From: Acidobacteriaceae bacterium
GTDB lineage: Bacteria > Acidobacteriota > Terriglobia > Terriglobales > Acidobacteriaceae
Direction: 5' to 3'
NCBI GenBank assembly: GCA_035933805.1
Contig: DASYYO010000279.1
Location: 233-64,232 of the forward strand
DNA: 64,000 nt
Positions 1-64,000 of this stretch are shown one piece after another (position 1 is the first letter of the stretch; each line of letters opens with the position of its first letter). The translations under genes and the position numbers were made by a program. The notes below the pieces were generated by a model that was not told the origin of the DNA, did not search any database, and saw nothing but the letters and a program-made list of their open reading frames with translations.

Positions 1-3001
<3,001 letters not shown>

Positions 3002-3029
3002 GCGGGATCTCCGGGGGCGGTGCTGCGAG

Positions 3030-3746
3030 TCAGGGCCGGGAGTTTGCGGATGCTTCGTCTTCCGCCGGGAACTGCCCGCTCTTTCCTCTCCGTTTCCGGA
3101 CCACCCAAAGGACGAGCAGTCCGATGAGCGCCGACAGGACGAGGAGAACGGCTACCCGGTGCTCGGTTGCAAGATTGATCGTCAGCTTTACGATCTCCGG
3201 CCCGTACCGGATGGTGAGCAGGGAGATGATGAGATAGCGCAACAGGCGGCCGGTGAAGACCGAAAGCATGAAGTTGAGCACCTTCATCTCGAAGACGCCG
3301 GCGCCGAGGACGAAGAGCTTCCAGGGGGTGGGCGGGGGCAGCATCGAGGGGATCATCATCGCCAGGAATTCCTGGTTCTCGAAGCGATCCCGCAGCTTTT
3401 CGTACTTTTGCCTATCGACATGCTTCATCAGCAGGATCTCGCCTCCGGCCCGGCCGAGGAGAAAGGGCACCAGGCCGCCCAGAGCCGAGCCGAGGGCGGC
3501 GATGAGCGCGTAGAGGTAGAAGTGCCTTTTGTCCGCCCAGATATAGCCGGCAATGATCAGGTCCTGGGGAACGGGAATGGCGGCCGCGTCAATGACGGCG
3601 AGCGCCCCGACGCCCCAGAAGCCGAGCGGCTTAAGGAGCGCGAGCAGCCAGATCTCATATTTCTTAAAAAGGACGAGAATTTTCTTCAAGAACTGCCCCG
3701 ATCTCCCTATACTTTGGCGGCTGGTGAGCCTTCCGGCGATTGACAC
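3030..3746 (-). CDS. DedA/YqaA (SNARE-associated) family membrane protein
   Basis: 238-aa polytopic ORF. The stretch VIDAAAIPVPQDLIIAGY...LGSALGGLVPFLLGRAGG resembles the DedA/YqaA family core. Confidence 0.6.
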   Translation of the reverse strand: MSIAGRLTSRQSIGRSGQFLKKILVLFKKYEIWLLALLKPLGFWGVGALAVIDAAAIPVPQDLIIAGYIWADKRHFYLYALIAALGSALGGLVPFLLGRAGGEILLMKHVDRQKYEKLRDRFENQEFLAMMIPSMLPPPTPWKLFVLGAGVFEMKVLNFMLSVFTGRLLRYLIISLLTIRYGPEIVKLTINLATEHRVAVLLVLSALIGLLVLWVVRKRRGKSGQFPAEDEASANSRP

Positions 3747-3775
3747 TGGCCACGCGGGCGGAAGTCCGCGCGTGA

Positions 3776-4276
3776 TCAGCGTCCACGCAGGTCTGTCTCC
3801 TCGTGCTGCACCCCGGTTCCGTCGAGCAATGCCAAAGCGTGGGGGATCAAGCTTATGACTGCCTGAAGCGAGCTGCGGGCGCCTCCAGGAGAGCCCGGCA
3901 GGTTGACGATGAGGCTGGTTCCGCAGGTTCCCGTGACGGTCCGGCTCAAGGAGGAGAACTGCGTTTGCTTTCTGCCCTCTGCCCGCATCAATTCCGCGAA
4001 GCCGTCGAGCAGGCGGTCGCAGACGGCGGTGGTTGCCTCGGGCGTGACATCGCGCCGGGAGATTCCCGTGCCGCCGGTGGTGACCACGAGCCGTGCGGCG
4101 CCGGATTGCTCACGCAGCGCCCGCTCGATGAGCGGCTGCTCGTCGGGTACGACGACATGGCTGACGACGTCGAAGCCGTTTGTTTTGAGCAGTTCGACGA
4201 CGGCAGGACCGGAAACATCGCTGCGTTGACCCTGAGAGCAGGAGTCGCTGACCGTGATGACTGCGGCGCGGAACAT
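3776..4276 (-). CDS. mog: molybdenum cofactor biosynthesis protein, MogA/MoaB-type
   Basis: Lies in ORF 3776..4321; the likely start is the internal MFRAAVITVSD. Carries the VVTTGGTGISRRDVTPEA signature of the MoaB/Mog fold. Confidence 0.8.
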   Translation of the reverse strand: MFRAAVITVSDSCSQGQRSDVSGPAVVELLKTNGFDVVSHVVVPDEQPLIERALREQSGAARLVVTTGGTGISRRDVTPEATTAVCDRLLDGFAELMRAEGRKQTQFSSLSRTVTGTCGTSLIVNLPGSPGGARSSLQAVISLIPHALALLDGTGVQHEETDLRGR

Positions 4277-4461
4277 AAGGCGATTGTACGAGGGTTGTAC
4301 CGGCCTGCACTTCCCCTGCACTTCCTATGGATGCAGCAGACGCTTTCTGCAGCTTCGGTTTCGGTACAAGTTTGGAAAGAATGAGAGAATACAGGGATAT
4401 GCAGAAGTTCGGAGCCGGGTGCTAGCAGCCTGGCTTGAATTGCCGCCCCGTTGCTTGCCAA

Positions 4462-5541
4462 ATGCCGACGACTGAAGTTCCCACCGGTTCTCCCGGACGA
4501 CCACCCGAGCAGCCGCTCTTTCGGCGCAAGCGGACACGCTATGAGGATCTGGAGCCCGACGAACTCCTTCACCTGATCGACAGCCTGGAGGACGAACGCT
4601 CCCGGGCCCGCCGGCGCGAGGGAATCTGGATATCGGTTGTCGCGCACCTGATTCTTTTCTGGTTCATCTTTTACGGTCCGCGGGTGCTCTGGCACCAGCC
4701 TCGGGTCGTGAATCCGGCGGATGTGCTCAAAAACCGCAAGGATCTCACGTATCTGGATCTGCCGCCGGACGCTTTGAAAAAGATAAGACCCAGGCCGCAG
4801 GCGCCGCTTTCGGACAAGAACCGGATTGCGCAATCGCAACACCCGACGCTGGACCGCAAGACGCTGGAGCAACTGCAGGCGATGCGGCGCGCCGGTCCGC
4901 CGGCGCCAGTTCCTCCGCGGCCGCAGCCGCAGGCCCCCGTGCAGCAGGCGGCTCCACAACCGCCGGCTCAGCAGCAGGCGCAGAGCCAGCCGCCGCGCCC
5001 GGCTCCCCAGCCGCTGCAGCCAAATCCGCAGGCGCAGCTGGAAGCGCCGAAGCCGGCTCCCACGCAGCCGAGCTTCAACAACAACACGACGCCGAGCGAT
5101 GCGATCCGCCAGGCAATCCAGAATGCAGCCCGCAACCAGGGGCAGTCGTCCGGCGACTATGGCGCGAATGCGCCCTCCGAGCACCCGGCCATGAGCGCCG
5201 GAGTGGATATTCTGAGCGATACGATGGGAGTCGATTTCGGCCCCTACATGCGGCGAGTGATTGCAGCGACCTACCGGAGCTGGCTCCCGATCATTCCCGA
5301 GTCGGCGCGGCCGCCGCTCGACAAGCAGGGCAGGGTAGGAATCCGGTTCAAGATCTTTCCTGACGGCAGCGTGAAGCAGATGATCCTGGAGTTCCCTTCT
5401 GGCGATGTCGCGCTGGATAAAGCGGCGTGGGGAGGAATCACCGGTGCGGCTCCGTATCCGGCGCTTCCGAAGGATTTCAAAGGGCCCTTCCTCGAACTCC
5501 GCTTCGGCTTCTACTACAACCTCGACCCGAAGCAGCAGTAG
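4462..5541 (+). CDS. TonB-family energy transducer
   Basis: Lies in ORF 4435..5541; the likely start is ATG 4462 (MPTTEV). One N-terminal TM helix, a long Pro/Gln-rich spacer (PQPQAPVQQAAPQPPAQQQ...) and a TonB C-terminal fold (GRVGIRFKIFPDGSVKQMILEFPSGDVALDKAA). Confidence 0.75.
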   Translation: MPTTEVPTGSPGRPPEQPLFRRKRTRYEDLEPDELLHLIDSLEDERSRARRREGIWISVVAHLILFWFIFYGPRVLWHQPRVVNPADVLKNRKDLTYLDLPPDALKKIRPRPQAPLSDKNRIAQSQHPTLDRKTLEQLQAMRRAGPPAPVPPRPQPQAPVQQAAPQPPAQQQAQSQPPRPAPQPLQPNPQAQLEAPKPAPTQPSFNNNTTPSDAIRQAIQNAARNQGQSSGDYGANAPSEHPAMSAGVDILSDTMGVDFGPYMRRVIAATYRSWLPIIPESARPPLDKQGRVGIRFKIFPDGSVKQMILEFPSGDVALDKAAWGGITGAAPYPALPKDFKGPFLELRFGFYYNLDPKQQ

Positions 5542-5566
5542 CCAGGGGAGCCAGAGGCAGCCTCGC

Positions 5567-5701
5567 GTGCCAGCCAATCGTGAGCTCCGGAAACGCCAGA
5601 TCTACGGCCTCTTGCTGCTGGCCGCGGCGCTCGCCGCTGTGGGCCTCTGCCGGGCGCCGCTCCACGACATCTTTCCCCCAGGATGGTGGAGAGCGTGGTA
5701 A
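5567..5701 (+). CDS. candidate 44-aa small membrane protein (uncalled in the ORF track as a separate gene)
   Basis: GTG 5567 preceded by AGAGG 9 nt upstream. Translation MPANRELRKRQIYGLLLLAAALAAVGLCRAPLHDIFPPGWWRAW has a basic N-terminus followed by one TM helix. It fills the tonB-miaA gap (25 nt after the tonB stop, 18 nt before the miaA ATG). Third-position GC is about 79% by hand count. Confidence 0.25.
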   Translation: MPANRELRKRQIYGLLLLAAALAAVGLCRAPLHDIFPPGWWRAW

Positions 5702-5719
5702 CCGGCTCTCCTGAGGATT

Positions 5720-6694
5720 ATGAGCAGCAAATTTCCAGCGGATGAAAAGAGGCAGCGGAAGGACCCCGCGCTGATCGTTGTCCTGGGCCCTACGGCGAGC
5801 GGCAAGAGCGCGCTCGCGATGGCTTTGGCGCTCGCCTTCGATGGCGAGATCGTCAGCTGCGATTCGGTGGCGGTCTACCGCGGACTGGACATCGGCGCGG
5901 CGAAGCCGTCGCGCGAGCAACAAAGCCGGGCGCCGCACCATCTGATTGACGTCGCTGCTCCGGACGAGCCTTACTCCGCCGGGGAGTATTCCCGGGCGGC
6001 GCGCGCCGCCATCGCGGAGATCGCCGGACGCGGCAGGCTGCCCATCCTCTCCGGTGGGACGGGGCTTTATCTCCGGGCCGCCCTGGCGGGGCTGTTTGCC
6101 GGGCCCCAGCGATCGGAGTCTTTGCGGACCCGTCTGCGGCAGACGGCGGCGCGGCGCGGTCCGGGCTACGTGCACCGCCTGCTGGCACGACTGGACCCGG
6201 TGTCCGCCGCGCGCATCCACGCCCACGATCTGGCCAAGGGAATGCGCGCGATTGAGGTCACTCTGGCCGCCCGCCAACCGATGTCGCAGGCCTGGCAGAT
6301 GGGCCGCGACCCTCTCACCGGCTACCGGATCCTCCGTCTCGGTCTACAGCCGCCGCGGGAGCAATTGTATGCACGCATCAACGAACGCGCCCGCGCCATG
6401 TTTGAGAGGGGCTTGATCGAGGAGACGAAGGGGCTGCTGGAGCGGTATGAAAGGCCGCCGCTCGGTGCGCCTTCCGCGCTCGATTCGCTGGGGTATCGCC
6501 AGGCCGCCGGCTACCTGCGCGGAGCCTTGACGCTGGAGGAGGCGATCGCCGCGGCAAGCCAGGGACATCGAAACTACGCCAAGCGCCAGCTCACATGGTT
6601 TCGGCGTGAGCCCGGTGTGGTGTGGCTGCAGGGCTTTGGAGACTCAGCCAGCGTGCAGACAGAGGCGCTGGACCTGGTGGCGAAGCACCTGTAG
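5720..6694 (+). CDS. miaA: tRNA dimethylallyltransferase
   Basis: P-loop GPTASGKS, SCDSVAVYRGLDIGAAKPS and HHLIDV motifs; typical length of 324 aa. Confidence 0.93.
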   Translation: MSSKFPADEKRQRKDPALIVVLGPTASGKSALAMALALAFDGEIVSCDSVAVYRGLDIGAAKPSREQQSRAPHHLIDVAAPDEPYSAGEYSRAARAAIAEIAGRGRLPILSGGTGLYLRAALAGLFAGPQRSESLRTRLRQTAARRGPGYVHRLLARLDPVSAARIHAHDLAKGMRAIEVTLAARQPMSQAWQMGRDPLTGYRILRLGLQPPREQLYARINERARAMFERGLIEETKGLLERYERPPLGAPSALDSLGYRQAAGYLRGALTLEEAIAAASQGHRNYAKRQLTWFRREPGVVWLQGFGDSASVQTEALDLVAKHL

Positions 6695-6729
6695 GGGCGC
6701 CGGAAAGACGCCCTGCAGGGGGAATTCCT

Positions 6730-7767
6730 CTACTTAACCGGGCTATTGGGAGCCGGGGTGATCGTGAGCGCCAACTGCGGGGAAGTGGGCGGCGTAGTGA
6801 TCAGCGAGCCGGTGGTCGAGACCGAATCGATGGTGACGCCATACGTTCCCGCCGGCGTGCCCGGGTTGTAGGTCGGGCCGTGATTCAGATAGTTCCAGCG
6901 CACGTTGCAGGCTGTCAGGGTCATCGCTCCGGCGAGCAGCGAAGCGACCAGAAGCACGTTCCAGAAGGCCCGGTGTTTGCGCCTTCGCAGTCCGGCGAAG
7001 CCGCCGGCAAAGGCAAGAAACGCGGGCAGCGCAAAGGCGTAGAGAGGCATTGCGGGAGAGGAGCTTCCCCGGCTCCTGGCCGCGGCGCCGGTGGGGGTTA
7101 GTGTGCCGGAGGGCGCCAGCGTCTGAATCTGCATGGTGCTGAGCCCGGGCGTACAGGTGGTTCCGCTGCAACTGGCGAGCACATTGACGGGCGAGAATGT
7201 GCAGGTGGCGGCGACGGGAAGATTGCTGCAGGAGAGGCTGACGTAGGCGTTGAAGCCGTTGACCGGAGTTACGGTGACGATGCTGGTTGCGAAGGCGCCC
7301 GCCTGAATGCTCACGGCAGTGGGAGAAGCGCCAACGGTGAAACCGGTAACCGGCGTGGATGCCTGAACCTGGGAAGACGCGGAGATCGACTGCGCGTAGG
7401 CATCATTGCCCTGGAAAACGGCGATCACATGGTGGCTGCCGGCGGGCAGATTGTTCGTGGTCAGCGTCGCAGTTCCGTCGCTCGCCACCACGGCCGAACC
7501 AAGATCAAGATTGCTGGTGCGGAAGTTGACCACGCCGCCCGGAATTTCCATGCCGCTCGCGGTCGCGACTCTCGCGGTGAGGGTGACCGTGGTCCGCGAA
7601 CTGGAGTCGTCCGTCGAGACAGTCAGCGATGTCTGGGTGGCCGCAGCGGCCGACGCGCGCTGCGTGAAGCCTACGAGGACCGCTGCCAGAAAGGCCAGGA
7701 ACAATCCGCTGTTGCGTATCCATCGTTGGACCCTAATTGAATCCCCTGCGTTTGACTGCACATTCAT
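6730..7767 (-). CDS. Ig-like domain repeat surface protein with C-terminal membrane anchor
   Basis: Lies in ORF 6730..7968; the likely start is MNVQSNAG (ATG 7767), followed by a signal peptide. Contains Thr/Ser/Val-rich bacterial Ig-like repeats (TVTLTARVATASG...VVNFRT...DGTATLTTNNLPAGSHHVIAVFQGNDAYAQS) and C-terminal hydrophobic segments. Confidence 0.6.
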   Translation of the reverse strand: MNVQSNAGDSIRVQRWIRNSGLFLAFLAAVLVGFTQRASAAAATQTSLTVSTDDSSSRTTVTLTARVATASGMEIPGGVVNFRTSNLDLGSAVVASDGTATLTTNNLPAGSHHVIAVFQGNDAYAQSISASSQVQASTPVTGFTVGASPTAVSIQAGAFATSIVTVTPVNGFNAYVSLSCSNLPVAATCTFSPVNVLASCSGTTCTPGLSTMQIQTLAPSGTLTPTGAAARSRGSSSPAMPLYAFALPAFLAFAGGFAGLRRRKHRAFWNVLLVASLLAGAMTLTACNVRWNYLNHGPTYNPGTPAGTYGVTIDSVSTTGSLITTPPTSPQLALTITPAPNSPVK

Positions 7768-7990
7768 CCTTCTGGTCTCTGCTCTCTGACGCTGCTTCGC
7801 GGCTGCCGTGAGCTGCAAACACAACTCCGCGCACTTCTGGGGAGACGGCAAACCGGAAAAATCGGTGTAACTCTGCAATTGTAGCTGCGCCGGGGATTTC
7901 CCGTCGCGCTTTCCCGCAAAGGAGCGCGGCGGAGGGAGGAGCTGGCAGGTTTCCGCCGCCGCAGCCACCGCTGCGGGGGACAGGTTCGAG

Positions 7991-8974
7991 TCAACCTCTT
8001 TCGCTGTCCAGGACCTTCATCTGGGCTTCGCCATAGCGCGCTCCCGCGACCTGGTGTTCGGCGAAGACCCGGTCCACGGCGGCGAGATCCCGGGGGGAGA
8101 GTTGAACCTCAAGAGCGCCGAGGGCGGCCTCGAGCTGGTTTCGCGTGCGAGCCCCCGGGACAGGGACGATATCCCGCCCCTGGGCAGCCACCCAGGCGAT
8201 GGCAAGCTGCGCCGGAGTGATGCGCATTTCCGCCGCGATGGCTCCGAGCACCTCCACCAAGCGGCGATTGCGCACATAGTTCTCGCCGCTGAAGCGCGGA
8301 AGATGTGCGCGAAAATCGCCGGTGTCTTTCGGGCGGGAATCGCTGAGCAGGCCGCGGGAGAGAACGCCATAGGCCGTGACCCCGATGCCCAGCTCCCGCA
8401 GGACCGGCAGAATCTCCTTCTCGATGGTGCGGGTGATGATCGAGTACTCCATCTGCAGGTCGGTTACGGGATGGACGGCGTGAGCGCGCCGGACCGTCTC
8501 CGCGCCGGCCTCCGACAGTCCGAGGTAGCGGACATAGCCGGCCTGAATCAGATCGGCGATCGCGCCGACGGTCTCCTCGATGGGCACGGCCGGGTCCAGA
8601 CGCGCGGGCCGGTAGATGTCGATGACGTCCACGCCCAGGCGGCGGAGGGAATAGGCGCAGAAGGTCTTGACCGCGGCGGGCCGGCCGTCGAAGCCGATCC
8701 AGTTTCCGTCCGGCGCCCGCATCGCTCCGAACTTGACGGAGAGCACAACCTGGCCGTGGCGGCCCTCCAGCGCCCGGCGGATGAGCATCTCATTGTGGCC
8801 CATGCCGTAGAAGTCGCCGGTATCGAGCAGGTTGATCCCGCTATCGATGGCGGCATGGATCGTGGCGACGCTCTCGGCCTCATCGGTGTGGCCGTACATG
8901 CCGGACATGCCCATGCAGCCCAGGCCCAGAGGTGAGACCTCCGGTCCGGTCCGGCCAAGCTTGATTCGTTTCAT
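7991..8974 (-). CDS. aldo/keto reductase
   Basis: Lies in ORF 7991..8989; the start is MKRIKLGRTGPEVSPLGLGCMGMSG, with a GAGGAG Shine-Dalgarno 7 nt upstream. Typical AKR N-terminus plus LLDTGDFYG. Confidence 0.9.
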   Translation of the reverse strand: MKRIKLGRTGPEVSPLGLGCMGMSGMYGHTDEAESVATIHAAIDSGINLLDTGDFYGMGHNEMLIRRALEGRHGQVVLSVKFGAMRAPDGNWIGFDGRPAAVKTFCAYSLRRLGVDVIDIYRPARLDPAVPIEETVGAIADLIQAGYVRYLGLSEAGAETVRRAHAVHPVTDLQMEYSIITRTIEKEILPVLRELGIGVTAYGVLSRGLLSDSRPKDTGDFRAHLPRFSGENYVRNRRLVEVLGAIAAEMRITPAQLAIAWVAAQGRDIVPVPGARTRNQLEAALGALEVQLSPRDLAAVDRVFAEHQVAGARYGEAQMKVLDSERG

Positions 8975-8980
8975 CGGTTT

Positions 8981-9066
8981 GCTCCTCAAAGATTATGCGG
9001 GAAGACGAGAGTAAGCGGGAGCACGGCAATGGAGCGGCTCCTCAAACGGATCGCGGGAAGAGAGGG
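8981..9066. repeat. two ~30-nt direct repeats (gctcctcaaa-N6-gcgggaaga-gag) 56 bp apart
   Basis: Copy 1 spans 8981-9011 and copy 2 spans 9037-9066. On the minus strand each copy carries TTTGAGGAGC; copy 1 is the Shine-Dalgarno of the aldo/keto reductase. Confidence 0.7.
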
Positions 9067-9106
9067 TTTCGCATGGGGGGCGAAAGGCGCTCTCCCGCGG
9101 TTTTTT
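9052..9106 (+). terminator. orphan rho-independent terminator-like hairpin on the plus strand
   Basis: Outer stem CGCGGGA(A)GAG / CTCTCCCGCG (10 bp, one bulge). Inner stem TTTCGC/GCGAAA with a 7-nt loop. Followed by G plus TTTTTT (9101-9106). No plus-strand gene lies upstream. Confidence 0.5.
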
Positions 9107-9179
9107 GCTCCTGCCCAAGCTCTTTGCGGCGGAGAGCACGCGCCGCGGCATGGGATCGGCAAATGAACTAACATAAGAG

Positions 9180-9612
9180 AAGCAGGTGGGCCGGACGGTC
9201 GCTGCCCGGGCGCTCGCGCGTTCCGGGGAGAGGAAAGTCCGAACTCCGCAGGACAGCGTGCCGGATAACGTCCGGGATTTGAGCGTCAAGGCTCAAAGAC
9301 GGCCAGTGCCACAGAGAAGATACCGCCTCGGCTTCTTCGGGAGCCGCGGTAAGGGTGAAAAGGTGCGGTAAGAGCGCACCGCGCCGGCTGTAAAGCCGGT
9401 GGCAGGGTAAACCCCACGCGGAGCAAGACCAAATAGGGAGGGAATCCGACGGCCTGACCCGGGCCGCGGATGCGTGCCGGTCCGGTGCGCCAACCCGGGT
9501 TCCCGCTTCGGCGGGTGGGAAACCTCCGGGTAGGTCGCTTGAGCGGCGCAGCGATGCGCCGCCTAGAGGAATGATCGTCCACGACAGAATTCGGCTTACA
9601 GGCCCTCTTGCA
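9180..9612 (+). ncRNA. rnpB: RNase P RNA, bacterial type A
   Basis: Contains GAGAGGAAAGTCCGAAC, GGTAAGGGTGAAAAGGTGCGGTAAGAGCGCACCG and ACAGAATTCGGCTTACAGGCC near the 3' end. The P1 helix pairs GCAGGTGGGCC (9182-) with GGCCCTCTTGC (9601-9611). Ends are accurate to about 5 nt. Track ORFs 9286..9696(-) and 9293..9493(-) lie inside it and are spurious. Confidence 0.9.
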
Positions 9613-9617
9613 AACGC

Positions 9618-9661
9618 GGCCCCGCGGCTCTGAACGGAGCAGCGGGGCCTCTCGTTTTTTC
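9618..9661 (+). terminator. rho-independent terminator of rnpB
   Basis: GGCCCCGC (9618-9625) pairs with GCGGGGCC (9642-9649), with inner GCTC/GAGC pairing, followed by TCTCGTTTTTT. Confidence 0.75.
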
Positions 9662-9722
9662 GCGTTTTCCCGGCAAACGGCTACACTCCTAATCACCGGA
9701 CGGACAGCCGGCGGCGGCTTCC

Positions 9723-10949
9723 ATGGGATTCCTCGAAGGCATCAAGATCGCGCTGCAGTCGCTGTGGGCCAACAAGCTGCGCTCCTTCCTTACGCTGCTG
9801 GGAGTGATGATCGGCGTTGCGGCCGTCATCATGGTGATCACGCTGGTGAACGGCGCCAACAAGTTCGTGGCCACCAAGGTCTACGGCTATGGAGCGGACG
9901 TGTTTACCGCGTCCAAGCAGCCGGCGGTGGTGTTCAGCGACGCCGAGTACACGAAATATCAGAAGCGCAAGGATCTGAAGATCGACGACTACCGGGACGT
10001 AGCGGCGAAGTGCCTGCACTGCGCCGCTACCGGCGCGATGGCCAACGTCACCGGCAAGGTGGTGTACGAGAACCACTCGAGCACCGATACGGATATCCGC
10101 GGGTGGACCTGGTCGATGCCGCCCATCTACAACATGAACATCGAGCGGGGGCGGGGATTCGTGCCGATCGACGATGAGCGCCACAGCCATGTGGCCATCA
10201 TCGGCGCCGACATCGTGGACAACCAGATGGGCGGGGAAGACCCAATCGGCAAGGAGATCCGCGTGGATGGCGAGCACTACCGGGTGATCGGGGTCGGAGA
10301 GCGAAAGGGCAAGACGCTTGGCCAGAGCCAGGACAACTGGGTGGCCGTGCCGCTGACCACTTTTCTGAATGAGTACGGCTCCAATCGCAGCCTGACGATC
10401 TATGGGAAGGCCAACGGGGTTGGCGATCCGCTGGAGCTGGCTTCAGGCGAGATGCGAACCATCCTGCGCGGACGCCGCCATGACGCTCCCGGCGCAGAGG
10501 ACAGTTTTTCGATCGATACAAATGCCACCTTCGTCGGGATATGGCAGAGCATTAGTTCCAGCTTCTCGGCGGTGTTTATCTCGCTGGCTGCGATCTCCCT
10601 GGTGATTGGCGGCATCGTGATCATGAACATCATGCTGGTAAGCGTTACGGAGCGGACGCGGGAGATCGGTGTACGCAAGGCCCTGGGAGCGCGGCGGAGA
10701 GACCTCATGCTGCAGTTCCTGATCGAATCGGCGACGATGGCGCTGATCGGCGGCCTCATCGGAGTGCTGGGCGGGGTCGCCTTTGCCAAGATCATTACGC
10801 TGGTGGTCGGGTTTCCTTCCGACATCCAGGCATGGCCGGTGCTGCTGGGTCTGTTGATGGCCACGGCGGTGGGCGTCTTCTTCGGCGTGTATCCGGCGCG
10901 CAAGGCGGCGATGCTCGATCCGATTGTGGCGCTGCGGTCCGAGATCTAG
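9723..10949 (+). CDS. ABC transporter permease, MacB/FtsX family
   Basis: N-terminal LQSLWANKLRSFLTLLGVMIGVAAVI, a large periplasmic domain, and a C-terminal FtsX motif (MLVSVTERTREIGVRKALGARRRD). Confidence 0.85.
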   Translation: MGFLEGIKIALQSLWANKLRSFLTLLGVMIGVAAVIMVITLVNGANKFVATKVYGYGADVFTASKQPAVVFSDAEYTKYQKRKDLKIDDYRDVAAKCLHCAATGAMANVTGKVVYENHSSTDTDIRGWTWSMPPIYNMNIERGRGFVPIDDERHSHVAIIGADIVDNQMGGEDPIGKEIRVDGEHYRVIGVGERKGKTLGQSQDNWVAVPLTTFLNEYGSNRSLTIYGKANGVGDPLELASGEMRTILRGRRHDAPGAEDSFSIDTNATFVGIWQSISSSFSAVFISLAAISLVIGGIVIMNIMLVSVTERTREIGVRKALGARRRDLMLQFLIESATMALIGGLIGVLGGVAFAKIITLVVGFPSDIQAWPVLLGLLMATAVGVFFGVYPARKAAMLDPIVALRSEI

Positions 10950-10980
10950 ACAGGGAGCCGCGAAGGCGCCTGGAGATGCG

Positions 10981-12240
10981 ATGAAGCTGGGGGACACAAA
11001 AGAACCGATCCGCATGGCAATGGATACGCTGCGCTCGAACAAGCTGCGCTCCGGCCTCACCATGCTGGGCATCATGATCGGCGTCACCACGGTGATCCTG
11101 ATCTCCTCGGTGATCAACGGGCTGACGGGCAATGTCGATTCGCTGATCCAGTCCCTGGGGTCGAATGTCTATTGGGTCTTCCGCTTTATCCCGTTCGGAA
11201 TGCGGCCCACCACGGAGATGCTGACCAGAAAGCAGTTGACCTATGACGACGCGGCCGCCATGCGGACGCTGCCTCATGTGGTCGCCGTGGACCCCTCCCA
11301 GCAATACCGGACGGCGACCGGCCATGTGGGAGATTTCTCCGTGAAGTACCAGGGCCGCAAGGTGCAGAACACGCTTCTCGAGGGCGACTCAGAGGAGCAG
11401 CCCAAGGTTTACGATCTGGATCTGCGGGAGGGGCGCTTTTTCTCCGAGGAGGAGGCGCGCCGGCGAGCCAATGTCGCGGTTCTGGGAAGTGACACCGCGG
11501 ATGAGCTTTTTGGCGATCAGCCGGCCGTCGGAAAAGAGGTGGATATCGGCGGGGAGATATTCACGGTGATCGGGGTTCTGCAGAAGCAGAAACAGGTCTT
11601 CGGCGGGGGCAAAAATCCCGCTGACAACTCCGCCCATATGCCGCTGTTTACCTTTCGCAAGCTGCATCCCGAGATCCTCGACTATTGGATCAGCGTGAAA
11701 TATGACGATGCGAAGAACAAGCTGGCCGTGGAAGACGAGCTGCGCGAGCTGCTGCGCCGGAGGCGAAAACTCCGCGCCGACCAGCCCGACAACTTCGCGA
11801 TCTTTACCGCGGATGCATTGCTCGATCTGTGGAACTCTTTAACCAGCGGACTCTTTATCTTTCTGGTCGCGGTTTCGAGTGTAGGCCTGATGGTCGGCGG
11901 CGTCGGCGTCATGAACATTATGCTGGTCAGCGTGACGGAGCGTACCCGGGAGATCGGCATCCGCAAAGCCGTGGGGGCGACGAAGAGGAATATTCTTTTC
12001 CAGTTTACGGTGGAGGCGGTCACGCTCTGCGCGCTGGGAGGGCTGATCGGGATTCTGGCCGGCGGCGCGCTCACCCTGGCGGTGAAGCTGATTGTGGGGA
12101 CGGTCCTGCCGGCGCAGATGTCGATTGCCTGGTCCGTGATTGCCTTTACCATCTCCTGCGCGATCGGCCTGCTTTTCGGCATCTATCCCGCATGGAAGGC
12201 GGCGACGCTCGACCCCATCGAGGCTCTTCGCCACGAATAG
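10981..12240 (+). CDS. ABC transporter permease, MacB/FtsX family (paralogue of the preceding gene)
   Basis: Lies in ORF 10924..12240; the likely start is ATG 10981 (MKLGDTKEPIRMAMDTLRSNKLRSGLTMLGIMIGV). C-terminal MLVSVTERTREIGIRKAVGATKRN. Confidence 0.85.
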   Translation: MKLGDTKEPIRMAMDTLRSNKLRSGLTMLGIMIGVTTVILISSVINGLTGNVDSLIQSLGSNVYWVFRFIPFGMRPTTEMLTRKQLTYDDAAAMRTLPHVVAVDPSQQYRTATGHVGDFSVKYQGRKVQNTLLEGDSEEQPKVYDLDLREGRFFSEEEARRRANVAVLGSDTADELFGDQPAVGKEVDIGGEIFTVIGVLQKQKQVFGGGKNPADNSAHMPLFTFRKLHPEILDYWISVKYDDAKNKLAVEDELRELLRRRRKLRADQPDNFAIFTADALLDLWNSLTSGLFIFLVAVSSVGLMVGGVGVMNIMLVSVTERTREIGIRKAVGATKRNILFQFTVEAVTLCALGGLIGILAGGALTLAVKLIVGTVLPAQMSIAWSVIAFTISCAIGLLFGIYPAWKAATLDPIEALRHE

Positions 12241-12454
12241 AGCAGGTTTCCTATCGCTATGCTCCACCGAGATCTGAGAAGTGCGGCTTTTCCTGATAAA
12301 AACCCGCGTAGAGGGTAGCGGCTCCGGGGGTATACCTGGGTGTACCCCTACAGGAAATCCGCCTTAGCGCCAGGGGCCGAGCGCCGGGCCACCGGGCGGC
12401 GGCTGGAGTTCACTTTGGAAATGGCAGGGAACCAAATAGACTGAGACGGTTCCC

Positions 12455-13627
12455 ATGCTACCCCTCGTCATCGCCGCGTTTACGACCTTTCTGACGTGCG
12501 CCGGCCTGGGATATTACCTGCTTGCCTTGTGGAGCGCGCGGGCGTTCTACCGCCAGTTTCAGGCACCGCTGCCGGATTTCGAGCCGGGCGTCAGCATTTT
12601 AAAGCCGGTCAAGGGCCTGGACCCGGACATGTATGCGAGCTTCGCCAGCCACTGCCTGCAGGAGTATGGCGGCCCTTACGAGATTCTCTTTGGCGTCCGC
12701 AGCGTGGATGATCCGGCGGTGGCGGCGATCGAGCAGCTGCAGGCGGAGTTTCCCGACCGGGCCATCCGGCTGGTGCTCTGCCCGGAGCTGCTGGGCGCCA
12801 ACGGCAAGGTCAGCAACCTGGTGCAGATGCTGGAGCACGCCGCCTATGACTATGTGCTGATCAACGATAGCGACATCACGGTATCGCCTTACTACCTGCG
12901 CCGCATCATGAGCTGGTTCCAGGCGCCGAGGAAGAAGGGCGGCCGGGTGGGCATGGTGACTTCCCCTTACCGGGGAAGGGCCCATGGAACGATCGGGTCG
13001 CGCATGGAAGCGCTGGGCATCTCGACCGACTTTATCGCCGGAGTGCTGACGGCGCGGCAGATCGAGGGCGGCATTCACTTCGGGCTGGGAGCTACGCTGG
13101 CGGTCTCCCGCGAGGCGCTGGAGGCGATCGGAGGCCTGGCTCCCCTGGTCGATTACCTGGCGGATGATTACGAGCTCGGGGCGCGCGTCTCGCGCAAGGG
13201 CTTTGAGGTGGCACTGAGCCCCGAAGTCGTCGAGACCTTTGTTCCGGCCTACCGGTTTTCGCAGTTCCTGGCTCATCAGATCCGCTGGAGCCGCAGCACG
13301 CGCGACTCCAGAAAGCTGGGCTATACCGGCATGGTCTTCACCTACGGTCTGCCCTGGGCGATGCTGAACTTCATCGCATCAGGAGCCAGCCTGACCAGCA
13401 TCGCGCTCCTGAGCATGGCTTTGCTCACTCGCGTGACGCTGGCGCTGACCGTGGGCGTAGGTGTGGTGGGCGACGTCCAGGTGCTGCGCGACCTGTGGCT
13501 GCTGCCGGCGCGCGATCTGGTGGCCATGGGCATCTGGATCTGGAGCTACGCAGGGAATACGGTCGCATGGCGCGGCCAGCGCTTCTTTTTGAAAGACGGC
13601 AAGCTCAGCCGGCTGACCGCGTTTTAA
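12455..13627 (+). CDS. family-2 glycosyltransferase, ceramide-glucosyltransferase/HpnI-like
   Basis: N-terminal TM helix, VSILKPVKGLD, DSD (INDSDI), the QxxRW motif (HQIRWSRS) and C-terminal TM helices. Confidence 0.8.
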   Translation: MLPLVIAAFTTFLTCAGLGYYLLALWSARAFYRQFQAPLPDFEPGVSILKPVKGLDPDMYASFASHCLQEYGGPYEILFGVRSVDDPAVAAIEQLQAEFPDRAIRLVLCPELLGANGKVSNLVQMLEHAAYDYVLINDSDITVSPYYLRRIMSWFQAPRKKGGRVGMVTSPYRGRAHGTIGSRMEALGISTDFIAGVLTARQIEGGIHFGLGATLAVSREALEAIGGLAPLVDYLADDYELGARVSRKGFEVALSPEVVETFVPAYRFSQFLAHQIRWSRSTRDSRKLGYTGMVFTYGLPWAMLNFIASGASLTSIALLSMALLTRVTLALTVGVGVVGDVQVLRDLWLLPARDLVAMGIWIWSYAGNTVAWRGQRFFLKDGKLSRLTAF

Positions 13628-13653
13628 AGGCTGATCCTCCTGAGGGATATGCT

Positions 13654-15498
13654 CTACCGCCGGTTGCTGAGGATCTCCTTGCCGCCGCTTTTTGCGATCA
13701 CATAGAGCGCTCCCGGAAGCTTCGGCACATTCTCCATCTCCGTCCACAAAAAGATGCGTGCCGGTCCGCTCCATAAGCGGGCAAAGGACTCGTCGTTGTC
13801 GAAGATGGCCGGAGCATCCGCGAAGAAGGAGCCGTACCAGAGATTGGAGGAGCGTCCGTTGAGGATCCTGACCTGGCGGCGCAGGTAGAAGCCCAGCGTG
13901 GAGCCGGCCTCATACTCTCCATTGATCTCGACGATATCGCCGGGCTCGAGCTTTGGGCGGATAGCGTCGGCCAGCGCTTTTGAGGAGAGCACCGGCGAAA
14001 AGGTGACCAGGGCGATGTGCGCGGCGATGAGGAAGACGGCCATCATGGCGGCGAGCGAGCAGTTCGCCAGCCGGAGAGATCTTCTGCGCCGCAGGAGCCA
14101 GTTGGCGAGGGTCCCGATGAAGAGAGCGGCAGCGGTCATCCAGAGGGGCGTACGAAATGCGCCCATGGCGCGGCCGCTGAGGTCCAGAAAGTGCCCGAGG
14201 GAGAGCGCGTATTCGGCGGGATTCTGCGAGAGCAGCGTGGAGAGATCGACGCCCGGAGCGGGAGGCTCGGCGTGCAGGGCAAAAAACAGAGCGATGGCGG
14301 CTCCGGCGGCGCCCAGAAAGAACAGAACGGGAGCGATGCGCCGGCCGCCGGCGAGGGCTTCGGGATCGCTCTCCTCGGCTGCCAGCCAGCCGCCGATCAT
14401 GAGAGCCAAAGGGGCAAGCGCCGGCAGCGCGTAATACTCCTGGCGGGTGGAGAAGCTGAAGAAGAGCAGGACGAAGGCCGCCCATAGGCCGAGCAGGAGC
14501 CAGGCCTGCGCGGTGCGCGAGAGGGGCCGGCGATGGAGCAGGCTCCGGAGAGAGATGCGGCGGACGATCGGGACGAGACAGGCGATCCAGAAACAGGCAG
14601 ACCAGAAATAGGCAAACCATGGCGCCAGCCAGACGACGAGCAGGCCCCAGAAGAGCGCCAGCGGAACGGTGTCATAGTCCCGCGGAACGCGTTGATTGAG
14701 ATATCGCAGGTATTGCTCGTTGATGAAATAGAACCAGAAGAAGCCGTGGACATTGCCCGGGGTGGGGGCAAGGCCGGCAGGATGTCCTTGCGCAGGATTG
14801 CGCAGTCCCGCAGCCAGGTGCCAGGGCACGGCAATGGCCAGGAAGATGAGCATGCTGGAGAAGGGATGCCAGCGCCGGAGGTGTCCCAGGTTCCGGGTGA
14901 GCCAGAGAAAGAGGATGACGATGCCCAAAGGGAAGACCAGGCCGATCAGTCCCTTGGTCAGCACGTTGAGCGCGCAGATGGCGGCGAATCCCCATGCAGT
15001 CCAGCGCGAGGGCTGCTCCTCTTCGAGCGAACGCCAGAAGAGCAGCAGAGCGGCCGCAAGCCAGAGGCAGACGATCACGTCGGGAATCATGATGCGCGTG
15101 TAGAGAAAGATTCCGCAGGAGGTGAGCAGGATGAGCGCGGCGTAAAACCCTGCGATCCGGGAGGCGAAGAGGCGGCAGCCGAAGGCATAGACAACGAGGA
15201 AAAGGCCAAGAGCGTAGAGGGCGAGCGGCAGGCGGGCGGCCCAGTCCTCCGGGCCGAAGAGGCGAAAGCTGAGCGCCATGCTCCAGTACATCAGCGGGGC
15301 TTTTTCGAGGTAGCGGATGCCGTTGGCATAGAGAGTGATCCAGTCGTGGCGGACGAGCATCTCACGCGCGACTTCAGAGTGCACCGAGTCGGCATCATCG
15401 AGCAGCGGCGGGCGGAAGAGCGTAAAGCTGCCATAGAGCAGGAGCCAAAGGCAGATCAGCGCGGAGACGTGTTTTTTTTGCAGAGCTTCCATGGACAC
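13654..15498 (-). CDS. ArnT/PMT-like glycosyltransferase (GT39/GT83 type), polytopic membrane protein
   Basis: 614 aa with more than 10 TM helices. The N-terminal loop motif PPLLDDADSVHSEVAREM...YLEKAPLMYW is typical of ArnT/PMT-family lipid-linked sugar transferases. Confidence 0.75.
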   Translation of the reverse strand: MSMEALQKKHVSALICLWLLLYGSFTLFRPPLLDDADSVHSEVAREMLVRHDWITLYANGIRYLEKAPLMYWSMALSFRLFGPEDWAARLPLALYALGLFLVVYAFGCRLFASRIAGFYAALILLTSCGIFLYTRIMIPDVIVCLWLAAALLLFWRSLEEEQPSRWTAWGFAAICALNVLTKGLIGLVFPLGIVILFLWLTRNLGHLRRWHPFSSMLIFLAIAVPWHLAAGLRNPAQGHPAGLAPTPGNVHGFFWFYFINEQYLRYLNQRVPRDYDTVPLALFWGLLVVWLAPWFAYFWSACFWIACLVPIVRRISLRSLLHRRPLSRTAQAWLLLGLWAAFVLLFFSFSTRQEYYALPALAPLALMIGGWLAAEESDPEALAGGRRIAPVLFFLGAAGAAIALFFALHAEPPAPGVDLSTLLSQNPAEYALSLGHFLDLSGRAMGAFRTPLWMTAAALFIGTLANWLLRRRRSLRLANCSLAAMMAVFLIAAHIALVTFSPVLSSKALADAIRPKLEPGDIVEINGEYEAGSTLGFYLRRQVRILNGRSSNLWYGSFFADAPAIFDNDESFARLWSGPARIFLWTEMENVPKLPGALYVIAKSGGKEILSNRR

Positions 15499-15653
15499 GG
15501 AGGATCGCTGGGAACATCTTCGGTTTCTGTGGCTTCTCCCAGCTTATCGGGCAAACTCCGGTTCCTGCGCGACTATCTGGATTCCCCTCCGGGCCTGTTC
15601 CCAAGTGCCGAGCCGGGCGGGGAATCAGGCGGAGTCTTCCGCAGAGGCAGGCG

Positions 15654-16805
15654 ATGCAAAGACGATATAGTGAAGGAACGAAGGCCATGGCAGCGGAGAC
15701 GGCAACTACGCGGACGAACGACGCAGCGGGGGCGCCGGGAACTGCTCTGCTCTACAACGATTGGTACCCGGCGGTGCGCAGCGGGGGTTTGCGCGGCCGC
15801 AGGATGACCACGACCATGCTGCTGGGAGTGCCGCTGGTTCTGGGCCGCAAAGAGGATGGCGCGCTGTTTGCGATGCGCGACAGCTGCCCGCATCGCGGCA
15901 TTCCTCTCTCCTGCGGATGGTTCGACGGCAGCGCGGTGACCTGCAAGTATCACGGGTGGGCGTTTGAGCCGGAGTCCGGGCAATGCATGGAGATTCCTTC
16001 GCTCACCAGCCGGGATGAGTTTCCCAGCCGCATTTATGCTGGAGCGTTTCCCTGCCGCGAGGCCGACGGGTATGCCTGGGTATATATGCCCAAACCGGGC
16101 AGCGGGCGAGTGCGGATGGAGGCGCGCGAAACGCTTCCGCCGGTGCCCGAGGTGCCTAAGTTCGGCGGCAAGTTCCGCACGGCGCACCTGACCGCGGAGC
16201 TGCCATGCAATGTCGATCACGGAATTATCGGGCTGATGGACCCGGCGCACGGCCCCTTTGTTCACCAGGCATGGTGGTGGCGCTCCCGCCGGAGCATTCA
16301 CGAGAAGGAGAAGCATTTCGAGCCGATTGCCCAGGGCTTCCGCATGTCGGCCCATGTGCCTTCAGCCAACAGCGCACCTTACAAGCTCTTAGGCGTGTAT
16401 GGTGAACCGATCGAGACGACGATCGATTTCGTGCTACCCAATCGCCGCTATGAGACGCTGCGCTGCGGTTCGAAGTGGTTTTCCAGCCTGACGACGGTGA
16501 CCCCGACCTCGGCCAACCAATGCCGCATCGACGTGTGCGGAGCGTGGAACGTCTTCTACCGCATTCCATTTGTCACAATGGCGGCAAAGTTTTTCGGGAA
16601 CCGCTTTGTGCGCCAGGACCAGGTCACGATGATCCAGCAGGCGCAAGGCTTGAAGTTCAATCCCGGGCTGATGCTGATTGACGACGCCGACCGGCCCGCG
16701 AAATGGTACTTCGCCCTGAAGCGCGCGCGTCTGGAGGCGGAGGAGACCGGCCGCCGGATGGAGCATCCGATGGACGGCCCGGTGACGCTGCACTGGCGCA
16801 GCTGA
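15654..16805 (+). CDS. Rieske [2Fe-2S] non-haem iron oxygenase (PaO/Tic55-like)
   Basis: Rieske motif CPHRG-x15-CKYHGW. The start is uncertain; ATG 15687 is also possible. Confidence 0.8.
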   Translation: MQRRYSEGTKAMAAETATTRTNDAAGAPGTALLYNDWYPAVRSGGLRGRRMTTTMLLGVPLVLGRKEDGALFAMRDSCPHRGIPLSCGWFDGSAVTCKYHGWAFEPESGQCMEIPSLTSRDEFPSRIYAGAFPCREADGYAWVYMPKPGSGRVRMEARETLPPVPEVPKFGGKFRTAHLTAELPCNVDHGIIGLMDPAHGPFVHQAWWWRSRRSIHEKEKHFEPIAQGFRMSAHVPSANSAPYKLLGVYGEPIETTIDFVLPNRRYETLRCGSKWFSSLTTVTPTSANQCRIDVCGAWNVFYRIPFVTMAAKFFGNRFVRQDQVTMIQQAQGLKFNPGLMLIDDADRPAKWYFALKRARLEAEETGRRMEHPMDGPVTLHWRS

Positions 16806-16889
16806 AGCCCCGCTTCACGGGACGCGGAAAAGCCCCAGCTGAAAAGATACTGCTAAAAGATACCTTCGTTGTTTCCGATCGTGCGGGAG

Positions 16890-19463
16890 CTATGCGCGCT
16901 GAACGGTCTCCAGCCCGGGCGCATGTTCGCGCGTGCCCGTCGAGCCATCTTCGACCACCAGTTCTTCGACGGCGATCCAAAGCTGACGCCCGAGCTCGAG
17001 GAAGAGGTCGCGCCAGCGATCGGAGATTGCCGGCTCCTGTTCTTTGAGGAACTGAGGCGAGCTGACCAGCGTGTCGTGCCAGATGTTCTGCGCCTGCCAG
17101 AGGTTGAGCTGGAAAGGCAGTTCCCGGACGGTGCGGGCCATGGCGAGCGTTCGTTCCAGCAGGTCGAAGTCGAGTGGCTCGGACTGCACGCTGACCATGG
17201 CGCGCTTCATCCGCTGATCGACGGAGTATTTCAGGTCGCCCTCATCGAGGGCCACGCCGTCGGACTTGGCGAGGCTGATGAGCGAGTGCACGCGGGCGAG
17301 GTCGATGGGCTCGTCTTCGAGCGCGCGGCGAAGGCCGGCGTTAATGGCAAAGCCGGCGGCCATGCGGAGCGCGGGCGGTTTGGGAAGCTTGGCCGCAGTG
17401 AGGAAGTGCAATAGAGAGGCGTGCTCCTCGTAGATGCCCGCGAGGCTGCGTTCCACCTGGCCCAGAGTGGACTTCAGAATCAGGTTAAGAATGCGCCGCT
17501 GGTCATCGCTGAACAGGGAGACGAGAGAGTACGGGCTGCCGCCGAAGTAACGGTCGATGAGGCGCACGACCTCGGGCAGGTTTCCCATGGTGACCGCCGC
17601 GCTGCACTTCCTTTTGAGGGCGGCAAAGGGAGTCAGATCTTTGGGCACGAAGCTCTTGACCGCGGCGCTGACGTTCTGGTCGCCGAAGTGAAGGGCTGCG
17701 AAGGAGAAGGTTTCGCTCTCCTCGGTGATGTTCGAGGCGACCTGTATGCGGCCGATGGCGAAGCGGCCGCGGCCCGAGGTGACGATGTCGTATTCCAGGC
17801 GGCGAATTGTATAGCAGAGAACGACGGTCTCCTCGGAGAAGCTGCTGAAGAAGGAGGAGATGGCGTAATGGGCGGCGACCTGCTCGAGCGATACTTCGAG
17901 CGGTTCGACCAGACGCTGGTAGATCTCGGCGCCATCCTTCCACTCGGGCACATTGCTTTTGGCCTGCCGGAGGATTTCGAGGAAGTGCTCTTCGAGCTGG
18001 AGCCGGTCGATGCCAAAGACCTCCGCGGCAAGCTGGATGGCGCGCGCCGCATAGGCGATAATCTGCACCGTCTCAATGCCGGAGATGTCGTCGAAGAACC
18101 AGCCGCAGCTGGTGTACATAAGCTGGGCGTGGCGCTGCATCTCCATCAGCTTGAGGATCTGGCTGCGCTCGGCAGGCGAAAGAGGCCGCACAGCCTGCCT
18201 GATGAGAAAGCGGTCTACCTCTTTCTGGCGGTCGTGTTTGGAGGAGAGGATGACGGAGATATAGGCGTTGCGCGCCTGCCAGACATCCTTGAGCAGGCCG
18301 TGCGCGGTCTGTTCGGTCAGCGGCAGAATGGTGTCGCGAAGCCAATCCAGGGCGGAGCGGAGCGGGGCTCGCCATTGCTGATTCCAGCCGGCGCGTCCGC
18401 CATTGCAGCCGCAGTCGGAGCGCCAGCGCTCAACTCCGTGAGCGCAGCTCCATGAGGTATTGTCGACGACCTGGGCCTCCCAGGCCGGGGGGAACAGCTC
18501 CAGATACTCACCGTAGTTGGTCAGCGTCGCCATCTGGCTGTCTTCAATCAGCTTCAAGGCATAGGAGAGCGCCATCTCTCCATGGCGATGGTGATGCCCA
18601 TAGCTCTCTCCATCGGTGGCGACATGCACCAGCTCGTGCCCCTGCGAGGCGGGATGGAAGTCTCCGGTGAGGCGGGCGGCGAAGGTTTCTCCGTTGTTGA
18701 GCAGACCCTCGAAGGCGATGGCGCGGGAGACTGGCCCGTTGTAAAAGAAGACGGCGATGGTGCGGCCCTCGTCGAGCCGCACGAGGTAGGGGCGGCGGGT
18801 GTCGACGGAGGACGCTGGAGTCTCCAGCCAACGGTCGGCTGCTCCGTTCAGGTCCGGAAGCGTAGGCTGCAGGCTGGTCTCGGGCAGCTCGCGCACCCGC
18901 AGGCACTGGTGCGGGGCAAGGATGGTGAAGCGAATGCCGTGTCTGGCGAGCGCGTCGAGGGTGTCGCGGGAGACCGCGGTTTCGGGTAGCCACATGCCCT
19001 CGGGCTTGCGGCCGAAGCGGTGTTCAAAGTCGGCGATTCCCCATTGAATCTGCGTCTCCCGGTCGCGCTCGTTGGCCAGGGGCATGATGATGTGGTTGTA
19101 GATCTGCGCGAGTGCGGAGCCGTGGCCGCTGCAGCGCAGGGCGCTTTGCTCATCTCCGCGGCGAATCATGCGATAGGTACGCGGCGCGTTCTCCTCCAGC
19201 CAGGAGAGCAGCGTGGGGCCGAAGTTGAAGCTGATGCGAGAGTAGTTGTTGACGATGCGGACGATCTGGTTGATCCGATTGACGATGCGCGAAGCCCCGT
19301 TGGGCGCATAGCACTCGGCGGTGACGCGATCGTTCCAGTCATGGTAAGGCGCGGCCGAGTCCTGCGTCTCTACGCTCTCCAGCCAGGGATTTTCCCGCGG
19401 GGGCTGATAGAAGTGGCCGTGAATGCAGATGTAACGCCCGGATGGGGACAAGTGAGCGGACAT
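16890..19463 (-). CDS. glycoside hydrolase family 57 protein with large C-terminal (DUF3536-like) extension
   Basis: Lies in ORF 16890..19625; the likely start is MSAHLSPSGRYICIHGHFYQPPRENPW (ATG 19463). Also carries the GH57 signature HGHFYQPPRE and ATDGESYGHH. Confidence 0.85.
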   Translation of the reverse strand: MSAHLSPSGRYICIHGHFYQPPRENPWLESVETQDSAAPYHDWNDRVTAECYAPNGASRIVNRINQIVRIVNNYSRISFNFGPTLLSWLEENAPRTYRMIRRGDEQSALRCSGHGSALAQIYNHIIMPLANERDRETQIQWGIADFEHRFGRKPEGMWLPETAVSRDTLDALARHGIRFTILAPHQCLRVRELPETSLQPTLPDLNGAADRWLETPASSVDTRRPYLVRLDEGRTIAVFFYNGPVSRAIAFEGLLNNGETFAARLTGDFHPASQGHELVHVATDGESYGHHHRHGEMALSYALKLIEDSQMATLTNYGEYLELFPPAWEAQVVDNTSWSCAHGVERWRSDCGCNGGRAGWNQQWRAPLRSALDWLRDTILPLTEQTAHGLLKDVWQARNAYISVILSSKHDRQKEVDRFLIRQAVRPLSPAERSQILKLMEMQRHAQLMYTSCGWFFDDISGIETVQIIAYAARAIQLAAEVFGIDRLQLEEHFLEILRQAKSNVPEWKDGAEIYQRLVEPLEVSLEQVAAHYAISSFFSSFSEETVVLCYTIRRLEYDIVTSGRGRFAIGRIQVASNITEESETFSFAALHFGDQNVSAAVKSFVPKDLTPFAALKRKCSAAVTMGNLPEVVRLIDRYFGGSPYSLVSLFSDDQRRILNLILKSTLGQVERSLAGIYEEHASLLHFLTAAKLPKPPALRMAAGFAINAGLRRALEDEPIDLARVHSLISLAKSDGVALDEGDLKYSVDQRMKRAMVSVQSEPLDFDLLERTLAMARTVRELPFQLNLWQAQNIWHDTLVSSPQFLKEQEPAISDRWRDLFLELGRQLWIAVEELVVEDGSTGTREHAPGLETVQRA

Positions 19464-19549
19464 GAGTCCAATGATAGACCCGGCAGGCGAAGCCCTGGGC
19501 TGTGGCGATAGCGGTGCGGGGGCGAGGCGCGGGGCGACTCGGGAGCGAG

Positions 19550-20230
19550 TCAGGGCGTGGCGGCGGGGCTTGGATCGCAGGCGCGCCAGAGATACCAGCT
19601 CGCGACCGAGCGCCAGGGCTTCCAACGCTCTGCGCGGCGCAGCATCTCCTCCGGTTTGGGGAGCATGGCCGCGGTGACTGGTTTACCGTTGAGCTTTTTT
19701 CCGAAGGTCAACAGAAAGCCTTTGCGCACCCCGTAATCGGAGACGGGAAAGACATCGGGACGGCCGAGACGGAAGATCAACAGCATCTCGACGGTCCAGA
19801 CGCCGATGCCGCGCACCTGGGTGAGGCGCTCGATGATCTCGGCATCCGGCATGCGGCGGATGCGGGCCAGCGAGGGAACGGTGCCGTCAGCGGTTTTGGC
19901 CGCCAGGTCGCGCAAGGCAAGTATCTTGTTGCGCGAGACGCCGGCTGCGCGCAGGGCCTCGTCGGAGATGGCCAGCAACTGCTCCGGCTGGGGATGGAGG
20001 TCGCCGAAGGCAGCGAGCAGGCGGCGCAGAATGGTAGCCGCGGCCTTGCCGTGAAGCTGCTGATAGATGATCGACTCGAGCAAGGCTTCAAAAGGGGAGT
20101 GCGAACTCTTGAGGCGAAGAGCAAAGGGACCGGCGCGGTCCATCAATGCACCCAGTTTTGGGTCAGCCGCCGCAAGCTGGCGGGAGGCGAGAGCAAAGTC
20201 GTAGCGAACAGGTCTGCGGCCGTCGACCAT
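19550..20230 (-). CDS. DNA-3-methyladenine glycosylase II family (HhH-GPD)
   Basis: Lies in ORF 19550..20503; the likely start is MVDGRRPV (ATG 20230). HhH-GPD motif VRGIGVWTVEMLLIFRLGRPDVFPVSDYGVRKG. Confidence 0.85.
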   Translation of the reverse strand: MVDGRRPVRYDFALASRQLAAADPKLGALMDRAGPFALRLKSSHSPFEALLESIIYQQLHGKAAATILRRLLAAFGDLHPQPEQLLAISDEALRAAGVSRNKILALRDLAAKTADGTVPSLARIRRMPDAEIIERLTQVRGIGVWTVEMLLIFRLGRPDVFPVSDYGVRKGFLLTFGKKLNGKPVTAAMLPKPEEMLRRAERWKPWRSVASWYLWRACDPSPAATP

Positions 20231-20725
20231 AGTCTTCCTTCTCTGCGACAAAGTCGCGCAGGCAAAGCGAGGCGGAAGCCGTTTTGCGCGCCGCGCCCCT
20301 AGGCCCGGCAGCAGGGCTCGACGCCTGAGAGTGACACAGGATCGCGCGCGAAAAAAATCCGTCCGGGCAATGTAAAAAAATCCCTTGCCAAGCAGTGTAT
20401 CCAATCGACCCCTGGCCAGGAGCGGCGAATTTTTCAGCGTCGGATAGGGCACGGCCCCGAGCCGAGCGACCAGGCGCAAATCCGCTCCAGCAGCGGGGAA
20501 CAAAGGGATTCCGCCAAGCGCCGGCTGGAGATTGGCTGCATTTGGCGAAGGGCTTTCCCGGCCTTCCGCGTTTTCCTCCCGAGGCGAATTGCTGCTATAT
20601 TCATTTTTTACGGAGCAACTCTATCGGAGCCACTTCTCCGGCCGAGTCGCGGAATAAATCGGACAAAAAGTCGCAGCGAAAACCTCCAAACCAGAACGGA
20701 AATTGAGGAAGCAGGGACTCATTCA

Positions 20726-21595
20726 ATGGCGCAGATCTTTGACCGCAGCTCGAACGCGCTTGCCCGCATGAGCTTGGTCCTGACAGGGTTGATCGTCATC
20801 GCTCTGGGAGTAACGTTGGACCAGTTGCAGCGTTCTCCGTGGGTGACCAGGCAAGGACAGCGCGCCGACCAGCCGGTGCCATTCAGCCACAAGCACCATG
20901 TAACAGGTCTAGGACTCCAGTGCCAGTACTGCCACACCTCGGTGGAGAAGTCCGGCTATGCGGGAATTCCACCGACCAAGACCTGCATGAATTGCCATGC
21001 GCAGATCTGGACCAACGCCGCTCTGCTGCAGCCGGTGAGAACGAGCTGGGCCACGGGAGAATCGATCCCCTGGATCAAAGTGCACGACCTGCCGGATTTT
21101 GTGTACTTCAATCATGAAATTCACGTGAACAAGGGCATCGGGTGTTCCTCCTGCCACGGCCGCGTCGATCTGATGCCGTTGATGTATGCGGAGAATACGC
21201 TGCAGATGGAGTGGTGCCTGAATTGCCATCGCGATCCGGGCAAGAATCTTCGGCCCACATCCGAGATTTACAACATGGCATGGGAAGGTCCTTCGCGGGA
21301 CAAGCCGGTGTGGTGCGGCACGGCCGGAACGAAGGACGGGGTGCCGACGGCGCAGACGGTGGATTGTACGACCACTGATCCGACGCAGACCGGAGCCCAG
21401 GTCGCCTCGCTCGACATGCTGCCCCGAGGCTTCAATGGGCAGGTGAGCGCCAGCGATGCGCCTGGGATGGCGGTTCCAGCGGCGCTCCACTATGCCAAAT
21501 TCACCGATCAAGACTCGCTGGGCAAATTCCTGGTGCAGCAGTACCAGATACGCACTCCCCAGGAGTTGAGCAGCTGCGAGACATGCCACCGATGA
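20726..21595 (+). CDS. actA: Alternative Complex III subunit ActA, pentahaem cytochrome c
   Basis: Five CxxCH motifs (CQYCH, CMNCH, CSSCH, CLNCH, CETCH), an N-terminal TM anchor, and first position in the act cluster. Confidence 0.85.
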   Translation: MAQIFDRSSNALARMSLVLTGLIVIALGVTLDQLQRSPWVTRQGQRADQPVPFSHKHHVTGLGLQCQYCHTSVEKSGYAGIPPTKTCMNCHAQIWTNAALLQPVRTSWATGESIPWIKVHDLPDFVYFNHEIHVNKGIGCSSCHGRVDLMPLMYAENTLQMEWCLNCHRDPGKNLRPTSEIYNMAWEGPSRDKPVWCGTAGTKDGVPTAQTVDCTTTDPTQTGAQVASLDMLPRGFNGQVSASDAPGMAVPAALHYAKFTDQDSLGKFLVQQYQIRTPQELSSCETCHR

Positions 21596-24500
21596 GAGAG
21601 ACACGCGAGAGCGCGGCCCCCGCGGCCAAGACGCACGATCAGCCGCTCAACCTGCAGACGCAAACACCGGACAATAAGGCGATTATGTCAAATCAAAGGA
21701 GCACGGGCGGCAGCGACACGGTTACAATTTCGCCGGCTGCCGGCATGACGCTCACGCTCGAAGAGGCCCGGGCCAGGCTCGCTGGAAAGACAGGCAAGAA
21801 GTATTGGCGGAGCGTAGATGAGCTGGCGGATACGCCGGCATTTCGCCAGGCGCTTGAGCGGGAGTTTCCCTCGCAGGCATCGGAGTGGATTGATCCTGTC
21901 TCCCGGCGCGGATTTTTGAAGGTGATGGGCGCCTCCCTGGCGCTGGCCGGGCTCTCCGGATGCACCAAGCAGCCGGACGAGACGATCTATCCATATGTGA
22001 AGCAGCCGGAGGACCTGGTTCTGGGCCGGCCGGTGTACTTCGCCACTGCATTTCCGTTTCCCACCGGCGCAGTTCCGCTGCTGGTCAAGAGCGATGCCTA
22101 CCGCCCGATCAAGGTCGACGGCAATCCCGAACATCCTTATAACCAAGGAGGCTCGGACCCGATCAGCCAGGGTACTCTGCTCGATCTTTATGACCCGGAC
22201 CGGTCCCAGCGGGTGCTCTACCGCGGCGAGCCGCGGGAGTGGCCTGCATTTCTTGCGGCATTCCGCGCCATGGCGTCGGATAAGAAGGCGAACGGAGGAA
22301 GCGGCCTTTACATACTGAGCGATACCGTGACGTCGCCTACCCTGGCGGCGCAGTGGAAGGCGGCGCAGCAGACCTATCCGAATGCGAAATGGATCCAGTG
22401 GGACCCGGTGAACCGCGATTCGGCGTACGCGGCATCGAAGACGGCATTCGGCGACTACTACGATGCGCAGTACCGGCTCGCCGAGGCCGACGTGATCGTT
22501 TCGCTCGACGCCGATTTCCTCTCTGGCATTACGCATCCCGGTTTCCTGCGGCTGGCGGCAGATTACGCGAAGCGGCGCAGAGTTGGCGCGGATGGCAGCT
22601 TTGCAATGAACCGGCTGTATGCGGTTGAGAGCACGTCGACGACTACGGGCTTCAAGGCCGAGCACCGGTTGGCGCTGAAGGCGAGCGAGGTGCAGAACTT
22701 CGCCGCGGCCCTGGCCGCCGCAGTGGGCGCGCAGTCCGGTGGCGCGGCCTGGGGAAGCGGCGCGCAGCAGAAATTTCTCTCCGCCCTGGCAGCGGACCTG
22801 AAGGCGAACGGCGGCAAGTGCGTGGTGATCGCGGGCGAGCAACAGCCGCCGGCCGTGCACCTGGCTGCGATTGCCATCAATCAGGCTCTGGGCAACGTGG
22901 GCAAAACCGTGGTTTACACCGAGACGGTCAATCCGATGCCGTCCATCCAGGGAGAAGACCTGCGCACCCTGGTTGGCGACATGCAGGGCGGCAAGGTGGA
23001 CTGGCTGGTGATCCTCAATGCCAATCCGGTCTATACCGCGCCTGTGGACCTGCGCTTTGAAGATGCGCTGGGCAAGGTGAAGACGATCGTCCACCTGGGA
23101 TCGCACTTCGACGAGACGGCCGCGGCTGCAGAGTGGCACGTCAACGGCGCGCATTATCTGGAGATGTGGTCGGATGCGCGTGCCTACGACGGGACCTTGA
23201 GCGTGGTTCAGCCGATGATCGATCCGCTCTACGGCGGAAAGTCGGCGCATGAGGTGATCCAGTCGCTGCTTCCCGATCCGGACACGTCGGCCTACCAGGC
23301 GGTGCGCAACAACTGGAGCGCGACCCAGGGAAGCGCAAACCAGGGAGGCGGTCAGGATCAGGCATGGCGCAAGGTTCTGCATGACGGCTTCGTTGCGGGG
23401 AGCGCCTTCAGTCCGAAGACGGTTTCAGCCAAAGTGGGGGCGCTGCCGATGGCTGCGGCGAGCGGAGTGGACGGCACGGTCGAGGTTGTGTTCCGGCCCG
23501 ACCCGAACATCTACGATGGCCGTTATGCCAACGTGGGCTGGCTGCAGGAGATCCCCAAGCCTGTGACCAACATGTCCTGGGACAACGCGGCCCTGATGAG
23601 CTACGCCACGCTGGGCAAATACGGCCTGGCCGAGCAGGACGTGGTGACGATTGAGTCAAACGGCAACAAGGTGCTGGCGCCGGTCTATGCGATCCCCGGC
23701 CACCCGGATGACTCCGTCACGGTCTACCTCGGGTACGGCCGCAGAACGGTGGGCCGCGTGGGCGCGGGCCTGGGCTTCAACGCCTATGCGATCCGGACGT
23801 CGGGATCGCTGCTCTTCGCTCCAGGGGCGAAGCTGAGCAAGACCGGGCAGACCTACGAGTTTGCCGTCACCAAGAGCCACTATACGGATCATCGTTCCAA
23901 GTGGGCGGGCGGCGACGGCACCGGCACGCATTCGCTCGAAGGGAATGAAGCGATGACGCGCGGGATCATCCGCTACGCCACCCTGGAGGAGTTCCAGCGG
24001 GACCCGAACTTCGCTCACGAGGAGACGCCGGCCCCCGAAGATCCGGAGCCGACCGAGTCGATGTTCAGCAACTGGCGTTATGACAAGAACGCCTGGGCGA
24101 TGGCGATCGACATGAACTCCTGCGTCGGCTGCAACGCCTGCATCGTGAGCTGCTATGCGGAGAACAACATTGCGGTCGTGGGCAAGCATAATACCCAGAC
24201 CGGGCGCATCATGCAGTGGATCCGCATCGATACGTATTTCGAAGGGGACCTGGAGGCGCCGCGGGCTCACTTCCAGCCGATGACCTGCCAGCAGTGCGAG
24301 AACGCGCCCTGCGAGCAGGTATGCCCGGTAGGGGCGACGGTGCACACGCCTGAGGGCCTGAACGTGATGGTTTACAACCGCTGCGTGGGAACCCGGTACT
24401 GCTCCAACAACTGCCCGTACAAGGTGCGGCGGTTCAACTTCCTGCTCTACTCCGACTACGAGACCGAGAGTCTCAAACTGATGCGCAACCCGGATGTGAC

Positions 24501-24822
24501 GGTGCGCAGCCGCGGAGTCATGGAGAAATGCAGCTACTGCTCGCAGAGAATCATGGCTGCCAAGATTGCGGCGGATAAGGAAAACCGCGCGGTCCGGGAC
24601 GGCGAGATTGTCACCGCGTGCCAGCAGGCGTGCCCGACCGGAGCGATTGTCTTCGGCAATGTCAATGACAAGGCGAGCCGGGTCTATAAGTTGAAATCGC
24701 AGCAGCGCAATTACGGCGTGCTCGCCGATTTGAATACGCGCCCACGGACGACCTACATTGCGGGCGTCATCAACCCCAATCCGGAATTGGCCGAGGCGCA
24801 GCACGCGCCGGAAAATAGCTGA
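21583..24822 (+). CDS. actB: Alternative Complex III subunit ActB (molybdopterin-oxidoreductase-like domain fused to a 4Fe-4S ferredoxin domain)
   Basis: Tat/lipobox leader SRRGFLKVMGASLALAGLSGC. C-terminal Fe-S Cys clusters CVGCNACIVSC, CQQCENAPCEQVCP, CVGTRYCSNNCP and CSYC...CQQACP. The start is uncertain: ATG 21592 overlaps the actA TGA as ATGA, and 21685 is also possible. Confidence 0.9.
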   Translation: MPPMRETRESAAPAAKTHDQPLNLQTQTPDNKAIMSNQRSTGGSDTVTISPAAGMTLTLEEARARLAGKTGKKYWRSVDELADTPAFRQALEREFPSQASEWIDPVSRRGFLKVMGASLALAGLSGCTKQPDETIYPYVKQPEDLVLGRPVYFATAFPFPTGAVPLLVKSDAYRPIKVDGNPEHPYNQGGSDPISQGTLLDLYDPDRSQRVLYRGEPREWPAFLAAFRAMASDKKANGGSGLYILSDTVTSPTLAAQWKAAQQTYPNAKWIQWDPVNRDSAYAASKTAFGDYYDAQYRLAEADVIVSLDADFLSGITHPGFLRLAADYAKRRRVGADGSFAMNRLYAVESTSTTTGFKAEHRLALKASEVQNFAAALAAAVGAQSGGAAWGSGAQQKFLSALAADLKANGGKCVVIAGEQQPPAVHLAAIAINQALGNVGKTVVYTETVNPMPSIQGEDLRTLVGDMQGGKVDWLVILNANPVYTAPVDLRFEDALGKVKTIVHLGSHFDETAAAAEWHVNGAHYLEMWSDARAYDGTLSVVQPMIDPLYGGKSAHEVIQSLLPDPDTSAYQAVRNNWSATQGSANQGGGQDQAWRKVLHDGFVAGSAFSPKTVSAKVGALPMAAASGVDGTVEVVFRPDPNIYDGRYANVGWLQEIPKPVTNMSWDNAALMSYATLGKYGLAEQDVVTIESNGNKVLAPVYAIPGHPDDSVTVYLGYGRRTVGRVGAGLGFNAYAIRTSGSLLFAPGAKLSKTGQTYEFAVTKSHYTDHRSKWAGGDGTGTHSLEGNEAMTRGIIRYATLEEFQRDPNFAHEETPAPEDPEPTESMFSNWRYDKNAWAMAIDMNSCVGCNACIVSCYAENNIAVVGKHNTQTGRIMQWIRIDTYFEGDLEAPRAHFQPMTCQQCENAPCEQVCPVGATVHTPEGLNVMVYNRCVGTRYCSNNCPYKVRRFNFLLYSDYETESLKLMRNPDVTVRSRGVMEKCSYCSQRIMAAKIAADKENRAVRDGEIVTACQQACPTGAIVFGNVNDKASRVYKLKSQQRNYGVLADLNTRPRTTYIAGVINPNPELAEAQHAPENS

Positions 24823-24837
24823 AAGGTTTAGCGGAGC

Positions 24838-26259
24838 ATGGCGACCAAACCAGAATTACCGGTAAACGATCCGATGCTGGATCCGAAGACGGGCGAGTAT
24901 GTTGTCATCGCGCCCGGGCATACCTTCAAGTCGGTTACCGAAGAGGTCTCCCGCATTGTTCTCACCGGGCATACCCCGCTCGGGTGGTACTTCGGCTTCA
25001 TGGTTGCCGGCAGCATCACGCTCATGCTGCTCACCGCAGTGACCTGGCTGTTCCTGAGAGGCGTGGGAATCTGGGGCCTGGACATTCCGGTCGGCTGGGG
25101 ATTCGCGATCATCAACTTTGTCTGGTGGATCGGAATCGGCCACGCCGGCACGCTGATCTCGGCCATTCTCCTGCTGTTCAAGCAGCAGTGGAGAAACTCG
25201 ATCAACCGCTTCGCAGAGGCGATGACGATCTTCGCCGTGATCTGCGCCGGCATGTTCCCGCTGATCCACGTGGGCCGTCCATGGCTGGGCTACTGGCTGT
25301 TCCCCTATCCCAGCACCATGAACGTCTGGCCGCAGTTCCGCTCCCCGCTGCTGTGGGATGTCTTTGCGGTCTCAACCTACGCGACGATCTCAGTGGTCTT
25401 CTGGTATATCGGCCTGATTCCCGACCTGGGCACGATGCGCGACCGGGCGCAGACAAAGTTTGCGCAGTTCACCTACGGCATGCTGTCGCTCGGCTGGCGC
25501 GGTTCGGCCCGGCACTGGGCGCAGTATGAGACGGCTTCGCTGCTCCTGGCTGGCTTGGCGACGCCGCTGGTGCTCTCTGTGCACACGGTCATCAGCTTCG
25601 ACTTCGCCGTGGCGGTCCTGCCGGGCTGGCACACGACGATCTTTCCGCCCTACTTCGTCGCCGGCGCGATCTACTCCGGCTTCGCGATGGTGATCACGCT
25701 TGCCATCCCGATCCGGAAGTTCTACCACCTGGAAGACCTGATCACCATCCGCCACATCGACAACATGGGCAAGGTGATGCTGGCTACCGGCCTCATCGTG
25801 GCCTATGGCTATTCGATGGAAGTCTTCATGGCCTGGTTCTCGGCGAGCCACTTTGAATTCTTCATGATGTGGAACCGTATGTTCGGCCCCATGGGCTGGG
25901 CGTACTGGGTGCTGATTACCTGCAACATCGCTCTTCCGCAACTGTTGTGGATCCGAAAGCTGCGGGTCAGCCCGGGCAAGATGTTCATCATGTCCCTGAT
26001 TATCAATACGGGCATGTGGTTCGAGCGGTTTGTGATCGTCGTCACCAGCCTGTACCGCGACTTTCTGCCCTCGTCCTGGGGCACCTACCGGGCCACGCGG
26101 TGGGACTATGCGACCTTTGTCGGCACGCTGGGATTGTTCACGGCGCTGTTCTTCCTATTCATCCGGTTCCTGCCCATGATTCCGATGTCCGAGCTGAGAA
26201 TGATGCTGCCTCAGGCCAAGGTCAGAGTGGAACCAGAACCTCTGGAGGCAGGTGACTGA
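24838..26259 (+). CDS. actC: Alternative Complex III subunit ActC (NrfD/PsrC-like quinol-interacting membrane subunit)
   Basis: 473-aa polytopic membrane protein in the canonical position after actB. NrfD-like GIWGLDIPVGWGFAIINFVWWIGIGHAGTLISA. Confidence 0.9.
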   Translation: MATKPELPVNDPMLDPKTGEYVVIAPGHTFKSVTEEVSRIVLTGHTPLGWYFGFMVAGSITLMLLTAVTWLFLRGVGIWGLDIPVGWGFAIINFVWWIGIGHAGTLISAILLLFKQQWRNSINRFAEAMTIFAVICAGMFPLIHVGRPWLGYWLFPYPSTMNVWPQFRSPLLWDVFAVSTYATISVVFWYIGLIPDLGTMRDRAQTKFAQFTYGMLSLGWRGSARHWAQYETASLLLAGLATPLVLSVHTVISFDFAVAVLPGWHTTIFPPYFVAGAIYSGFAMVITLAIPIRKFYHLEDLITIRHIDNMGKVMLATGLIVAYGYSMEVFMAWFSASHFEFFMMWNRMFGPMGWAYWVLITCNIALPQLLWIRKLRVSPGKMFIMSLIINTGMWFERFVIVVTSLYRDFLPSSWGTYRATRWDYATFVGTLGLFTALFFLFIRFLPMIPMSELRMMLPQAKVRVEPEPLEAGD

Positions 26260-26801
26260 TGCCTGTGCGTGAAGGAACCTACGGATTGCTGGCTGAGTTC
26301 GATACGCCAACCGGACTGGTGGTGGCGGCCAAGGCTGCCTATGACTCAGGCTGGCGGCGAATGGACTGTTACACGCCGTACCCGGTCGAAGAGGCGGCGG
26401 AGGCGATCGGCTTCCATCGCAACTATGTGCCGCTGGTCTGCCTGGTCGGAGGCCTGATCGGCCTGGGAGCCATGTTTTTGATGGAGACCTGGATTGCGGT
26501 CTTCGCCTATCCGCTCAATATCGCCGGGCGGCCGCTGTTCTCCTGGCCGGCGTTCATCGTTCCCGCCTATGAGTGGACCATTCTCTGGGCAGGCCTCTCG
26601 GCCGCCTTTGGAATGCTGGCGCTGTGCGGCCTGCCGTCGCTTTATCATCCGGTCTTCAATGCGCCGAACTTCCGCAACGGCGCCAGTACCGACAAGTTTT
26701 TCCTTTGCCTGGAGGCGACCGACCCGAAGTTCTCGGTCGAGGAGTCCCGCGCATTCCTGGAGGAGTTCCAGCCGGCATCCGTTGTGGAGGTGGAGTATTA
26801 A
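26259..26801 (+). CDS. actD: Alternative Complex III subunit ActD (DUF3341)
   Basis: Its start overlaps the actC stop (TGATG). N-terminal GLLAEFDTPTGLVVAAKAAYDSGWRRMDCYTPYPV followed by two TM helices, as in ActD. Confidence 0.8.
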   Translation: MPVREGTYGLLAEFDTPTGLVVAAKAAYDSGWRRMDCYTPYPVEEAAEAIGFHRNYVPLVCLVGGLIGLGAMFLMETWIAVFAYPLNIAGRPLFSWPAFIVPAYEWTILWAGLSAAFGMLALCGLPSLYHPVFNAPNFRNGASTDKFFLCLEATDPKFSVEESRAFLEEFQPASVVEVEY

Positions 26802-26805
26802 GGGC

Positions 26806-27630
26806 ATGAGAGGAATTCGGCAGGAAGGCTCCGGGGTTCGCTCTGCCGCGAGACGCCAGACCTGGATCCTGGGTGCGGGGATGACGGCAATGCTGCTGCT
26901 GTCTGCAGGCTGCCGCCAGGACATGCAGGATGAGCCCAAGTTTGTCCCCCAGCGGGGAACCACCTTCTTTTCCGACAACCGGTCGGTCCGCCCGCAGGTG
27001 GAGCACACGGTGGCTCGCGGTCAGCTTGATCAGGACAGCTACTTCAATACCGGCCTCGAGGGCGGCAAGGAAGCCGATATGATGCCGTTCCCGGTGACCA
27101 TGCAGGTGCTGGCGCGGGGACAGGAGCGCTTCAATATTTATTGCACGCCCTGCCATTCGCGGGTGGGCAACGGCGCCGGGATGATCGTGCAGCGGGGCTA
27201 CAAGCCGGCGGCGAACTTCCATGACGCGCGGCATCTCGCCCAGCCGGTGAGCCACTTTTTCTACGTGATGACGAATGGCTTCGGCGCCATGCCGGACTAC
27301 TCGGCGCAGTTGCCGCCTGCGGATCGCTGGGCGGTGGCCGCTTATATCCGCGCGCTGCAGATGAGCCAGGATGCGGGGACCAGCAGCGTGCCGGCGGGTG
27401 TGCAGGTGCAGGACCTTAAAGATATCGCGCAGCAGGAAGGATACCCGGAGAGCTTCGCCGGGCCCTGGGCGCTGCCGCAGGCTACCCATGCGGTGGCCCA
27501 GCCGGCGGACCCGAGCCAGGGAAATCCCGGGATGGCTCCTGCCAACGAGAACGCTCCGCCGGTCTGGAATGCCGCGCCGGTCAACGCTGAGACGAACGGC
27601 AAGCCCGCGCCGCGCCGCGGCGTGAAATAG
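26806..27630 (+). CDS. actE: Alternative Complex III subunit ActE, monohaem cytochrome c lipoprotein
   Basis: Internal ATG of ORF 26494..27630, 5 nt after the actD stop. Lipobox LLLSAGC and a single CTPCH haem site with MPDY. Confidence 0.8.
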   Translation: MRGIRQEGSGVRSAARRQTWILGAGMTAMLLLSAGCRQDMQDEPKFVPQRGTTFFSDNRSVRPQVEHTVARGQLDQDSYFNTGLEGGKEADMMPFPVTMQVLARGQERFNIYCTPCHSRVGNGAGMIVQRGYKPAANFHDARHLAQPVSHFFYVMTNGFGAMPDYSAQLPPADRWAVAAYIRALQMSQDAGTSSVPAGVQVQDLKDIAQQEGYPESFAGPWALPQATHAVAQPADPSQGNPGMAPANENAPPVWNAAPVNAETNGKPAPRRGVK

Positions 27631-27646
27631 GATTCAGGAAGAAATC

Positions 27647-28936
27647 ATGGCTCACGAGCATCACGCAAATTCGCTTCCCGCGGACCTGAATGCCCCCGCC
27701 TTCGTCGACGGCTGGCGCAAACGGGCTCTGCTGGTAGGCGCAGTGTTCGCTGCCCTCTCGGCCGTGCTTGCGTTTCTCGCGGCAACGGTCGATCACGACG
27801 GCATCCAGCATCTGCTGCGCTCCTACCTGATGGGGTATGCCATCTCCTGGGGCTTCGCCCTGGGCGGGCTGGCGCTTCTGATGGTGCAGTACCTGTCGGG
27901 CGGCAAGTGGGGACTGGTCGTCCGGCGTCCCCTGGAAGCGATGTCGCGCACCCTGCCCATGGTGCTGGTGATGTTTCTGCCGATCGGGCTGGGCATGAAG
28001 CAGCTGTATCTCTGGGCAAGAGTGGCCAACCCGGCGGAGGCGCTGAAGGCGCACCTGATCACCCGCGACCAGGCCAACGCCATCATGGTGAAGCATCCCA
28101 TGCTGAGCATTCCCAGCGTATGGGTGCAAACCCTGATCTGCTTCGGCATCTGGATTGGAATGATGCTCCTGCTCAATCGCTGGTCGCTTGAGCGTGACGC
28201 CGATCCGGAGCGCCGGGTGCGTTTCTGGCAGGTCAAGTTCGAAAATCTGAGCGGCATTGGCGTGGTGATTTACGCCATCACCATGACGGTCTGCGCGATC
28301 GACTGGATCATGTCGCTGAACGTCTCCTGGTACTCGACGATGTACGGCTTCCTGTTCCTGGTGGGGCAGGGGTATGGAGTGCTCGCGCTCGCCATCATGA
28401 CCACCATCCGGCTGTCCAAGGCGGACCCGGTAAAGAGCATCCTGCGCCCGGTGGAGCAGCACGATCTGGGCAAGCTGGCGTTTGCCTTTGTGATGCTGAA
28501 CATCTACATCGCCTTCTCGCAATTCCTGATTATCTGGTCGGGAAATCTTCCCGATGAGATTCCCTGGTACCTGGACCGGATCCGCGGGGGATGGGGCGTG
28601 GTGGGGACTCTGGACTTTATCTTCCACTGGGTGCTGCCCTTCACCCTGCTGCTTTCCCGCGACCTGAAGCGCAACAAGGAGCGGCTGGTGCTGGTGTGCA
28701 AGATCATGATCTTCGCCCGCTGCTGGGATATGTTCTGGCTCATCGAGCCTAACTTCCCGGATGCGGCGCGCAACCTGCACTTCAGCTTTGGGATCCTGGA
28801 ATACGCAACTGTACCGGTAGCGGTGATTTCGTTCTGGATGTGGCTCTACTTCGGTCAACTGCAGAAGCGGCCGCTGATCCAGACGAACGATCCGCACCTC
28901 GATGAGATTTTGGAGGCCGAGCATGCACACGCCTGA
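27647..28936 (+). CDS. actF: Alternative Complex III subunit ActF (ActC-like membrane subunit)
   Basis: 429-aa polytopic membrane protein in the canonical position. Confidence 0.8.
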   Translation: MAHEHHANSLPADLNAPAFVDGWRKRALLVGAVFAALSAVLAFLAATVDHDGIQHLLRSYLMGYAISWGFALGGLALLMVQYLSGGKWGLVVRRPLEAMSRTLPMVLVMFLPIGLGMKQLYLWARVANPAEALKAHLITRDQANAIMVKHPMLSIPSVWVQTLICFGIWIGMMLLLNRWSLERDADPERRVRFWQVKFENLSGIGVVIYAITMTVCAIDWIMSLNVSWYSTMYGFLFLVGQGYGVLALAIMTTIRLSKADPVKSILRPVEQHDLGKLAFAFVMLNIYIAFSQFLIIWSGNLPDEIPWYLDRIRGGWGVVGTLDFIFHWVLPFTLLLSRDLKRNKERLVLVCKIMIFARCWDMFWLIEPNFPDAARNLHFSFGILEYATVPVAVISFWMWLYFGQLQKRPLIQTNDPHLDEILEAEHAHA

Positions 28937-29558
28937 GCCGCAGCGGCCGGATGTCTCCGCCGGGTTTGAAAAGACAGATGTCAACGTCAAGGGCATTCTC
29001 GTCTTCCTGGTTTCGCTTGGAGTCTTTGTCGGCGTCTTCTTCGTGTTCTGCTTCGGCATGGGGAAGGTGATCAATACCGCGATTACCAAGCATGACGGAC
29101 CGCCGAACCAGTGGAACCAGATCGAGTCCAAGCCTTCGCATGGGCTGGAGACTCTGACGTCGAACGCGACGGTCGAGCAGCAGCAGCTGCAGGAGATGAC
29201 GCAACGGTTTCCTTCTCCGCGGCTGCAGATGGACGATGGCGACCAGGACGTAGCGGACCTCCACGCGCGGGAGGATCTCCTGCTCGACCACTACAGCTGG
29301 GTCGACCGCAAGCAGGGCAAGGTGCGGATTCCGATTGAGCGGGCCATGGAGTTGATCGCCAAGTCGGGGCTCCCAGTGGCGCCGGCAGCGCAGACGCAGC
29401 CACTGATGGCCGGAGATAAAGCCCCGGTTGTGCCGATGCCCCTGACGAATGGGTTCGCCCGGACCGGGCACGAGCAAGAAGTTCTGGAGACACTCGAGCA
29501 ACAGCGGGAGCGCAGTGAAAAGCGGACCGACCAGGCTGCTCTGCAGGCGAGCCACTAG
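28923..29558 (+). CDS. uncharacterised single-pass membrane protein between the ACIII and oxidase genes
   Basis: ATG 28923 overlaps the actF end by 14 nt. Translation MHTPEPQRPDVSAGFEKTDVNVKGILVFLVSLGVFVGVFFVFCFGMG shows one TM helix followed by a roughly 150-aa soluble domain. I recognise no motif. Confidence 0.55.
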   Translation: MHTPEPQRPDVSAGFEKTDVNVKGILVFLVSLGVFVGVFFVFCFGMGKVINTAITKHDGPPNQWNQIESKPSHGLETLTSNATVEQQQLQEMTQRFPSPRLQMDDGDQDVADLHAREDLLLDHYSWVDRKQGKVRIPIERAMELIAKSGLPVAPAAQTQPLMAGDKAPVVPMPLTNGFARTGHEQEVLETLEQQRERSEKRTDQAALQASH

Positions 29559-29761
29559 GCTTCGTCTGGTGAAAAGGAAATGGCGGTGGCGGCAAGATCC
29601 CCAATCCGCATGCGCTCGGGTGGATGTCCGAGAGGACGGCAAAGGGTATTCTTGAGAGTGGCCTCCTTCGGCATTTTGGCGTGAGTCCAACGCCTGCCAG
29701 GCGCCAAAACGGAGAGAAGGCGGAACCAATCTCATAGGGTCCCGCCAACGGCAAAGATTTT

Positions 29762-30649
29762 ATGTTGGGAATCGCGAAAATACGGAAAGCGATGCGCGGA
29801 GCGCTAAGCGGCCTCTGCCTCCTCGGTGTGCTGGCGGCGATGACTGCCCATGGGCAGGTTGCCGGCTATGGAGAGAAGTCCATGGGCGACCCGGCGCAGG
29901 ACCATCTTCCGGATTTTCTGCAGAAGGTCAGGATCGACCAGCGGCTGAACCAGCAGCTGCCATTGCAGGCGCCGTTTGTGGATTCAGCCGGCAAGCCGGT
30001 CAAGCTGGGAGATTACTTTGGCAAGCGGCCGGTCATCCTGGCCCTGGTCTATTACCAATGCCAGATTCTCTGCTCCGAGGAGCTGAACGGCCTGGTGGGA
30101 GCCCTGGAGATGGTGCACCTGACGCCCGGCAAAGACTTCGAGATCGTGGTCGCGAGCATTGACCCGTCTGAGGGGCCGGCGCTGGCGCGAGCCAAGAAGG
30201 CAGTCTATGTGAAGCGCTACGGCAGGATGGAGACGGCAAATGGCTGGCACTTTCTGACCGGTCCCGAGTCTTCGATCCAGGCGCTGACGCAGGCCGTGGG
30301 GTTTGGCTACATGAGAGTTGCCGGACCGGATGGCAAGCTCAATCAATTCGCGCACACCAGTTCGCTCGAGATTGTCACGCCGGAAGGACGGCTCGCGCAG
30401 TACTACATGGGCGTGGAGTACTCCCCGAAGGATCTGATGCTGGGCCTGGTGGAAGCGTCTCATCACAAGATCGGCACGCCGGTCGACAACATCATGACGT
30501 ATTGCTACCGTTACGATCCGAAGCTGAACCGGCATAGCCTGGTTGTCGCCCGGATCGTGCAGTTGGGCTGCCTGTTGACCATGATCGGACTGGGCAGCTT
30601 CATGGTGGTGAATTTTCGCCGCGACATAACGCAAGCCGGTAAAGGGTAA
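29762..30649 (+). CDS. SCO1/SenC-family copper chaperone
   Basis: Signal peptide, thioredoxin fold with CxxxC (YYQCQILC), a conserved downstream His (FAHTSS) and a C-terminal TM segment. Sits directly upstream of ctaC. Confidence 0.85.
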   Translation: MLGIAKIRKAMRGALSGLCLLGVLAAMTAHGQVAGYGEKSMGDPAQDHLPDFLQKVRIDQRLNQQLPLQAPFVDSAGKPVKLGDYFGKRPVILALVYYQCQILCSEELNGLVGALEMVHLTPGKDFEIVVASIDPSEGPALARAKKAVYVKRYGRMETANGWHFLTGPESSIQALTQAVGFGYMRVAGPDGKLNQFAHTSSLEIVTPEGRLAQYYMGVEYSPKDLMLGLVEASHHKIGTPVDNIMTYCYRYDPKLNRHSLVVARIVQLGCLLTMIGLGSFMVVNFRRDITQAGKG

Positions 30650-30651
30650 CG

Positions 30652-31764
30652 ATGCATTCGATAAGTCCAGTTTTGTGGCAGTTTCTCGTAAAGTGGCTGA
30701 CCAACTTTGCCCTTTTCCCGCCAGAAGCCTCGTCCATCTCGGGCGACATGGACGCTTTCTACTTTTTTCTGCTGTTGATCTCGGCCATCGGCCTCATCGC
30801 CGTAGCGATCCTGATTTTCGGGTTTTCCATTGCGTACCGCAAGGAAAAGAATCCGGTGGCGACGCAGATCGAGGGTTCCACGCTGCTTGAGGCGACGTGG
30901 ACGATCATCCCGCTGGCCCTGTTCATGGTCTGCTTCGTCTGGGGCGCGCTGCTTTACTTCCGCATCTACAACCCGCCGACCAACGCGATGAATATCTACA
31001 TCGTGGGCAAACAGTGGATGTGGAAGGCGGAGCATCCCGGCGGCCAGCACGAGATCGATGCGCTGCATATCCCGATCAACCGGCCGATTCAGCTCACCAT
31101 GATCTCCCAGGACGTCTTCCACAGCTTCTCGATCCCGGCTTTCCGGGTGAAGCGCGAAGTGATCCCGGGCCGCTACACGACGGTCTGGTTTGAGGCTACA
31201 CAGACCGGCACATTCCATCTTTTCTGCACCCAGTATTGCGGCACGAATCACTCGCAGATGATCGGCGACATCGTGGCCATGAGCCCGGACGATTACCAGG
31301 CATGGATCGCGGGTAGCACCAGCGGGGTATCCCTGGCGCAGAACGGCGAGCGCCTGTTCGCCAGCCTGGGCTGCAACTCCTGCCACTCGGGCGCGGCCAC
31401 GGCCCGCGGTCCGAATCTGGCGCAGGTCTACGGCTCCAGGCTGCAGCTTACCGACGGTTCGCAGATCACCGCGGATGACGCGTTCCTGCGGGAGGCGATT
31501 CTCAATCCGTCGACGCGGGTGACGGCCGGGTACGCGCCGATCATGCCAACGTATCAAGGCCAGGTCAGTGAAGAGGGACTGATTGACCTGGTGGAGTACA
31601 TCAAGAATCTCAATTCCAACTACCGCATTCAGCAGACACTGGCATCGAGGGAACTCCCCCCGGCGCCGGCCGGCTCCTCCAACTCGGGATCCAGTTCGTC
31701 ATCCAGGGATGAAAGCTCCGCTGCGCGGTCAGGCAGAGTGGCGCCTTCGGCGTCAGGACGGTGA
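30652..31764 (+). CDS. ctaC: cytochrome c oxidase subunit II with fused C-terminal cytochrome c (caa3 type)
   Basis: CuA site HSFSIP...[12 protein letters not shown] and a C-terminal CNSCH haem c domain. Confidence 0.9.
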
Positions 31765-31768
31765 AACC

Positions 31769-33430
31769 ATGAGCACAATCCTCAGTCTTCCGAATCAAGA
31801 AACAGCAACCCTGCCGAAGACCAGCTACCTGAACAGCGAGTACGGGCTGAAGAGCTGGCTGCTCACCGGTGACCACAAGCGGATCGCCATGCTGTATCTG
31901 ATGTCGATAACGTTTTTCTTTTTCATCGGGGGAGCATTCGCCGGCCTGATTCGCCTGGAGCTGCTCACTCCCATGCCGGACCTGGTGGCGTCGGACACCT
32001 ATAACAAGCTCTTCAGCATGCACGGCATCGTGATGATCTTTCTGTTCCTGGTGCCGTCAGTTCCGGCAACCATCGGGAACTTTCTGATGCCGATCATGGT
32101 TGGGGCCAAGGATCTGGCGTTTCCGAAGATCAATCTGCTGAGCTGGTATCTGTACATGATCGCGGGCTGCATCATCCTCTGGGCGATGATGAACGGCGGC
32201 GTCGATACCGGGTGGACCTTCACCACTCCCCTCAGCACCCACTATCTCAACACGCATGTGCTGACGACGGCGGTGGGGGTGTTCGTCGCCGGCTTCAGCT
32301 CTATCTTCACCGGTCTGAACTTCATCGTCACCATCCACCGGATGCGCTGCCCGGGAATGAGCTGGTTCCGTCTGCCGCTCTTCGTGTGGTCGCATTATGC
32401 GGCCTCGATCCTGATGGTTCTCGGGACCCCTGTTCTGGCGATCGCGCTGGTGCTCATCGCCCTGGAGCGCGTCTTCGGGATTGGCGTCTTCGATCCCTCC
32501 AAGGGCGGAGACCCGCTCCTCTTCCAGCATCTCTTCTGGTTCTACTCCCACCCTGCCGTGTACATCATGATTCTGCCGGGCATGGGGGTCATCTCCGAAG
32601 TAGTCAGCACCTTCTCCCGCAAGCGGGTCTTCGGATACACCGCGGTGGCCTTCTCTTCGGTGGCGATCGCGGTCTTCGGATTCTTCGTCTGGGAGCACCA
32701 CATGTTCATCATGGGTGTGTCGAACTACTCGGCGCTGGTCTTCTCACTGCTGACGATGCTGGTCGCGGTGCCCTCTGCCATCAAGATCTTCAACTGGTCG
32801 GCAACGCTCTACAAAGGGTCCATTACCTTTGAGACGCCGATGCTTTATGCCTTCGGATTCATGGGTCTGTTCACCATTGGCGGGTTGACCGGGGTCTTCC
32901 TCGGTTCGCTGGGGATGGACATTCACCTGACCGAGACCTACTTCATCGTCGCCCACTTTCACTTCGTGATGGTCGGGGGAATGCTGATGGCGTATCTGGC
33001 CGGCGTGCACTTCTGGTGGCCGAAGATGACCGGCAGAATGTACCCCGAGTCCATGTCGAAGCTGGCCGCGATGACGACCTTCATCGGGTTCATCCTCACC
33101 TTCTTTCCGCAGTTCATCCTGGGTTACCTGGGAATGCCGCGCCGCTATCACGCGTATCCGCCGGAGTTCCAGGTGCTGAACGTTCTGTCGACGGCGGGCG
33201 CGACGGTGCTGGGGATCGGCTACCTGCTCCCCATGATCTACATGCCCTGGTCACTGAAGTACGGTAAGATCGCCGGTAGCAACCCATGGCAGGCAACCGG
33301 CCTGGAGTGGCAGATCGAATCGCCGCCGCTGACGGAAAACTTTATCGAGATCCCGGTCATGGATCACGAAGCATACGACTACGATTGGCTTGCGCACAAG
33401 CACGAATACGAGGTAACGACTGTTGGATAG
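31769..33430 (+). CDS. ctaD: cytochrome c oxidase subunit I
   Basis: Internal ATG 31769 ([10 protein letters not shown]) of ORF 31583..33430, 5 nt after the ctaC stop. Contains [25 protein letters not shown] and [10 protein letters not shown]. Confidence 0.95.
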
Positions 33431-34100
33431 CCAAGCGATTGCAAATGGCACGATAGCTCCACACGAGACAGCGGAAGCCCACGAACATCCTTCTTACCTG
33501 CGCCACCACTTCGTCACGGTAGAGCAGCAGCAGGAGACGGCGAGCTTCGGGATGTGGCTGTTCCTGCTGACCGAAATCATGTTTTTCGGCGGCATGTTCA
33601 TGGCCTACCTGCTCTACCGGAACTGGTATTACGACGCCTTCGTGGCGGGCAGCAACACGCTGAGCATCACGCTGGGCACCACCAATACCGTCGTGCTGAT
33701 CCTCTCCAGCTTCACGATGGCGATGGGTGTCTACTCGGCGGAGACCCGCAACCGCAAGGGCCTCCTGACGTCGCTGGGCCTGACGATCGTTCTGGGTCTG
33801 GTCTTCCTCGGAATCAAATCCGTGGAATACCACGACAAATATGTGGAGCACCATATCCCGGGCGCGAGCTTCAGCGTGGAAGATTTTGTCCATCCGGCAG
33901 ACAAGCGTGACATCGCGCTCTCCCCGGATATGGCGCAGCATGCGCAGATTTACTTCTTCCTCTACTTTGCCCTGACAGGCATGCACGCGCTGCACATGAT
34001 CATCGGCATCAGCATCCTGTTTGTCCTCTTCTACCAGGCCTATCATGGGGCGTACACCAACGGGCATACTTCCACCATCGACAATTTCGGGCTGTACTGA
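33423..34100 (+). CDS. ctaE: cytochrome c oxidase subunit III, ends at an in-frame TGA that replaces a conserved Trp
   Basis: Cox3-type helices ([29 protein letters not shown]). The ORF stops after ...DNFGLY although the conserved [11 protein letters not shown] continues in frame (see feature 34098..34172). Confidence 0.85.
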
Positions 34101-34172
34101 CACTTTGTCGATATTGTGTGGATCTTCCTTTTCCCGCTGCTCTATCTGATCAGCCGTCACCCCTTGAAGTAG
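34098..34172 (+). other. post-stop in-frame extension encoding the conserved Cox3 C-terminus (candidate UGA readthrough, recent nonsense mutation or sequencing error)
   Basis: TGA(34098-34100) CAC TTT GTC GAT ATT GTG TGG ATC TTC CTT TTC ... reads [23 protein letters not shown], then TAG at 34170-34172. It matches the Cox3 motif YWHFVDVVWLFLF with the stop in place of W. Confidence 0.8.
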
Positions 34173-34185
34173 AAGGAAAGCAGCT

Positions 34186-34494
34186 ATGTCGACTCCTACC
34201 GAGCACGAGCATCACATTGTCGGGCCCAAGGTCTACCTGATGATCCTCGCGGCGCTTCTGATCTTTACTGCGACGACGACCGGTGTGGCCTTCCTCGACC
34301 TGGGCATCTTCAATCCTGTCGTGGCGCTGGCGATCGCCTGCATCAAGGCGGTTCTGGTGATCCTGTTTTTCATGCACCTGCGCTATAGCTCCAAGGTGAT
34401 GAAGCTCACGGTCGCGGCCGGCTTCTTTACCTTTCTGGTGCTGATCACCATGACTCTCACCGACTATATGAGCCGGACCTGGGGCCTCTGGTAG
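34186..34494 (+). CDS. ctaF: cytochrome c oxidase subunit IV (prokaryotic COX4 family)
   Basis: 102 aa with three TM helices. N-terminal HEHHIVGPKVYLMILAALLIFTATT is typical of the family. AAGGAAAG Shine-Dalgarno upstream. Confidence 0.75.
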   Translation: MSTPTEHEHHIVGPKVYLMILAALLIFTATTTGVAFLDLGIFNPVVALAIACIKAVLVILFFMHLRYSSKVMKLTVAAGFFTFLVLITMTLTDYMSRTWGLW

Positions 34495-34536
34495 GCCACG
34501 GCCCCCGCCCGCTCCAGGTGGTGCAGCCAGGCTTAG

Positions 34537-34560
34537 AGAGCGGACCGGACCGCTCTTTCC
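34537..34560 (+). terminator. candidate terminator after the oxidase operon
   Basis: AGAGCGG (34537-43) pairs with CCGCTCT (34550-56) around a 6-nt loop, followed by a short TT CC tail. The weak U-tract lowers confidence. Confidence 0.4.
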
Positions 34561-34799
34561 TACAACCGATGGACTTCCTTCGAGGCCCGCATGAGCGGGC
34601 CCATTCAACGCCGGCTCCTCCACAACGTGCGGAGCAAAGCGGCCCCGACAGCGCTTCCTTCCTCTCCTCCTGCCATGGCTGAACCGCCGATCCTCTTCGA
34701 TGCACCCTCCCGGCGGGAGCTATCCTGCGAAGCTGTGCTCCAGAAGCGGCTTTTGCATCCGATGAGAAGTTCTGCAACTTCGATCCAAGACGAGGCAAG

Positions 34800-36272
34800 A
34801 TGACCTCCGTTCCGGCAAAAGCAAAAGATCAAGATGAGGAAGTTCCCGAGGATCTGCGCCGGATCGCCGCGGATCCCCGCGTCCGGGTGCGGCGGGCAGG
34901 GCCGCCCGCGGCGAACTCCAAATGCGTCGTCTACTGGATGCAGCGCTCTCAGCGGGCCCTAGACAATCCCGCCCTGGATGTTGCGGTGAACGTGGCCAAT
35001 GCGCTGGAGCTGCCGCTTGTGGTGTTCTTCTCGGCGATCAGCAACTTCCCCGGCGCCAACGAACGGCACTACGCGTTTATGAATCAGGGCTTCGGCGATA
35101 CAGAGGAGGATTTAGCTGAGCGGCGGATCGGATTTGTGCTGCGCCGTCCGCCCCGCAACTCGCTGGAGGCATTCCTTGCCGAGGTGCAGGCGGCTATGCT
35201 CATCGGGGATGAGAACCCCTGCCGTGAGCCGGAGCGATGGAGGAGGGTGCTCTCCGCGCGGCTGAGGATTCCTTTCTGGACCGTGGATGCGGATGTGGTG
35301 GTTCCCTCCGGTCTCTTCTCCAAGGGCATGTATGCCCTGCATATCTTCCGGCCGAAGCTGTATGCGGAGCTGCCGAGGTTTCTGGTCAAGAGCGACGCGC
35401 CTGTGCCGCAACGGGAATGGAAGCGGCCGCGGGACCTCGAGTCGTTCCCGGTGCGGGAGGACATTACGCAAGGCTGGAAGTCGCTCGACCGGTCGGTGCG
35501 TCCGGTGGACAGCTTTACCGGAGGAACACACCGTGCGGGTCAACGGCTGCAGGACTTCGTCGACCGTCAGCTGAGCGATTACGAGAAGATGCGCAACCAC
35601 CCGGAGAGCGATGGAACCAGCCGGCTGTCGCCCTACCTGCATTTCGGCCAGATCGGCCCGCTGACGATTGCGCTTGCCGTGGAAAAGGCGTGCAAGGCGG
35701 GGAAGGCCTCCCGGGCGGCGTGCGATTCCTTTCTCAACGAGGTCATCGGATGGCGCGAGCTCGCGGTGAACTTCGTCAAATTCAATGCGAACTATGACTC
35801 GCTGGAGTGCGCCGAGCCCTGGGCGAAGAAGACGCTGCTCGAGCACGCGGGCGACCGCCGCGAGTGGAACTACACGATTGAAGAGCTGGAGCGCTCGCAG
35901 ACCCATGACGAGCTTTGGAATGCAGCGCAGAACCAGATGGTCAAGTTCGGATGGATGCACAATTACATGCGCATGTACTGGGCAAAGAAGATTCTGGAGT
36001 GGTCTCCCGATCCGGCGCGCGCGTTTGACACTTGCGTGACGCTCAATGACCGATACTTTCTCGACGGCCGGGATCCCAACGGATACGCCGGAATCGCCTG
36101 GTCGATTGGCGGCAAATTTGACCGTCCCTGGTTCGAGCGTCCGATCTTTGGGACCATCCGCTATATGTCGGGGGCCTCGACAGGCAGAAAATTCAACTCC
36201 AAGCGATACATCCAAGCGATGTCGGAGGATCCGGAACAGGGCTTGATCTGGGACAAGACTGCTCCCCGCTGA
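34800..36272 (+). CDS. phr: deoxyribodipyrimidine photolyase, class II
   Basis: VVYWMQRSQRALDNPALDVAV at the N-terminus and C-terminal WMHNYMRMYWAKKILEW...DPNGYAGIAWSIGG, the class II CPD photolyase signature. Confidence 0.9.
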   Translation: MTSVPAKAKDQDEEVPEDLRRIAADPRVRVRRAGPPAANSKCVVYWMQRSQRALDNPALDVAVNVANALELPLVVFFSAISNFPGANERHYAFMNQGFGDTEEDLAERRIGFVLRRPPRNSLEAFLAEVQAAMLIGDENPCREPERWRRVLSARLRIPFWTVDADVVVPSGLFSKGMYALHIFRPKLYAELPRFLVKSDAPVPQREWKRPRDLESFPVREDITQGWKSLDRSVRPVDSFTGGTHRAGQRLQDFVDRQLSDYEKMRNHPESDGTSRLSPYLHFGQIGPLTIALAVEKACKAGKASRAACDSFLNEVIGWRELAVNFVKFNANYDSLECAEPWAKKTLLEHAGDRREWNYTIEELERSQTHDELWNAAQNQMVKFGWMHNYMRMYWAKKILEWSPDPARAFDTCVTLNDRYFLDGRDPNGYAGIAWSIGGKFDRPWFERPIFGTIRYMSGASTGRKFNSKRYIQAMSEDPEQGLIWDKTAPR

Positions 36273-36383
36273 ATGCGGCCGGCCGCACGGAGCGGACGGG
36301 GGCGGGTATGCTAGTTTCATGGACAGGCTTTTCCGGCCAGAGTGGCCGAGAGGGGATCGAGGGGGCCGAAAGGGAACCGCAGC

Positions 36384-37367
36384 ATGGCAAAGTACCTGAT
36401 CACGGGCATCGCCGGATTCATCGGATCGTCGCTGGCGATGGCGCTCGTCGAGCGCGGCGACGAGGTCCGGGGAGTGGACAACTTCCTGACCGGCAAGCGC
36501 GCCAATCTCCAGGGCTTTCTCGACCGGATCGACTTCCGGGAGGCGGATCTGCGCGATGCGCAAGCCGTGCGCGAGGCTTGCGAGGGCGTGGATTATGTGT
36601 TGCATCAGGGCGCCCTGCCCTCGGTTCCGCTCTCCGTCAAGGAGCCGGAGCCCAGCCACCGCTGCAATGTGGATGGCACCTTCCACGTGCTCGAAGGCGC
36701 GCGGGCTGCGAACGTCAAGCGGGTGATCTATGCCGCCTCCTCTTCCGCTTATGGGGACCAGCCGGTTCTGCCCAGCCGGGAGACACTGCGGCCGATGCCC
36801 ATCTCCCCGTATGCGGTGCAGAAGCTTGCCGGCGAATATTACCTGAGCAGCTACTGGCAGGTGTACGGGTTGGAGACGGTCTCTCTGCGCTACTTCAATA
36901 TCTTCGGCCCGCGGCAGGCGGCCGATTCTCCCTACAGCGGAGTGCTGGCGAAGTTCATCCGGCAGATGCTTGCCGGGGAGCGTCCGACGATCTTCGGCAC
37001 GGGGCGGCAGGGGCGCGATTTTACCTATGTCGACAACGTCGTCTCCGCGAACCTGCTGGCGTGCGCGGCACCGGCGGAGAAGGTGGCAGGCAAGGTCTTC
37101 AACATTGCCTGCGGGGGCCAGCATACGTTGAGCGAGATCTATCGAACCCTGGCCGGGATTATCGGGTTTGATGGCGAACCCCTGTATGAGCCGCCGCGCA
37201 ATGGGGACATTCTCAACTCGCAGGCGGATATCACGGCCGCTACCGAGGCCTTTGGATATCGCCCGGTTGTCGGCTTTGAGGACGGATTGGAACGCACGGT
37301 GGAGTGGTACCGCGAGATGCTCGGTTCGGCGGCGAGCTCTCCGGCCGGGGCGGTTGCGCGGGAATGA
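36384..37367 (+). CDS. NAD-dependent nucleotide-sugar 4-epimerase (WbpP/TviC-like)
   Basis: Internal ATG (MAKYLITGIAGFIGSSLA) of ORF 36342..37367. GxxGxxG and the YxxxK motif (SPYAVQK). Confidence 0.85.
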   Translation: MAKYLITGIAGFIGSSLAMALVERGDEVRGVDNFLTGKRANLQGFLDRIDFREADLRDAQAVREACEGVDYVLHQGALPSVPLSVKEPEPSHRCNVDGTFHVLEGARAANVKRVIYAASSSAYGDQPVLPSRETLRPMPISPYAVQKLAGEYYLSSYWQVYGLETVSLRYFNIFGPRQAADSPYSGVLAKFIRQMLAGERPTIFGTGRQGRDFTYVDNVVSANLLACAAPAEKVAGKVFNIACGGQHTLSEIYRTLAGIIGFDGEPLYEPPRNGDILNSQADITAATEAFGYRPVVGFEDGLERTVEWYREMLGSAASSPAGAVARE

Positions 37368-37376
37368 GGAGAAGCG

Positions 37377-38726
37377 GTGCCTGAACAGGAAGTTTTGCAG
37401 CAGCAGGGATTGGAGCAGTGGCTCGCCCTCGTGGAAAAGCGTGAACTGCGCGTCGGAATCATCGGGCTGGGCTACGTAGGGCTTCCCCTGGTTCTGCTGT
37501 TCAGCGGCGAGGGCTTCCGCGTGACCGGCTTCGACATCGACCAGGCGAAGGTCGAGCGCTTGAATGCGGGCGAGTCGTACATCCACCGTATTGAGGCTGA
37601 ACAGATCCAGGGAGCGCGGGAGAAGGGATTCCGCGCCACGGCGGACTTCTCGGAGATTGCCGCGGTCGATGCGATTTTGATCTGCGTGCCTACTCCTCTG
37701 AGCGATCACCGCACCCCGGACGTGAGTTACATCGTCGCCACCATGGAGGCGATCAGCGGCCACCTGCGTCCCGGGCAACTGGTGGTGCTCGAGAGCACGA
37801 CTTATCCGGGCACGACGGAGGAACTGGTCGTTCCGGCCATTGAGCGGGAGGGGCAGCGGGTGATCCGCGAGGGCAATCTGGAAGATGGGGTGCTGGTCGC
37901 CTTCTCTCCGGAGCGCGAGGATCCGGGAAATACCCGGGTGGACCGCCGGGACATTCCCAAGGTTGTGGGCGGGGCGGGCTGGCTCGCCCAGGAGGCCGCC
38001 GCCGCGCTGTACCGTACCGCTTTTCATCGCGTCGTACGCGTCTCCAGTCCGGCTGCCGCCGAGATGACCAAGCTGCTGGAGAACATCTACCGCTGCGTCA
38101 ACATCGCATTGGTGAATGAGCTCAAGCTGCTCTGCCTGCGGATGGGCATCGACATCTGGGAGGTGATTGAAGCGGCGGCGACCAAGCCGTTCGGCTTTCA
38201 GCCGTTTTATCCCGGCCCCGGCCTGGGAGGGCATTGCATCCCGATCGATCCCTTTTACTTGAGCTGGAAGGCGAAGGAGTTCGACTTCAGCACGCGCTTT
38301 ATCGAGCTGGCCGGCGAGGTCAACGAGGGAATGCCGTACCACGTGGTGCAGGCGCTCTCCTCGGCGCTCAACCGCCGGAGCAAACCGATCAAAGGGTCCA
38401 GGGTCCTGGTGCTTGGGCTGGCCTATAAGAAGGATGTGGACGATCTGCGCGAGTCCCCTGCGCTCACCATTATCGAGATGCTGCAGCGTGAGGGAGCGGA
38501 CGTCAGCTACAACGATCCCTTCTTCCCCACTGTCGGGCAGGGACGAAGGTATCGTTTGAACATGAGATCCCAGCCGTTGGACGATCTCTCCGTCTACGAC
38601 TGCGTATTGATCGTGACGGACCACTCCAGCTACGACTACGCCCGGATCGTGCGGGAGGCGCAGCTTGTGGTGGACTCGCGCAATGCGACCCGCGGCCTCC
38701 AATCGGAGAAGATCGTGCACTGCTGA
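37377..38726 (+). CDS. UDP-N-acetyl-hexosamine 6-dehydrogenase (nucleotide-sugar dehydrogenase, WbpO/TviB/WecC-like)
   Basis: GTG start. NAD fold VGIIGLGYVGLPL and catalytic Cys GGHCIPIDP. Confidence 0.88.
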   Translation: MPEQEVLQQQGLEQWLALVEKRELRVGIIGLGYVGLPLVLLFSGEGFRVTGFDIDQAKVERLNAGESYIHRIEAEQIQGAREKGFRATADFSEIAAVDAILICVPTPLSDHRTPDVSYIVATMEAISGHLRPGQLVVLESTTYPGTTEELVVPAIEREGQRVIREGNLEDGVLVAFSPEREDPGNTRVDRRDIPKVVGGAGWLAQEAAAALYRTAFHRVVRVSSPAAAEMTKLLENIYRCVNIALVNELKLLCLRMGIDIWEVIEAAATKPFGFQPFYPGPGLGGHCIPIDPFYLSWKAKEFDFSTRFIELAGEVNEGMPYHVVQALSSALNRRSKPIKGSRVLVLGLAYKKDVDDLRESPALTIIEMLQREGADVSYNDPFFPTVGQGRRYRLNMRSQPLDDLSVYDCVLIVTDHSSYDYARIVREAQLVVDSRNATRGLQSEKIVHC

Positions 38727-38814
38727 GCCCCTCCCGGAGGGGGAGCAGGCGCGGGGCGACAGCGAAGCACCGGGCATCGCGGAACTCCGGGGATGCAGTA
38801 AAATAACCTACGAG

Positions 38815-38890
38815 GCCGACGTAGCTCAGTTGGTAGAGCAGCTGATTCGTAATCAGCAGGTCATCGGTTCAAGTCCGATCGTCGGCTCCA
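38815..38890 (+). tRNA. tRNA-Thr (anticodon CGU), CCA encoded
   Basis: Acceptor GCCGACG/CGTCGGC, D arm TAGCTCAGTTGGTAGAGC, anticodon stem GCTGA/TCAGC with loop TTCGTAA, T arm ATCGG-TTCAAGT-CCGAT, discriminator T, then CCA. Confidence 0.93.
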
Positions 38891-39204
38891 GACTTCTTCT
38901 AACAGCTCATGGCTCCGTTCAACGGGAGCTGTTGTGCAACTCCTGCACAGGCGAACTTCTGCTCCAGTGATGCGCCGCCTCCTGCGGATCCCATCCCCGC
39001 CGAGCTTCGGAAATATCACTTCCACCGGTTTGATTCTCCCCCGTCATGCAGGGGACGCTTAAACTTACGTTCTGATCGCTGCGGCCGGTTCGCTCGCGGT
39101 GGATGTTTCCTGTCCCCAGGGCGGCCGGCTTCGGCACGCAACGTTCGGCCCGCTTTGGCGGATGAGGATTCTGGGAAAGCCCAAAGAACAGATCGGATGA
39201 GCCA

Positions 39205-40872
39205 TTGAACAGAGTCGGATTATCAATCGTCTTCATGGCGGCGGCCGCATGCGGCCAGTCGTGTGTGGCGCAGAGTGCGAAGACTACTCCACAGACTCCG
39301 CGGTTAGAGAGACGTGGCGCGGTCACCCAGGTGGTCGTGGACGGGCAGCCCTTCCTGATGCTGGCGGGCGAACTGCATAACTCCAGCTCCTCGAACGCGG
39401 AATCGATGGAACCGGTGTGGCCAAAGCTCGCTGCAATGCACCTCAACACGGTGCTGATGCCGGTAGCCTGGGAGTCGATCGAGCCGAAGGAAGGAAGCTT
39501 TGACTTCAGTCTCGTCGACGGGCTGCTGGCGGGAGCCCGGCAGAGCCGTCTCCGGATCGTGATCCTCTGGTTTGGGGCCTGGAAGAACACCTTCTCCAGC
39601 TTTGCGCCCGGCTGGGTAAAGAAGGACACCACGCGCTTTCCCCGGGTGCAGACCAACGACGGGCGCGCAACCGAGAGGCTCTCCCCGTTCAGTACAGCGG
39701 TGCGCGACGCCGATGCGCGCGCCTTTGGGGCCTTGATGCATCATCTTCGCGAGGTCGACGGAGAGCGCCATACGGTCCTGATGGTGCAGGTAGAGAACGA
39801 GGTCGGCATCATTCCCGAACCTCGGGACTATTCGCCGGCGGCGAACGCATTGTTCGAAGGGGCCGTCCCTCCGGTTCTCGTGAGCTATCTCAAAAGACAT
39901 GAGGCGGCGCTGAGTCCCGAGCTGCATGCTGCGTGGATCGCGGCGGGCGAAAAGCCCGCCGGAACATGGCAGGAGGTCTTTGGAAAGACGCCTCTGACCG
40001 ACGATCTCTTCATGGCCTGGAGCTTCGCGACCTTTGTCCAGCGCGTCGCAGAGGCAGGCAAGGCGGAATACCCGCTGCCGATGTATGCGAACGCCGCTCT
40101 GATTCGTCCCAACTACCTGCCGGGGCAGTACAACAGCGGCGGTCCTCTGCCGCAGTCGCTGGATCTCTGGCGCGCCGGTGCGCCCGCTATCGACATGTTT
40201 TCGCCGGATATCTACTTCAATGAGTTTGTCTACTGGACGGGACGGTACCAGCTGCCGGGCAATCCTATGTTTATTCCGGAGACACAGGGTGGATACGCCG
40301 GCGCGGCGAACGCTCTCTTCGCCTTTGGTGAAAGAGGCGCGATAGGCTTCTCGCCGTTCGGCATCGATAACGAAGGCAACACCCCGCTGGACCTCGTAGG
40401 CATCACCAATCCCCACCAGCCGCCGGATAATCGCGCGATCAGCGACGTGTACAAGGTGCTTTCAGAGCTGACGCCATTGATCCTTGAGAAGCAGGAGAAG
40501 GGTGAGATCACGGCGGCGGTGATGGAAGGTGAGGCGCAGCGCGCAGCCCGTGCCCAGGCCGGCGACTACACGGCGACGATCGTTCGCGCGGGCGCAGCCG
40601 ATAGCAGGGTGGGCGTCATGTTCCTGCAGACCGGGCCGGACGAATTCCTTGTCGTGGGTAGCGGGGACGCCCAGATCCGCTTCACGAGCGAGCGGCCGGG
40701 GCCCCCGATCGCCGGCATTGAGAGCATCGACGAGGAGTTCTTCCGCAACGGCAGCTGGGTTCCAGGAAGGCGCATGAACGGCGACGAGAGCTCCCAGGGG
40801 CAGGCGCTGCGGATTCTTCCGGGAGACCTCGCTCAGGGAAAGATCTACCGGGTTCGTCTCTATCGCTATTGA
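39205..40872 (+). CDS. secreted glycoside hydrolase, GH35/DUF5597-like beta-galactosidase family
   Basis: TTG start and signal peptide MNRVGLSIVFMAAAACGQSCVAQS. VVVDGQPFLMLAGELHNSS...VAWESIEPKEGSFDF is typical of the TIM-barrel GH35/42-like N-terminus. Confidence 0.65.
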   Translation: MNRVGLSIVFMAAAACGQSCVAQSAKTTPQTPRLERRGAVTQVVVDGQPFLMLAGELHNSSSSNAESMEPVWPKLAAMHLNTVLMPVAWESIEPKEGSFDFSLVDGLLAGARQSRLRIVILWFGAWKNTFSSFAPGWVKKDTTRFPRVQTNDGRATERLSPFSTAVRDADARAFGALMHHLREVDGERHTVLMVQVENEVGIIPEPRDYSPAANALFEGAVPPVLVSYLKRHEAALSPELHAAWIAAGEKPAGTWQEVFGKTPLTDDLFMAWSFATFVQRVAEAGKAEYPLPMYANAALIRPNYLPGQYNSGGPLPQSLDLWRAGAPAIDMFSPDIYFNEFVYWTGRYQLPGNPMFIPETQGGYAGAANALFAFGERGAIGFSPFGIDNEGNTPLDLVGITNPHQPPDNRAISDVYKVLSELTPLILEKQEKGEITAAVMEGEAQRAARAQAGDYTATIVRAGAADSRVGVMFLQTGPDEFLVVGSGDAQIRFTSERPGPPIAGIESIDEEFFRNGSWVPGRRMNGDESSQGQALRILPGDLAQGKIYRVRLYRY

Positions 40873-40898
40873 TAGAGACGGAGCCGATCCCGTTTCTC

Positions 40899-42656
40899 TT
40901 AGAGATCCAGAGTGACACCCGTGTTTGGCTGGGAACAGCATACGAGTAGGTTCCCGGGAGCGGCCCTCTCCAGCGGCTCAGGGTTATAAAGGATCGATCC
41001 GCTAATCAGACCAGTCACGCAGGTATGACAAACTCCTGTCCGGCACGACCATCTGACCGGAACATCGCACGCTTCTGCCAGTTCAAGCAAGCTCCGGAAT
41101 CTCGGATCCCAAGCGGCAGTAATCCCGCTACGCGCGAATGAGACAGGGGGGCCAGACCCGGGCGGCCCTTGTGGCAGGTGAGGGGTGTGATCCATCGGGG
41201 CCATACCAGGTGTAATACCCTCAAGAGAACCGAAGATTTCCGTGAGCACCTTCCCGGCGAGCACGCCCCAGTTTCGCAACCCATCGCGCATATTCTGCAA
41301 GAATGAAGAGGGGCCGCACAGATAGAAGTCACTACCCTGTGACACGCCAATTCTCTCCAGCAAAGCCGTGTCAATGTGCCCGGGAGCATCGAAGTCTGCC
41401 CCGAGTTGGTCGATTGCAGCGGGCCGGCTGTACACGATGTAACCACGTCCGCGAGAGAGCTGTTTCAGTAAGGAACGCGATTCTTCTGCAAATGGATGGC
41501 CGGCACGATTGCGCGTTCCATAGATCCACCAGACCTCTCGTTGCGATCTTTCAGCAGCGAGCGTGTGCAGCATCGACATCACGGGCGTTGCGCCCACTCC
41601 AGCGCTCAGCAGAACCACAGGACTCTGGCTGGGACGCAGAGTAAAGCTACCGCGCGGCGCACTAACATCCAATAGGTCGTCTTCTCGCGTACGGTTGCAC
41701 AGAAATGAACTTCCAATCCCATTCAATTCGTTTTTGACGCTGATGCGGAAATGGCCGGCTACCGGCAGATCAGACAGCGAATAGCTGCGAAGAACCGGGG
41801 GGTCGTCCGGGTCGAGACGCAAGCGCAAAACAACAAATTGACCTGGCTGAGAGAGAGGGAGAGGCTGCTCATCCATGGGCTTCAGAATGAAGGAAGTTAC
41901 GCTATCGCTCTCCTTATGAATATTCGCGACTCGCATCTGCCGAAAGCCGGGCCACGCTGGGGCTTGTTCCTCATAGGCGAGTCCCGGATTCCCCAGCATG
42001 GGCTTAGAGCTCAAGTCTTGTTGGACCATTGCTTGGAACGAACTCTGCCAACCCTTGCTGAGTGCAGGAATGCGAAGTGCGCGTCGCAGTTGCTCGGTGG
42101 AATGTCCTGGCAAATACAGGAGGGCGTCAACCTCGGCGACACTGATTCGCTCTGGACCGTCAGTAATTTTTACAATGTCGTCGCCAGCCCCAACTTCTCC
42201 TTCCTGCAACACGCGAAAGTAGAATCCTGGCCTATGATGTGCGACGAGCAGGGCTGCCATCCGAGGTTCATTCATGCGAATGCCGACGCGGTAGCACGTT
42301 ACGCGGGGCTGGGTCACTTCAAATATCGCATCACCAATGCGGTAGCGATCGCCAATGCAGACCTCGTTATCAGGAAGTCCCTCGACAGTGAAGTTTTCTC
42401 CGAACTGGCCGAAGATGAAGTCTTTACGTCCGAGAAAGCGTTCCCAGTAGTGATAGGAGTCCGTCTGATAAACAAAAACTGCGCGTTGCTCCCCACCGTG
42501 ACCGCCGAGATCGCCCTGCGCGTCGCCAACAACGTTGAGCTTGCGCACCATTTGCCGTCCCTCAACCGGGCTCTTCCAGATCGCGGTACGGACAGTGTTG
42601 GCGTTCCATGTTACGTCGCGTGGAAGACCGACATTGACTGAAAGCAATCGCGGCAT
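40899..42656 (-). CDS. MOSC domain fused to a ferredoxin-NAD(P) reductase and plant-type 2Fe-2S ferredoxin (YcbX-like)
   Basis: Lies in ORF 40899..42734; the likely start is MPRLLSVNVGLPRDV (ATG 42656). MOSC motif GDAQGDLGGHGGEQRAVFVYQ, an FNR-like RSYSLS, and C-terminal CRTGVCHTCVTG. Confidence 0.85.
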   Translation of the reverse strand: MPRLLSVNVGLPRDVTWNANTVRTAIWKSPVEGRQMVRKLNVVGDAQGDLGGHGGEQRAVFVYQTDSYHYWERFLGRKDFIFGQFGENFTVEGLPDNEVCIGDRYRIGDAIFEVTQPRVTCYRVGIRMNEPRMAALLVAHHRPGFYFRVLQEGEVGAGDDIVKITDGPERISVAEVDALLYLPGHSTEQLRRALRIPALSKGWQSSFQAMVQQDLSSKPMLGNPGLAYEEQAPAWPGFRQMRVANIHKESDSVTSFILKPMDEQPLPLSQPGQFVVLRLRLDPDDPPVLRSYSLSDLPVAGHFRISVKNELNGIGSSFLCNRTREDDLLDVSAPRGSFTLRPSQSPVVLLSAGVGATPVMSMLHTLAAERSQREVWWIYGTRNRAGHPFAEESRSLLKQLSRGRGYIVYSRPAAIDQLGADFDAPGHIDTALLERIGVSQGSDFYLCGPSSFLQNMRDGLRNWGVLAGKVLTEIFGSLEGITPGMAPMDHTPHLPQGPPGSGPPVSFARSGITAAWDPRFRSLLELAEACDVPVRWSCRTGVCHTCVTGLISGSILYNPEPLERAAPGNLLVCCSQPNTGVTLDL

Positions 42657-42952
42657 TTGTACCTCGTCGAAGTCCAGCGTCCGGCTGGAATGCTTCCACG
42701 AGCAGCGCTGCTGCGCAGTGGAAGCGCCAGCCAATGATTAAGGAATATCCAGATTGATTGCGGTTGCTTCATCGTTCCTCTCTGGAGAAGCTTGATCTCC
42801 ATCGCTCCATCTTTCAACTCTAATGTCATGAACGTGACCCATTTCCGAAACAACCGGTAAGGGGCAACTTGATGACCCTTGAAGAGCGGCGCTTCCGGTC
42901 ATTTGAAAATCTGTCGCGCCTCGAACTGAAAAGTTTCTCCTCACTCAATCCA

Positions 42953-43486
42953 TCACCCTCCTAACTTGCCGGCGAGCCAGTAATCCACACTGAACTTTCC
43001 CGGACCGAAGCAGATCAGCCAGAGAAAGAAGAGCACATACAGGACTTCGGGAAGGTAGAGGAAATCGTCAAGCCATTTGAGAGGGGAAAGTCCTTTAGGC
43101 ATGGCGGAAAGCCTGGTGGTCAGGATGGCGACAAGCATATCGACCAATAAAACCGCGCAGACCGGGCTCGAAAGGAGCCCCAAGATTAGCAAGGATCCGC
43201 CAATGAACTCGACACCCGACACGAAATAAGTCATCAGGCGGGGAAACGGGACCTTAGCCTCAACGAGCGTTTCGTACATAGTTCGCGCGCTGCCAGGGAT
43301 AAACAATTTGTTCGCCCCGGAGATGGCGAAGAACAGCCCGAGGGAAACGCGCACCAGCAGGACGGCATATTGTTCCAAATCACTGCTACCCAGCAGCGCA
43401 AACTGGACCAACCGTTTCCAATCCACTCTGGTCCCTCCGCCGGAGAATGTGTGCTCGAACGATATCCTGTACCACACAGTTTCCAC
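42953..43486 (-). CDS. DoxX-family membrane protein
   Basis: Four hydrophobic helices. LLVRVSLGLFFAISGANKLF matches the DoxX N-terminal motif. The start is uncertain. Confidence 0.65.
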   Translation of the reverse strand: METVWYRISFEHTFSGGGTRVDWKRLVQFALLGSSDLEQYAVLLVRVSLGLFFAISGANKLFIPGSARTMYETLVEAKVPFPRLMTYFVSGVEFIGGSLLILGLLSSPVCAVLLVDMLVAILTTRLSAMPKGLSPLKWLDDFLYLPEVLYVLFFLWLICFGPGKFSVDYWLAGKLGG

Positions 43487-43599
43487 TTATCCGGTAACCG
43501 CAAAAACCAGGACTTCGCGAGTCTCTGGCGTTAATCGCTGTTCAATTTTGCTGCAAACCGCAAATGGCGGCGGCGTTAGCGAATTCTCGCGCCTCGAGG

Positions 43600-44019
43600 T
43601 TATTTGTCCATCCGTTCGACCCATTGAGCGCGCCATGCGGGAGCCGCGAATGGATCCGCAAAGTACTGTGTTTCCCGCGCAACCTTGTCGTCCCTGAACT
43701 CCATGATGCTCACGGTGTAGGACGGCTTGCCGTCGTATGTCAGGATGAATTCGGTGACCCACAGATCACCGCAGCCAATGATTCGCCGGACGGCAAACCG
43801 CTTTTTGCTCGGCTGACTCGAGCGTTGGTTCTGTATGTTGTGTCGACCGCGGGTTCGCTCGCCTGACTGCGGGTATTCCAGCACCGCGTCCTCGTGATAG
43901 ATGCGGTGCTCGGTTTCAAAATCGTTGGCATCGGACGCTGCCCAATGCTGATCCAGTGCCGCACGGATCTCCTGATCTCGTACTCCGGAGTACTCCCCCT
44001 TCATTTGTGGATCGTTCAT
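43600..44019 (-). CDS. NTF2/SnoaL-like superfamily protein
   Basis: 139 aa. IRAALDQHWAASDANDFETEHRIYHEDAVLEYPQSGE matches the SnoaL-like alpha+beta barrel pattern. Confidence 0.65.
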   Translation of the reverse strand: MNDPQMKGEYSGVRDQEIRAALDQHWAASDANDFETEHRIYHEDAVLEYPQSGERTRGRHNIQNQRSSQPSKKRFAVRRIIGCGDLWVTEFILTYDGKPSYTVSIMEFRDDKVARETQYFADPFAAPAWRAQWVERMDK

Positions 44020-44175
44020 CTTGAGCCTTCAAATTGACAAGAAGCGAAATGCTTTAGCGGAATCGCATTGTATGGCTGGTCAAGTCGCGCTGCTTCTCCG
44101 ATCACCCCAGAGTCCACACCGCGTCGAGGCACAGGATGAACGCGGGCCGGTGTTGCTCGCAGGTTGTCCAGAAGC

Positions 44176-44865
44176 TTAAGCAGCGATTTGTGCAGTCATG
44201 ACTTTCATGAGTGCCTGGGCAGCCGAAGTCGATGATGCAGGATTCTGTCCGGTGATGAGGCGGCCATCAGTGATCGAAAAAGGTTGCCAGTTCGCCATCT
44301 TCTCGTAGATGGCTCCCAGCCGTAGCAACTCATCTTCAACGAGGAATGGCACAACCTTGGTAAGCTGCACCTCTTCCTCCTCACCATTTGTAAACCCGGT
44401 TACGTGCTTCCCTCTCACAAGCGGAGCACCCTGGTATTTAACGTGGCGAAGCACCCCAGGCGAATGGCAAACCAACGCGATGGGCTTGCCGGAGTTGTAG
44501 AACGATTCAAGCAGGGCGATGGACTCGGGGTTCTCCGCAAGATCCCACATCGGACCATGCCCGCCCGGATAAAACACGGTGTCGTAATCATCCGATTTCA
44601 TGCCGGCAAGTTTGAGTGTGTTGGCAAGGGCCTTCTGCGCCGCCGCATCCTGCTTAAAGCGAATCATCGCCGCAGTCTGATTCTCTGGTAGATCACTCTT
44701 TGGATCGAGCGGCGGCTGCCCGCCTTTGGGAGATGCGAGCGTCAACTGCACACCGGCATCTCTGAAAACGAAGTAGGGTGCGGCAAATTCTTCCAGCCAG
44801 AAACCGGTTTTGCGGCCAGTGTTGCCGAGTTGGTCGTGCGAGGTAAGAACCATCAGGATTTTCAT
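44176..44865 (-). CDS. DJ-1/PfpI-family type 1 glutamine amidotransferase-like protein
   Basis: Lies in ORF 44176..45018; the likely start is MKILMVLTSHD (ATG 44865). Nucleophile elbow IALVCHSPGVL. Confidence 0.85.
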   Translation of the reverse strand: MKILMVLTSHDQLGNTGRKTGFWLEEFAAPYFVFRDAGVQLTLASPKGGQPPLDPKSDLPENQTAAMIRFKQDAAAQKALANTLKLAGMKSDDYDTVFYPGGHGPMWDLAENPESIALLESFYNSGKPIALVCHSPGVLRHVKYQGAPLVRGKHVTGFTNGEEEEVQLTKVVPFLVEDELLRLGAIYEKMANWQPFSITDGRLITGQNPASSTSAAQALMKVMTAQIAA

Positions 44866-45247
44866 GTTCGGTCTCCTCATTCGCTCTGTGCAGATTCCGA
44901 CGTGCGTCCGGGGCCGACTTACGCCATTACGAGAAAATGGTCGAGACTTGAGAATGGATGATGGTATCAGCGGCACGTTTCCTGTGTCCTCGCGGTTGCC
45001 GCCGGAATTCAGTCCCATGAAAACCAGATATCGAGTCGCATGACGACAATCGATCGGGTACGCCGGGAGGGGTCAGCCAGGCTTCGTTGCACGGCTCACC
45101 GGGCAGCCCGGAAATGCTTCCTGCGTACCGGTCGTGGGTCCTGGCCTCGTCGACACGGATTTTTCCGCCGCCGAGCAGTTTGCGCTGCCAAGAGAAAGGC
45201 CACCTGATCCTTCGCAGGGGGCTTTTGTATTTTGCGGCGGCAACTTC

Positions 45248-47062
45248 TCAGCGTTGAAGACCGAAGCAGAGAATGTTCGGACCCGCGGCTACCGCAATAT
45301 ATTGGTTGCCCCCCGCCATGAACGTCATGGGCGAGGCCTTCATGCGAACGTTGGTGGGGAGCTGCCATAGAGTTTTGCCGTTCCGTTGATCGACGGCTGC
45401 AAAGCCCCCGTTGGGCTGGCCGTAGAAGATCAGTCCGCCTGCGGTGGCGAGAACGCCGGTCCAGGTTTTGGCGTGCGCGGCGCCTGGCTGGGAAACCTCC
45501 CAGGCAATCTCGCCGGTGTCAATGTTGACGGCGCGCAGAAAGCGCTGGCCGGTCTCATTCGGGTAGCCGCCGGGCTTGTCGCCGACGCATTCTTCCAGGG
45601 CCAGAAGATAGTAGAGGCGCGTCTGGGGGGAGAAGGCGGTCGAGTCCCAATTGGCGCCGTCGTTGGGGCAGCCGCGCGGATCTTTCACCACCGGCCGGCC
45701 ATCGGGCCCAATGCCGGACGCCCAGTCCACCCGGCGCAGGAAGGGCCGGGCGAGAAGCAGTTTTCCATTGGTGCGATCCAGCACATAGAAGAAGCCGTTG
45801 CGATCGGCGTGCAGCAGCAGTTTGGAGGGCTTGCCGCGGTAAACGGTATCGACCAGGACGTTGGGCTCGGCGGCGTCGCGATCCTCCACATCGTGGGGAG
45901 TGAACTGGTAATACCACTTGACGTCTCCCGTCCGGGGATTGAGGGCGAGAACGCAGTCGGTGAAGAGATTGTCTCCCGGGCGGCCGGCGTCATTGCTGTC
46001 AGGCCAGGGATTGCCGGTCGCCCAGTAGAGCGTGTCGGATGAGGGGTCGTACGAGCCGGTGGTCCAGGTGGAACCGCCGCCGGTGAGAGGCTCCTTTCCC
46101 AGCCAGGTCTCTATGCCAGGCTCGCCGGCGCGGGGCACGGTCCAATGACGCCAGAGGAGAGCTCCGTTCTCCGGCCGGTAGGCGGCGACGAAACCTCGAA
46201 TGCCTTCGTCAGCGCCGGAGACGCCGGCGACGACCGCATCGTCGACGATGAGCGGCGCCATGGTGCCGCCGTAGTGCTGCCCTGTTTCCTCAGCGGCCAT
46301 AGGAGTCTCCCAGAGCAATTCGCCGGTGGCGCGGTCGAGAGCGAGCAGGTGGGCGTTGTCGGTGATGAAGAAGACCTTGTCGCGCAGAATGGCGACGCCC
46401 CGGTTGGTGCCGAGCTTCGCGTCACCGGTGAGGCCGGGGCTGGCCGGACGCGAATAGTGCCAGAGTGGGCTGCCGGTGAGAGCGTCGAGGGCAAAGACCT
46501 CGTTCTGACCGGTTACGTAGAGCACTCCATCGGCGGCGAGCGGCGTTGTCTCGAGTCCAAAGGACTGCATGGGGAAGATCCACTTCAAGGTCAGCGAGGA
46601 GACGTTGGCGAGGTTGATCTGATGGAGCGGGCTGTAGCGATTGGCGGAGCCGTTTCCGTTATAGGTGAGCCAGTCTCCGGGCTGCGGTGCTCCCCATGTG
46701 ACCTTGCGCGCGGGCTCGGAGTCAACCTCGGTTCGAACGCCTGTTCCCACATTGATCTGGCGGAGATATTGGACAAGCGCGGCCCGGTCCCCGGCGGGCA
46801 GATCGGAGAACGAGGGCATGCCATTCGCGATGTTGCCGCGCTCAAGAAACGCGCCCAACTGTCCGGCCGATTGGCTGGCAATCCGCGGATTCATGGCGAG
46901 CCCGGGCGCCTTCGCGGTGCCGCGTCCCTGCTCCCCGTGGCAGCCTGCGCAGTTTGCATGGAAGATCTGCTCAGGCGGCTGCTGAGAGAGTGACGGCCGA
47001 GCGAAAAGAAAGAATAAGAGAACCAGCAGCAACATCATGATGCGATCTCCCGTGCGGTCCAA
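45248..47062 (-). CDS. PQQ-dependent dehydrogenase (beta-propeller) with N-terminal monohaem cytochrome c domain
   Basis: Signal peptide, then CAGCHGEQG...NGMPSF (cytochrome c), then GDWLTYNGNGSANRYSPLHQINLANVSSLTLKWIF and GDNLFTDCVLALNPRTGDVKWYYQFTPHD (quinoprotein ADH/MDH family). Confidence 0.8.
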   Translation of the reverse strand: MDRTGDRIMMLLLVLLFFLFARPSLSQQPPEQIFHANCAGCHGEQGRGTAKAPGLAMNPRIASQSAGQLGAFLERGNIANGMPSFSDLPAGDRAALVQYLRQINVGTGVRTEVDSEPARKVTWGAPQPGDWLTYNGNGSANRYSPLHQINLANVSSLTLKWIFPMQSFGLETTPLAADGVLYVTGQNEVFALDALTGSPLWHYSRPASPGLTGDAKLGTNRGVAILRDKVFFITDNAHLLALDRATGELLWETPMAAEETGQHYGGTMAPLIVDDAVVAGVSGADEGIRGFVAAYRPENGALLWRHWTVPRAGEPGIETWLGKEPLTGGGSTWTTGSYDPSSDTLYWATGNPWPDSNDAGRPGDNLFTDCVLALNPRTGDVKWYYQFTPHDVEDRDAAEPNVLVDTVYRGKPSKLLLHADRNGFFYVLDRTNGKLLLARPFLRRVDWASGIGPDGRPVVKDPRGCPNDGANWDSTAFSPQTRLYYLLALEECVGDKPGGYPNETGQRFLRAVNIDTGEIAWEVSQPGAAHAKTWTGVLATAGGLIFYGQPNGGFAAVDQRNGKTLWQLPTNVRMKASPMTFMAGGNQYIAVAAGPNILCFGLQR

Positions 47063-47236
47063 CCCCGCTCATCTCCCGCGAGCGCGAGGCCATGCGGACG
47101 AGCCGTAAGACGCCGCCAATGACTTTACCACTGCAAGGCCTTTTGCATTCCAGCACGAGGCCACTGGCCGTATCTCGAGATCGAAGCGTACGCATAGCCT
47201 TTCGCAGATCCATGCGGAGAAATAGACTGTTGCGGT

Positions 47237-49669
47237 ATGTCTGTGCTGCGAGATCTCCGGCTGGCGCTTCGTTTGTTTTCGCGGACCCCTCTGCTGACAG
47301 GCGTCGCTCTCCTGTCCATTGCGCTCAGCACAGGCGCGACCGCGGTCGTCTTTACCGCGATCCGGGCTGTGCTCATCGACCCTCTTCCTTACAATCATCC
47401 CGAGCAGCTCGTCCAGATCAGGACCGACTTCGCTAAATTTGAGCCGTCCCATACGGATTGGGCGTTATGGAACGATGCGCAGGAGATCATCCGGCGCACC
47501 CGCACGCTGGCGTCTGTGGGCGTGTTCCGAAATGAGATCTTCAACCTGGCGGGCGATCGAGCGGCCACGCCAGAGGCTCTTTACGGCCTTGGGGTGTCAG
47601 CGAGCCTGTTTCCAACCTTAGGCGTTCGACCGATGCTTGGGCGCAACATTCTTCCCGACGAAGACCAGCCTGGCCACGCGAATGAAATGATCCTGAGCTA
47701 CGGGCTTTGGAAGCGCCGGTTCCAGGGTGATCCGAAGATCGTTGGCCGCAGCGTTACGATCGACGGGCATGAGTGCCTGGTGATTGGAGTCATGCCGCCG
47801 GAGTTCAATTTCCCGTTGCGGAGGGGCGCCGTGCGCACGCCGTCGCCCTATGTGGAATTCTGGGCGCCAATCCGCAGCGGAAAGCCTCTTTCCGTGACCG
47901 AAGCGATTGGAGTGGTGGGAAGACTGCGGAAGGGCGTCTCCCTGGCTGAGGCGCAGCAGGACCTTGCGTCGATCAGCGCGGAGTTGAGCCGGGAATATCC
48001 GGCGACGAACCGCGATCACACACTGAGGATGGGCCTGCTGAAGGATCGCACGCTGGGGATCGCAAAGGACGCCCTGTGGCTTCTGATGGCCGCAGCCGGA
48101 ATGTTTCTTCTGATTGGCTGCGCGAATGTTGCGAATCTGTTGCTGGCCCGGGGCCTCGCCCGGCGGCGCGAGATTGCCATCCGAATGGCGGTTGGTGCGA
48201 GCGGAGCGCGCATTGTTCGTCAACTTCTCACCGAGAGCTGCGCGCTGGCGACGGTTGGCGGCGTGGCCGGATACGCGCTCACTGCCGCAGCCTGGAGGCT
48301 GCTGCCGGCGCTGGCGCCGGTGAGCATTCCGCGGCTCGCTTCAGCGCGCGCGGACTGGACTGTGCTGATCTTCTGTCTCATCGTCACGTCTGTCAGCGGT
48401 GTTGTCTTCGGCCTGGCCCCGGCGCTTCGAGCCGGCCGTTCGCGTGCGATCTCAACTCAGGATCTTCGCATCGCCGGCAGCGGCACGGGCCGGCGCGATG
48501 GGCTTCGCGGTGCGCTTGTGGGCATCGAGGTCGCCCTGGCGATGGCGCTCGTCGTAGTGGGCGGCCAGTTGCTTGCAAGCTTTGTTGCCTTGATGAAGAC
48601 CGACCCTGGTTTCGAGGCGGATCGTGTGATTGCCTCTGTCGTGATTCCCGCGGGCGACCGGTACAAGACTCCTGAGCAGCATGGAATGCTTTACCGGAGC
48701 ATTCTCGAATCGGTGCGCACGCTCCCTGGGGTTGAGAGCGCCGGAGCCATCAACGCACTTCCTTTCAGCGGTGAGAACCATGGTGGGTTGATCGGCAGCA
48801 GCCAGGCAGGGGGGCAGGACCAGATCCCTGCGGAGGTTGACGTGGTGAGCGCCGGGTATTTGCAAACCATGGGGGTTCGTCTGGAGGAAGGCCGCTGGTT
48901 GAGCGAAGACGACATGAAGGGTCCGAGCGATGCCGTTATCGTGAATGATGTTGCCGCCCGGCGCTTGTGGGCGGGAAGCAGCGCCCTCGGCAAGCGGATT
49001 TGCCTCAATTGCTCACCGGATAAGCCGGGAAACTGGAAGCGCGTCATCGGAATTGTCTCCGGCATCCGCCACGCGGCGATGGATGGTCCGGAGCAGGCGA
49101 GCGTCTATCTCTCGGCGAATGCGCTCGAGAGTGCGGCTTTTCTCGTGGTAAGAAGCGGCCGGCCCGGAGTAGAAGTGGAGCAGGCCATCCGGCGCGCGAT
49201 CGCCGGCGTCGACCCGAATCAGCCGGTGTTTCTCAGCGCGTCGATGAGGGAGCTGATTTCTGACTCCGTGGCAGATCGCAGATTTATCATGGCTCTCCTT
49301 GCATGTACCGGCAGCCTTGCGCTTGCGATGGCGATGGCCGGGGTGTATGGCGTAGCCACCTATACCGCCTCACGCAGAACGCAGGAGATCGGGGTGCGGA
49401 TGGCGCTGGGCGCTACTCCCGGCAACGTTCAGGCGTTGATCTTCCGGCAGGGATTTGTCACTGCCGCTGCAGGTTCAATGATTGGAGCCGTTCTGGCGCT
49501 GGCGCTGATTCGCGTGCTGCGCGGAGTGCTACGGGGGCTTGACTCGCGGAACGCCGCTGATGCCTGGGTCGACGCGGGGTTGGTGGTGTTTACGTCTGCG
49601 ATTGCCTGCTGGCTTCCGGCGAGGCGTGCATCCAGAGTCAGCGCGTCGGTGGCCTTGAGAGAGGAATAA
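47237..49669 (+). CDS. ADOP-family duplicated MacB/FtsX-type permease
   Basis: 810 aa. N-terminal LRLALRLFSRTPLLTGVALLSIALSTGATAVVF..DPLPY and two FtsX modules (RRREIAIRMAVGAS; RRTQEIGVRMALGATPG). Confidence 0.85.
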   Translation: MSVLRDLRLALRLFSRTPLLTGVALLSIALSTGATAVVFTAIRAVLIDPLPYNHPEQLVQIRTDFAKFEPSHTDWALWNDAQEIIRRTRTLASVGVFRNEIFNLAGDRAATPEALYGLGVSASLFPTLGVRPMLGRNILPDEDQPGHANEMILSYGLWKRRFQGDPKIVGRSVTIDGHECLVIGVMPPEFNFPLRRGAVRTPSPYVEFWAPIRSGKPLSVTEAIGVVGRLRKGVSLAEAQQDLASISAELSREYPATNRDHTLRMGLLKDRTLGIAKDALWLLMAAAGMFLLIGCANVANLLLARGLARRREIAIRMAVGASGARIVRQLLTESCALATVGGVAGYALTAAAWRLLPALAPVSIPRLASARADWTVLIFCLIVTSVSGVVFGLAPALRAGRSRAISTQDLRIAGSGTGRRDGLRGALVGIEVALAMALVVVGGQLLASFVALMKTDPGFEADRVIASVVIPAGDRYKTPEQHGMLYRSILESVRTLPGVESAGAINALPFSGENHGGLIGSSQAGGQDQIPAEVDVVSAGYLQTMGVRLEEGRWLSEDDMKGPSDAVIVNDVAARRLWAGSSALGKRICLNCSPDKPGNWKRVIGIVSGIRHAAMDGPEQASVYLSANALESAAFLVVRSGRPGVEVEQAIRRAIAGVDPNQPVFLSASMRELISDSVADRRFIMALLACTGSLALAMAMAGVYGVATYTASRRTQEIGVRMALGATPGNVQALIFRQGFVTAAAGSMIGAVLALALIRVLRGVLRGLDSRNAADAWVDAGLVVFTSAIACWLPARRASRVSASVALREE

Positions 49670-49715
49670 TTCTTCCATCTCCGGAGGGCTGCGCGGTCCT
49701 TATTTTTAGCGGGCC

Positions 49716-49899
49716 TTTTTCGTGGTGGTTCACAAGAGCGGGGTGTGGTTTACCGCTTCTTTTTCGTGGTTTCGCAAAAGCCTGGTACGGGCTGTCGTGG
49801 TCTCCCACCCTTGCTGGCGCAAGGATGGGGCACCCCTGGCCGTGGTGGTTCCAACTTTGAAAAGCCGGTCACGAAGGCGCGGCGCCGGCATGGTGGTCT
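49716..49899. repeat. array of CGTGGTGGTT-like motifs in a convergent intergenic region
   Basis: Exact CGTGGTGGTT at 49721 and 49841. Variants at 49743 (GTGTGGTTT), 49765 (CGTGGTTTCG), 49796 (CGTGGTCTCC) and 49889 (CATGGTGGTC). The first and third also share TTTTTCGTGGT..TT..CAAAAG. Confidence 0.6.
49734..49765 (+). terminator. candidate rho-independent terminator of the ADOP permease gene
   Basis: AAGAGCGG pairs with CCGCTTCTT (imperfect) around an 11-nt loop, followed by TTTT. Confidence 0.45.
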
Positions 49900-49926
49900 T
49901 CTACCCTGACCGGTTGGGGCCTTGGC

Positions 49927-50442
49927 CTAAGGAGTTCCGGGGCCGCTCTGGCGGGAGCTGCGCTCGAGCGCCTGAATGAGAGAACCGAGAGTGCGCTCGG
50001 AGCCGCCTTCGGGCCGGACTGCCGGAGCGGGAGGCGGCGGAGCGACCGTGGTGCGCTGTGCGCTGCGCGCTTCATTGGCTGAGACAGCGACCGGACCAAA
50101 GGGAACGGAGCCGCTCAGGGCGGCTGGGGGCTTGCCTGCCGTCTCTGAGCCGGAAGATGCAACGTGCCGGCGTTCGATGCGGCGCTTGGGCGGCACGCGC
50201 TTCACCTGCAGGGGCTCGGCGGGCAGCGGCGCGGGAGCTGCCGCGGCAGCCTGAACCTGCGTGCCGGCTGGGGCTGGCTTAACTCTCTTCGAGGAGCTCT
50301 TCCTGACCGCGGAGGTCGTCTTCCTGGTCTTAGTGTTCGCCGTCTTCTTGAAATCTCCCGGAGCACCCGCGAGAATCTCACGCGCGCGCTGGAGGAGGCC
50401 TATCTCAGCGTCAATTTGAGCAATGATCTCTGTCCGTAACAT
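49927..50442 (-). CDS. hypothetical Ala/Pro/Lys-rich protein
   Basis: Lies in ORF 49927..50526; the likely start is MLRTEIIAQIDAEIGLLQRAREILAG. Low complexity with no motif recognised. It is co-oriented downstream of the RDD gene. Confidence 0.35.
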   Translation of the reverse strand: MLRTEIIAQIDAEIGLLQRAREILAGAPGDFKKTANTKTRKTTSAVRKSSSKRVKPAPAGTQVQAAAAAPAPLPAEPLQVKRVPPKRRIERRHVASSGSETAGKPPAALSGSVPFGPVAVSANEARSAQRTTVAPPPPAPAVRPEGGSERTLGSLIQALERSSRQSGPGTP

Positions 50443-50575
50443 TTTCAAACATTCTACCGTTATCGCGGGCCCATTGCTCCAATAGATTCGGGCAGGGAGC
50501 CGCCGGGAAGGCGCGAAGGAAGACATTCCCTCGCGGAGCTGGCGATGGAGTCAGGCCGGTACGCGCTTTTTCGCC

Positions 50576-51913
50576 TTATGAGCGGTAGCTGCGCTGGTAC
50601 ATCCGGGTCAGGCGGTCGTGCCATCCGAGGCGGTCTGTATCAAACCATGCCCAGGCGAAGCCAAGGCCCAGGGGAGCGGCGGAGAGCAGGAGAAAGAGGA
50701 TCCGGCGGCGCATGGCTTTGCGGGTCGGATTCTCGTCGTCGAAGGTGCACAGGGCGATCTTGGCGTAGCGCATCCCCGGCGTGCCCTCGGTGAACCGGAA
50801 GAAGATGTATTGATACAGAAAGAAAAGACCGGCAAGCACCACCCCGGCCGCGACCCAGGCAGGTTTGCCTGTAGGCGGATGAGCGGTACACGCAGCAAAG
50901 ACGATGACGAAAACGACGAACGCCAGCGCGACGAGAGCCAAGTCAAAGATTCCGGCCATAAGGCGGTCTTCGAGCGGCGCCGCCTGGAGCGGCAGCTCCA
51001 GGGCGGACGAGTGCTCTTGGCCGGCGAGAGAGGCGGGTTGGGCATCGAGCCGGATAGAAGACCAATCGGACACGGCGGCGTCAATCTTTACCGCCCGGGA
51101 GATATTCTCGGCCTCCACCTCAAAGATCCGGAGCTGCGCTTCAGCCTGACCCGCATCCTGGAGATCCTCCCGCAGCGGACCTTCAGCAAGACGGGGGCGC
51201 GCTTTGCGGGTGGCGACGAGCTCGCGAGGAAACTCAATCAGGTTGACGGGCAGCGGCTGTGCAGGGGCGACGATGGCGTCTTCCAGCGAGTCGAAGCCGG
51301 AATGCGGGGCAGACTCATGGGCGGGAGACCATGCCTGCCCGCGTGCTGCATCGGACGCAAGGGCCTGCGACTCCGAGCCACGCCGGTTTTGATCCGGCGA
51401 ATGGATGTCCTTGACCACAGCCTTGAGCGCCGGCTCCGGCCTCGCTTGTTCTCCGGCGGGCTCAAGCCCTGCGAGCAGCGTCTGCGCGGCGGCGCAGGCT
51501 TGCTGTGCAGCGGCTACCGCGGCTTCGGCCGCTGCAGCGGCAGCGCGCGCGTCCGCGGCGAGGATTTCCTTGTAGGAGGGCGCGTTGGCGTAGCGCTCCG
51601 CTACTTTGGCGGCAAGACGCGAGGCGCGCGAGTCATTCTTTGAAAATTGATCGAACTCGGGGAGAGAGGGCTGGTCTGCTCCTCTGCGCCCGCGGCGAGC
51701 ACGCGTCGCCTGCAGGCGCTCGTTCAGCTCATGCTTCCATGCGGGAGCGTCGCTGGTGTGATCTGCGGCAAGATTCAAGTCAACGTTCGATGGTGAAGTG
51801 CTCAATGCGAATTCCTCACTCGGCTCTGAAGTCGTGCCCTCTTGGAGAGGAAAAAGAAGCTCGGGGTGATGCATCTGCGTCTGTAGACCACAGGGGATCG
51901 GGGAGACGGACAC
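50576..51913 (-). CDS. RDD-family membrane protein with long Ala-rich N-terminal extension
   Basis: The C-terminal third has the RDD architecture (GIFDLALVALAFVVF...GTPGMRYAKIAL...LGWHDRLT). Confidence 0.7.
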   Translation of the reverse strand: MSVSPIPCGLQTQMHHPELLFPLQEGTTSEPSEEFALSTSPSNVDLNLAADHTSDAPAWKHELNERLQATRARRGRRGADQPSLPEFDQFSKNDSRASRLAAKVAERYANAPSYKEILAADARAAAAAAEAAVAAAQQACAAAQTLLAGLEPAGEQARPEPALKAVVKDIHSPDQNRRGSESQALASDAARGQAWSPAHESAPHSGFDSLEDAIVAPAQPLPVNLIEFPRELVATRKARPRLAEGPLREDLQDAGQAEAQLRIFEVEAENISRAVKIDAAVSDWSSIRLDAQPASLAGQEHSSALELPLQAAPLEDRLMAGIFDLALVALAFVVFVIVFAACTAHPPTGKPAWVAAGVVLAGLFFLYQYIFFRFTEGTPGMRYAKIALCTFDDENPTRKAMRRRILFLLLSAAPLGLGFAWAWFDTDRLGWHDRLTRMYQRSYRS

Positions 51914-52039
51914 ACGTTTCTTCGTTCATTGGAAAGACCCAATGGCGGCGAGGGAAACGAGTCAGTTGATGGCCAGAGCGATGATACGGACCAGCGCCTC
52001 AGGGTTGAGCTATTTGCTATGCTAAGTTCGCCCCTGGTA

Positions 52040-54565
52040 ATGAGAGTCCGCACCTTTTTGTTTATCACGGCGTTACTTCTCTGTCATCTCAACCTTTGGC
52101 CTCAGGCGTTGACCAAGCAGCTTCCCCTCGATGCTTCGGGAGACGCGGTTCCGCAAGAGGCTTCAGACGCGGAGAAGACGGGCGCAAACGCAGCGGCATC
52201 GTCGGCGGACTCTCTCCCCGATGCGCCGGGGTTTCCGATCGCCGAAGTGGTTCCCGCGCCTCCCTCGGGCGCTCCTGTTCGTTTTCAGTCTGACCGCATG
52301 GAGAAGCACGGCAACGTCTACTCCCTGACCGGCCATGTCCGCATCGATTACAAAAGCTACACGCTGCTCGCCGACAAGGCGGAGTTCGATCAGGACAGCA
52401 GCAACGCCGAGGCGGAAGGGCACCTGGAGCTGGAAGGCGGTCCCGACGATGAGGTGATCACCGCCGATCACGGAACCATGAATCTCGATCTGCACACCGG
52501 CCAGTTTTACAACGTGGTGGGCACGGTGGGCGCGCGCCCATCCACGGGAAGGCGCAAGCTGGTCTACACCACAGACAATCCCTTCATCTTTACCGGACGC
52601 GTAGTGATCAAGGAGGGCCCGCTCAGGTACCGCGTGATCGACGGCACGATGACCTCCTGCCGGCTGCCGCGTCCCGACTGGCGCATCCTTTCCTCCTTCA
52701 TCGAGGTCAGCGACGGCAAGGCGAAGGCGAAGAACAGCCTTTTCAAGCTGCTCGGGATGCCGGTCCTCTACCTGCCCTATGTGACCCATCCCGTGGATAC
52801 GGCATCGCGGCAGAGCGGGTTGTTGATTCCCATCGTCGGCGACTCGAATACGACGGGGATTGTCGTTGGAGACCTGGTGTATTGGGATATCAATCGCAGT
52901 ACCGACGCCACCTTCGGAACAGAGTATTTTTCAATGCGCGGATGGTCGCCGCGCGGGGAGATGCGATATCACGGACAGGGCGAGGACTTCGCCAATTTTC
53001 ACTTTGTCGCGCTCTTCGACCGTGGATTGCCGCCCAACAATCTCAACCAGGGCGGGGTGGACGTGGTGTTCAACGGCCGCCGCGACTTTGATCCGGACGG
53101 GCATACGCGGCTGGTTGCCGCGGGCGAATATCTGAGCTCCTACGTCTACCGCGAGGCCTTCTCCGAGTCGTTCGCCCTGGCCGTCGCCTCCGAGGTTGAC
53201 TCCGCGGGCTTTCTCACGCACAACGAAGGCGGCTTCTCGGAGAGCCTGCATTTCGACCGGTATCAGAACTTCCAGGGCATCACCCAGGTCGGCAACGGCT
53301 ACTACACGCCGCAGATTCGCATCTTGCATCTGCCGACGATCGATCTGGATTCGATCGACCGGAACTTCGAGAGCACCCCGGTTCGCTGGGGTTTCGTGGG
53401 TTCCTTCGGAGGAGTGAGCCGGAGCGAGCCGGATTTCAGTTCGGGGACGGTTGGCCGCTTCGATCTCTATCCGCATCTTTCGATGCCTTTGCATCTGGCG
53501 GGCTGGACCTTCCGGCCGGAGGCGGCCGCGCGCGAGACTTTCTATACCAAGAGCCAGATTCCAACCAGCTCCACTCCGCTCGAAAGCAGCGCGAGCCTCA
53601 ACCGCAAGGATCTCGAAGCGGGCTTCGAGATCCGCCCGCCGGCGCTGGTGCGGGACTTCCGAGCCCCGTGGATGGAGCGGATCTTCGGCAGCGACGTACG
53701 GCACACCATAGAACCCCGCGCCGAGTACAAATTCGTCGCCGGCATCGATGACTTCTCCTCCGTTCCGCGTTTCGACGCGATGGACGTGGCGAGCGACACC
53801 AATGAGGTCGACTATGCGCTGACGCAGAGGCTGTTTCTCAAGCACCTGCATCCCCATCCATGCACCAATTCCGAGCTGCCCGCGCCGATCAACGGCATTA
53901 TCTATGTGCCGTATACCTACCGGGAGTGCGGCGGGGATACCTCCGAATGGATCAGCTGGACGGTCGGCGCGAAGTACTTCTTCGATCCCAGCTTCGGCGG
54001 CGCAGTGTCCCCCTTCCGGCGCAACGTGCTGGACACGACGCTGGACCTGACGGGAGTCGCCTTTCTCGGAGGTCCGCGCCACTACTCGCCGATCATCTCG
54101 CGATTGAAGGTACGCACCAGCGAGCTGATGGATATCGAGTGGGACGCCGACTATGACATTAAGGAAGGCCGCATGGACGCAAGCAACATCTTCGCCGACT
54201 ACCGGCGCAACGGCATCTTCGGCAGCGTGGGCTACTCCACCCTGCAGGCGCTGAACGCCTCCTTTGATCCCAAGCTCGGCGACCAAGTGACGAAATACAG
54301 TCTGCTTCGTCTTCTGGGAGGCTTTGGGAATCCAGCCAGGCCGGGGCTGAGCGCCGGGGTCAGCGCCGGTTACGATGTCAATGAAAATGCGCTCCAGTAC
54401 GGGGGGATTCAGACGGCTTACAACTGGGACTGCTGCGGGGTGAACGTGGAATACAGGCGGTTGGCCCTGGGCTCGGTGCGGAACGAGAATCAATATAGCT
54501 TCAGCTTTACCCTCGCCGGGATCGGGCAGGCGGGGAACCTCAGGCACGCGGAGCAGATTTTCTAA
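52040..54565 (+). CDS. lptD: LPS-assembly outer-membrane protein LptD (OstA family)
   Basis: Lies in ORF 51929..54565; the likely start is MRVRTFLFITALLLCHLNLWPQ (signal peptide). OstA-like N-terminal domain (FQSDRMEKHGNVYSLTGHVRIDYKSYTLLADKAEFDQDS) and a large beta-barrel with a C-terminal adjacent Cys pair (NWDCCG). Confidence 0.8.
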   Translation: MRVRTFLFITALLLCHLNLWPQALTKQLPLDASGDAVPQEASDAEKTGANAAASSADSLPDAPGFPIAEVVPAPPSGAPVRFQSDRMEKHGNVYSLTGHVRIDYKSYTLLADKAEFDQDSSNAEAEGHLELEGGPDDEVITADHGTMNLDLHTGQFYNVVGTVGARPSTGRRKLVYTTDNPFIFTGRVVIKEGPLRYRVIDGTMTSCRLPRPDWRILSSFIEVSDGKAKAKNSLFKLLGMPVLYLPYVTHPVDTASRQSGLLIPIVGDSNTTGIVVGDLVYWDINRSTDATFGTEYFSMRGWSPRGEMRYHGQGEDFANFHFVALFDRGLPPNNLNQGGVDVVFNGRRDFDPDGHTRLVAAGEYLSSYVYREAFSESFALAVASEVDSAGFLTHNEGGFSESLHFDRYQNFQGITQVGNGYYTPQIRILHLPTIDLDSIDRNFESTPVRWGFVGSFGGVSRSEPDFSSGTVGRFDLYPHLSMPLHLAGWTFRPEAAARETFYTKSQIPTSSTPLESSASLNRKDLEAGFEIRPPALVRDFRAPWMERIFGSDVRHTIEPRAEYKFVAGIDDFSSVPRFDAMDVASDTNEVDYALTQRLFLKHLHPHPCTNSELPAPINGIIYVPYTYRECGGDTSEWISWTVGAKYFFDPSFGGAVSPFRRNVLDTTLDLTGVAFLGGPRHYSPIISRLKVRTSELMDIEWDADYDIKEGRMDASNIFADYRRNGIFGSVGYSTLQALNASFDPKLGDQVTKYSLLRLLGGFGNPARPGLSAGVSAGYDVNENALQYGGIQTAYNWDCCGVNVEYRRLALGSVRNENQYSFSFTLAGIGQAGNLRHAEQIF

Positions 54566-54840
54566 AGCCGTTTGCGGGCGCAGGACGGCGTTTTCAGAAC
54601 CCGGGCTTCTTTACGCGTTTCTCCTCTGTGAGACCGGCCGATGTATGTATGCCGAGCACTCATCCATCCTCGCTCAACGTTCAAAACCATTCGATTGAAA
54701 GACCTCTTGATAGACCCATGTACGCCCGCCTTCGGCGAACGAACGAGGGGCGCCCGACCCGGTTTGGGTGACGGGGAGATCTGGGCGGCCTGCTGGCGGG
54801 CCGCCGCTGGACACGACAGCGGGAAAAACTGTCTAATAAA

Positions 54841-55830
54841 ATGTATGCGCGAAAGGTGGCCTTCTTGTCTTTGATCCGACCCCTTGTTCTTTGCCTGCTG
54901 GTTGCGCTTGGTGCAGGCTGCAAGGCTCAGAATGCCGCTCCCGCCGCCCCGATTCCCCTTACCCCGCAGCTCCACCGGCGAATTGAGGTGCTGGTGCGTT
55001 CGCAGTTCGAAGTGCCCCCGAATGTGGACGTAACCATCGGGACAATCAGCAAGAGCGAGTTCCCTGGCTATCAGACGCTGCCCATCACCTTCTCAGGAAA
55101 GGGGCAGAGCTCGACGGTCAATTTCCTCCTCTCCAATGATGGCAACACCGTTGCGCGGCTGGAGAAGTTCGATATCAGCCATAGCCCGATGGAGATGATC
55201 ACCACCGAGGGGCGTCCCATACGCGGGGCTCCGGGGGCAAAGGTCACGATTGTAAATTTTGATGACCTGGAATGCCCCTACTGCGCGCAGATGCACGCCG
55301 AGCTCTTCCCGGCGACTGCCGACCGGTACAAGGGCCTCGTCAAGTTCGTCTACAAGGATTTTCCCCTGGTGGAGATTCACCCCTGGGCGATGCATGCGGC
55401 GGTGGACGCCAATTGCCTGGCGGAACAGAACGGCCAGGCCTACTGGAATTTCGTAGACTACGTGCACACGCATGCCAGCGAGATTACCGGAGCGGCGCAC
55501 GATGCGAAGCTGTCGGAGCAGACTCTGGATAAACTCGTCCATGAGGAGGGCCAGCGCTCCGGGCTGGATCTCGGCAAGCTCGACCGCTGCACCGCGAAGC
55601 AGGATGAATCCGCTGTGAGAGCCTCGATGAAACAGGGAGACGCACTCGGGGTGAACGGCACGCCGACGATGTTTATCAATGGAGAGCGGATCTCCGGGGT
55701 GCTGCCCCCATCCTTGCTGTGGACGGCCATCGATCGCGCACTGCGATCGGCTGGAGTGCAGCCGCCGCAGACGGCGGAAACTCCGGCGAATGCAGGCGGC
55801 AAGGCCGCCGAGGCCGCCCCAGGCAAATAG
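54841..55830 (+). CDS. DsbA-family thiol:disulfide oxidoreductase lipoprotein
   Basis: Lipobox LVALGAGC and thioredoxin-fold active site VNFDDLECPYCAQMH. Confidence 0.8.
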   Translation: MYARKVAFLSLIRPLVLCLLVALGAGCKAQNAAPAAPIPLTPQLHRRIEVLVRSQFEVPPNVDVTIGTISKSEFPGYQTLPITFSGKGQSSTVNFLLSNDGNTVARLEKFDISHSPMEMITTEGRPIRGAPGAKVTIVNFDDLECPYCAQMHAELFPATADRYKGLVKFVYKDFPLVEIHPWAMHAAVDANCLAEQNGQAYWNFVDYVHTHASEITGAAHDAKLSEQTLDKLVHEEGQRSGLDLGKLDRCTAKQDESAVRASMKQGDALGVNGTPTMFINGERISGVLPPSLLWTAIDRALRSAGVQPPQTAETPANAGGKAAEAAPGK

Positions 55831-55834
55831 AGAC

Positions 55835-55886
55835 GGCTGGGCAGCGGCAGGCCATCCGCCGGCTGGGCAGCGGCAGGCCATCCGCC
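55835..55886. repeat. perfect 26-bp tandem duplication (2 copies plus a 5-nt partial third)
   Basis: GGCTGGGCAGCGGCAGGCCATCCGCC occurs at 55835-55860 and again at 55861-55886, followed by GGCTG. It starts 5 nt after the dsbA-like stop. Confidence 0.95.
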
Positions 55887-55913
55887 GGCTGCGGAAGGAT
55901 CGAGGGAGAACGA

Positions 55914-57017
55914 TTGCTACGATCAGGGCTTCAACCCGTTTTACAACCAGCGGCCGCCGGTAAGATCTCGCGCGGATCCGCAGCCTGGGCAGGCTTCGCC
56001 CTGCTGACGACTCTCGTGGCGGCCGGCTGCAAGCACTCTTACGGGCCGGATGTGGCGGCCGTCGTCAACGGGCATCCCATCCAGACTGCGGACGTCGAAA
56101 AGTATTACCGCGACAACCTGGGGAGCACGCAGCAGCAGCCGAGCAAGGAGCAGGCGCAAGCCACGCGGCTGAACATTCTCCGCCAGTTGATCGATGACGA
56201 GATCTTGCAACAACGGGCAGCCAATCTGCACCTGGTGGCCACCGACGAGGAGGTGGACGCGAAGCTGGCGGAGATGAAGGCGCCTTACACCCAGGAGGAG
56301 TTCGACCAGCGTCTGAAGGCCTCCGGGCTGTCGCTGGACGATCTGCGCCGCCAGATTCGCCAGAACCTGACCTCGAACGAGCTGCTGAACAAGGAGATCG
56401 TCTCCCGAATCAACATCACCGACGCGGATATCACGAACTTCTATAACACCAACAAATCTCAATTCAATTTCATCGAGCCCAAGTATCACATCGCCGAGAT
56501 CGTGGTGACCACGCAACCGGCCAAGATGCAGCAGGGCCCAAACCTGCAGAACAGCAAAGCCGGCAGCGACGCTGAAGCGCGGAAGAAGATCGATATGCTG
56601 CACGGACGGCTGGAGAGCGGAGATGATTTCGCCAATGTGGCGATGAACTTCTCCGAGAGCACGAACGATGCGAGCAACGGCGGCGACATGGGCCTGATTC
56701 CGGAATCCAGCCTGCGCAGCGACCCCACGGTGTACGCCGCGATCTCCAAGCTCAAGCCAGGGCAGATGACCGACGTAGTGCCACTGATCCCTCCGGGGCA
56801 GAAGGCGCCCGCGGGGTACGCGATCTACAAGCTGCTGGAGATTGAGCCCTCAGGGCAGCGCGAGCTCAACGATCCCCGGGTGCAGCAGGATATCCGGCAG
56901 CAGTTGCGCGATGGCCGGGCGCAGCTCCTGCGCGCCGCCTATTACGAGATGCTGCGAGACCAATCGCAGGTAGAGAATTTTCTGGCTGAGAAGATCTTCA
57001 AGAACGGCGCGCAGTAG
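55914..57017 (+). CDS. SurA-like periplasmic chaperone / parvulin-type peptidyl-prolyl isomerase
   Basis: In frame with ORF 55719..57017. The proposed TTG start at 55914 precedes the lipobox LTTLVAAGC; the start is uncertain. SurA N-domain-like region plus a PpiC domain (DFANVAMNFSESTNDASNGGDMGLI). Confidence 0.7.
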   Translation: MLRSGLQPVLQPAAAGKISRGSAAWAGFALLTTLVAAGCKHSYGPDVAAVVNGHPIQTADVEKYYRDNLGSTQQQPSKEQAQATRLNILRQLIDDEILQQRAANLHLVATDEEVDAKLAEMKAPYTQEEFDQRLKASGLSLDDLRRQIRQNLTSNELLNKEIVSRINITDADITNFYNTNKSQFNFIEPKYHIAEIVVTTQPAKMQQGPNLQNSKAGSDAEARKKIDMLHGRLESGDDFANVAMNFSESTNDASNGGDMGLIPESSLRSDPTVYAAISKLKPGQMTDVVPLIPPGQKAPAGYAIYKLLEIEPSGQRELNDPRVQQDIRQQLRDGRAQLLRAAYYEMLRDQSQVENFLAEKIFKNGAQ

Positions 57018-57050
57018 CGCCATTCCGGCCTTGGCCCCGCCTCGCGGCTT

Positions 57051-57078
57051 CCCCGCGCCGTGAGCGTGCGGGGTTTCG
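57051..57078 (+). terminator. candidate terminator after the surA-like gene
   Basis: CCCCGCGC pairs with GTGCGGGG (8 bp including one G-U) around a 7-nt loop, followed by TTTCG. Confidence 0.45.
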
Positions 57079-57557
57079 CCGGCTTCTTGCCCCTGGGGCC
57101 CTGGCGAGGGGCTCCGGTGCAGATTGCCCTCATCGACTAGCGCGGCTACCACCTCTTCCACCCGAAGGAGATTTGCCAGGACGGGCGGCGGCGAGGATGA
57201 GGGGGAAGGCACTGCTACCTGCAGCGGCCGCACCCATGACACGAGGGGCTGCCTGTCCTCGAACGCAGGTGGTTCTGAGAGGCTGGAAGACGCCTGGCGC
57301 CGCCGGTGCATTCGCTCGTCAACCCCCTGCCCAAATCACCGGTTCGGCTGGTGAAGGATCTCCTGCAATCTCCAACTGAGTCCCCGGCGCTTCGCAGCCA
57401 TCCCAACCGAAAAATAGCAGAGAGGCCCGATAGAAAGAACCTCGGCCGATATTTGCTTTTGCAGGACAAAGATTCTGTCATATCAGATCTTCGCCGGATT
57501 AAATGGCCGGGACGCAGGGGCTCCCTCTCCGCGGAAACGGAAGACGCTAAAAAACTC

Positions 57558-57588
57558 TTGACATCTCAGGCGATGGATATTGTATGGT
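57558..57588 (+). promoter_or_regulatory. promoter-like element, copy 1 (TTGACA-N19-TATGGT)
   Basis: TTGACA at 57558-63 and TATGGT at 57583-88. It belongs to a roughly 95-nt module repeated 203 bp downstream. Confidence 0.4.
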
Positions 57589-57760
57589 GGGAGCCGTTTG
57601 CACGCAGAAACAGCGGCCCGTCGGCAAGTCTGTCTCAATGAAAGGTTCAATTACGGATGGAGATTGCGGTGAGGTGCTTTGAGGGAAAACCGGCATTCGT
57701 CACGGATGATCCGGGAAACAGGACGATCCCCCCGATGTAAGCGTCTGACATTCAAAAGTC

Positions 57761-57791
57761 TTGACAACTCAGGCAACGGGTGTTGTATGGT
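57761..57791 (+). promoter_or_regulatory. promoter-like element, copy 2 (TTGACA-N19-TATGGT), about 70 nt upstream of the TBDR start
   Basis: TTGACA at 57761-66 and TATGGT at 57786-91, with the same spacing and flanks as copy 1. GAGAGG Shine-Dalgarno at 57850-55. Confidence 0.45.
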
Positions 57792-57859
57792 GGGAGCGAT
57801 TTCCACCACAAGAGACCCCCGGCCCTTCGGAAAACCTTTTCCTTAAATGAGAGGCCCAT

Positions 57860-60800
57860 ATGAAACTGAAGATGATAGACGTAAAGAATCAACTGCATGT
57901 GCATAAGGTAAGTGCCGCGCCGCGGTGGCGGCGTCGCATCGGAATGCTCCTGTCGACCCTGGCGCTGTCTGCTGCATGCTTCGCGCAGGTCGAGCGCGCG
58001 ACCATTACGGGAACGCTGACCGATAAGAACGGAGCGGTTGTCCCCGGGGCAACGGTCCATGTCATTCAAGAGAGCACGAACGAGACGCAAAATCTGCAGA
58101 CGGATAGCGCCGGGGAATACACGGCCAGCAACCTGACGCCCGGCAGTTACACCATCGAAGCGGAAAAGGAAGGCTTCACCAAGCGGCTCTATAAAAACTT
58201 CGTCGTGCAAGTCGGCCAGACCGCGCGCCTGGATATGGTGATGGATGTCGGCTCGGTGACTCAGTCGGTGGAAGTGACCGGGGCCGTTCCCATTCTTCAG
58301 AACGAGACTGCCTCGGTCGGGCAGGTGATTACTCCGACGGCCGTGCAGCAGTTGCCGCTCAACGGAAGAAACATGACGCAGCTGGCGGTGATCGCGCCCG
58401 GGGTGACCGGATTGAACTATGCGCCGACCAATACCATCGGGTCCGGAATAAGGCCAGATGAATTGCGGCCTGGCGGTACGACCATCGAGGCCAATGGCGC
58501 GCGCGACAGCGCGAACAAATTGCTCCTGGACGGCGTGGACGACACCGAGATGATCGCGCAGACGCAGATCGTGCGTCCGAGCGTCGAGTCTCTTCAGGAA
58601 TTCAACATCATCACCAGCAATGCCGGTCCGGAATACGACCGCGGCGGCGGCGCTATTCTGGTCACCAGCACCCGTTCGGGCTCCAATGATCTCCACGGCT
58701 CGGTCTACGAATACATCCGCAACTCCGCGGTGGATGCGAAGAACTATTTCGTTACAGCCAACACGCCCATTCCGCTCTACCGGTTGAATGATCTCGGGGG
58801 AAGGCTGGGCGGCCCGATCAAGCGGGATCGGGCGTTCTTCTTCGTGAATTACGAAGGGTATTTTGAGCAAGCCGGAGGAACCCAGGTCAGCACTGTGCCG
58901 ACCATGGCGGAAAGGCAAGGTAACTTTCAGGGTGTCGCGAATATCTACGATCCGCTGACGACGGTTCAATCCGGCTCAACCTACAAGCGGACCCAGTTTG
59001 CCAATAACATCATTCCGGCATCGCGGTTCGATCCGATCGCATATCAATTGGTCAACGCCTATCCGTTGCCGCAAACCGCCGCGCTGGTGAATAACATTGT
59101 TACCTACCCGATCAAGAAGAGCAATGATAACCGCGGCGACGCCCGCGTGGATTACCAGATATCTCCAAGCCAGACCTTCTTTGCGCGCTACTCGATCGAC
59201 GATACGCAGATAAAGATGCCGAATACGTTCAACGACATCATCGGCGGCAACGAGGGAGCCTTTTCAGGCCCGGAGGCAGCTCGCGGGCAACAGGGAGTGC
59301 TGGCCTATAACAAAGTCATCAGCTCGAATCTTGTCGGGGAATACAGGTTCGGGTTCAACCGGTTCAGCCTGTTTCTCCTGCCGTCCCCATTGACGTCTCC
59401 GATCTGGGCCGAAATTCCAGGGAGGACGACGATCCCCGGCTTTTCGCCGAGCGGTTCCGGTCCGGGCCCGGTGGCGCCCATCATCAGCCCAGCCGGCTTC
59501 GGGGGGATGGGCAACTCGCGATCCGAGCCGTTGATCCGGCGTGAACATCTTTGGGAAAACATCGGGGATATCTCCTGGCAGAAAGGGAAGCACAACTTCA
59601 AATTCGGCATCGATACGCTTCATCATCTGATCAGCGAGAGCGACTCGCCTCCGGGACAGAGCCCATTCGGGCGCTTCAATTTCGACAGCAATTTTTCGAA
59701 CAATCCAGCGTCTCCGACGGGCACGGGCAATTCCATGGCCTCGTTCCTGCTCGGTTTTCCTTCGGCCACGGTACGCGATCTGTTTCTTCCCGGAACAGCG
59801 CATGTCTTCGCTGACGAGTACAACGTCTTTGCCGGCGATATCTGGCGTATTACGCCGAAGCTGACTCTCAATATCGGGCTTCATTACGAAGTCGATACGC
59901 CGTATGCCGATGCCCACGATTACTGGGTCAATTTCAATCCAGTCAATGCTGCGGTTGAGATTGCCGGCAAAAATGGCGTTTCGAAGACGGCAAACTGGCA
60001 GACGGACTACGGCTCGATCGGTCCGCGTGTCGGCTTTGCCTACACGCTGGATGCAAAGACAGTCTTCCGCGGCGGCTATGGAGCATTCTATGATCCCCAG
60101 GCAAACGCTGGAACGACGATACGCCAGGAGAGGCAATGGCCATTCGATCTGGTCTATGCACTTTCTCCGGGCTCGCTCTTCCCGTCCAATACGGTCTCTC
60201 AGGGGTTCCTGACTCCGGCGCAGATTCCGGCCGCTACCTTCGCCAACCCGTTCGGCACGCTGCAGGGAATCGACCACCATTTCAAGAACGCCTCCACTCA
60301 GCAATACAATTTGAGCGCCCAGCGGCAGTTAACCGGACACTCCTCGTTCACGATCGGGTATGTGGGCGCTATCAGCCGGCACTTATCCTGGCATAATCCC
60401 ATCGATCAGCCGCTTCCGGGGCCGGGTAACATCCAGGCAAGGAGAGAATATAATTCCGAGTATCCCAACGTAACCGCGATCACTTACCTTGAGTCGGTTG
60501 GCGTGGGATCTTATAGTTCGCTGCAAACCAGCTTCCAGCAGCAGTTATCCCATGGGTTCTTCCTGACCGCGAACTACGTCTGGTCGCATACGTTCGACAA
60601 TTCTCCCTCGGACGGAGGGGCGGATGGTCCGATTCCCCAGGATCCGACCAACCGGAACGCGGACTATTCCTCCTCGAACAACGACATCCGGAACCGGGTG
60701 AACGTCTATGGGACCTATGAGCTGCCGTTCGGGCCTGGACGGGCTTTCCTCAACAGCAATTCGTTTCTGAACCGGTTTGTCGTGGGCGGCTGGCAGGCCA

Positions 60801-61228
60801 ACGGCATCTTCGTCGGCCAATCGGGTCTGCCATTTACCGTGACCATCAGCGGGACACCGACCAACACCGGCGCCAGTTCGAGCCGGGCGGACGTGGTCGC
60901 TGGAGTGCCGCAATATCCGGCGAAGAAGACGCTGCACGAATGGTTCAATCCCGCCGCGTTCATTGCTCCGACTGCGTACAACTGGGGCAACGTGGGCAGA
61001 AACTCTCTTCGCGGACCCGATGAGATCGACGTCGATTCATCGGTGGAGAAGCATTTCCCAATTACGGAAGGGACTGCTCTGCTCTTCCGGTTGGAGTTCT
61101 TCAACATGCTGAACCATCCTCAGTTTCAGATTCCTGCGGCGACGATCAATGCCGGGGGCGCGGGGACGATTACAGGCACATCGAATACTGCGCGCCAGAT
61201 GCAGGCGGCGCTCAGGCTCACGTTTTAA
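57860..61228 (+). CDS. TonB-dependent outer-membrane receptor with N-terminal CarboxypepD_reg-like domain
   Basis: Signal peptide, ATITGTLTDKNGAVVPGATVHVIQESTNETQNLQTDSAGEYTASNLTPGSYTIEAEKEGF, a plug-like region (NGRNMTQLAVIAPGV), a long beta-barrel and a C-terminal ...AALRLTF. Confidence 0.9.
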   Translation: MKLKMIDVKNQLHVHKVSAAPRWRRRIGMLLSTLALSAACFAQVERATITGTLTDKNGAVVPGATVHVIQESTNETQNLQTDSAGEYTASNLTPGSYTIEAEKEGFTKRLYKNFVVQVGQTARLDMVMDVGSVTQSVEVTGAVPILQNETASVGQVITPTAVQQLPLNGRNMTQLAVIAPGVTGLNYAPTNTIGSGIRPDELRPGGTTIEANGARDSANKLLLDGVDDTEMIAQTQIVRPSVESLQEFNIITSNAGPEYDRGGGAILVTSTRSGSNDLHGSVYEYIRNSAVDAKNYFVTANTPIPLYRLNDLGGRLGGPIKRDRAFFFVNYEGYFEQAGGTQVSTVPTMAERQGNFQGVANIYDPLTTVQSGSTYKRTQFANNIIPASRFDPIAYQLVNAYPLPQTAALVNNIVTYPIKKSNDNRGDARVDYQISPSQTFFARYSIDDTQIKMPNTFNDIIGGNEGAFSGPEAARGQQGVLAYNKVISSNLVGEYRFGFNRFSLFLLPSPLTSPIWAEIPGRTTIPGFSPSGSGPGPVAPIISPAGFGGMGNSRSEPLIRREHLWENIGDISWQKGKHNFKFGIDTLHHLISESDSPPGQSPFGRFNFDSNFSNNPASPTGTGNSMASFLLGFPSATVRDLFLPGTAHVFADEYNVFAGDIWRITPKLTLNIGLHYEVDTPYADAHDYWVNFNPVNAAVEIAGKNGVSKTANWQTDYGSIGPRVGFAYTLDAKTVFRGGYGAFYDPQANAGTTIRQERQWPFDLVYALSPGSLFPSNTVSQGFLTPAQIPAATFANPFGTLQGIDHHFKNASTQQYNLSAQRQLTGHSSFTIGYVGAISRHLSWHNPIDQPLPGPGNIQARREYNSEYPNVTAITYLESVGVGSYSSLQTSFQQQLSHGFFLTANYVWSHTFDNSPSDGGADGPIPQDPTNRNADYSSSNNDIRNRVNVYGTYELPFGPGRAFLNSNSFLNRFVVGGWQANGIFVGQSGLPFTVTISGTPTNTGASSSRADVVAGVPQYPAKKTLHEWFNPAAFIAPTAYNWGNVGRNSLRGPDEIDVDSSVEKHFPITEGTALLFRLEFFNMLNHPQFQIPAATINAGGAGTITGTSNTARQMQAALRLTF

Positions 61229-61370
61229 AAGGATTCGCGGGTGCGGCAAGGCCAGGATTTTCTTGAAGGAAGATCCGTATCCAGCCGCGCCGCGCGGGTC
61301 TATATTTATCAGGAAATTTGGCTTGAGCCGCCGAGCGGCCGTTTTCGTTCCTCGTGTTCAGGAGAAGAAC

Positions 61371-62471
61371 GTGTCACCTATGATTGATATCACCCAACGA
61401 AGAAAAGCGCTGCTGCCGATGATGCAGACGCAGGCGGCAGTGAAGCGGGCCGAGGGACCGCATCCGATTTCTGAATTGCGCGCCTTTGCGATGCGCCCAT
61501 CCGGGACAGAGAACGCCTACGTTCTTCTCCAGGTACGAACCCGGTCTGGACTCACGGGATATGGCGAGTGCAAGGCGGTTTCTCCAGCCGACATCAAAAA
61601 CGCCAGGGCGGCGCTGGTGGGCGGGTCCGCATCCGCTTATGAGGCGCTGGGCTCCGAGGCGCCGGAGAGTGTCCGGCCGGCTTTGGACATGGCCTGCCTG
61701 GATATTCTCGGCAAAGCCACGAAAGCCCCGGTATATCGCGTGCTGGGCGGCCCAACGCGGAATAAGGCGCGGGCGATCGCGCGGCTCGCCGGCTCCTCCG
61801 ATGACGAGCTGCGCCAGGATCTGCAGAAGCAGCTTGCCCTGGGCTTTCGCGCCTTTCTCGTTCCTATTCCCTCGCCGGCGGCGCGCAATCAGGGCAGCGC
61901 TTTTGTGCACGCGGGAGTAGCGAGATTGGAGGCGATGCGGGCCGCAGCCCCGAATGCTGATTTCGCTCTGGAGGGAAGCGACGATCTCACGCCCGGCGAC
62001 AGCGCCAGCCTTGCCGCCGCAGTCGAGCGGATGCATCCCCTTTGGTTCGATCAGCCCTGCCCTGTCTCCAACCTCGCCACGCTGCATAAGGTTGCCGATG
62101 AGACGGTGGTTCCGCTGGGCTTTGGCCGCGATCTCTCCTCTGCCGGGACGTTTCAGGATCTTCTGCGGGACGGCCTGGTCGATCTGCTTCGGCCCGATCT
62201 GCTGGTCCACGGGATCTCGGGCGTTCGCCGGCTCGCGGCCATGGCCGAGACGTACTACGTCGCTGTCGCGCCCTGGCATGCAGGCGGACCGGTCGCGACG
62301 GCGGCAGCTCTCCACACCGCGGCCAGCATTCCAAATTTCTTTATTGCCCAATTGTCCAGTTCAGGCGCCGGCTCCGCGCCGCTGCGGGATGGATTCTTCG
62401 AGCTGCCCAAGGGGCCCGGGCTGGGCGTCGAGATCGACGAAAAGGAATTGGGGAGAAACGAGATCGCATGA
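61371..62471 (+). CDS. enolase-superfamily (mandelate racemase/DgoD-like) paralogue with non-canonical active-site residues and a weak RR leader
   Basis: In frame with ORF 61149..62471. GTG 61371 lies 6 nt after GGAGAAGAAC, and ATG 61380 is also possible. Overall fold motifs are present (GLTGYGECK, LDILGKATKAPVYRVLGG, PWHAGGP). By eye alignment, the DgoD positions vDfH, EEP and GER read LEGS, DQP and GRD. Confidence 0.7.
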   Translation: MSPMIDITQRRKALLPMMQTQAAVKRAEGPHPISELRAFAMRPSGTENAYVLLQVRTRSGLTGYGECKAVSPADIKNARAALVGGSASAYEALGSEAPESVRPALDMACLDILGKATKAPVYRVLGGPTRNKARAIARLAGSSDDELRQDLQKQLALGFRAFLVPIPSPAARNQGSAFVHAGVARLEAMRAAAPNADFALEGSDDLTPGDSASLAAAVERMHPLWFDQPCPVSNLATLHKVADETVVPLGFGRDLSSAGTFQDLLRDGLVDLLRPDLLVHGISGVRRLAAMAETYYVAVAPWHAGGPVATAAALHTAASIPNFFIAQLSSSGAGSAPLRDGFFELPKGPGLGVEIDEKELGRNEIA

Positions 62472-63823
62472 ACCGAAGAAGCTTCCTAGGAAAAGCAGCG
62501 GCGCTTGCAGCGGCCGTACCCGGCTCTCGAATCGCAGCCGCCGTCACCAGCTCTCACACCCCTGATCTCTGTGGCTGCGACCCGTTCATGGCTGCGCCCG
62601 GGAACGGCGTGCCTGCGGGGAGCGAGGCCTTTGCCGATGTCAGCTCGGGTTTGAAGGTCACCGGGATGAAGGTCTTTGGCGTTTCATTGACGCCCGACTC
62701 CGATCGGCCATACGTCTTCGTCAAGCTGGAGACCAACCAGGGCCTGGTGGGTTGGGGCGAGGGAACTCTGGAGGGCAAAGCGCAGGCTGTCATCTCCTGC
62801 ATTCAGGACTTTCACGACTTTATCGTCGGCGCGGATCCGATGCAGGTGGAGCATCTCTGGGAGTCGATGTATGTCCAGAGCTTTTATCGCGCAGGCCCGG
62901 TGATGGGCTCCGCCATCTCGGGGCTCGACCAGGCGTTGTGGGATCTTCGCGGAAAGTTCCTTAACGTGCCCGTCTATCAACTGCTCGGCGGACCCCTCGA
63001 TCCTCGCGGAGTGCGCGGCTACTACCACGCCGAGAACGCGAGAACGGATGAAGATCTCGCGCGATTGCGCGAGACGGCTCTGCAGGAGGGGGTCTCCTGC
63101 TTCAAGATCGGACTGCCTGACCAGGACTATGAATGGATCGAGACAAACGCCAAGATCAATCGCGCGATTCAGCATATGCAGCGCATCCGCGAGAAGCTGG
63201 GAGACTCGATCGACATCGCCGTGGACTTTCACGCCAAGACCAGTCCCAGCGTAGCCTCCATCATCGTGAAGGAGGTTGAGCCGCTGCACCTGCTCTTTGT
63301 GGAGGAGCCCTGCCCTCCGGAAAATGTGCAGGCGATGGCCCGCGTCTCGCGCCGTTCGACTACGCCGATTGCAACCGGCGAGCGGCTGGTTGCGGCTTAC
63401 GGCTGCCGCGAGCTCATCGAGATGGGGGTGGTCGATATTCTGCAGACAGACGCGAATCACGTCGGCGGAGTCACCGGCCTCTGGAAGGTGGCGGCCATGG
63501 CGAATATCTCGAACGTCTCGATGGCGCCTCATGCCTGTGAAGGCCCGATCGGCGGTGTCGCAACCCTGCATGTGGACTCTTCCATGCCGAACTTCCTGAT
63601 CCAGGAGATCTGCAGCTTCGTCAAGCCTGGAGACAAGGAGCGGATCTGGGAAGAGTGGTTCGGCTTTCCTCCCATGCGCATGGTCGACGGCCGGTTTCCT
63701 CTGCCATCGAAGCCGGGTCTTGGCTTTGAGCTAAGCGAGGCCTCTCTTGCCAAGTATCCGTTTGGAGGATCGAAGCCAATGGCGCGCGTCTTCCACCAGG
63801 ACGGTTCTGTGGCAGAGTGGTAG
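62468..63823 (+). CDS. D-galactonate dehydratase-like enolase-superfamily enzyme with a twin-arginine signal peptide
   Basis: The ATG overlaps the upstream TGA (ATGA). Leader MNRRSFLGKAAALAAAVPGSRIAAA. GWGEGTLEGKAQAV, DQALWDLRGKFLNVPVYQLLGG, and the catalytic/metal motifs VDFHAK, VEEP, TGER, DANHVGG and APHA are all present. Confidence 0.85.
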   Translation: MNRRSFLGKAAALAAAVPGSRIAAAVTSSHTPDLCGCDPFMAAPGNGVPAGSEAFADVSSGLKVTGMKVFGVSLTPDSDRPYVFVKLETNQGLVGWGEGTLEGKAQAVISCIQDFHDFIVGADPMQVEHLWESMYVQSFYRAGPVMGSAISGLDQALWDLRGKFLNVPVYQLLGGPLDPRGVRGYYHAENARTDEDLARLRETALQEGVSCFKIGLPDQDYEWIETNAKINRAIQHMQRIREKLGDSIDIAVDFHAKTSPSVASIIVKEVEPLHLLFVEEPCPPENVQAMARVSRRSTTPIATGERLVAAYGCRELIEMGVVDILQTDANHVGGVTGLWKVAAMANISNVSMAPHACEGPIGGVATLHVDSSMPNFLIQEICSFVKPGDKERIWEEWFGFPPMRMVDGRFPLPSKPGLGFELSEASLAKYPFGGSKPMARVFHQDGSVAEW

Positions 63824-63848
63824 AGGGGACGGCAGGAGATGAGATCCT

Positions 63849-64000
63849 ATGTCGCTCGCAGGCAGGCTCGATTGGTCGCGGCGTAAGTTTCTGAAAACGG
63901 CGGCCGGCGCAGCGCTTCTCGGCGGAGGCGGCCTTCTCAGCGGATTTCGCCGCCTGGCCGCCGCTGAGCTGGGGCGCAGAAAGATCCGCGATGTGCAAAC
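63849..64000 (+). CDS. 5' end of a further Tat-signal ORF (partial, runs off the window)
   Basis: Not in the track because there is no stop. ATG 63849 gives MSLAGRLDWSRRKFLKTAAGAALLGGGGLLSGFRRLAAAELGRRKIRDVQ, with a consensus SRRxFLK motif. Its identity is unknown; the KIRDV strand resembles the first strand of enolase N-domains. Confidence 0.5.
   Translation, partial: MSLAGRLDWSRRKFLKTAAGAALLGGGGLLSGFRRLAAAELGRRKIRDVQ

Follow-up and report, generated by a model that had tools for sequence, protein, structure and literature searches.

A private in-frame TGA at the invariant tryptophan codon of ctaE in an Acidobacteriaceae metagenome-assembled genome

Results

Organization of the ctaE locus

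The stretch of DNA analysed here (64,000 nucleotides; "the window" or "64 kb" below) is part of a 68,264-bp contig of a third-party (TPA) Acidobacteriaceae metagenome-assembled genome (MAG), and its proteins are deposited as HEV2274680-HEV2274702. Positions 20726-34494 form a single same-strand gene cluster, which runs from actA-F through a 218-aa ORF (28902-29558, no Pfam match) and SCO1/SenC to ctaCDEF and whose layout resembles known operons of alternative complex III (ACIII)-oxidase supercomplexes. The ACIII genes follow the order multihaem cytochrome, Fe-S subunit, NrfD-like ActC, ActD, cytochrome c subunit and ActF. The features of the cluster are as follows (window coordinates):

20726..30649, plus strand: alternative complex III genes, the 218-aa ORF and SCO1/SenC, all intact
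30652..31764, plus strand: ctaC (COX2 with a C-terminal cytochrome c domain, caa3 type), with a genuine TGA end
31583..33430, plus strand: ctaD (COX1) in its longest ORF form, with a stop codon that overlaps the ctaE TTG
33423-34172, plus strand: ctaE (cytochrome c oxidase subunit III; Pfam COX3), tail included
33423..34100, plus strand: ctaE as terminated in this assembly (225 codons and TGA; deposited as HEV2274700.1)
34098..34100, plus strand: in-frame TGA in place of the invariant Trp226 codon; the private base is the A at 34100
34101..34172, plus strand: undecayed 23-codon ctaE tail and natural TAG stop, matching the C-terminal segment of solved Cox3 chains
34173..34180, plus strand: Shine-Dalgarno-like AAGGAAAG upstream of ctaF, read directly from the sequence
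34186..34494, plus strand: ctaF (COX4_pro), starting at ATG 34186, intact; the exact protein is encoded in four other contigs

The genes ctaC, ctaD, ctaE and ctaF are contiguous on the plus strand, so that ctaE is found in an operon with the genes of subunits II, I and IV, and this order, downstream of ACIII and SCO1, agrees with an operon for an ACIII-linked caa3-type oxidase. Since alignments of ctaD with its orthologues begin near residue 56, the true start of this gene is probably further downstream than that of the longest ORF.

The ctaE frame opens at TTG 33423 and stops at TGA 34098-34100, and the deposited product, labelled "cytochrome c oxidase subunit 3", ends there. When the same frame is read past the TGA, 23 more codons follow before the TAG at 34170-34172, and then ctaF. 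With Trp restored at the TGA, CtaE is 249 aa long and matches Pfam COX3 above the curated threshold (E 2.8e-19, 70.4 bits against a cutoff of 23.8); its identity to 248-aa Acidobacteriaceae Cox3 proteins is at most 87% at 100% coverage. The C-terminal (Y/F)WHF(V/L)D motif and the final helix do not, however, lie in one unbroken ORF here, since the assembly has TGA for the Trp of the motif. The original prediction had read the locus in just this way, with a TGA exactly at the motif Trp, a conserved 23-codon tail closed by TAG ahead of the ctaF Shine-Dalgarno sequence and ATG, and products of 225 aa (truncated) and 249 aa (full length), and our reading of the sequence agrees on each of these points.

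The protein belongs to the five-helix Cox3/CtaE/CyoC family (PF00510), of which chain G of 6adq (mycobacterial CtaE from the CIII2CIV2 supercomplex) and chain C of 1fft (E. coli CyoC) are solved members with the same C-terminal motif. In E. coli CyoC the motif reads LFWHFLDVVW. Compared with the solved chains, the annotated product from the window lacks the 24 C-terminal residues; the 23-codon tail aligns to what is presumably their last membrane helix. A further difference from the solved five-helix Cox3 proteins is an insertion of ~26 residues between two conserved halves of CtaE (residues ~150-176, window positions 33870-33950). Homologues of CtaE are also ~248 aa long, against ~203-205 aa for the solved chains.

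The tail was compared with the orthologues at two related MAG loci (MFD isolates; L001 and L002). All 23 amino acids are identical to those of L001, although 11 of the 23 codons differ, every one of them synonymously; against L002 there are nine synonymous codon differences and one non-synonymous difference. Identity of 23/23 residues in spite of 11 synonymous changes is far beyond chance, and the tail thus appears to have been under protein-level selection until very recently. An old, decaying ctaE pseudogene, already argued against in the original prediction, is ruled out by this ratio of 11 synonymous to 0 non-synonymous changes, by the restriction of the lesion to this one assembly and by the lack of a second lesion in the gene. 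Separate translation of the tail was also considered and rejected: the in-frame GTG at 34116 has no ribosome-binding site ahead of it and would yield a peptide of only 18 aa. No second cox3 paralogue that could serve as a backup was found within the 64-kb window.

The tryptophan codon in related genomes

We collected 80 related loci from contigs representing one genome per species. The codon at the position of the TGA is TGG in all 80, and the GLYWHFVD motif is invariant among them. A set of 133 proteins of Cox3 length (150-300 aa) was also fetched, and the motif is present in 131; the two exceptions are the product of the window itself and P0113, a protein from a short contig with an unrelated C-terminus. 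The same truncation was not seen in any other lineage among these 133 proteins or the loci fetched, and the TGA-bearing 9-mer TACTGACAC is absent from every fetched locus. Homologues carry Trp at the site of the stop, never Cys or Sec.

JGI metagenomes were scanned with N at the variable position. Two matches were retrieved, one on a contig of ERZ1756124 (L085; the ERZ1756124 contig also listed below) and one on a contig from another species, and both have TGG. A 63-aa JGI fragment (P0131) likewise has W at the site and is identical to the CtaE of the window at 61 of its 63 residues.

Comparison with contigs of the same species

Contigs of the same species were found through the exact CtaF protein. 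There are four, and each has TGG at the site:

L081, NCBI GCA_036741595.1: TGG
L082, ENA ERZ1756124: TGG
L083, Logan SRR12347819: TGG
L084, ENA ERZ923683 / SRR1185960: TGG; the oldest of these contigs

They are 98.9-99.8% identical to the window. The first two are one base apart and may share one data set, so the four contigs represent three or four independent data sets. In three of the four, a single base is different from the window and the sequence is otherwise identical. Further contigs (L087-L092) were found through ActD, ActF and HpnI. Over ~19 kb of alignment with the short same-species contigs, no indels were detected, except for one 2-base gap relative to L084.

The nearest strain is that of Logan SRR12347819 (L083 and L091), with 5 mismatches to the window over 5758 aligned bases. 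The differences fall into only two clusters, 29691/29706 and 34092/34100/34103, spanning 12-16 nt, and the second contains the base that makes the TGA. Such clustering suggests alternative micro-haplotypes or bubble paths more than it does scattered mutation. The window and SRR12347819 have the same third-position alleles at 27597 and 28222, so that the window stands for a real lineage of its own that carries natural variants.

All four contigs that enter ctaE from downstream, from MEGAHIT, SPAdes and Logan assemblies, start at 33981-34004, ~100 nt 5' of the TGA. The stretch coding for MHALHMIIG, at which these contigs break, has nearly identical nucleotides even in other species (L001, L002) and therefore serves as a branch point of the assembly graph. 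The exact Trp-restored 249-aa CtaE was absent from the protein collection searched, and no complete same-species ctaE was present in the collections searched; the absence of the protein follows from the fact that all same-species contigs break inside ctaE.

These alignments confine the TGA to a single assembly, at an age below ~0.1% sequence divergence. The original prediction had also envisaged relatives that share the TGA ahead of a decayed downstream frame; none was found, every relative aligned (the 80 species and the four same-species contigs) having TGG.

TGA as a stop codon in the window

TGA is the commonest stop among the listed ORFs of the window and ends ActB, ActC, ActF, ctaC, photolyase, epimerase and UDP-glucose dehydrogenase, among others. 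The positions of these stops can be compared with the ends of orthologues that terminate at TAA or TAG: the TGA ends of ActF and UDP-glucose dehydrogenase coincide with them exactly and that of photolyase to within 4 residues. The genes that follow begin within a few bases of the TGA stops. The GC content of the window is 61.7%.

We screened all six frames of the 64 kb for stops with coding-like base composition on both sides. The ctaE stop at 34098 was the only stop that passed with a coding continuation. The other coding-like match, at 6692, marks where MiaA ends naturally; the remaining five are accounted for by antisense shadows or by a short overlap with a convergent gene. That the assembly might be error-prone, with many genes broken, was considered as well but finds no support in this screen, in the ~37 window proteins that look intact by Pfam or in the near-absence of indels.

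Signals of recoding were also searched for. Folding of the 96-nt segment that starts just ahead of the stop and reaches ctaF was no more favourable than that of shuffled sequences (z = -0.12). An Rfam search over the window returned only RNase P RNA and a tRNA, and no recoding element; neither a tRNA-Sec nor a tRNA-Trp gene lies in the window, and no SECIS-like hairpin was found at the site. The base after the TGA is C, and the strains with TGG share the sequence downstream. The UGA-C context is said to be the weakest stop context in E. coli (reportedly described by Poole, Brown and Tate in 1995); being a property of a single base, it is no evidence of selection.

Origin of the in-frame TGA

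Taken together, the comparisons indicate that the TGA is a recent, non-conserved change that carries no recoding signals, in a genome that uses TGA as a normal stop. The explanation that we prefer, and to which we give about an even chance, is that it is an ordinary nonsense allele: very recently, and in this lineage alone, a single G-to-A transition would have changed the third base of the Trp226 codon (TGG to TGA). The A at 34100 would then be present in real DNA and not in the consensus alone. Its carrier would be the strain, or a sub-population, from which this one Acidobacteriaceae MAG was recovered. RF2 would terminate translation at UGA-C to give a 225-aa subunit III devoid of its 24 C-terminal residues (Trp226 and the 23-residue tail, expected to form the last membrane helix), and this truncated CtaE would probably be unstable, not stably assembled or non-functional. 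A few percent of ribosomes may insert Trp through near-cognate tRNA-Trp and so produce the wild-type protein; such a leak would be passive and unselected, generic to UGA codons rather than evolved at ctaE. The defect might be tolerated because the oxidase core of subunits I and II is able to function in the absence of subunit III, and because other terminal oxidases are usually at hand. Oxidases without subunit III turn over but become inactivated during catalysis, as is established for the Rhodobacter aa3 oxidase, and Acidobacteria usually possess other terminal oxidases. In that one transition creates a premature stop private to one lineage, ctaE of the window is like an ordinary nonsense pseudogene or a segregating loss-of-function allele; it is unlike the former in showing neither downstream decay nor a second lesion, and the TGA, if real at all, must therefore be extremely young.

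Purifying selection should quickly purge a stop at a residue that is invariant across the family, and the site itself lies in a stretch that is difficult to assemble, close to the contig breaks and inside the difference cluster 34092/34100/34103; consensus and bubble-path errors concentrate at contig breaks and variant clusters. There is a real possibility, which we would put somewhat short of even, that the DNA has TGG, that the gene is intact and that the A at 34100 arose from read errors, from a chimeric path through a strain bubble or from consensus polishing of a low-coverage metagenome. The source is indeed a TPA MAG and not an isolate, and in at least one other data set the coverage of the species was low, at 2.9-3.0 according to the SPAdes contig names. 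With three of the four same-species contigs the mismatch is one base in otherwise matching sequence, and compared with the nearest strain the site falls among three differences in 12 nt, ~100 nt away from a recurrent contig break. An invariant residue hit in front of a perfectly preserved tail has the look of an error in an intact gene. Against this, the rest of the assembly is clean, with the 2-base gap against L084 as the only indel, and no other broken gene was found in the 64 kb; a random single-read error, moreover, rarely enters a 68-kb contig, as short-read de Bruijn assemblers normally discard k-mers that occur a single time and follow the deeper path. The clean assembly, the intact genes and the single stop passing the screen make a random assembly error somewhat less likely and speak for a real allele, as do the synonymous-site variants that the window has in common with its sister strain. 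As a separate observation, the related loci L001 (~10386-11288) and L002 (3249-3950, 7371-8426) have fragmented orthologues of window genes (UDP-glucose dehydrogenase of 300 against 449 aa, ctaC of 233 against 370 aa, photolyase of 351 against 490 aa), which suggests frameshift errors in those assemblies; nothing in the window is comparable.

Explanations in which the UGA is read as an amino acid fare much worse. In functional readthrough, a near-cognate or permissive tRNA-Trp (e.g., one with a 4-bp anticodon stem) would keep UGA-C as a tuned source of a 225-aa/249-aa mix. The inserted Trp would restore wild-type CtaE exactly, in the weak UGA-C context noted above. In E. coli, tRNA-Trp is a known misreader of UGA, with a baseline leak of 2-4% in which Trp-tRNA-Trp competes with RF2 (PMC10570021), and tRNA-Trp variants with a 4-bp anticodon stem, which promote UGA reading, occur in diverse bacteria, although Acidobacteria are absent from the main text of that survey (PMC13092985). 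The resemblance of ctaE to the passive E. coli readthrough (PMC10570021) extends to the UGA-C context and to the residue inserted, which would be the ancestral Trp, yet no sign of selection is seen at ctaE: the stop is not conserved, as TGG stands in same-species contigs of up to 99.8% identity, in all 80 other species and in the additional JGI contig; no stimulatory structure or Rfam recoding element accompanies it; the 64 kb yielded no further in-frame TGA at a conserved position; TGA terminates many genes of the window; and the tRNA-Trp gene lies outside it. We therefore consider functional readthrough very unlikely, and the suggestion in the original prediction that readthrough yields two isoforms finds no support. 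Of the three options it had left, a base-call error and a recent mutation both gain from the finding that the TGA is private, whereas leaky UGA decoding as a feature of the gene loses, the codon not being conserved. An expression-attenuating "leaky nonsense" polymorphism of a core respiratory gene, in which a real allele would persist in a soil Acidobacteriaceae strain because an ordinary or permissive tRNA-Trp reads UGA-C as Trp often enough, strikes us as very unlikely as well. Reassignment of UGA to Trp or Gly (codes 4 or 25), or selenocysteine at the site, has next to no probability. In its favour there is only the fact that this UGA stands in frame in a conserved gene, as UGA stands at Trp positions in the reassigned codes of Mycoplasmatales, Ca. 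Zinderia and some Patescibacteriota (PMC13092985). Unlike in those codes, TGA is a regular and frequent stop here, and ctaE is the only such site found in the 64 kb, at a GC content that also speaks against reassignment; genome-wide reassignment is ruled out by the TGA ends that match those of orthologues and by the tight junctions behind TGA, and selenocysteine is opposed by the Trp of the homologues and by the lack of a SECIS-like hairpin, tRNA-Sec or Rfam match. Alternative decoding of UGA is thus effectively refuted, and the earlier view that the genetic code is not reassigned holds.

Whether a young nonsense allele, as we prefer, or a MAG consensus error, the TGA is nothing new, and the truncated protein is already public. 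A premature stop private to one MAG carries little biological weight, be it an error of the consensus or a routine loss-of-function allele of recent date. The entry HEV2274700.1 (225 aa) is to be treated as suspect, and in-frame stops at invariant residues in MAGs need confirmation at the level of reads before recoding is claimed. If the allele were real and common, it would offer a natural test of the UGA-C leak outside model species, but nothing suggests that it is common. A passive near-cognate leak at UGA-C is to be expected at any such nonsense codon and is not specific to ctaE.

Other features of the window

Four ORFs with coding-like composition have no Pfam match (E <= 1e-5): 54-1964, 4435-5541, 27647-28936 and 49927-50526. 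The third is at the position of ActF and is a "hypothetical protein" in the deposited record. The RNase P RNA at 9183-9614 is of the bacterial class A (273 bits), and the sole tRNA within the window is a tRNA-Thr(CGT) at 38815-38890. Two tandem genes of the enolase superfamily (MR_MLE) are located at 61149-63823. Upstream of this enolase-like pair, 57860-61228 encodes a 1122-aa protein with CarboxypepD_reg and outer-membrane beta-barrel domains, and the genes at 57860-63823 probably form a cluster for sugar-acid uptake and dehydration by a dehydratase.

Follow-up and report, generated by a model that had tools for sequence, protein, structure and literature searches.

The distal end of the 64,000-nucleotide window, by which we mean the whole stretch of DNA analysed, raises the question of whether sugar acids can be dehydrated outside the cytoplasm. 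Enolase-superfamily acid-sugar dehydratases are textbook cytoplasmic, Mg-dependent catabolic enzymes, and in the variants of the Entner-Doudoroff pathway, the Weimberg and Dahms pathways and the DgoD route the dehydration is intracellular. Even when the first oxidations take place in the periplasm, the dehydration step stays within the cell (PMC11252243). In the window, three enolase-superfamily genes come after a gene for a TonB-dependent receptor (T) and share its strand, in the order T-A-B-C. A preliminary description had taken twin-arginine (Tat) leaders on these enzymes, next to an outer-membrane importer, to imply conversion of a substrate in the periplasm. Our literature search found no description of such an operon of Tat-leader enolase-superfamily dehydratases.

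The coordinates of all four ORFs were reproduced, and all features given below lie on the forward strand. Receptor T (57860-61228, 1122 aa) is of the CarboxypepD_reg type as described, with Pfam matches to CarboxypepD_reg at the N-terminus (3.3e-21) and to OMP_b-brl_4 over the large beta-barrel (7e-239). The three ORFs behind it all contain both MR_MLE_N and MR_MLE_C, which bears out for each the enolase-superfamily fold of the mandelate racemase subgroup, an N-terminal capping domain with a (beta/alpha)7-beta barrel: ORF A (61371-62471, 366 aa; MR_MLE_C 7e-37, MR_MLE_N 6e-8), ORF B (62468-63823, 451 aa) and ORF C (63849-64000 inside the window; MR_MLE_C 1e-47, MR_MLE_N 2e-13). ORF C is cut by the window end. 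Reading it further on the contig, to a stop at window-equivalent position 65141, yielded a complete protein of 430 aa with both domains. ORF A starts with GTG, 5-6 nt downstream of AGGAG, and its stop overlaps the start of B as ATGA, as read directly. Between T and A lie two short hairpins, both GC-rich and ending in T-rich tails (61285-61339; L003 4518-4530 and 4560-4572 in the consensus scan), which are possible partial terminators or attenuators. The evidence is weak, since chance alone would give 7.4 such sites and the scan yielded 12. The contig stops about 3 kb past C, and the genes after C are convergent (ArsR, FG-GAP/LamG). The ORFs flanking the operon (54841-57017 upstream, and downstream to the contig end) encode DsbA-like, SurA-like, ArsR and FG-GAP/LamG proteins, but neither SusD nor a glycoside hydrolase.

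Judged by its sequence, ORF B is a D-galactonate-dehydratase-type enzyme with the full DgoD catalytic set, in agreement with its earlier designation as DgoD-like. It scores 335.1 bits against the galactonate dehydratase equivalog NF010624 (cut-off 311), and its best solved relative is 3rr1 (E-value 3e-74). Superposition of the AF2 model of B on 3rr1 by Foldseek gave a TM-score of 0.88 with 34% identity in the structural alignment, and at this identity to the nearest solved structure the NF010624 pass does not fix the specificity of B. The residues Lys213, Asp253, His255, Glu279, Glu305, Asp328, His355 and Glu380 are invariant in 120 homologues; Asp253, Glu279 and Glu305 are the metal ligands (strands 3, 4 and 5), His255 is the general acid of the DxH motif, His355-Asp328 form the general-base dyad (strands 7 and 6), and Lys213 is the strand-2 lysine. 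The B clade is further marked by eight conserved cysteines that none of the examined leaderless DgoD paralogues has. Two of them make up a nearly invariant CxC motif (C35-G-C37, 62570-62578) in the linker after the signal peptide, seen in most of the 120 homologues, and several of the cysteines sit 2-3 residues from catalytic residues. Being specific to this clade, the cysteines fit an extracytoplasmic protein.

B and C bear genuine Tat leaders. The signal peptide of B (MNRRSFLGKAAALAAAVPGSRIAAA) covers 25 aa (62468-62542) with a likely AxA cleavage site, as indicated by TIGR01409 and by conservation among homologues. Against the TIGR01409 cut-off of 16.7 bits, the leader of B (MNRRSFLGK) scores just above at 17.2 bits and that of C (SRRKFLK) reaches 22.2 bits. 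The RRxFL motif is kept in 115 of the 120 closest homologues of B and in 112 of the 120 closest homologues of C, the rest of the leader, including the h-region, being variable. As read from the sequence, the h-region of C has 17 uncharged residues followed by LAAA/E; that of B has 11 in this genome against 16 in most homologues, followed by IAAA/V. Residues 1-46 of B are unstructured in the AF2 model (pLDDT < 50), with the enzyme domain modelled confidently. In addition, the genome encodes TatC (PF00902, 230 bits, contig C258). The twin-arginine leaders earlier noted on B and C are thus upheld by the Tat model and by the conservation of the motif. The short h-region of B, its narrow pass with TIGR01409 and the scores of both leaders on the shorter Pfam model TAT_signal (10 bits for B and 16.4 bits for C, below the gathering score of 22.7) would also be expected of non-functional leaders, whether vestigial, created by wrong starts or retained as uncleaved anchors. 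The enzymes would then reside in or at the cytoplasm, linked to the receptor by transcription only. Remnant Tat motifs are indeed known on non-exported enzymes such as NarG. We regard this reading as very improbable, however. In the frame of B no start codon precedes position 62468, and the leaders of B and C are conserved at the protein level in more than 110 homologues each. AxA-type sites follow both h-regions, and ordinary Sec signal peptides are present on neighbouring enzymes of the pathway. An RR leader is also found on 14 of the 22 enolase-superfamily ORFs of this genome; a loose RR screen, used as the chance level, flagged at most 6.5% of all its long ORFs, and RR leaders in this superfamily are thus far more frequent than by chance. 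Leaderless enolase paralogues coexist in the same genome (contigs C283 and C38), hence the leader marks a distinct class.

ORF A differs from B and C in both its leader and its active site. Its N-terminal extension of about 28 aa (61371-61454), a low-confidence predicted helix over residues 7-23, contains the QRRKALL motif, and a weaker Tat leader, TQRRKALL, had been proposed here. We reject it as a Tat signal: neither TIGR01409 nor Pfam TAT_signal matched, the 12-residue segment after the arginines includes Gln and Thr and lacks a hydrophobic core, there is no AxA site, and the A partners of Bryobacter-type genomes lack the extension altogether and begin with MKITTLE. At the eight positions where B has K, D, H, E, E, D, H and E, A has Leu163, Glu201, Ser203, Asp227, Arg253, Asp276, Trp302 and Gln327. 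The catalytic lysine (Leu163) and the catalytic histidine (Trp302) are missing, and since the metal-ligand positions read Glu201, Asp227 and Arg253, the third ligand is lost through replacement of Glu by Arg. This degenerate pattern, with arginine at the third metal-ligand position, is common to about 30 cluster representatives of the A family, which is nevertheless well conserved (74% mean column identity). The AF2 model of A keeps the enolase fold (mean pLDDT 76.5) and, like that of B, is confident over the domains, and A scores 141.6 bits with NF010624, under the cut-off of 311. We take A to be a non-catalytic partner of B and not a third dehydratase, a reading based on the residues at these positions. 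Of the three candidate dehydratases first put forward, B and C stand, whereas A has lost its catalytic residues.

The genomic pairing of A and B is strongly maintained. Of 80 related loci, 68 have an A-type gene immediately before B, usually with a 4-nt overlap, and in nine further loci this place is taken by a leaderless, catalytically complete DgoD, so that in 77 loci the gene immediately before B encodes a signal-less partner. In the subset of pairs measured, the 4-nt overlap of A and B was found in 43. A receptor of 50-86% identity precedes A-B directly and on the same strand in 26 of the 80 loci, and in one further locus it stands directly upstream of B with A missing; the T-A-B order thus extends from close relatives as far as Bryobacter-type genomes. 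In the scheme that we favour, A, translationally coupled to B, would most likely hetero-oligomerise with B and reach the periplasm on the B signal peptide (Tat 'hitchhiking'). A could equally stay in the cytoplasm. It has no Tat or Sec signal of its own, and tight coupling to B suits a chaperone as well as a subunit, so A might instead work in the cytoplasm, as a dedicated escort or assembly chaperone to which B stays bound until folding and metal loading are complete, or have an independent new function, leaving only B and C in the periplasm. For Tat substrates, binding partners of their own in the cytoplasm are common, namely chaperones of the TorD, DmsD or NapD type (for NapD, PMC4159696). 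We nevertheless judge a cytoplasmic A unlikely, as the whole enolase fold including the oligomerising barrel is kept, which fits a subunit better, and the complete leaderless DgoD that serves as upstream partner in nine loci is harder to read as a chaperone. To our knowledge, no Tat chaperone is a paralogue of its client. In addition, hitchhiking on the signal of one subunit is established elsewhere, for example for PaoABC (PMC4273604).

The best solved relative of C is 2qq6 (1e-51), with 2pod also near. In all 120 homologues His249 replaces the first metal-binding Asp, so that the ligand positions read His249, Glu275 and Glu301 and an unusual HxH metal site results; C retains the lysine (Lys200), the acid histidine, the two Glu ligands and the dyad His351-Asp324. 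In the related loci, the neighbours with signal peptides are PQQ dehydrogenases, cytochrome c, GSDH-cytochrome c, and RraA-like and HpcH/HpaI aldolases, and a UxuA-like dehydratase with a Tat leader is found as well. Moreover, Tat-dehydratase and exported-RraA pairs lie on two further contigs of this genome (C411 and C9). The enolase superfamily is functionally diverse, both near relatives of C are uncharacterised, and the neighbouring HpcH/HpaI and RraA-like aldolases and bicupins are also found in aromatic meta-cleavage pathways, with HpcH/HpaI and RraA-type (HMG/CHA) aldolases acting also on products of this kind. B and C might accordingly be exported and yet act on something other than simple, receptor-delivered aldonates, such as uronate- or aldarate-derived lactones (cycloisomerase chemistry), substrates of epimerisation or racemisation, or aromatic ring-cleavage products. 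We consider this improbable, since no acid/base or metal residue of DgoD is missing from B and its score lies above the equivalog cut-off, the PQQ sugar dehydrogenases, GSDH and the UxuA-like dehydratase of the related loci point to sugars, and no ring-cleavage dioxygenase was identified.

We propose a periplasmic route in which T-A-B-C is probably a four-gene operon for acid-sugar processing, with A as the putative hitchhiking partner of B. T would carry the substrate or its precursor across the outer membrane. B and C would fold, bind metal and oligomerise in the cytoplasm before the Tat system exports them as folded proteins, and in the periplasm they would convert sugar acids of the aldonate type into 2-keto-3-deoxy acids by dehydration. 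The flanking steps may be supplied by exported class II aldolases (HpcH/HpaI, RraA-like) and by exported PQQ enzymes of sugar oxidation, encoded elsewhere in the genome and in related loci. Because this locus has no inner-membrane transporter, aldolase or sugar oxidase, the pathway was pieced together from other loci. In this scheme we infer that B and C are exported, that A associates with B, what the substrate is and that T delivers it. The idea of periplasmic conversion by Tat-exported enolases beside an importer gains support from the Tat HMM, the conserved arginine pair, the presence of TatC and the signal-peptide-bearing neighbours in related loci, with export as the inferred step. A further-reaching reading, which we advance tentatively and hold to be possible but doubtful, is that B and its dead paralogue A, whose former metal site is occupied by Arg, assemble obligately into a hetero-oligomer for which B supplies the export signal. 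Hitchhiking on B would then be the sole way for A to reach the periplasm, and the operon would serve a non-phosphorylative sugar route of soil Acidobacteria that runs largely in the periplasm, through oxidation, dehydration and aldol cleavage. The cysteines of the B clade and the His-for-Asp site of C suggest adaptation to periplasmic conditions or to the use of another metal, and in a bolder extension the eight cysteines of the B clade would bind a metal or cluster instead of forming disulfides.

Taken together, the features of the locus suggest that sugar acids are broken down here with a periplasmic step that has not been described before. If B and C act in the periplasm, abundant soil Acidobacteria would dehydrate, and probably aldol-cleave, sugar acids outside the cytoplasm and funnel many sugars into few small products ahead of uptake. 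Carbon flow, transporter needs and 'galactonate dehydratase' annotations would then have to be reread in these organisms. If A hitchhikes on B, the two would form the first paralogue/pseudoenzyme hitchhiker pair and the first such heteromeric enzyme in the enolase superfamily. The conserved pairing of a signal-bearing, active enzyme with a paralogue that has lost its activity is well suited to studying the origin of Tat hitchhiking and the evolution of pseudoenzymes.

Comparison with known systems reveals partial likeness in each case. Similar to the SusC/SusD-type polysaccharide-utilisation loci and other TonB-receptor sugar loci, the operon combines an outer-membrane importer with enzymes for periplasmic conversion, here predicted. 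However, the locus lacks SusD, a glycoside hydrolase or lyase, and a regulator, its receptor is of the Acidobacteria CarboxypepD_reg/OMP_b-brl_4 type, and its enzymes belong to central acid-sugar catabolism and not to depolymerisation; the polysaccharide-utilisation style earlier ascribed to it is thus not canonical. B shares with DgoD of E. coli, and with the solved relative from Ralstonia pickettii (3RR1/3RRA), the two-domain fold, the metal ligands, the DxH acid, the His-Asp base and the Glu. DgoD is cytoplasmic and its gene belongs to the dgoRKADT operon, whereas B carries the 25-aa Tat signal, then a linker of about 35-40 aa with the CxC motif, and six more clade-specific cysteines, and its gene lies behind that of a TonB-dependent receptor and forms a pair with the gene of a dead paralogue. 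Pseudomonas taiwanensis VLB120 has a compartmentalised Weimberg pathway: the sugar is oxidised to lactone and aldonate in the periplasm by way of a PQQ dehydrogenase and a lactonase, after which GntP-type transporters take up the aldonate for a cytoplasmic dehydratase (PMC11252243). The loci related to ours likewise encode exported PQQ dehydrogenases and cytochromes c, but here the dehydratase itself bears an export signal and exported aldolases follow. Among Tat hitchhiker complexes, E. coli hydrogenase-2 (HybOC) and DMSO reductase (DmsAB) are further known examples. In PaoABC of E. coli (PMC4273604), one subunit has the twin-arginine signal and the adjacently encoded, signal-less partners are co-exported. 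The arrangement of B, with its signal, and of A or a leaderless DgoD immediately upstream resembles these complexes. In contrast to them, cofactor-containing redox enzymes of unrelated subunits, the putative A/B complex would consist of paralogues and form a metal-dependent, non-redox dehydratase.

The window corresponds to positions 233-64232 of contig C42 of its genome (G000), and the region was read on to the contig end, about 4 kb past the window. The receptor and three same-strand ORFs of the preliminary description were all recovered on the forward strand with Pfam matches. The TonB-dependent receptor gene T (57860-61228, 1122 aa; CarboxypepD_reg, 3e-21, and OMP_b-brl_4, 7e-239) is followed by A (61371-62471, 366 aa), B (62468-63823, 451 aa) and C (430 aa), each matching MR_MLE_N and MR_MLE_C. 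Gene C starts at 63849 and is completed in the downstream extension at window-equivalent position 65141, counted on past the window end (7082-8374 in L003, the locus holding the operon). On its 3' side lie a convergent ArsR-family gene and a gene for an FG-GAP/LamG protein. Two genes for periplasmic folding factors lie just upstream of T (54841-57017), one encoding a DsbA-like thioredoxin protein and the other a SurA-like PPIase chaperone. A begins with GTG 5-6 nt behind an AGGAG, its stop codon TGA overlaps the start codon ATG of B as ATGA, and B and C are separated by 25 nt, with AGGAGA 9 nt upstream of the C start. The 142-nt spacer between T and A contains two short, weak GC hairpins with T-rich tails (61285-61339), which might attenuate read-through from T into the enzyme genes; beyond these, the promoter and terminator scan returned nothing exceeding chance. 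Gene order, spacing and flanking genes therefore indicate a unit T-A-B-C. No Rfam match lies close to the operon; the only two in the window are an RNase P RNA (class A, 273 bits) and one tRNA, at 9183-9614 and 38815-38887.

The RR leaders initially read on B and C are supported by both a curated model and the homologues. TIGR01409, the NCBI curated Tat model (NCBIfam, cut-off 16.7 bits), matched the N-termini of B and C with 17.2 and 22.2 bits, respectively. The shorter Pfam model TAT_signal (gathering score 22.7) gave sub-threshold scores for both, 16.4 bits for C and 10 bits for B; TIGR01409 is the decisive model of the two. The pattern x-R-R-x-F-L, with a variable stretch rich in Ala and Gly behind it, is found in 115 of the 120 closest B homologues (70-91% identity), and the same leader pattern in 112 of 120 C homologues. 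An RR motif that stays invariant within a variable hydrophobic leader is a signature of signal peptides, and this conservation is a stronger argument for the leaders than the HMM scores. No start codon precedes 62468 in the frame of B. AF2 leaves residues 1-46 of B unplaced (pLDDT <50) and models the enzyme domain with confidence (mean 80). TatC is encoded in the same genome (230 bits).

Reading of the N-termini revealed an RR leader on 14 of the 22 enolase-superfamily ORFs of this 4.7-Mb genome. Besides B and C, leaders of the RRxFLK type occur on 12 ORFs, located on contigs C374 (three ORFs), C151, C77, C411, C309, C65, C100, C254, C71 and C103. Leaderless paralogues coexist with them, for example on C283 and C38, and start at the first strand with 'MKI(T/V)...'. 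A loose RR regex flagged at most 6.5% of the long ORFs of the whole genome, a figure that is an upper bound on the background only, as the regex catches many Sec and transmembrane starts and misses B with its 11-residue h-region. Compared with this background, the frequency of RR leaders among the enolase-superfamily ORFs is not due to chance. In the paralogue tree the RR-leader members are spread over several clades, their RR status being taken from the N-termini because the automatic Tat labels of the tree are wrong in most rows.

The catalytic residues were assigned by aligning the three families with 120 homologues each, using canonical positions in B numbering. The strand-2 lysine (position 213) corresponds to K213 in B, K200 in C and L163 in A. 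The three metal ligands (253, 279 and 305) are D253, E279 and E305 in B, H249, E275 and E301 in C, and E201, D227 and R253 in A. The acid histidine (255) is H255, H251 and S203 in B, C and A, respectively, the last being variable within the A family, and the dyad aspartate (328) is D328, D324 and D276. The histidine base (355) is H355, H351 and W302, and the glutamate (380) is E380, E376 and Q327. All eight residues are kept without exception in the 120 homologues of the B family, and the B set matches the full D-galactonate dehydratase set, D183/H185/E209/E235/D258/H285/E310, at an offset of 70. B also scores 335 bits against NF010624 'galactonate dehydratase' (cut-off 311), and its closest solved structure is 3rr1 (sequence 3e-74; fold TM 0.88). 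In C, the first metal position is histidine, giving HxH in place of DxH (VHCHWEYD), invariant in C and its 120 close homologues, which suggests a transition metal rather than Mg; the solved structures nearest to C are of uncharacterised proteins (2qq6).

The degenerate pattern of A recurs in about 30 cluster representatives of its family, with arginine or lysine at the third metal position. These came from an exhaustive search, in which only 97 of 1.84 billion representatives scored at E <=1e-30. The family has a mean column identity of 74%, and the AF2 model of A retains the enolase fold. The family-wide degeneracy, the conservation and the fold therefore argue that A is a pseudoenzyme under selection rather than a third dehydratase. 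A weaker leader had also been ascribed to A. Its N-terminus reads 'QRRKALL' followed by PMMQTQAAVKRAEG, and a basic motif of the 'ERRKALL' type is kept in the Acidobacteriaceae A family. However, TIGR01409 does not match this N-terminus, Pfam TAT_signal gives it no score above threshold, direct reading finds neither a hydrophobic core nor an AxA site after 'QRRKALL', and the Solibacter- and Bryobacter-type partners carry an unrelated charged extension or start at the first strand ('MKITTLETF...'), so the claimed leader does not hold. AF2 predicts residues 7-23 of A as a low-confidence helix. From its N-terminal sequence we conclude that A probably lacks an export signal, and consider a weak, lineage-specific signal improbable.

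A scan of GTDB genomes yielded 80 loci. Except for one Verrucomicrobia contig, they come from Acidobacteriota MAGs, labelled Acidobacteriaceae, Bryobacteraceae, Solibacteraceae or more broadly, for example Terriglobia and Bryobacterales. Immediately upstream of a Tat-type B, 68 of the 80 loci have an A-type gene and nine a leaderless, catalytically complete DgoD paralogue; only three have no partner there. In the measured subset, A and B overlap by 4 nt in 43 pairs and by 11 nt in six. Apparent 'Rosetta stone' fusions of A and B in L051 and L054 (about 8921-11380, 817-819 aa) were rejected as frameshifts inside A in these assemblies, since a normal A C-terminus and the ATGA overlap are intact in the other frame. 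A may act as a cytoplasmic escort; we regard it as most likely that A forms a heteromer with B and would be carried on its Tat signal. In 27 of the 80 loci, T is the adjacent upstream gene and has the same orientation; they include Bryobacter-type genomes where it is only 50% identical, and in one of the 27, which lacks A, it abuts B. C is found within about 1 kb downstream in 14 of the 80.

The B clade is further marked by eight conserved cysteines in its alignment (A1): a near-invariant CxC at residues 35/37, just past the signal peptide, and C111, C211, C282, C313, C357 and C382, several of which are 2-3 residues away from catalytic positions. The leaderless DgoD paralogues, the C family and the fourth-enolase family lack all of them, and A-type partners commonly have cysteine at the C282 position alone (42/50). 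The conservative reading is that they form disulfides for periplasmic stability, and a metal site is possible; the CxC linker is not placed in the AF2 monomer (pLDDT <50). A lipobox of a Tat lipoprotein was rejected for CxC, as resemblance to L-S-G-C is limited to a few sequences of Bryobacter or Solibacter type, and most read D-L-C-G-C or similar, well past the AxA site.

Several other neighbours of B carry export signals as well. One group of loci encodes an HpcH/HpaI aldolase, a bicupin and an RraA-like aldolase, each with a classical signal peptide, along with a fourth enolase paralogue and a UxuA-like dehydratase, both with Tat leaders. In another group (L056, L065, L071, L078, L079, L082, L084, L085 and L088, about 5900-16000), a PQQ dehydrogenase with a signal peptide, cytochrome c, a leaderless complete DgoD and a Tat-type B are followed by an RraA-like aldolase with an N-terminal hydrophobic segment (signal or anchor), a GSDH-cytochrome c fusion and an FAD oxidoreductase. 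For a complete oxidative sugar route in the periplasm, this conserved cluster is the clearest candidate. The genome of the window holds orthologues of these neighbour genes away from the operon. At C411:14115-16525, an enolase gene with a Tat leader overlaps the gene of an RraA-like aldolase with a signal peptide, and at C9:8928-11320 a Tat-leader UxuA-like dehydratase gene adjoins another signal-peptide RraA-like gene; both are candidate exported dehydratase-aldolase pairs.

The distribution of B is patchy. Of 24 further genomes in the genus, 16 carry B, against none of 22 from other genera of the family and none of 16 from a sister family. A 300-genome sample of the phylum contributed just two further genomes with a full-length Tat-type orthologue (identity of 60% or more); its other matches at E <=1e-60 were more distant relatives. 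Our literature search, covering Tat or periplasm with enolase-superfamily enzymes, sugar-acid dehydratases and TonB-dependent receptors of Acidobacteria, found no published description of exported enolase-superfamily enzymes.

Based on these data we propose that aldonates would arise in the periplasm from exported PQQ- or cytochrome-linked dehydrogenases, as in pseudomonads, or that the acid sugar would be imported directly by T. B and C, delivered by Tat pre-folded, metal-loaded and oligomeric, would convert them to 2-keto-3-deoxy acids, which exported class II aldolases might split into pyruvate and an aldehyde for uptake. The known compartmentalised Weimberg pathway has only its first two steps in the periplasm, with import of the aldonate followed by cytoplasmic dehydration (PMC11252243), whereas the dehydratases B and C proposed here would act in the periplasm. 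The proposed passage of the signal-less A with the signal-bearing B resembles Tat hitchhiker complexes such as PaoABC (PMC4273604).
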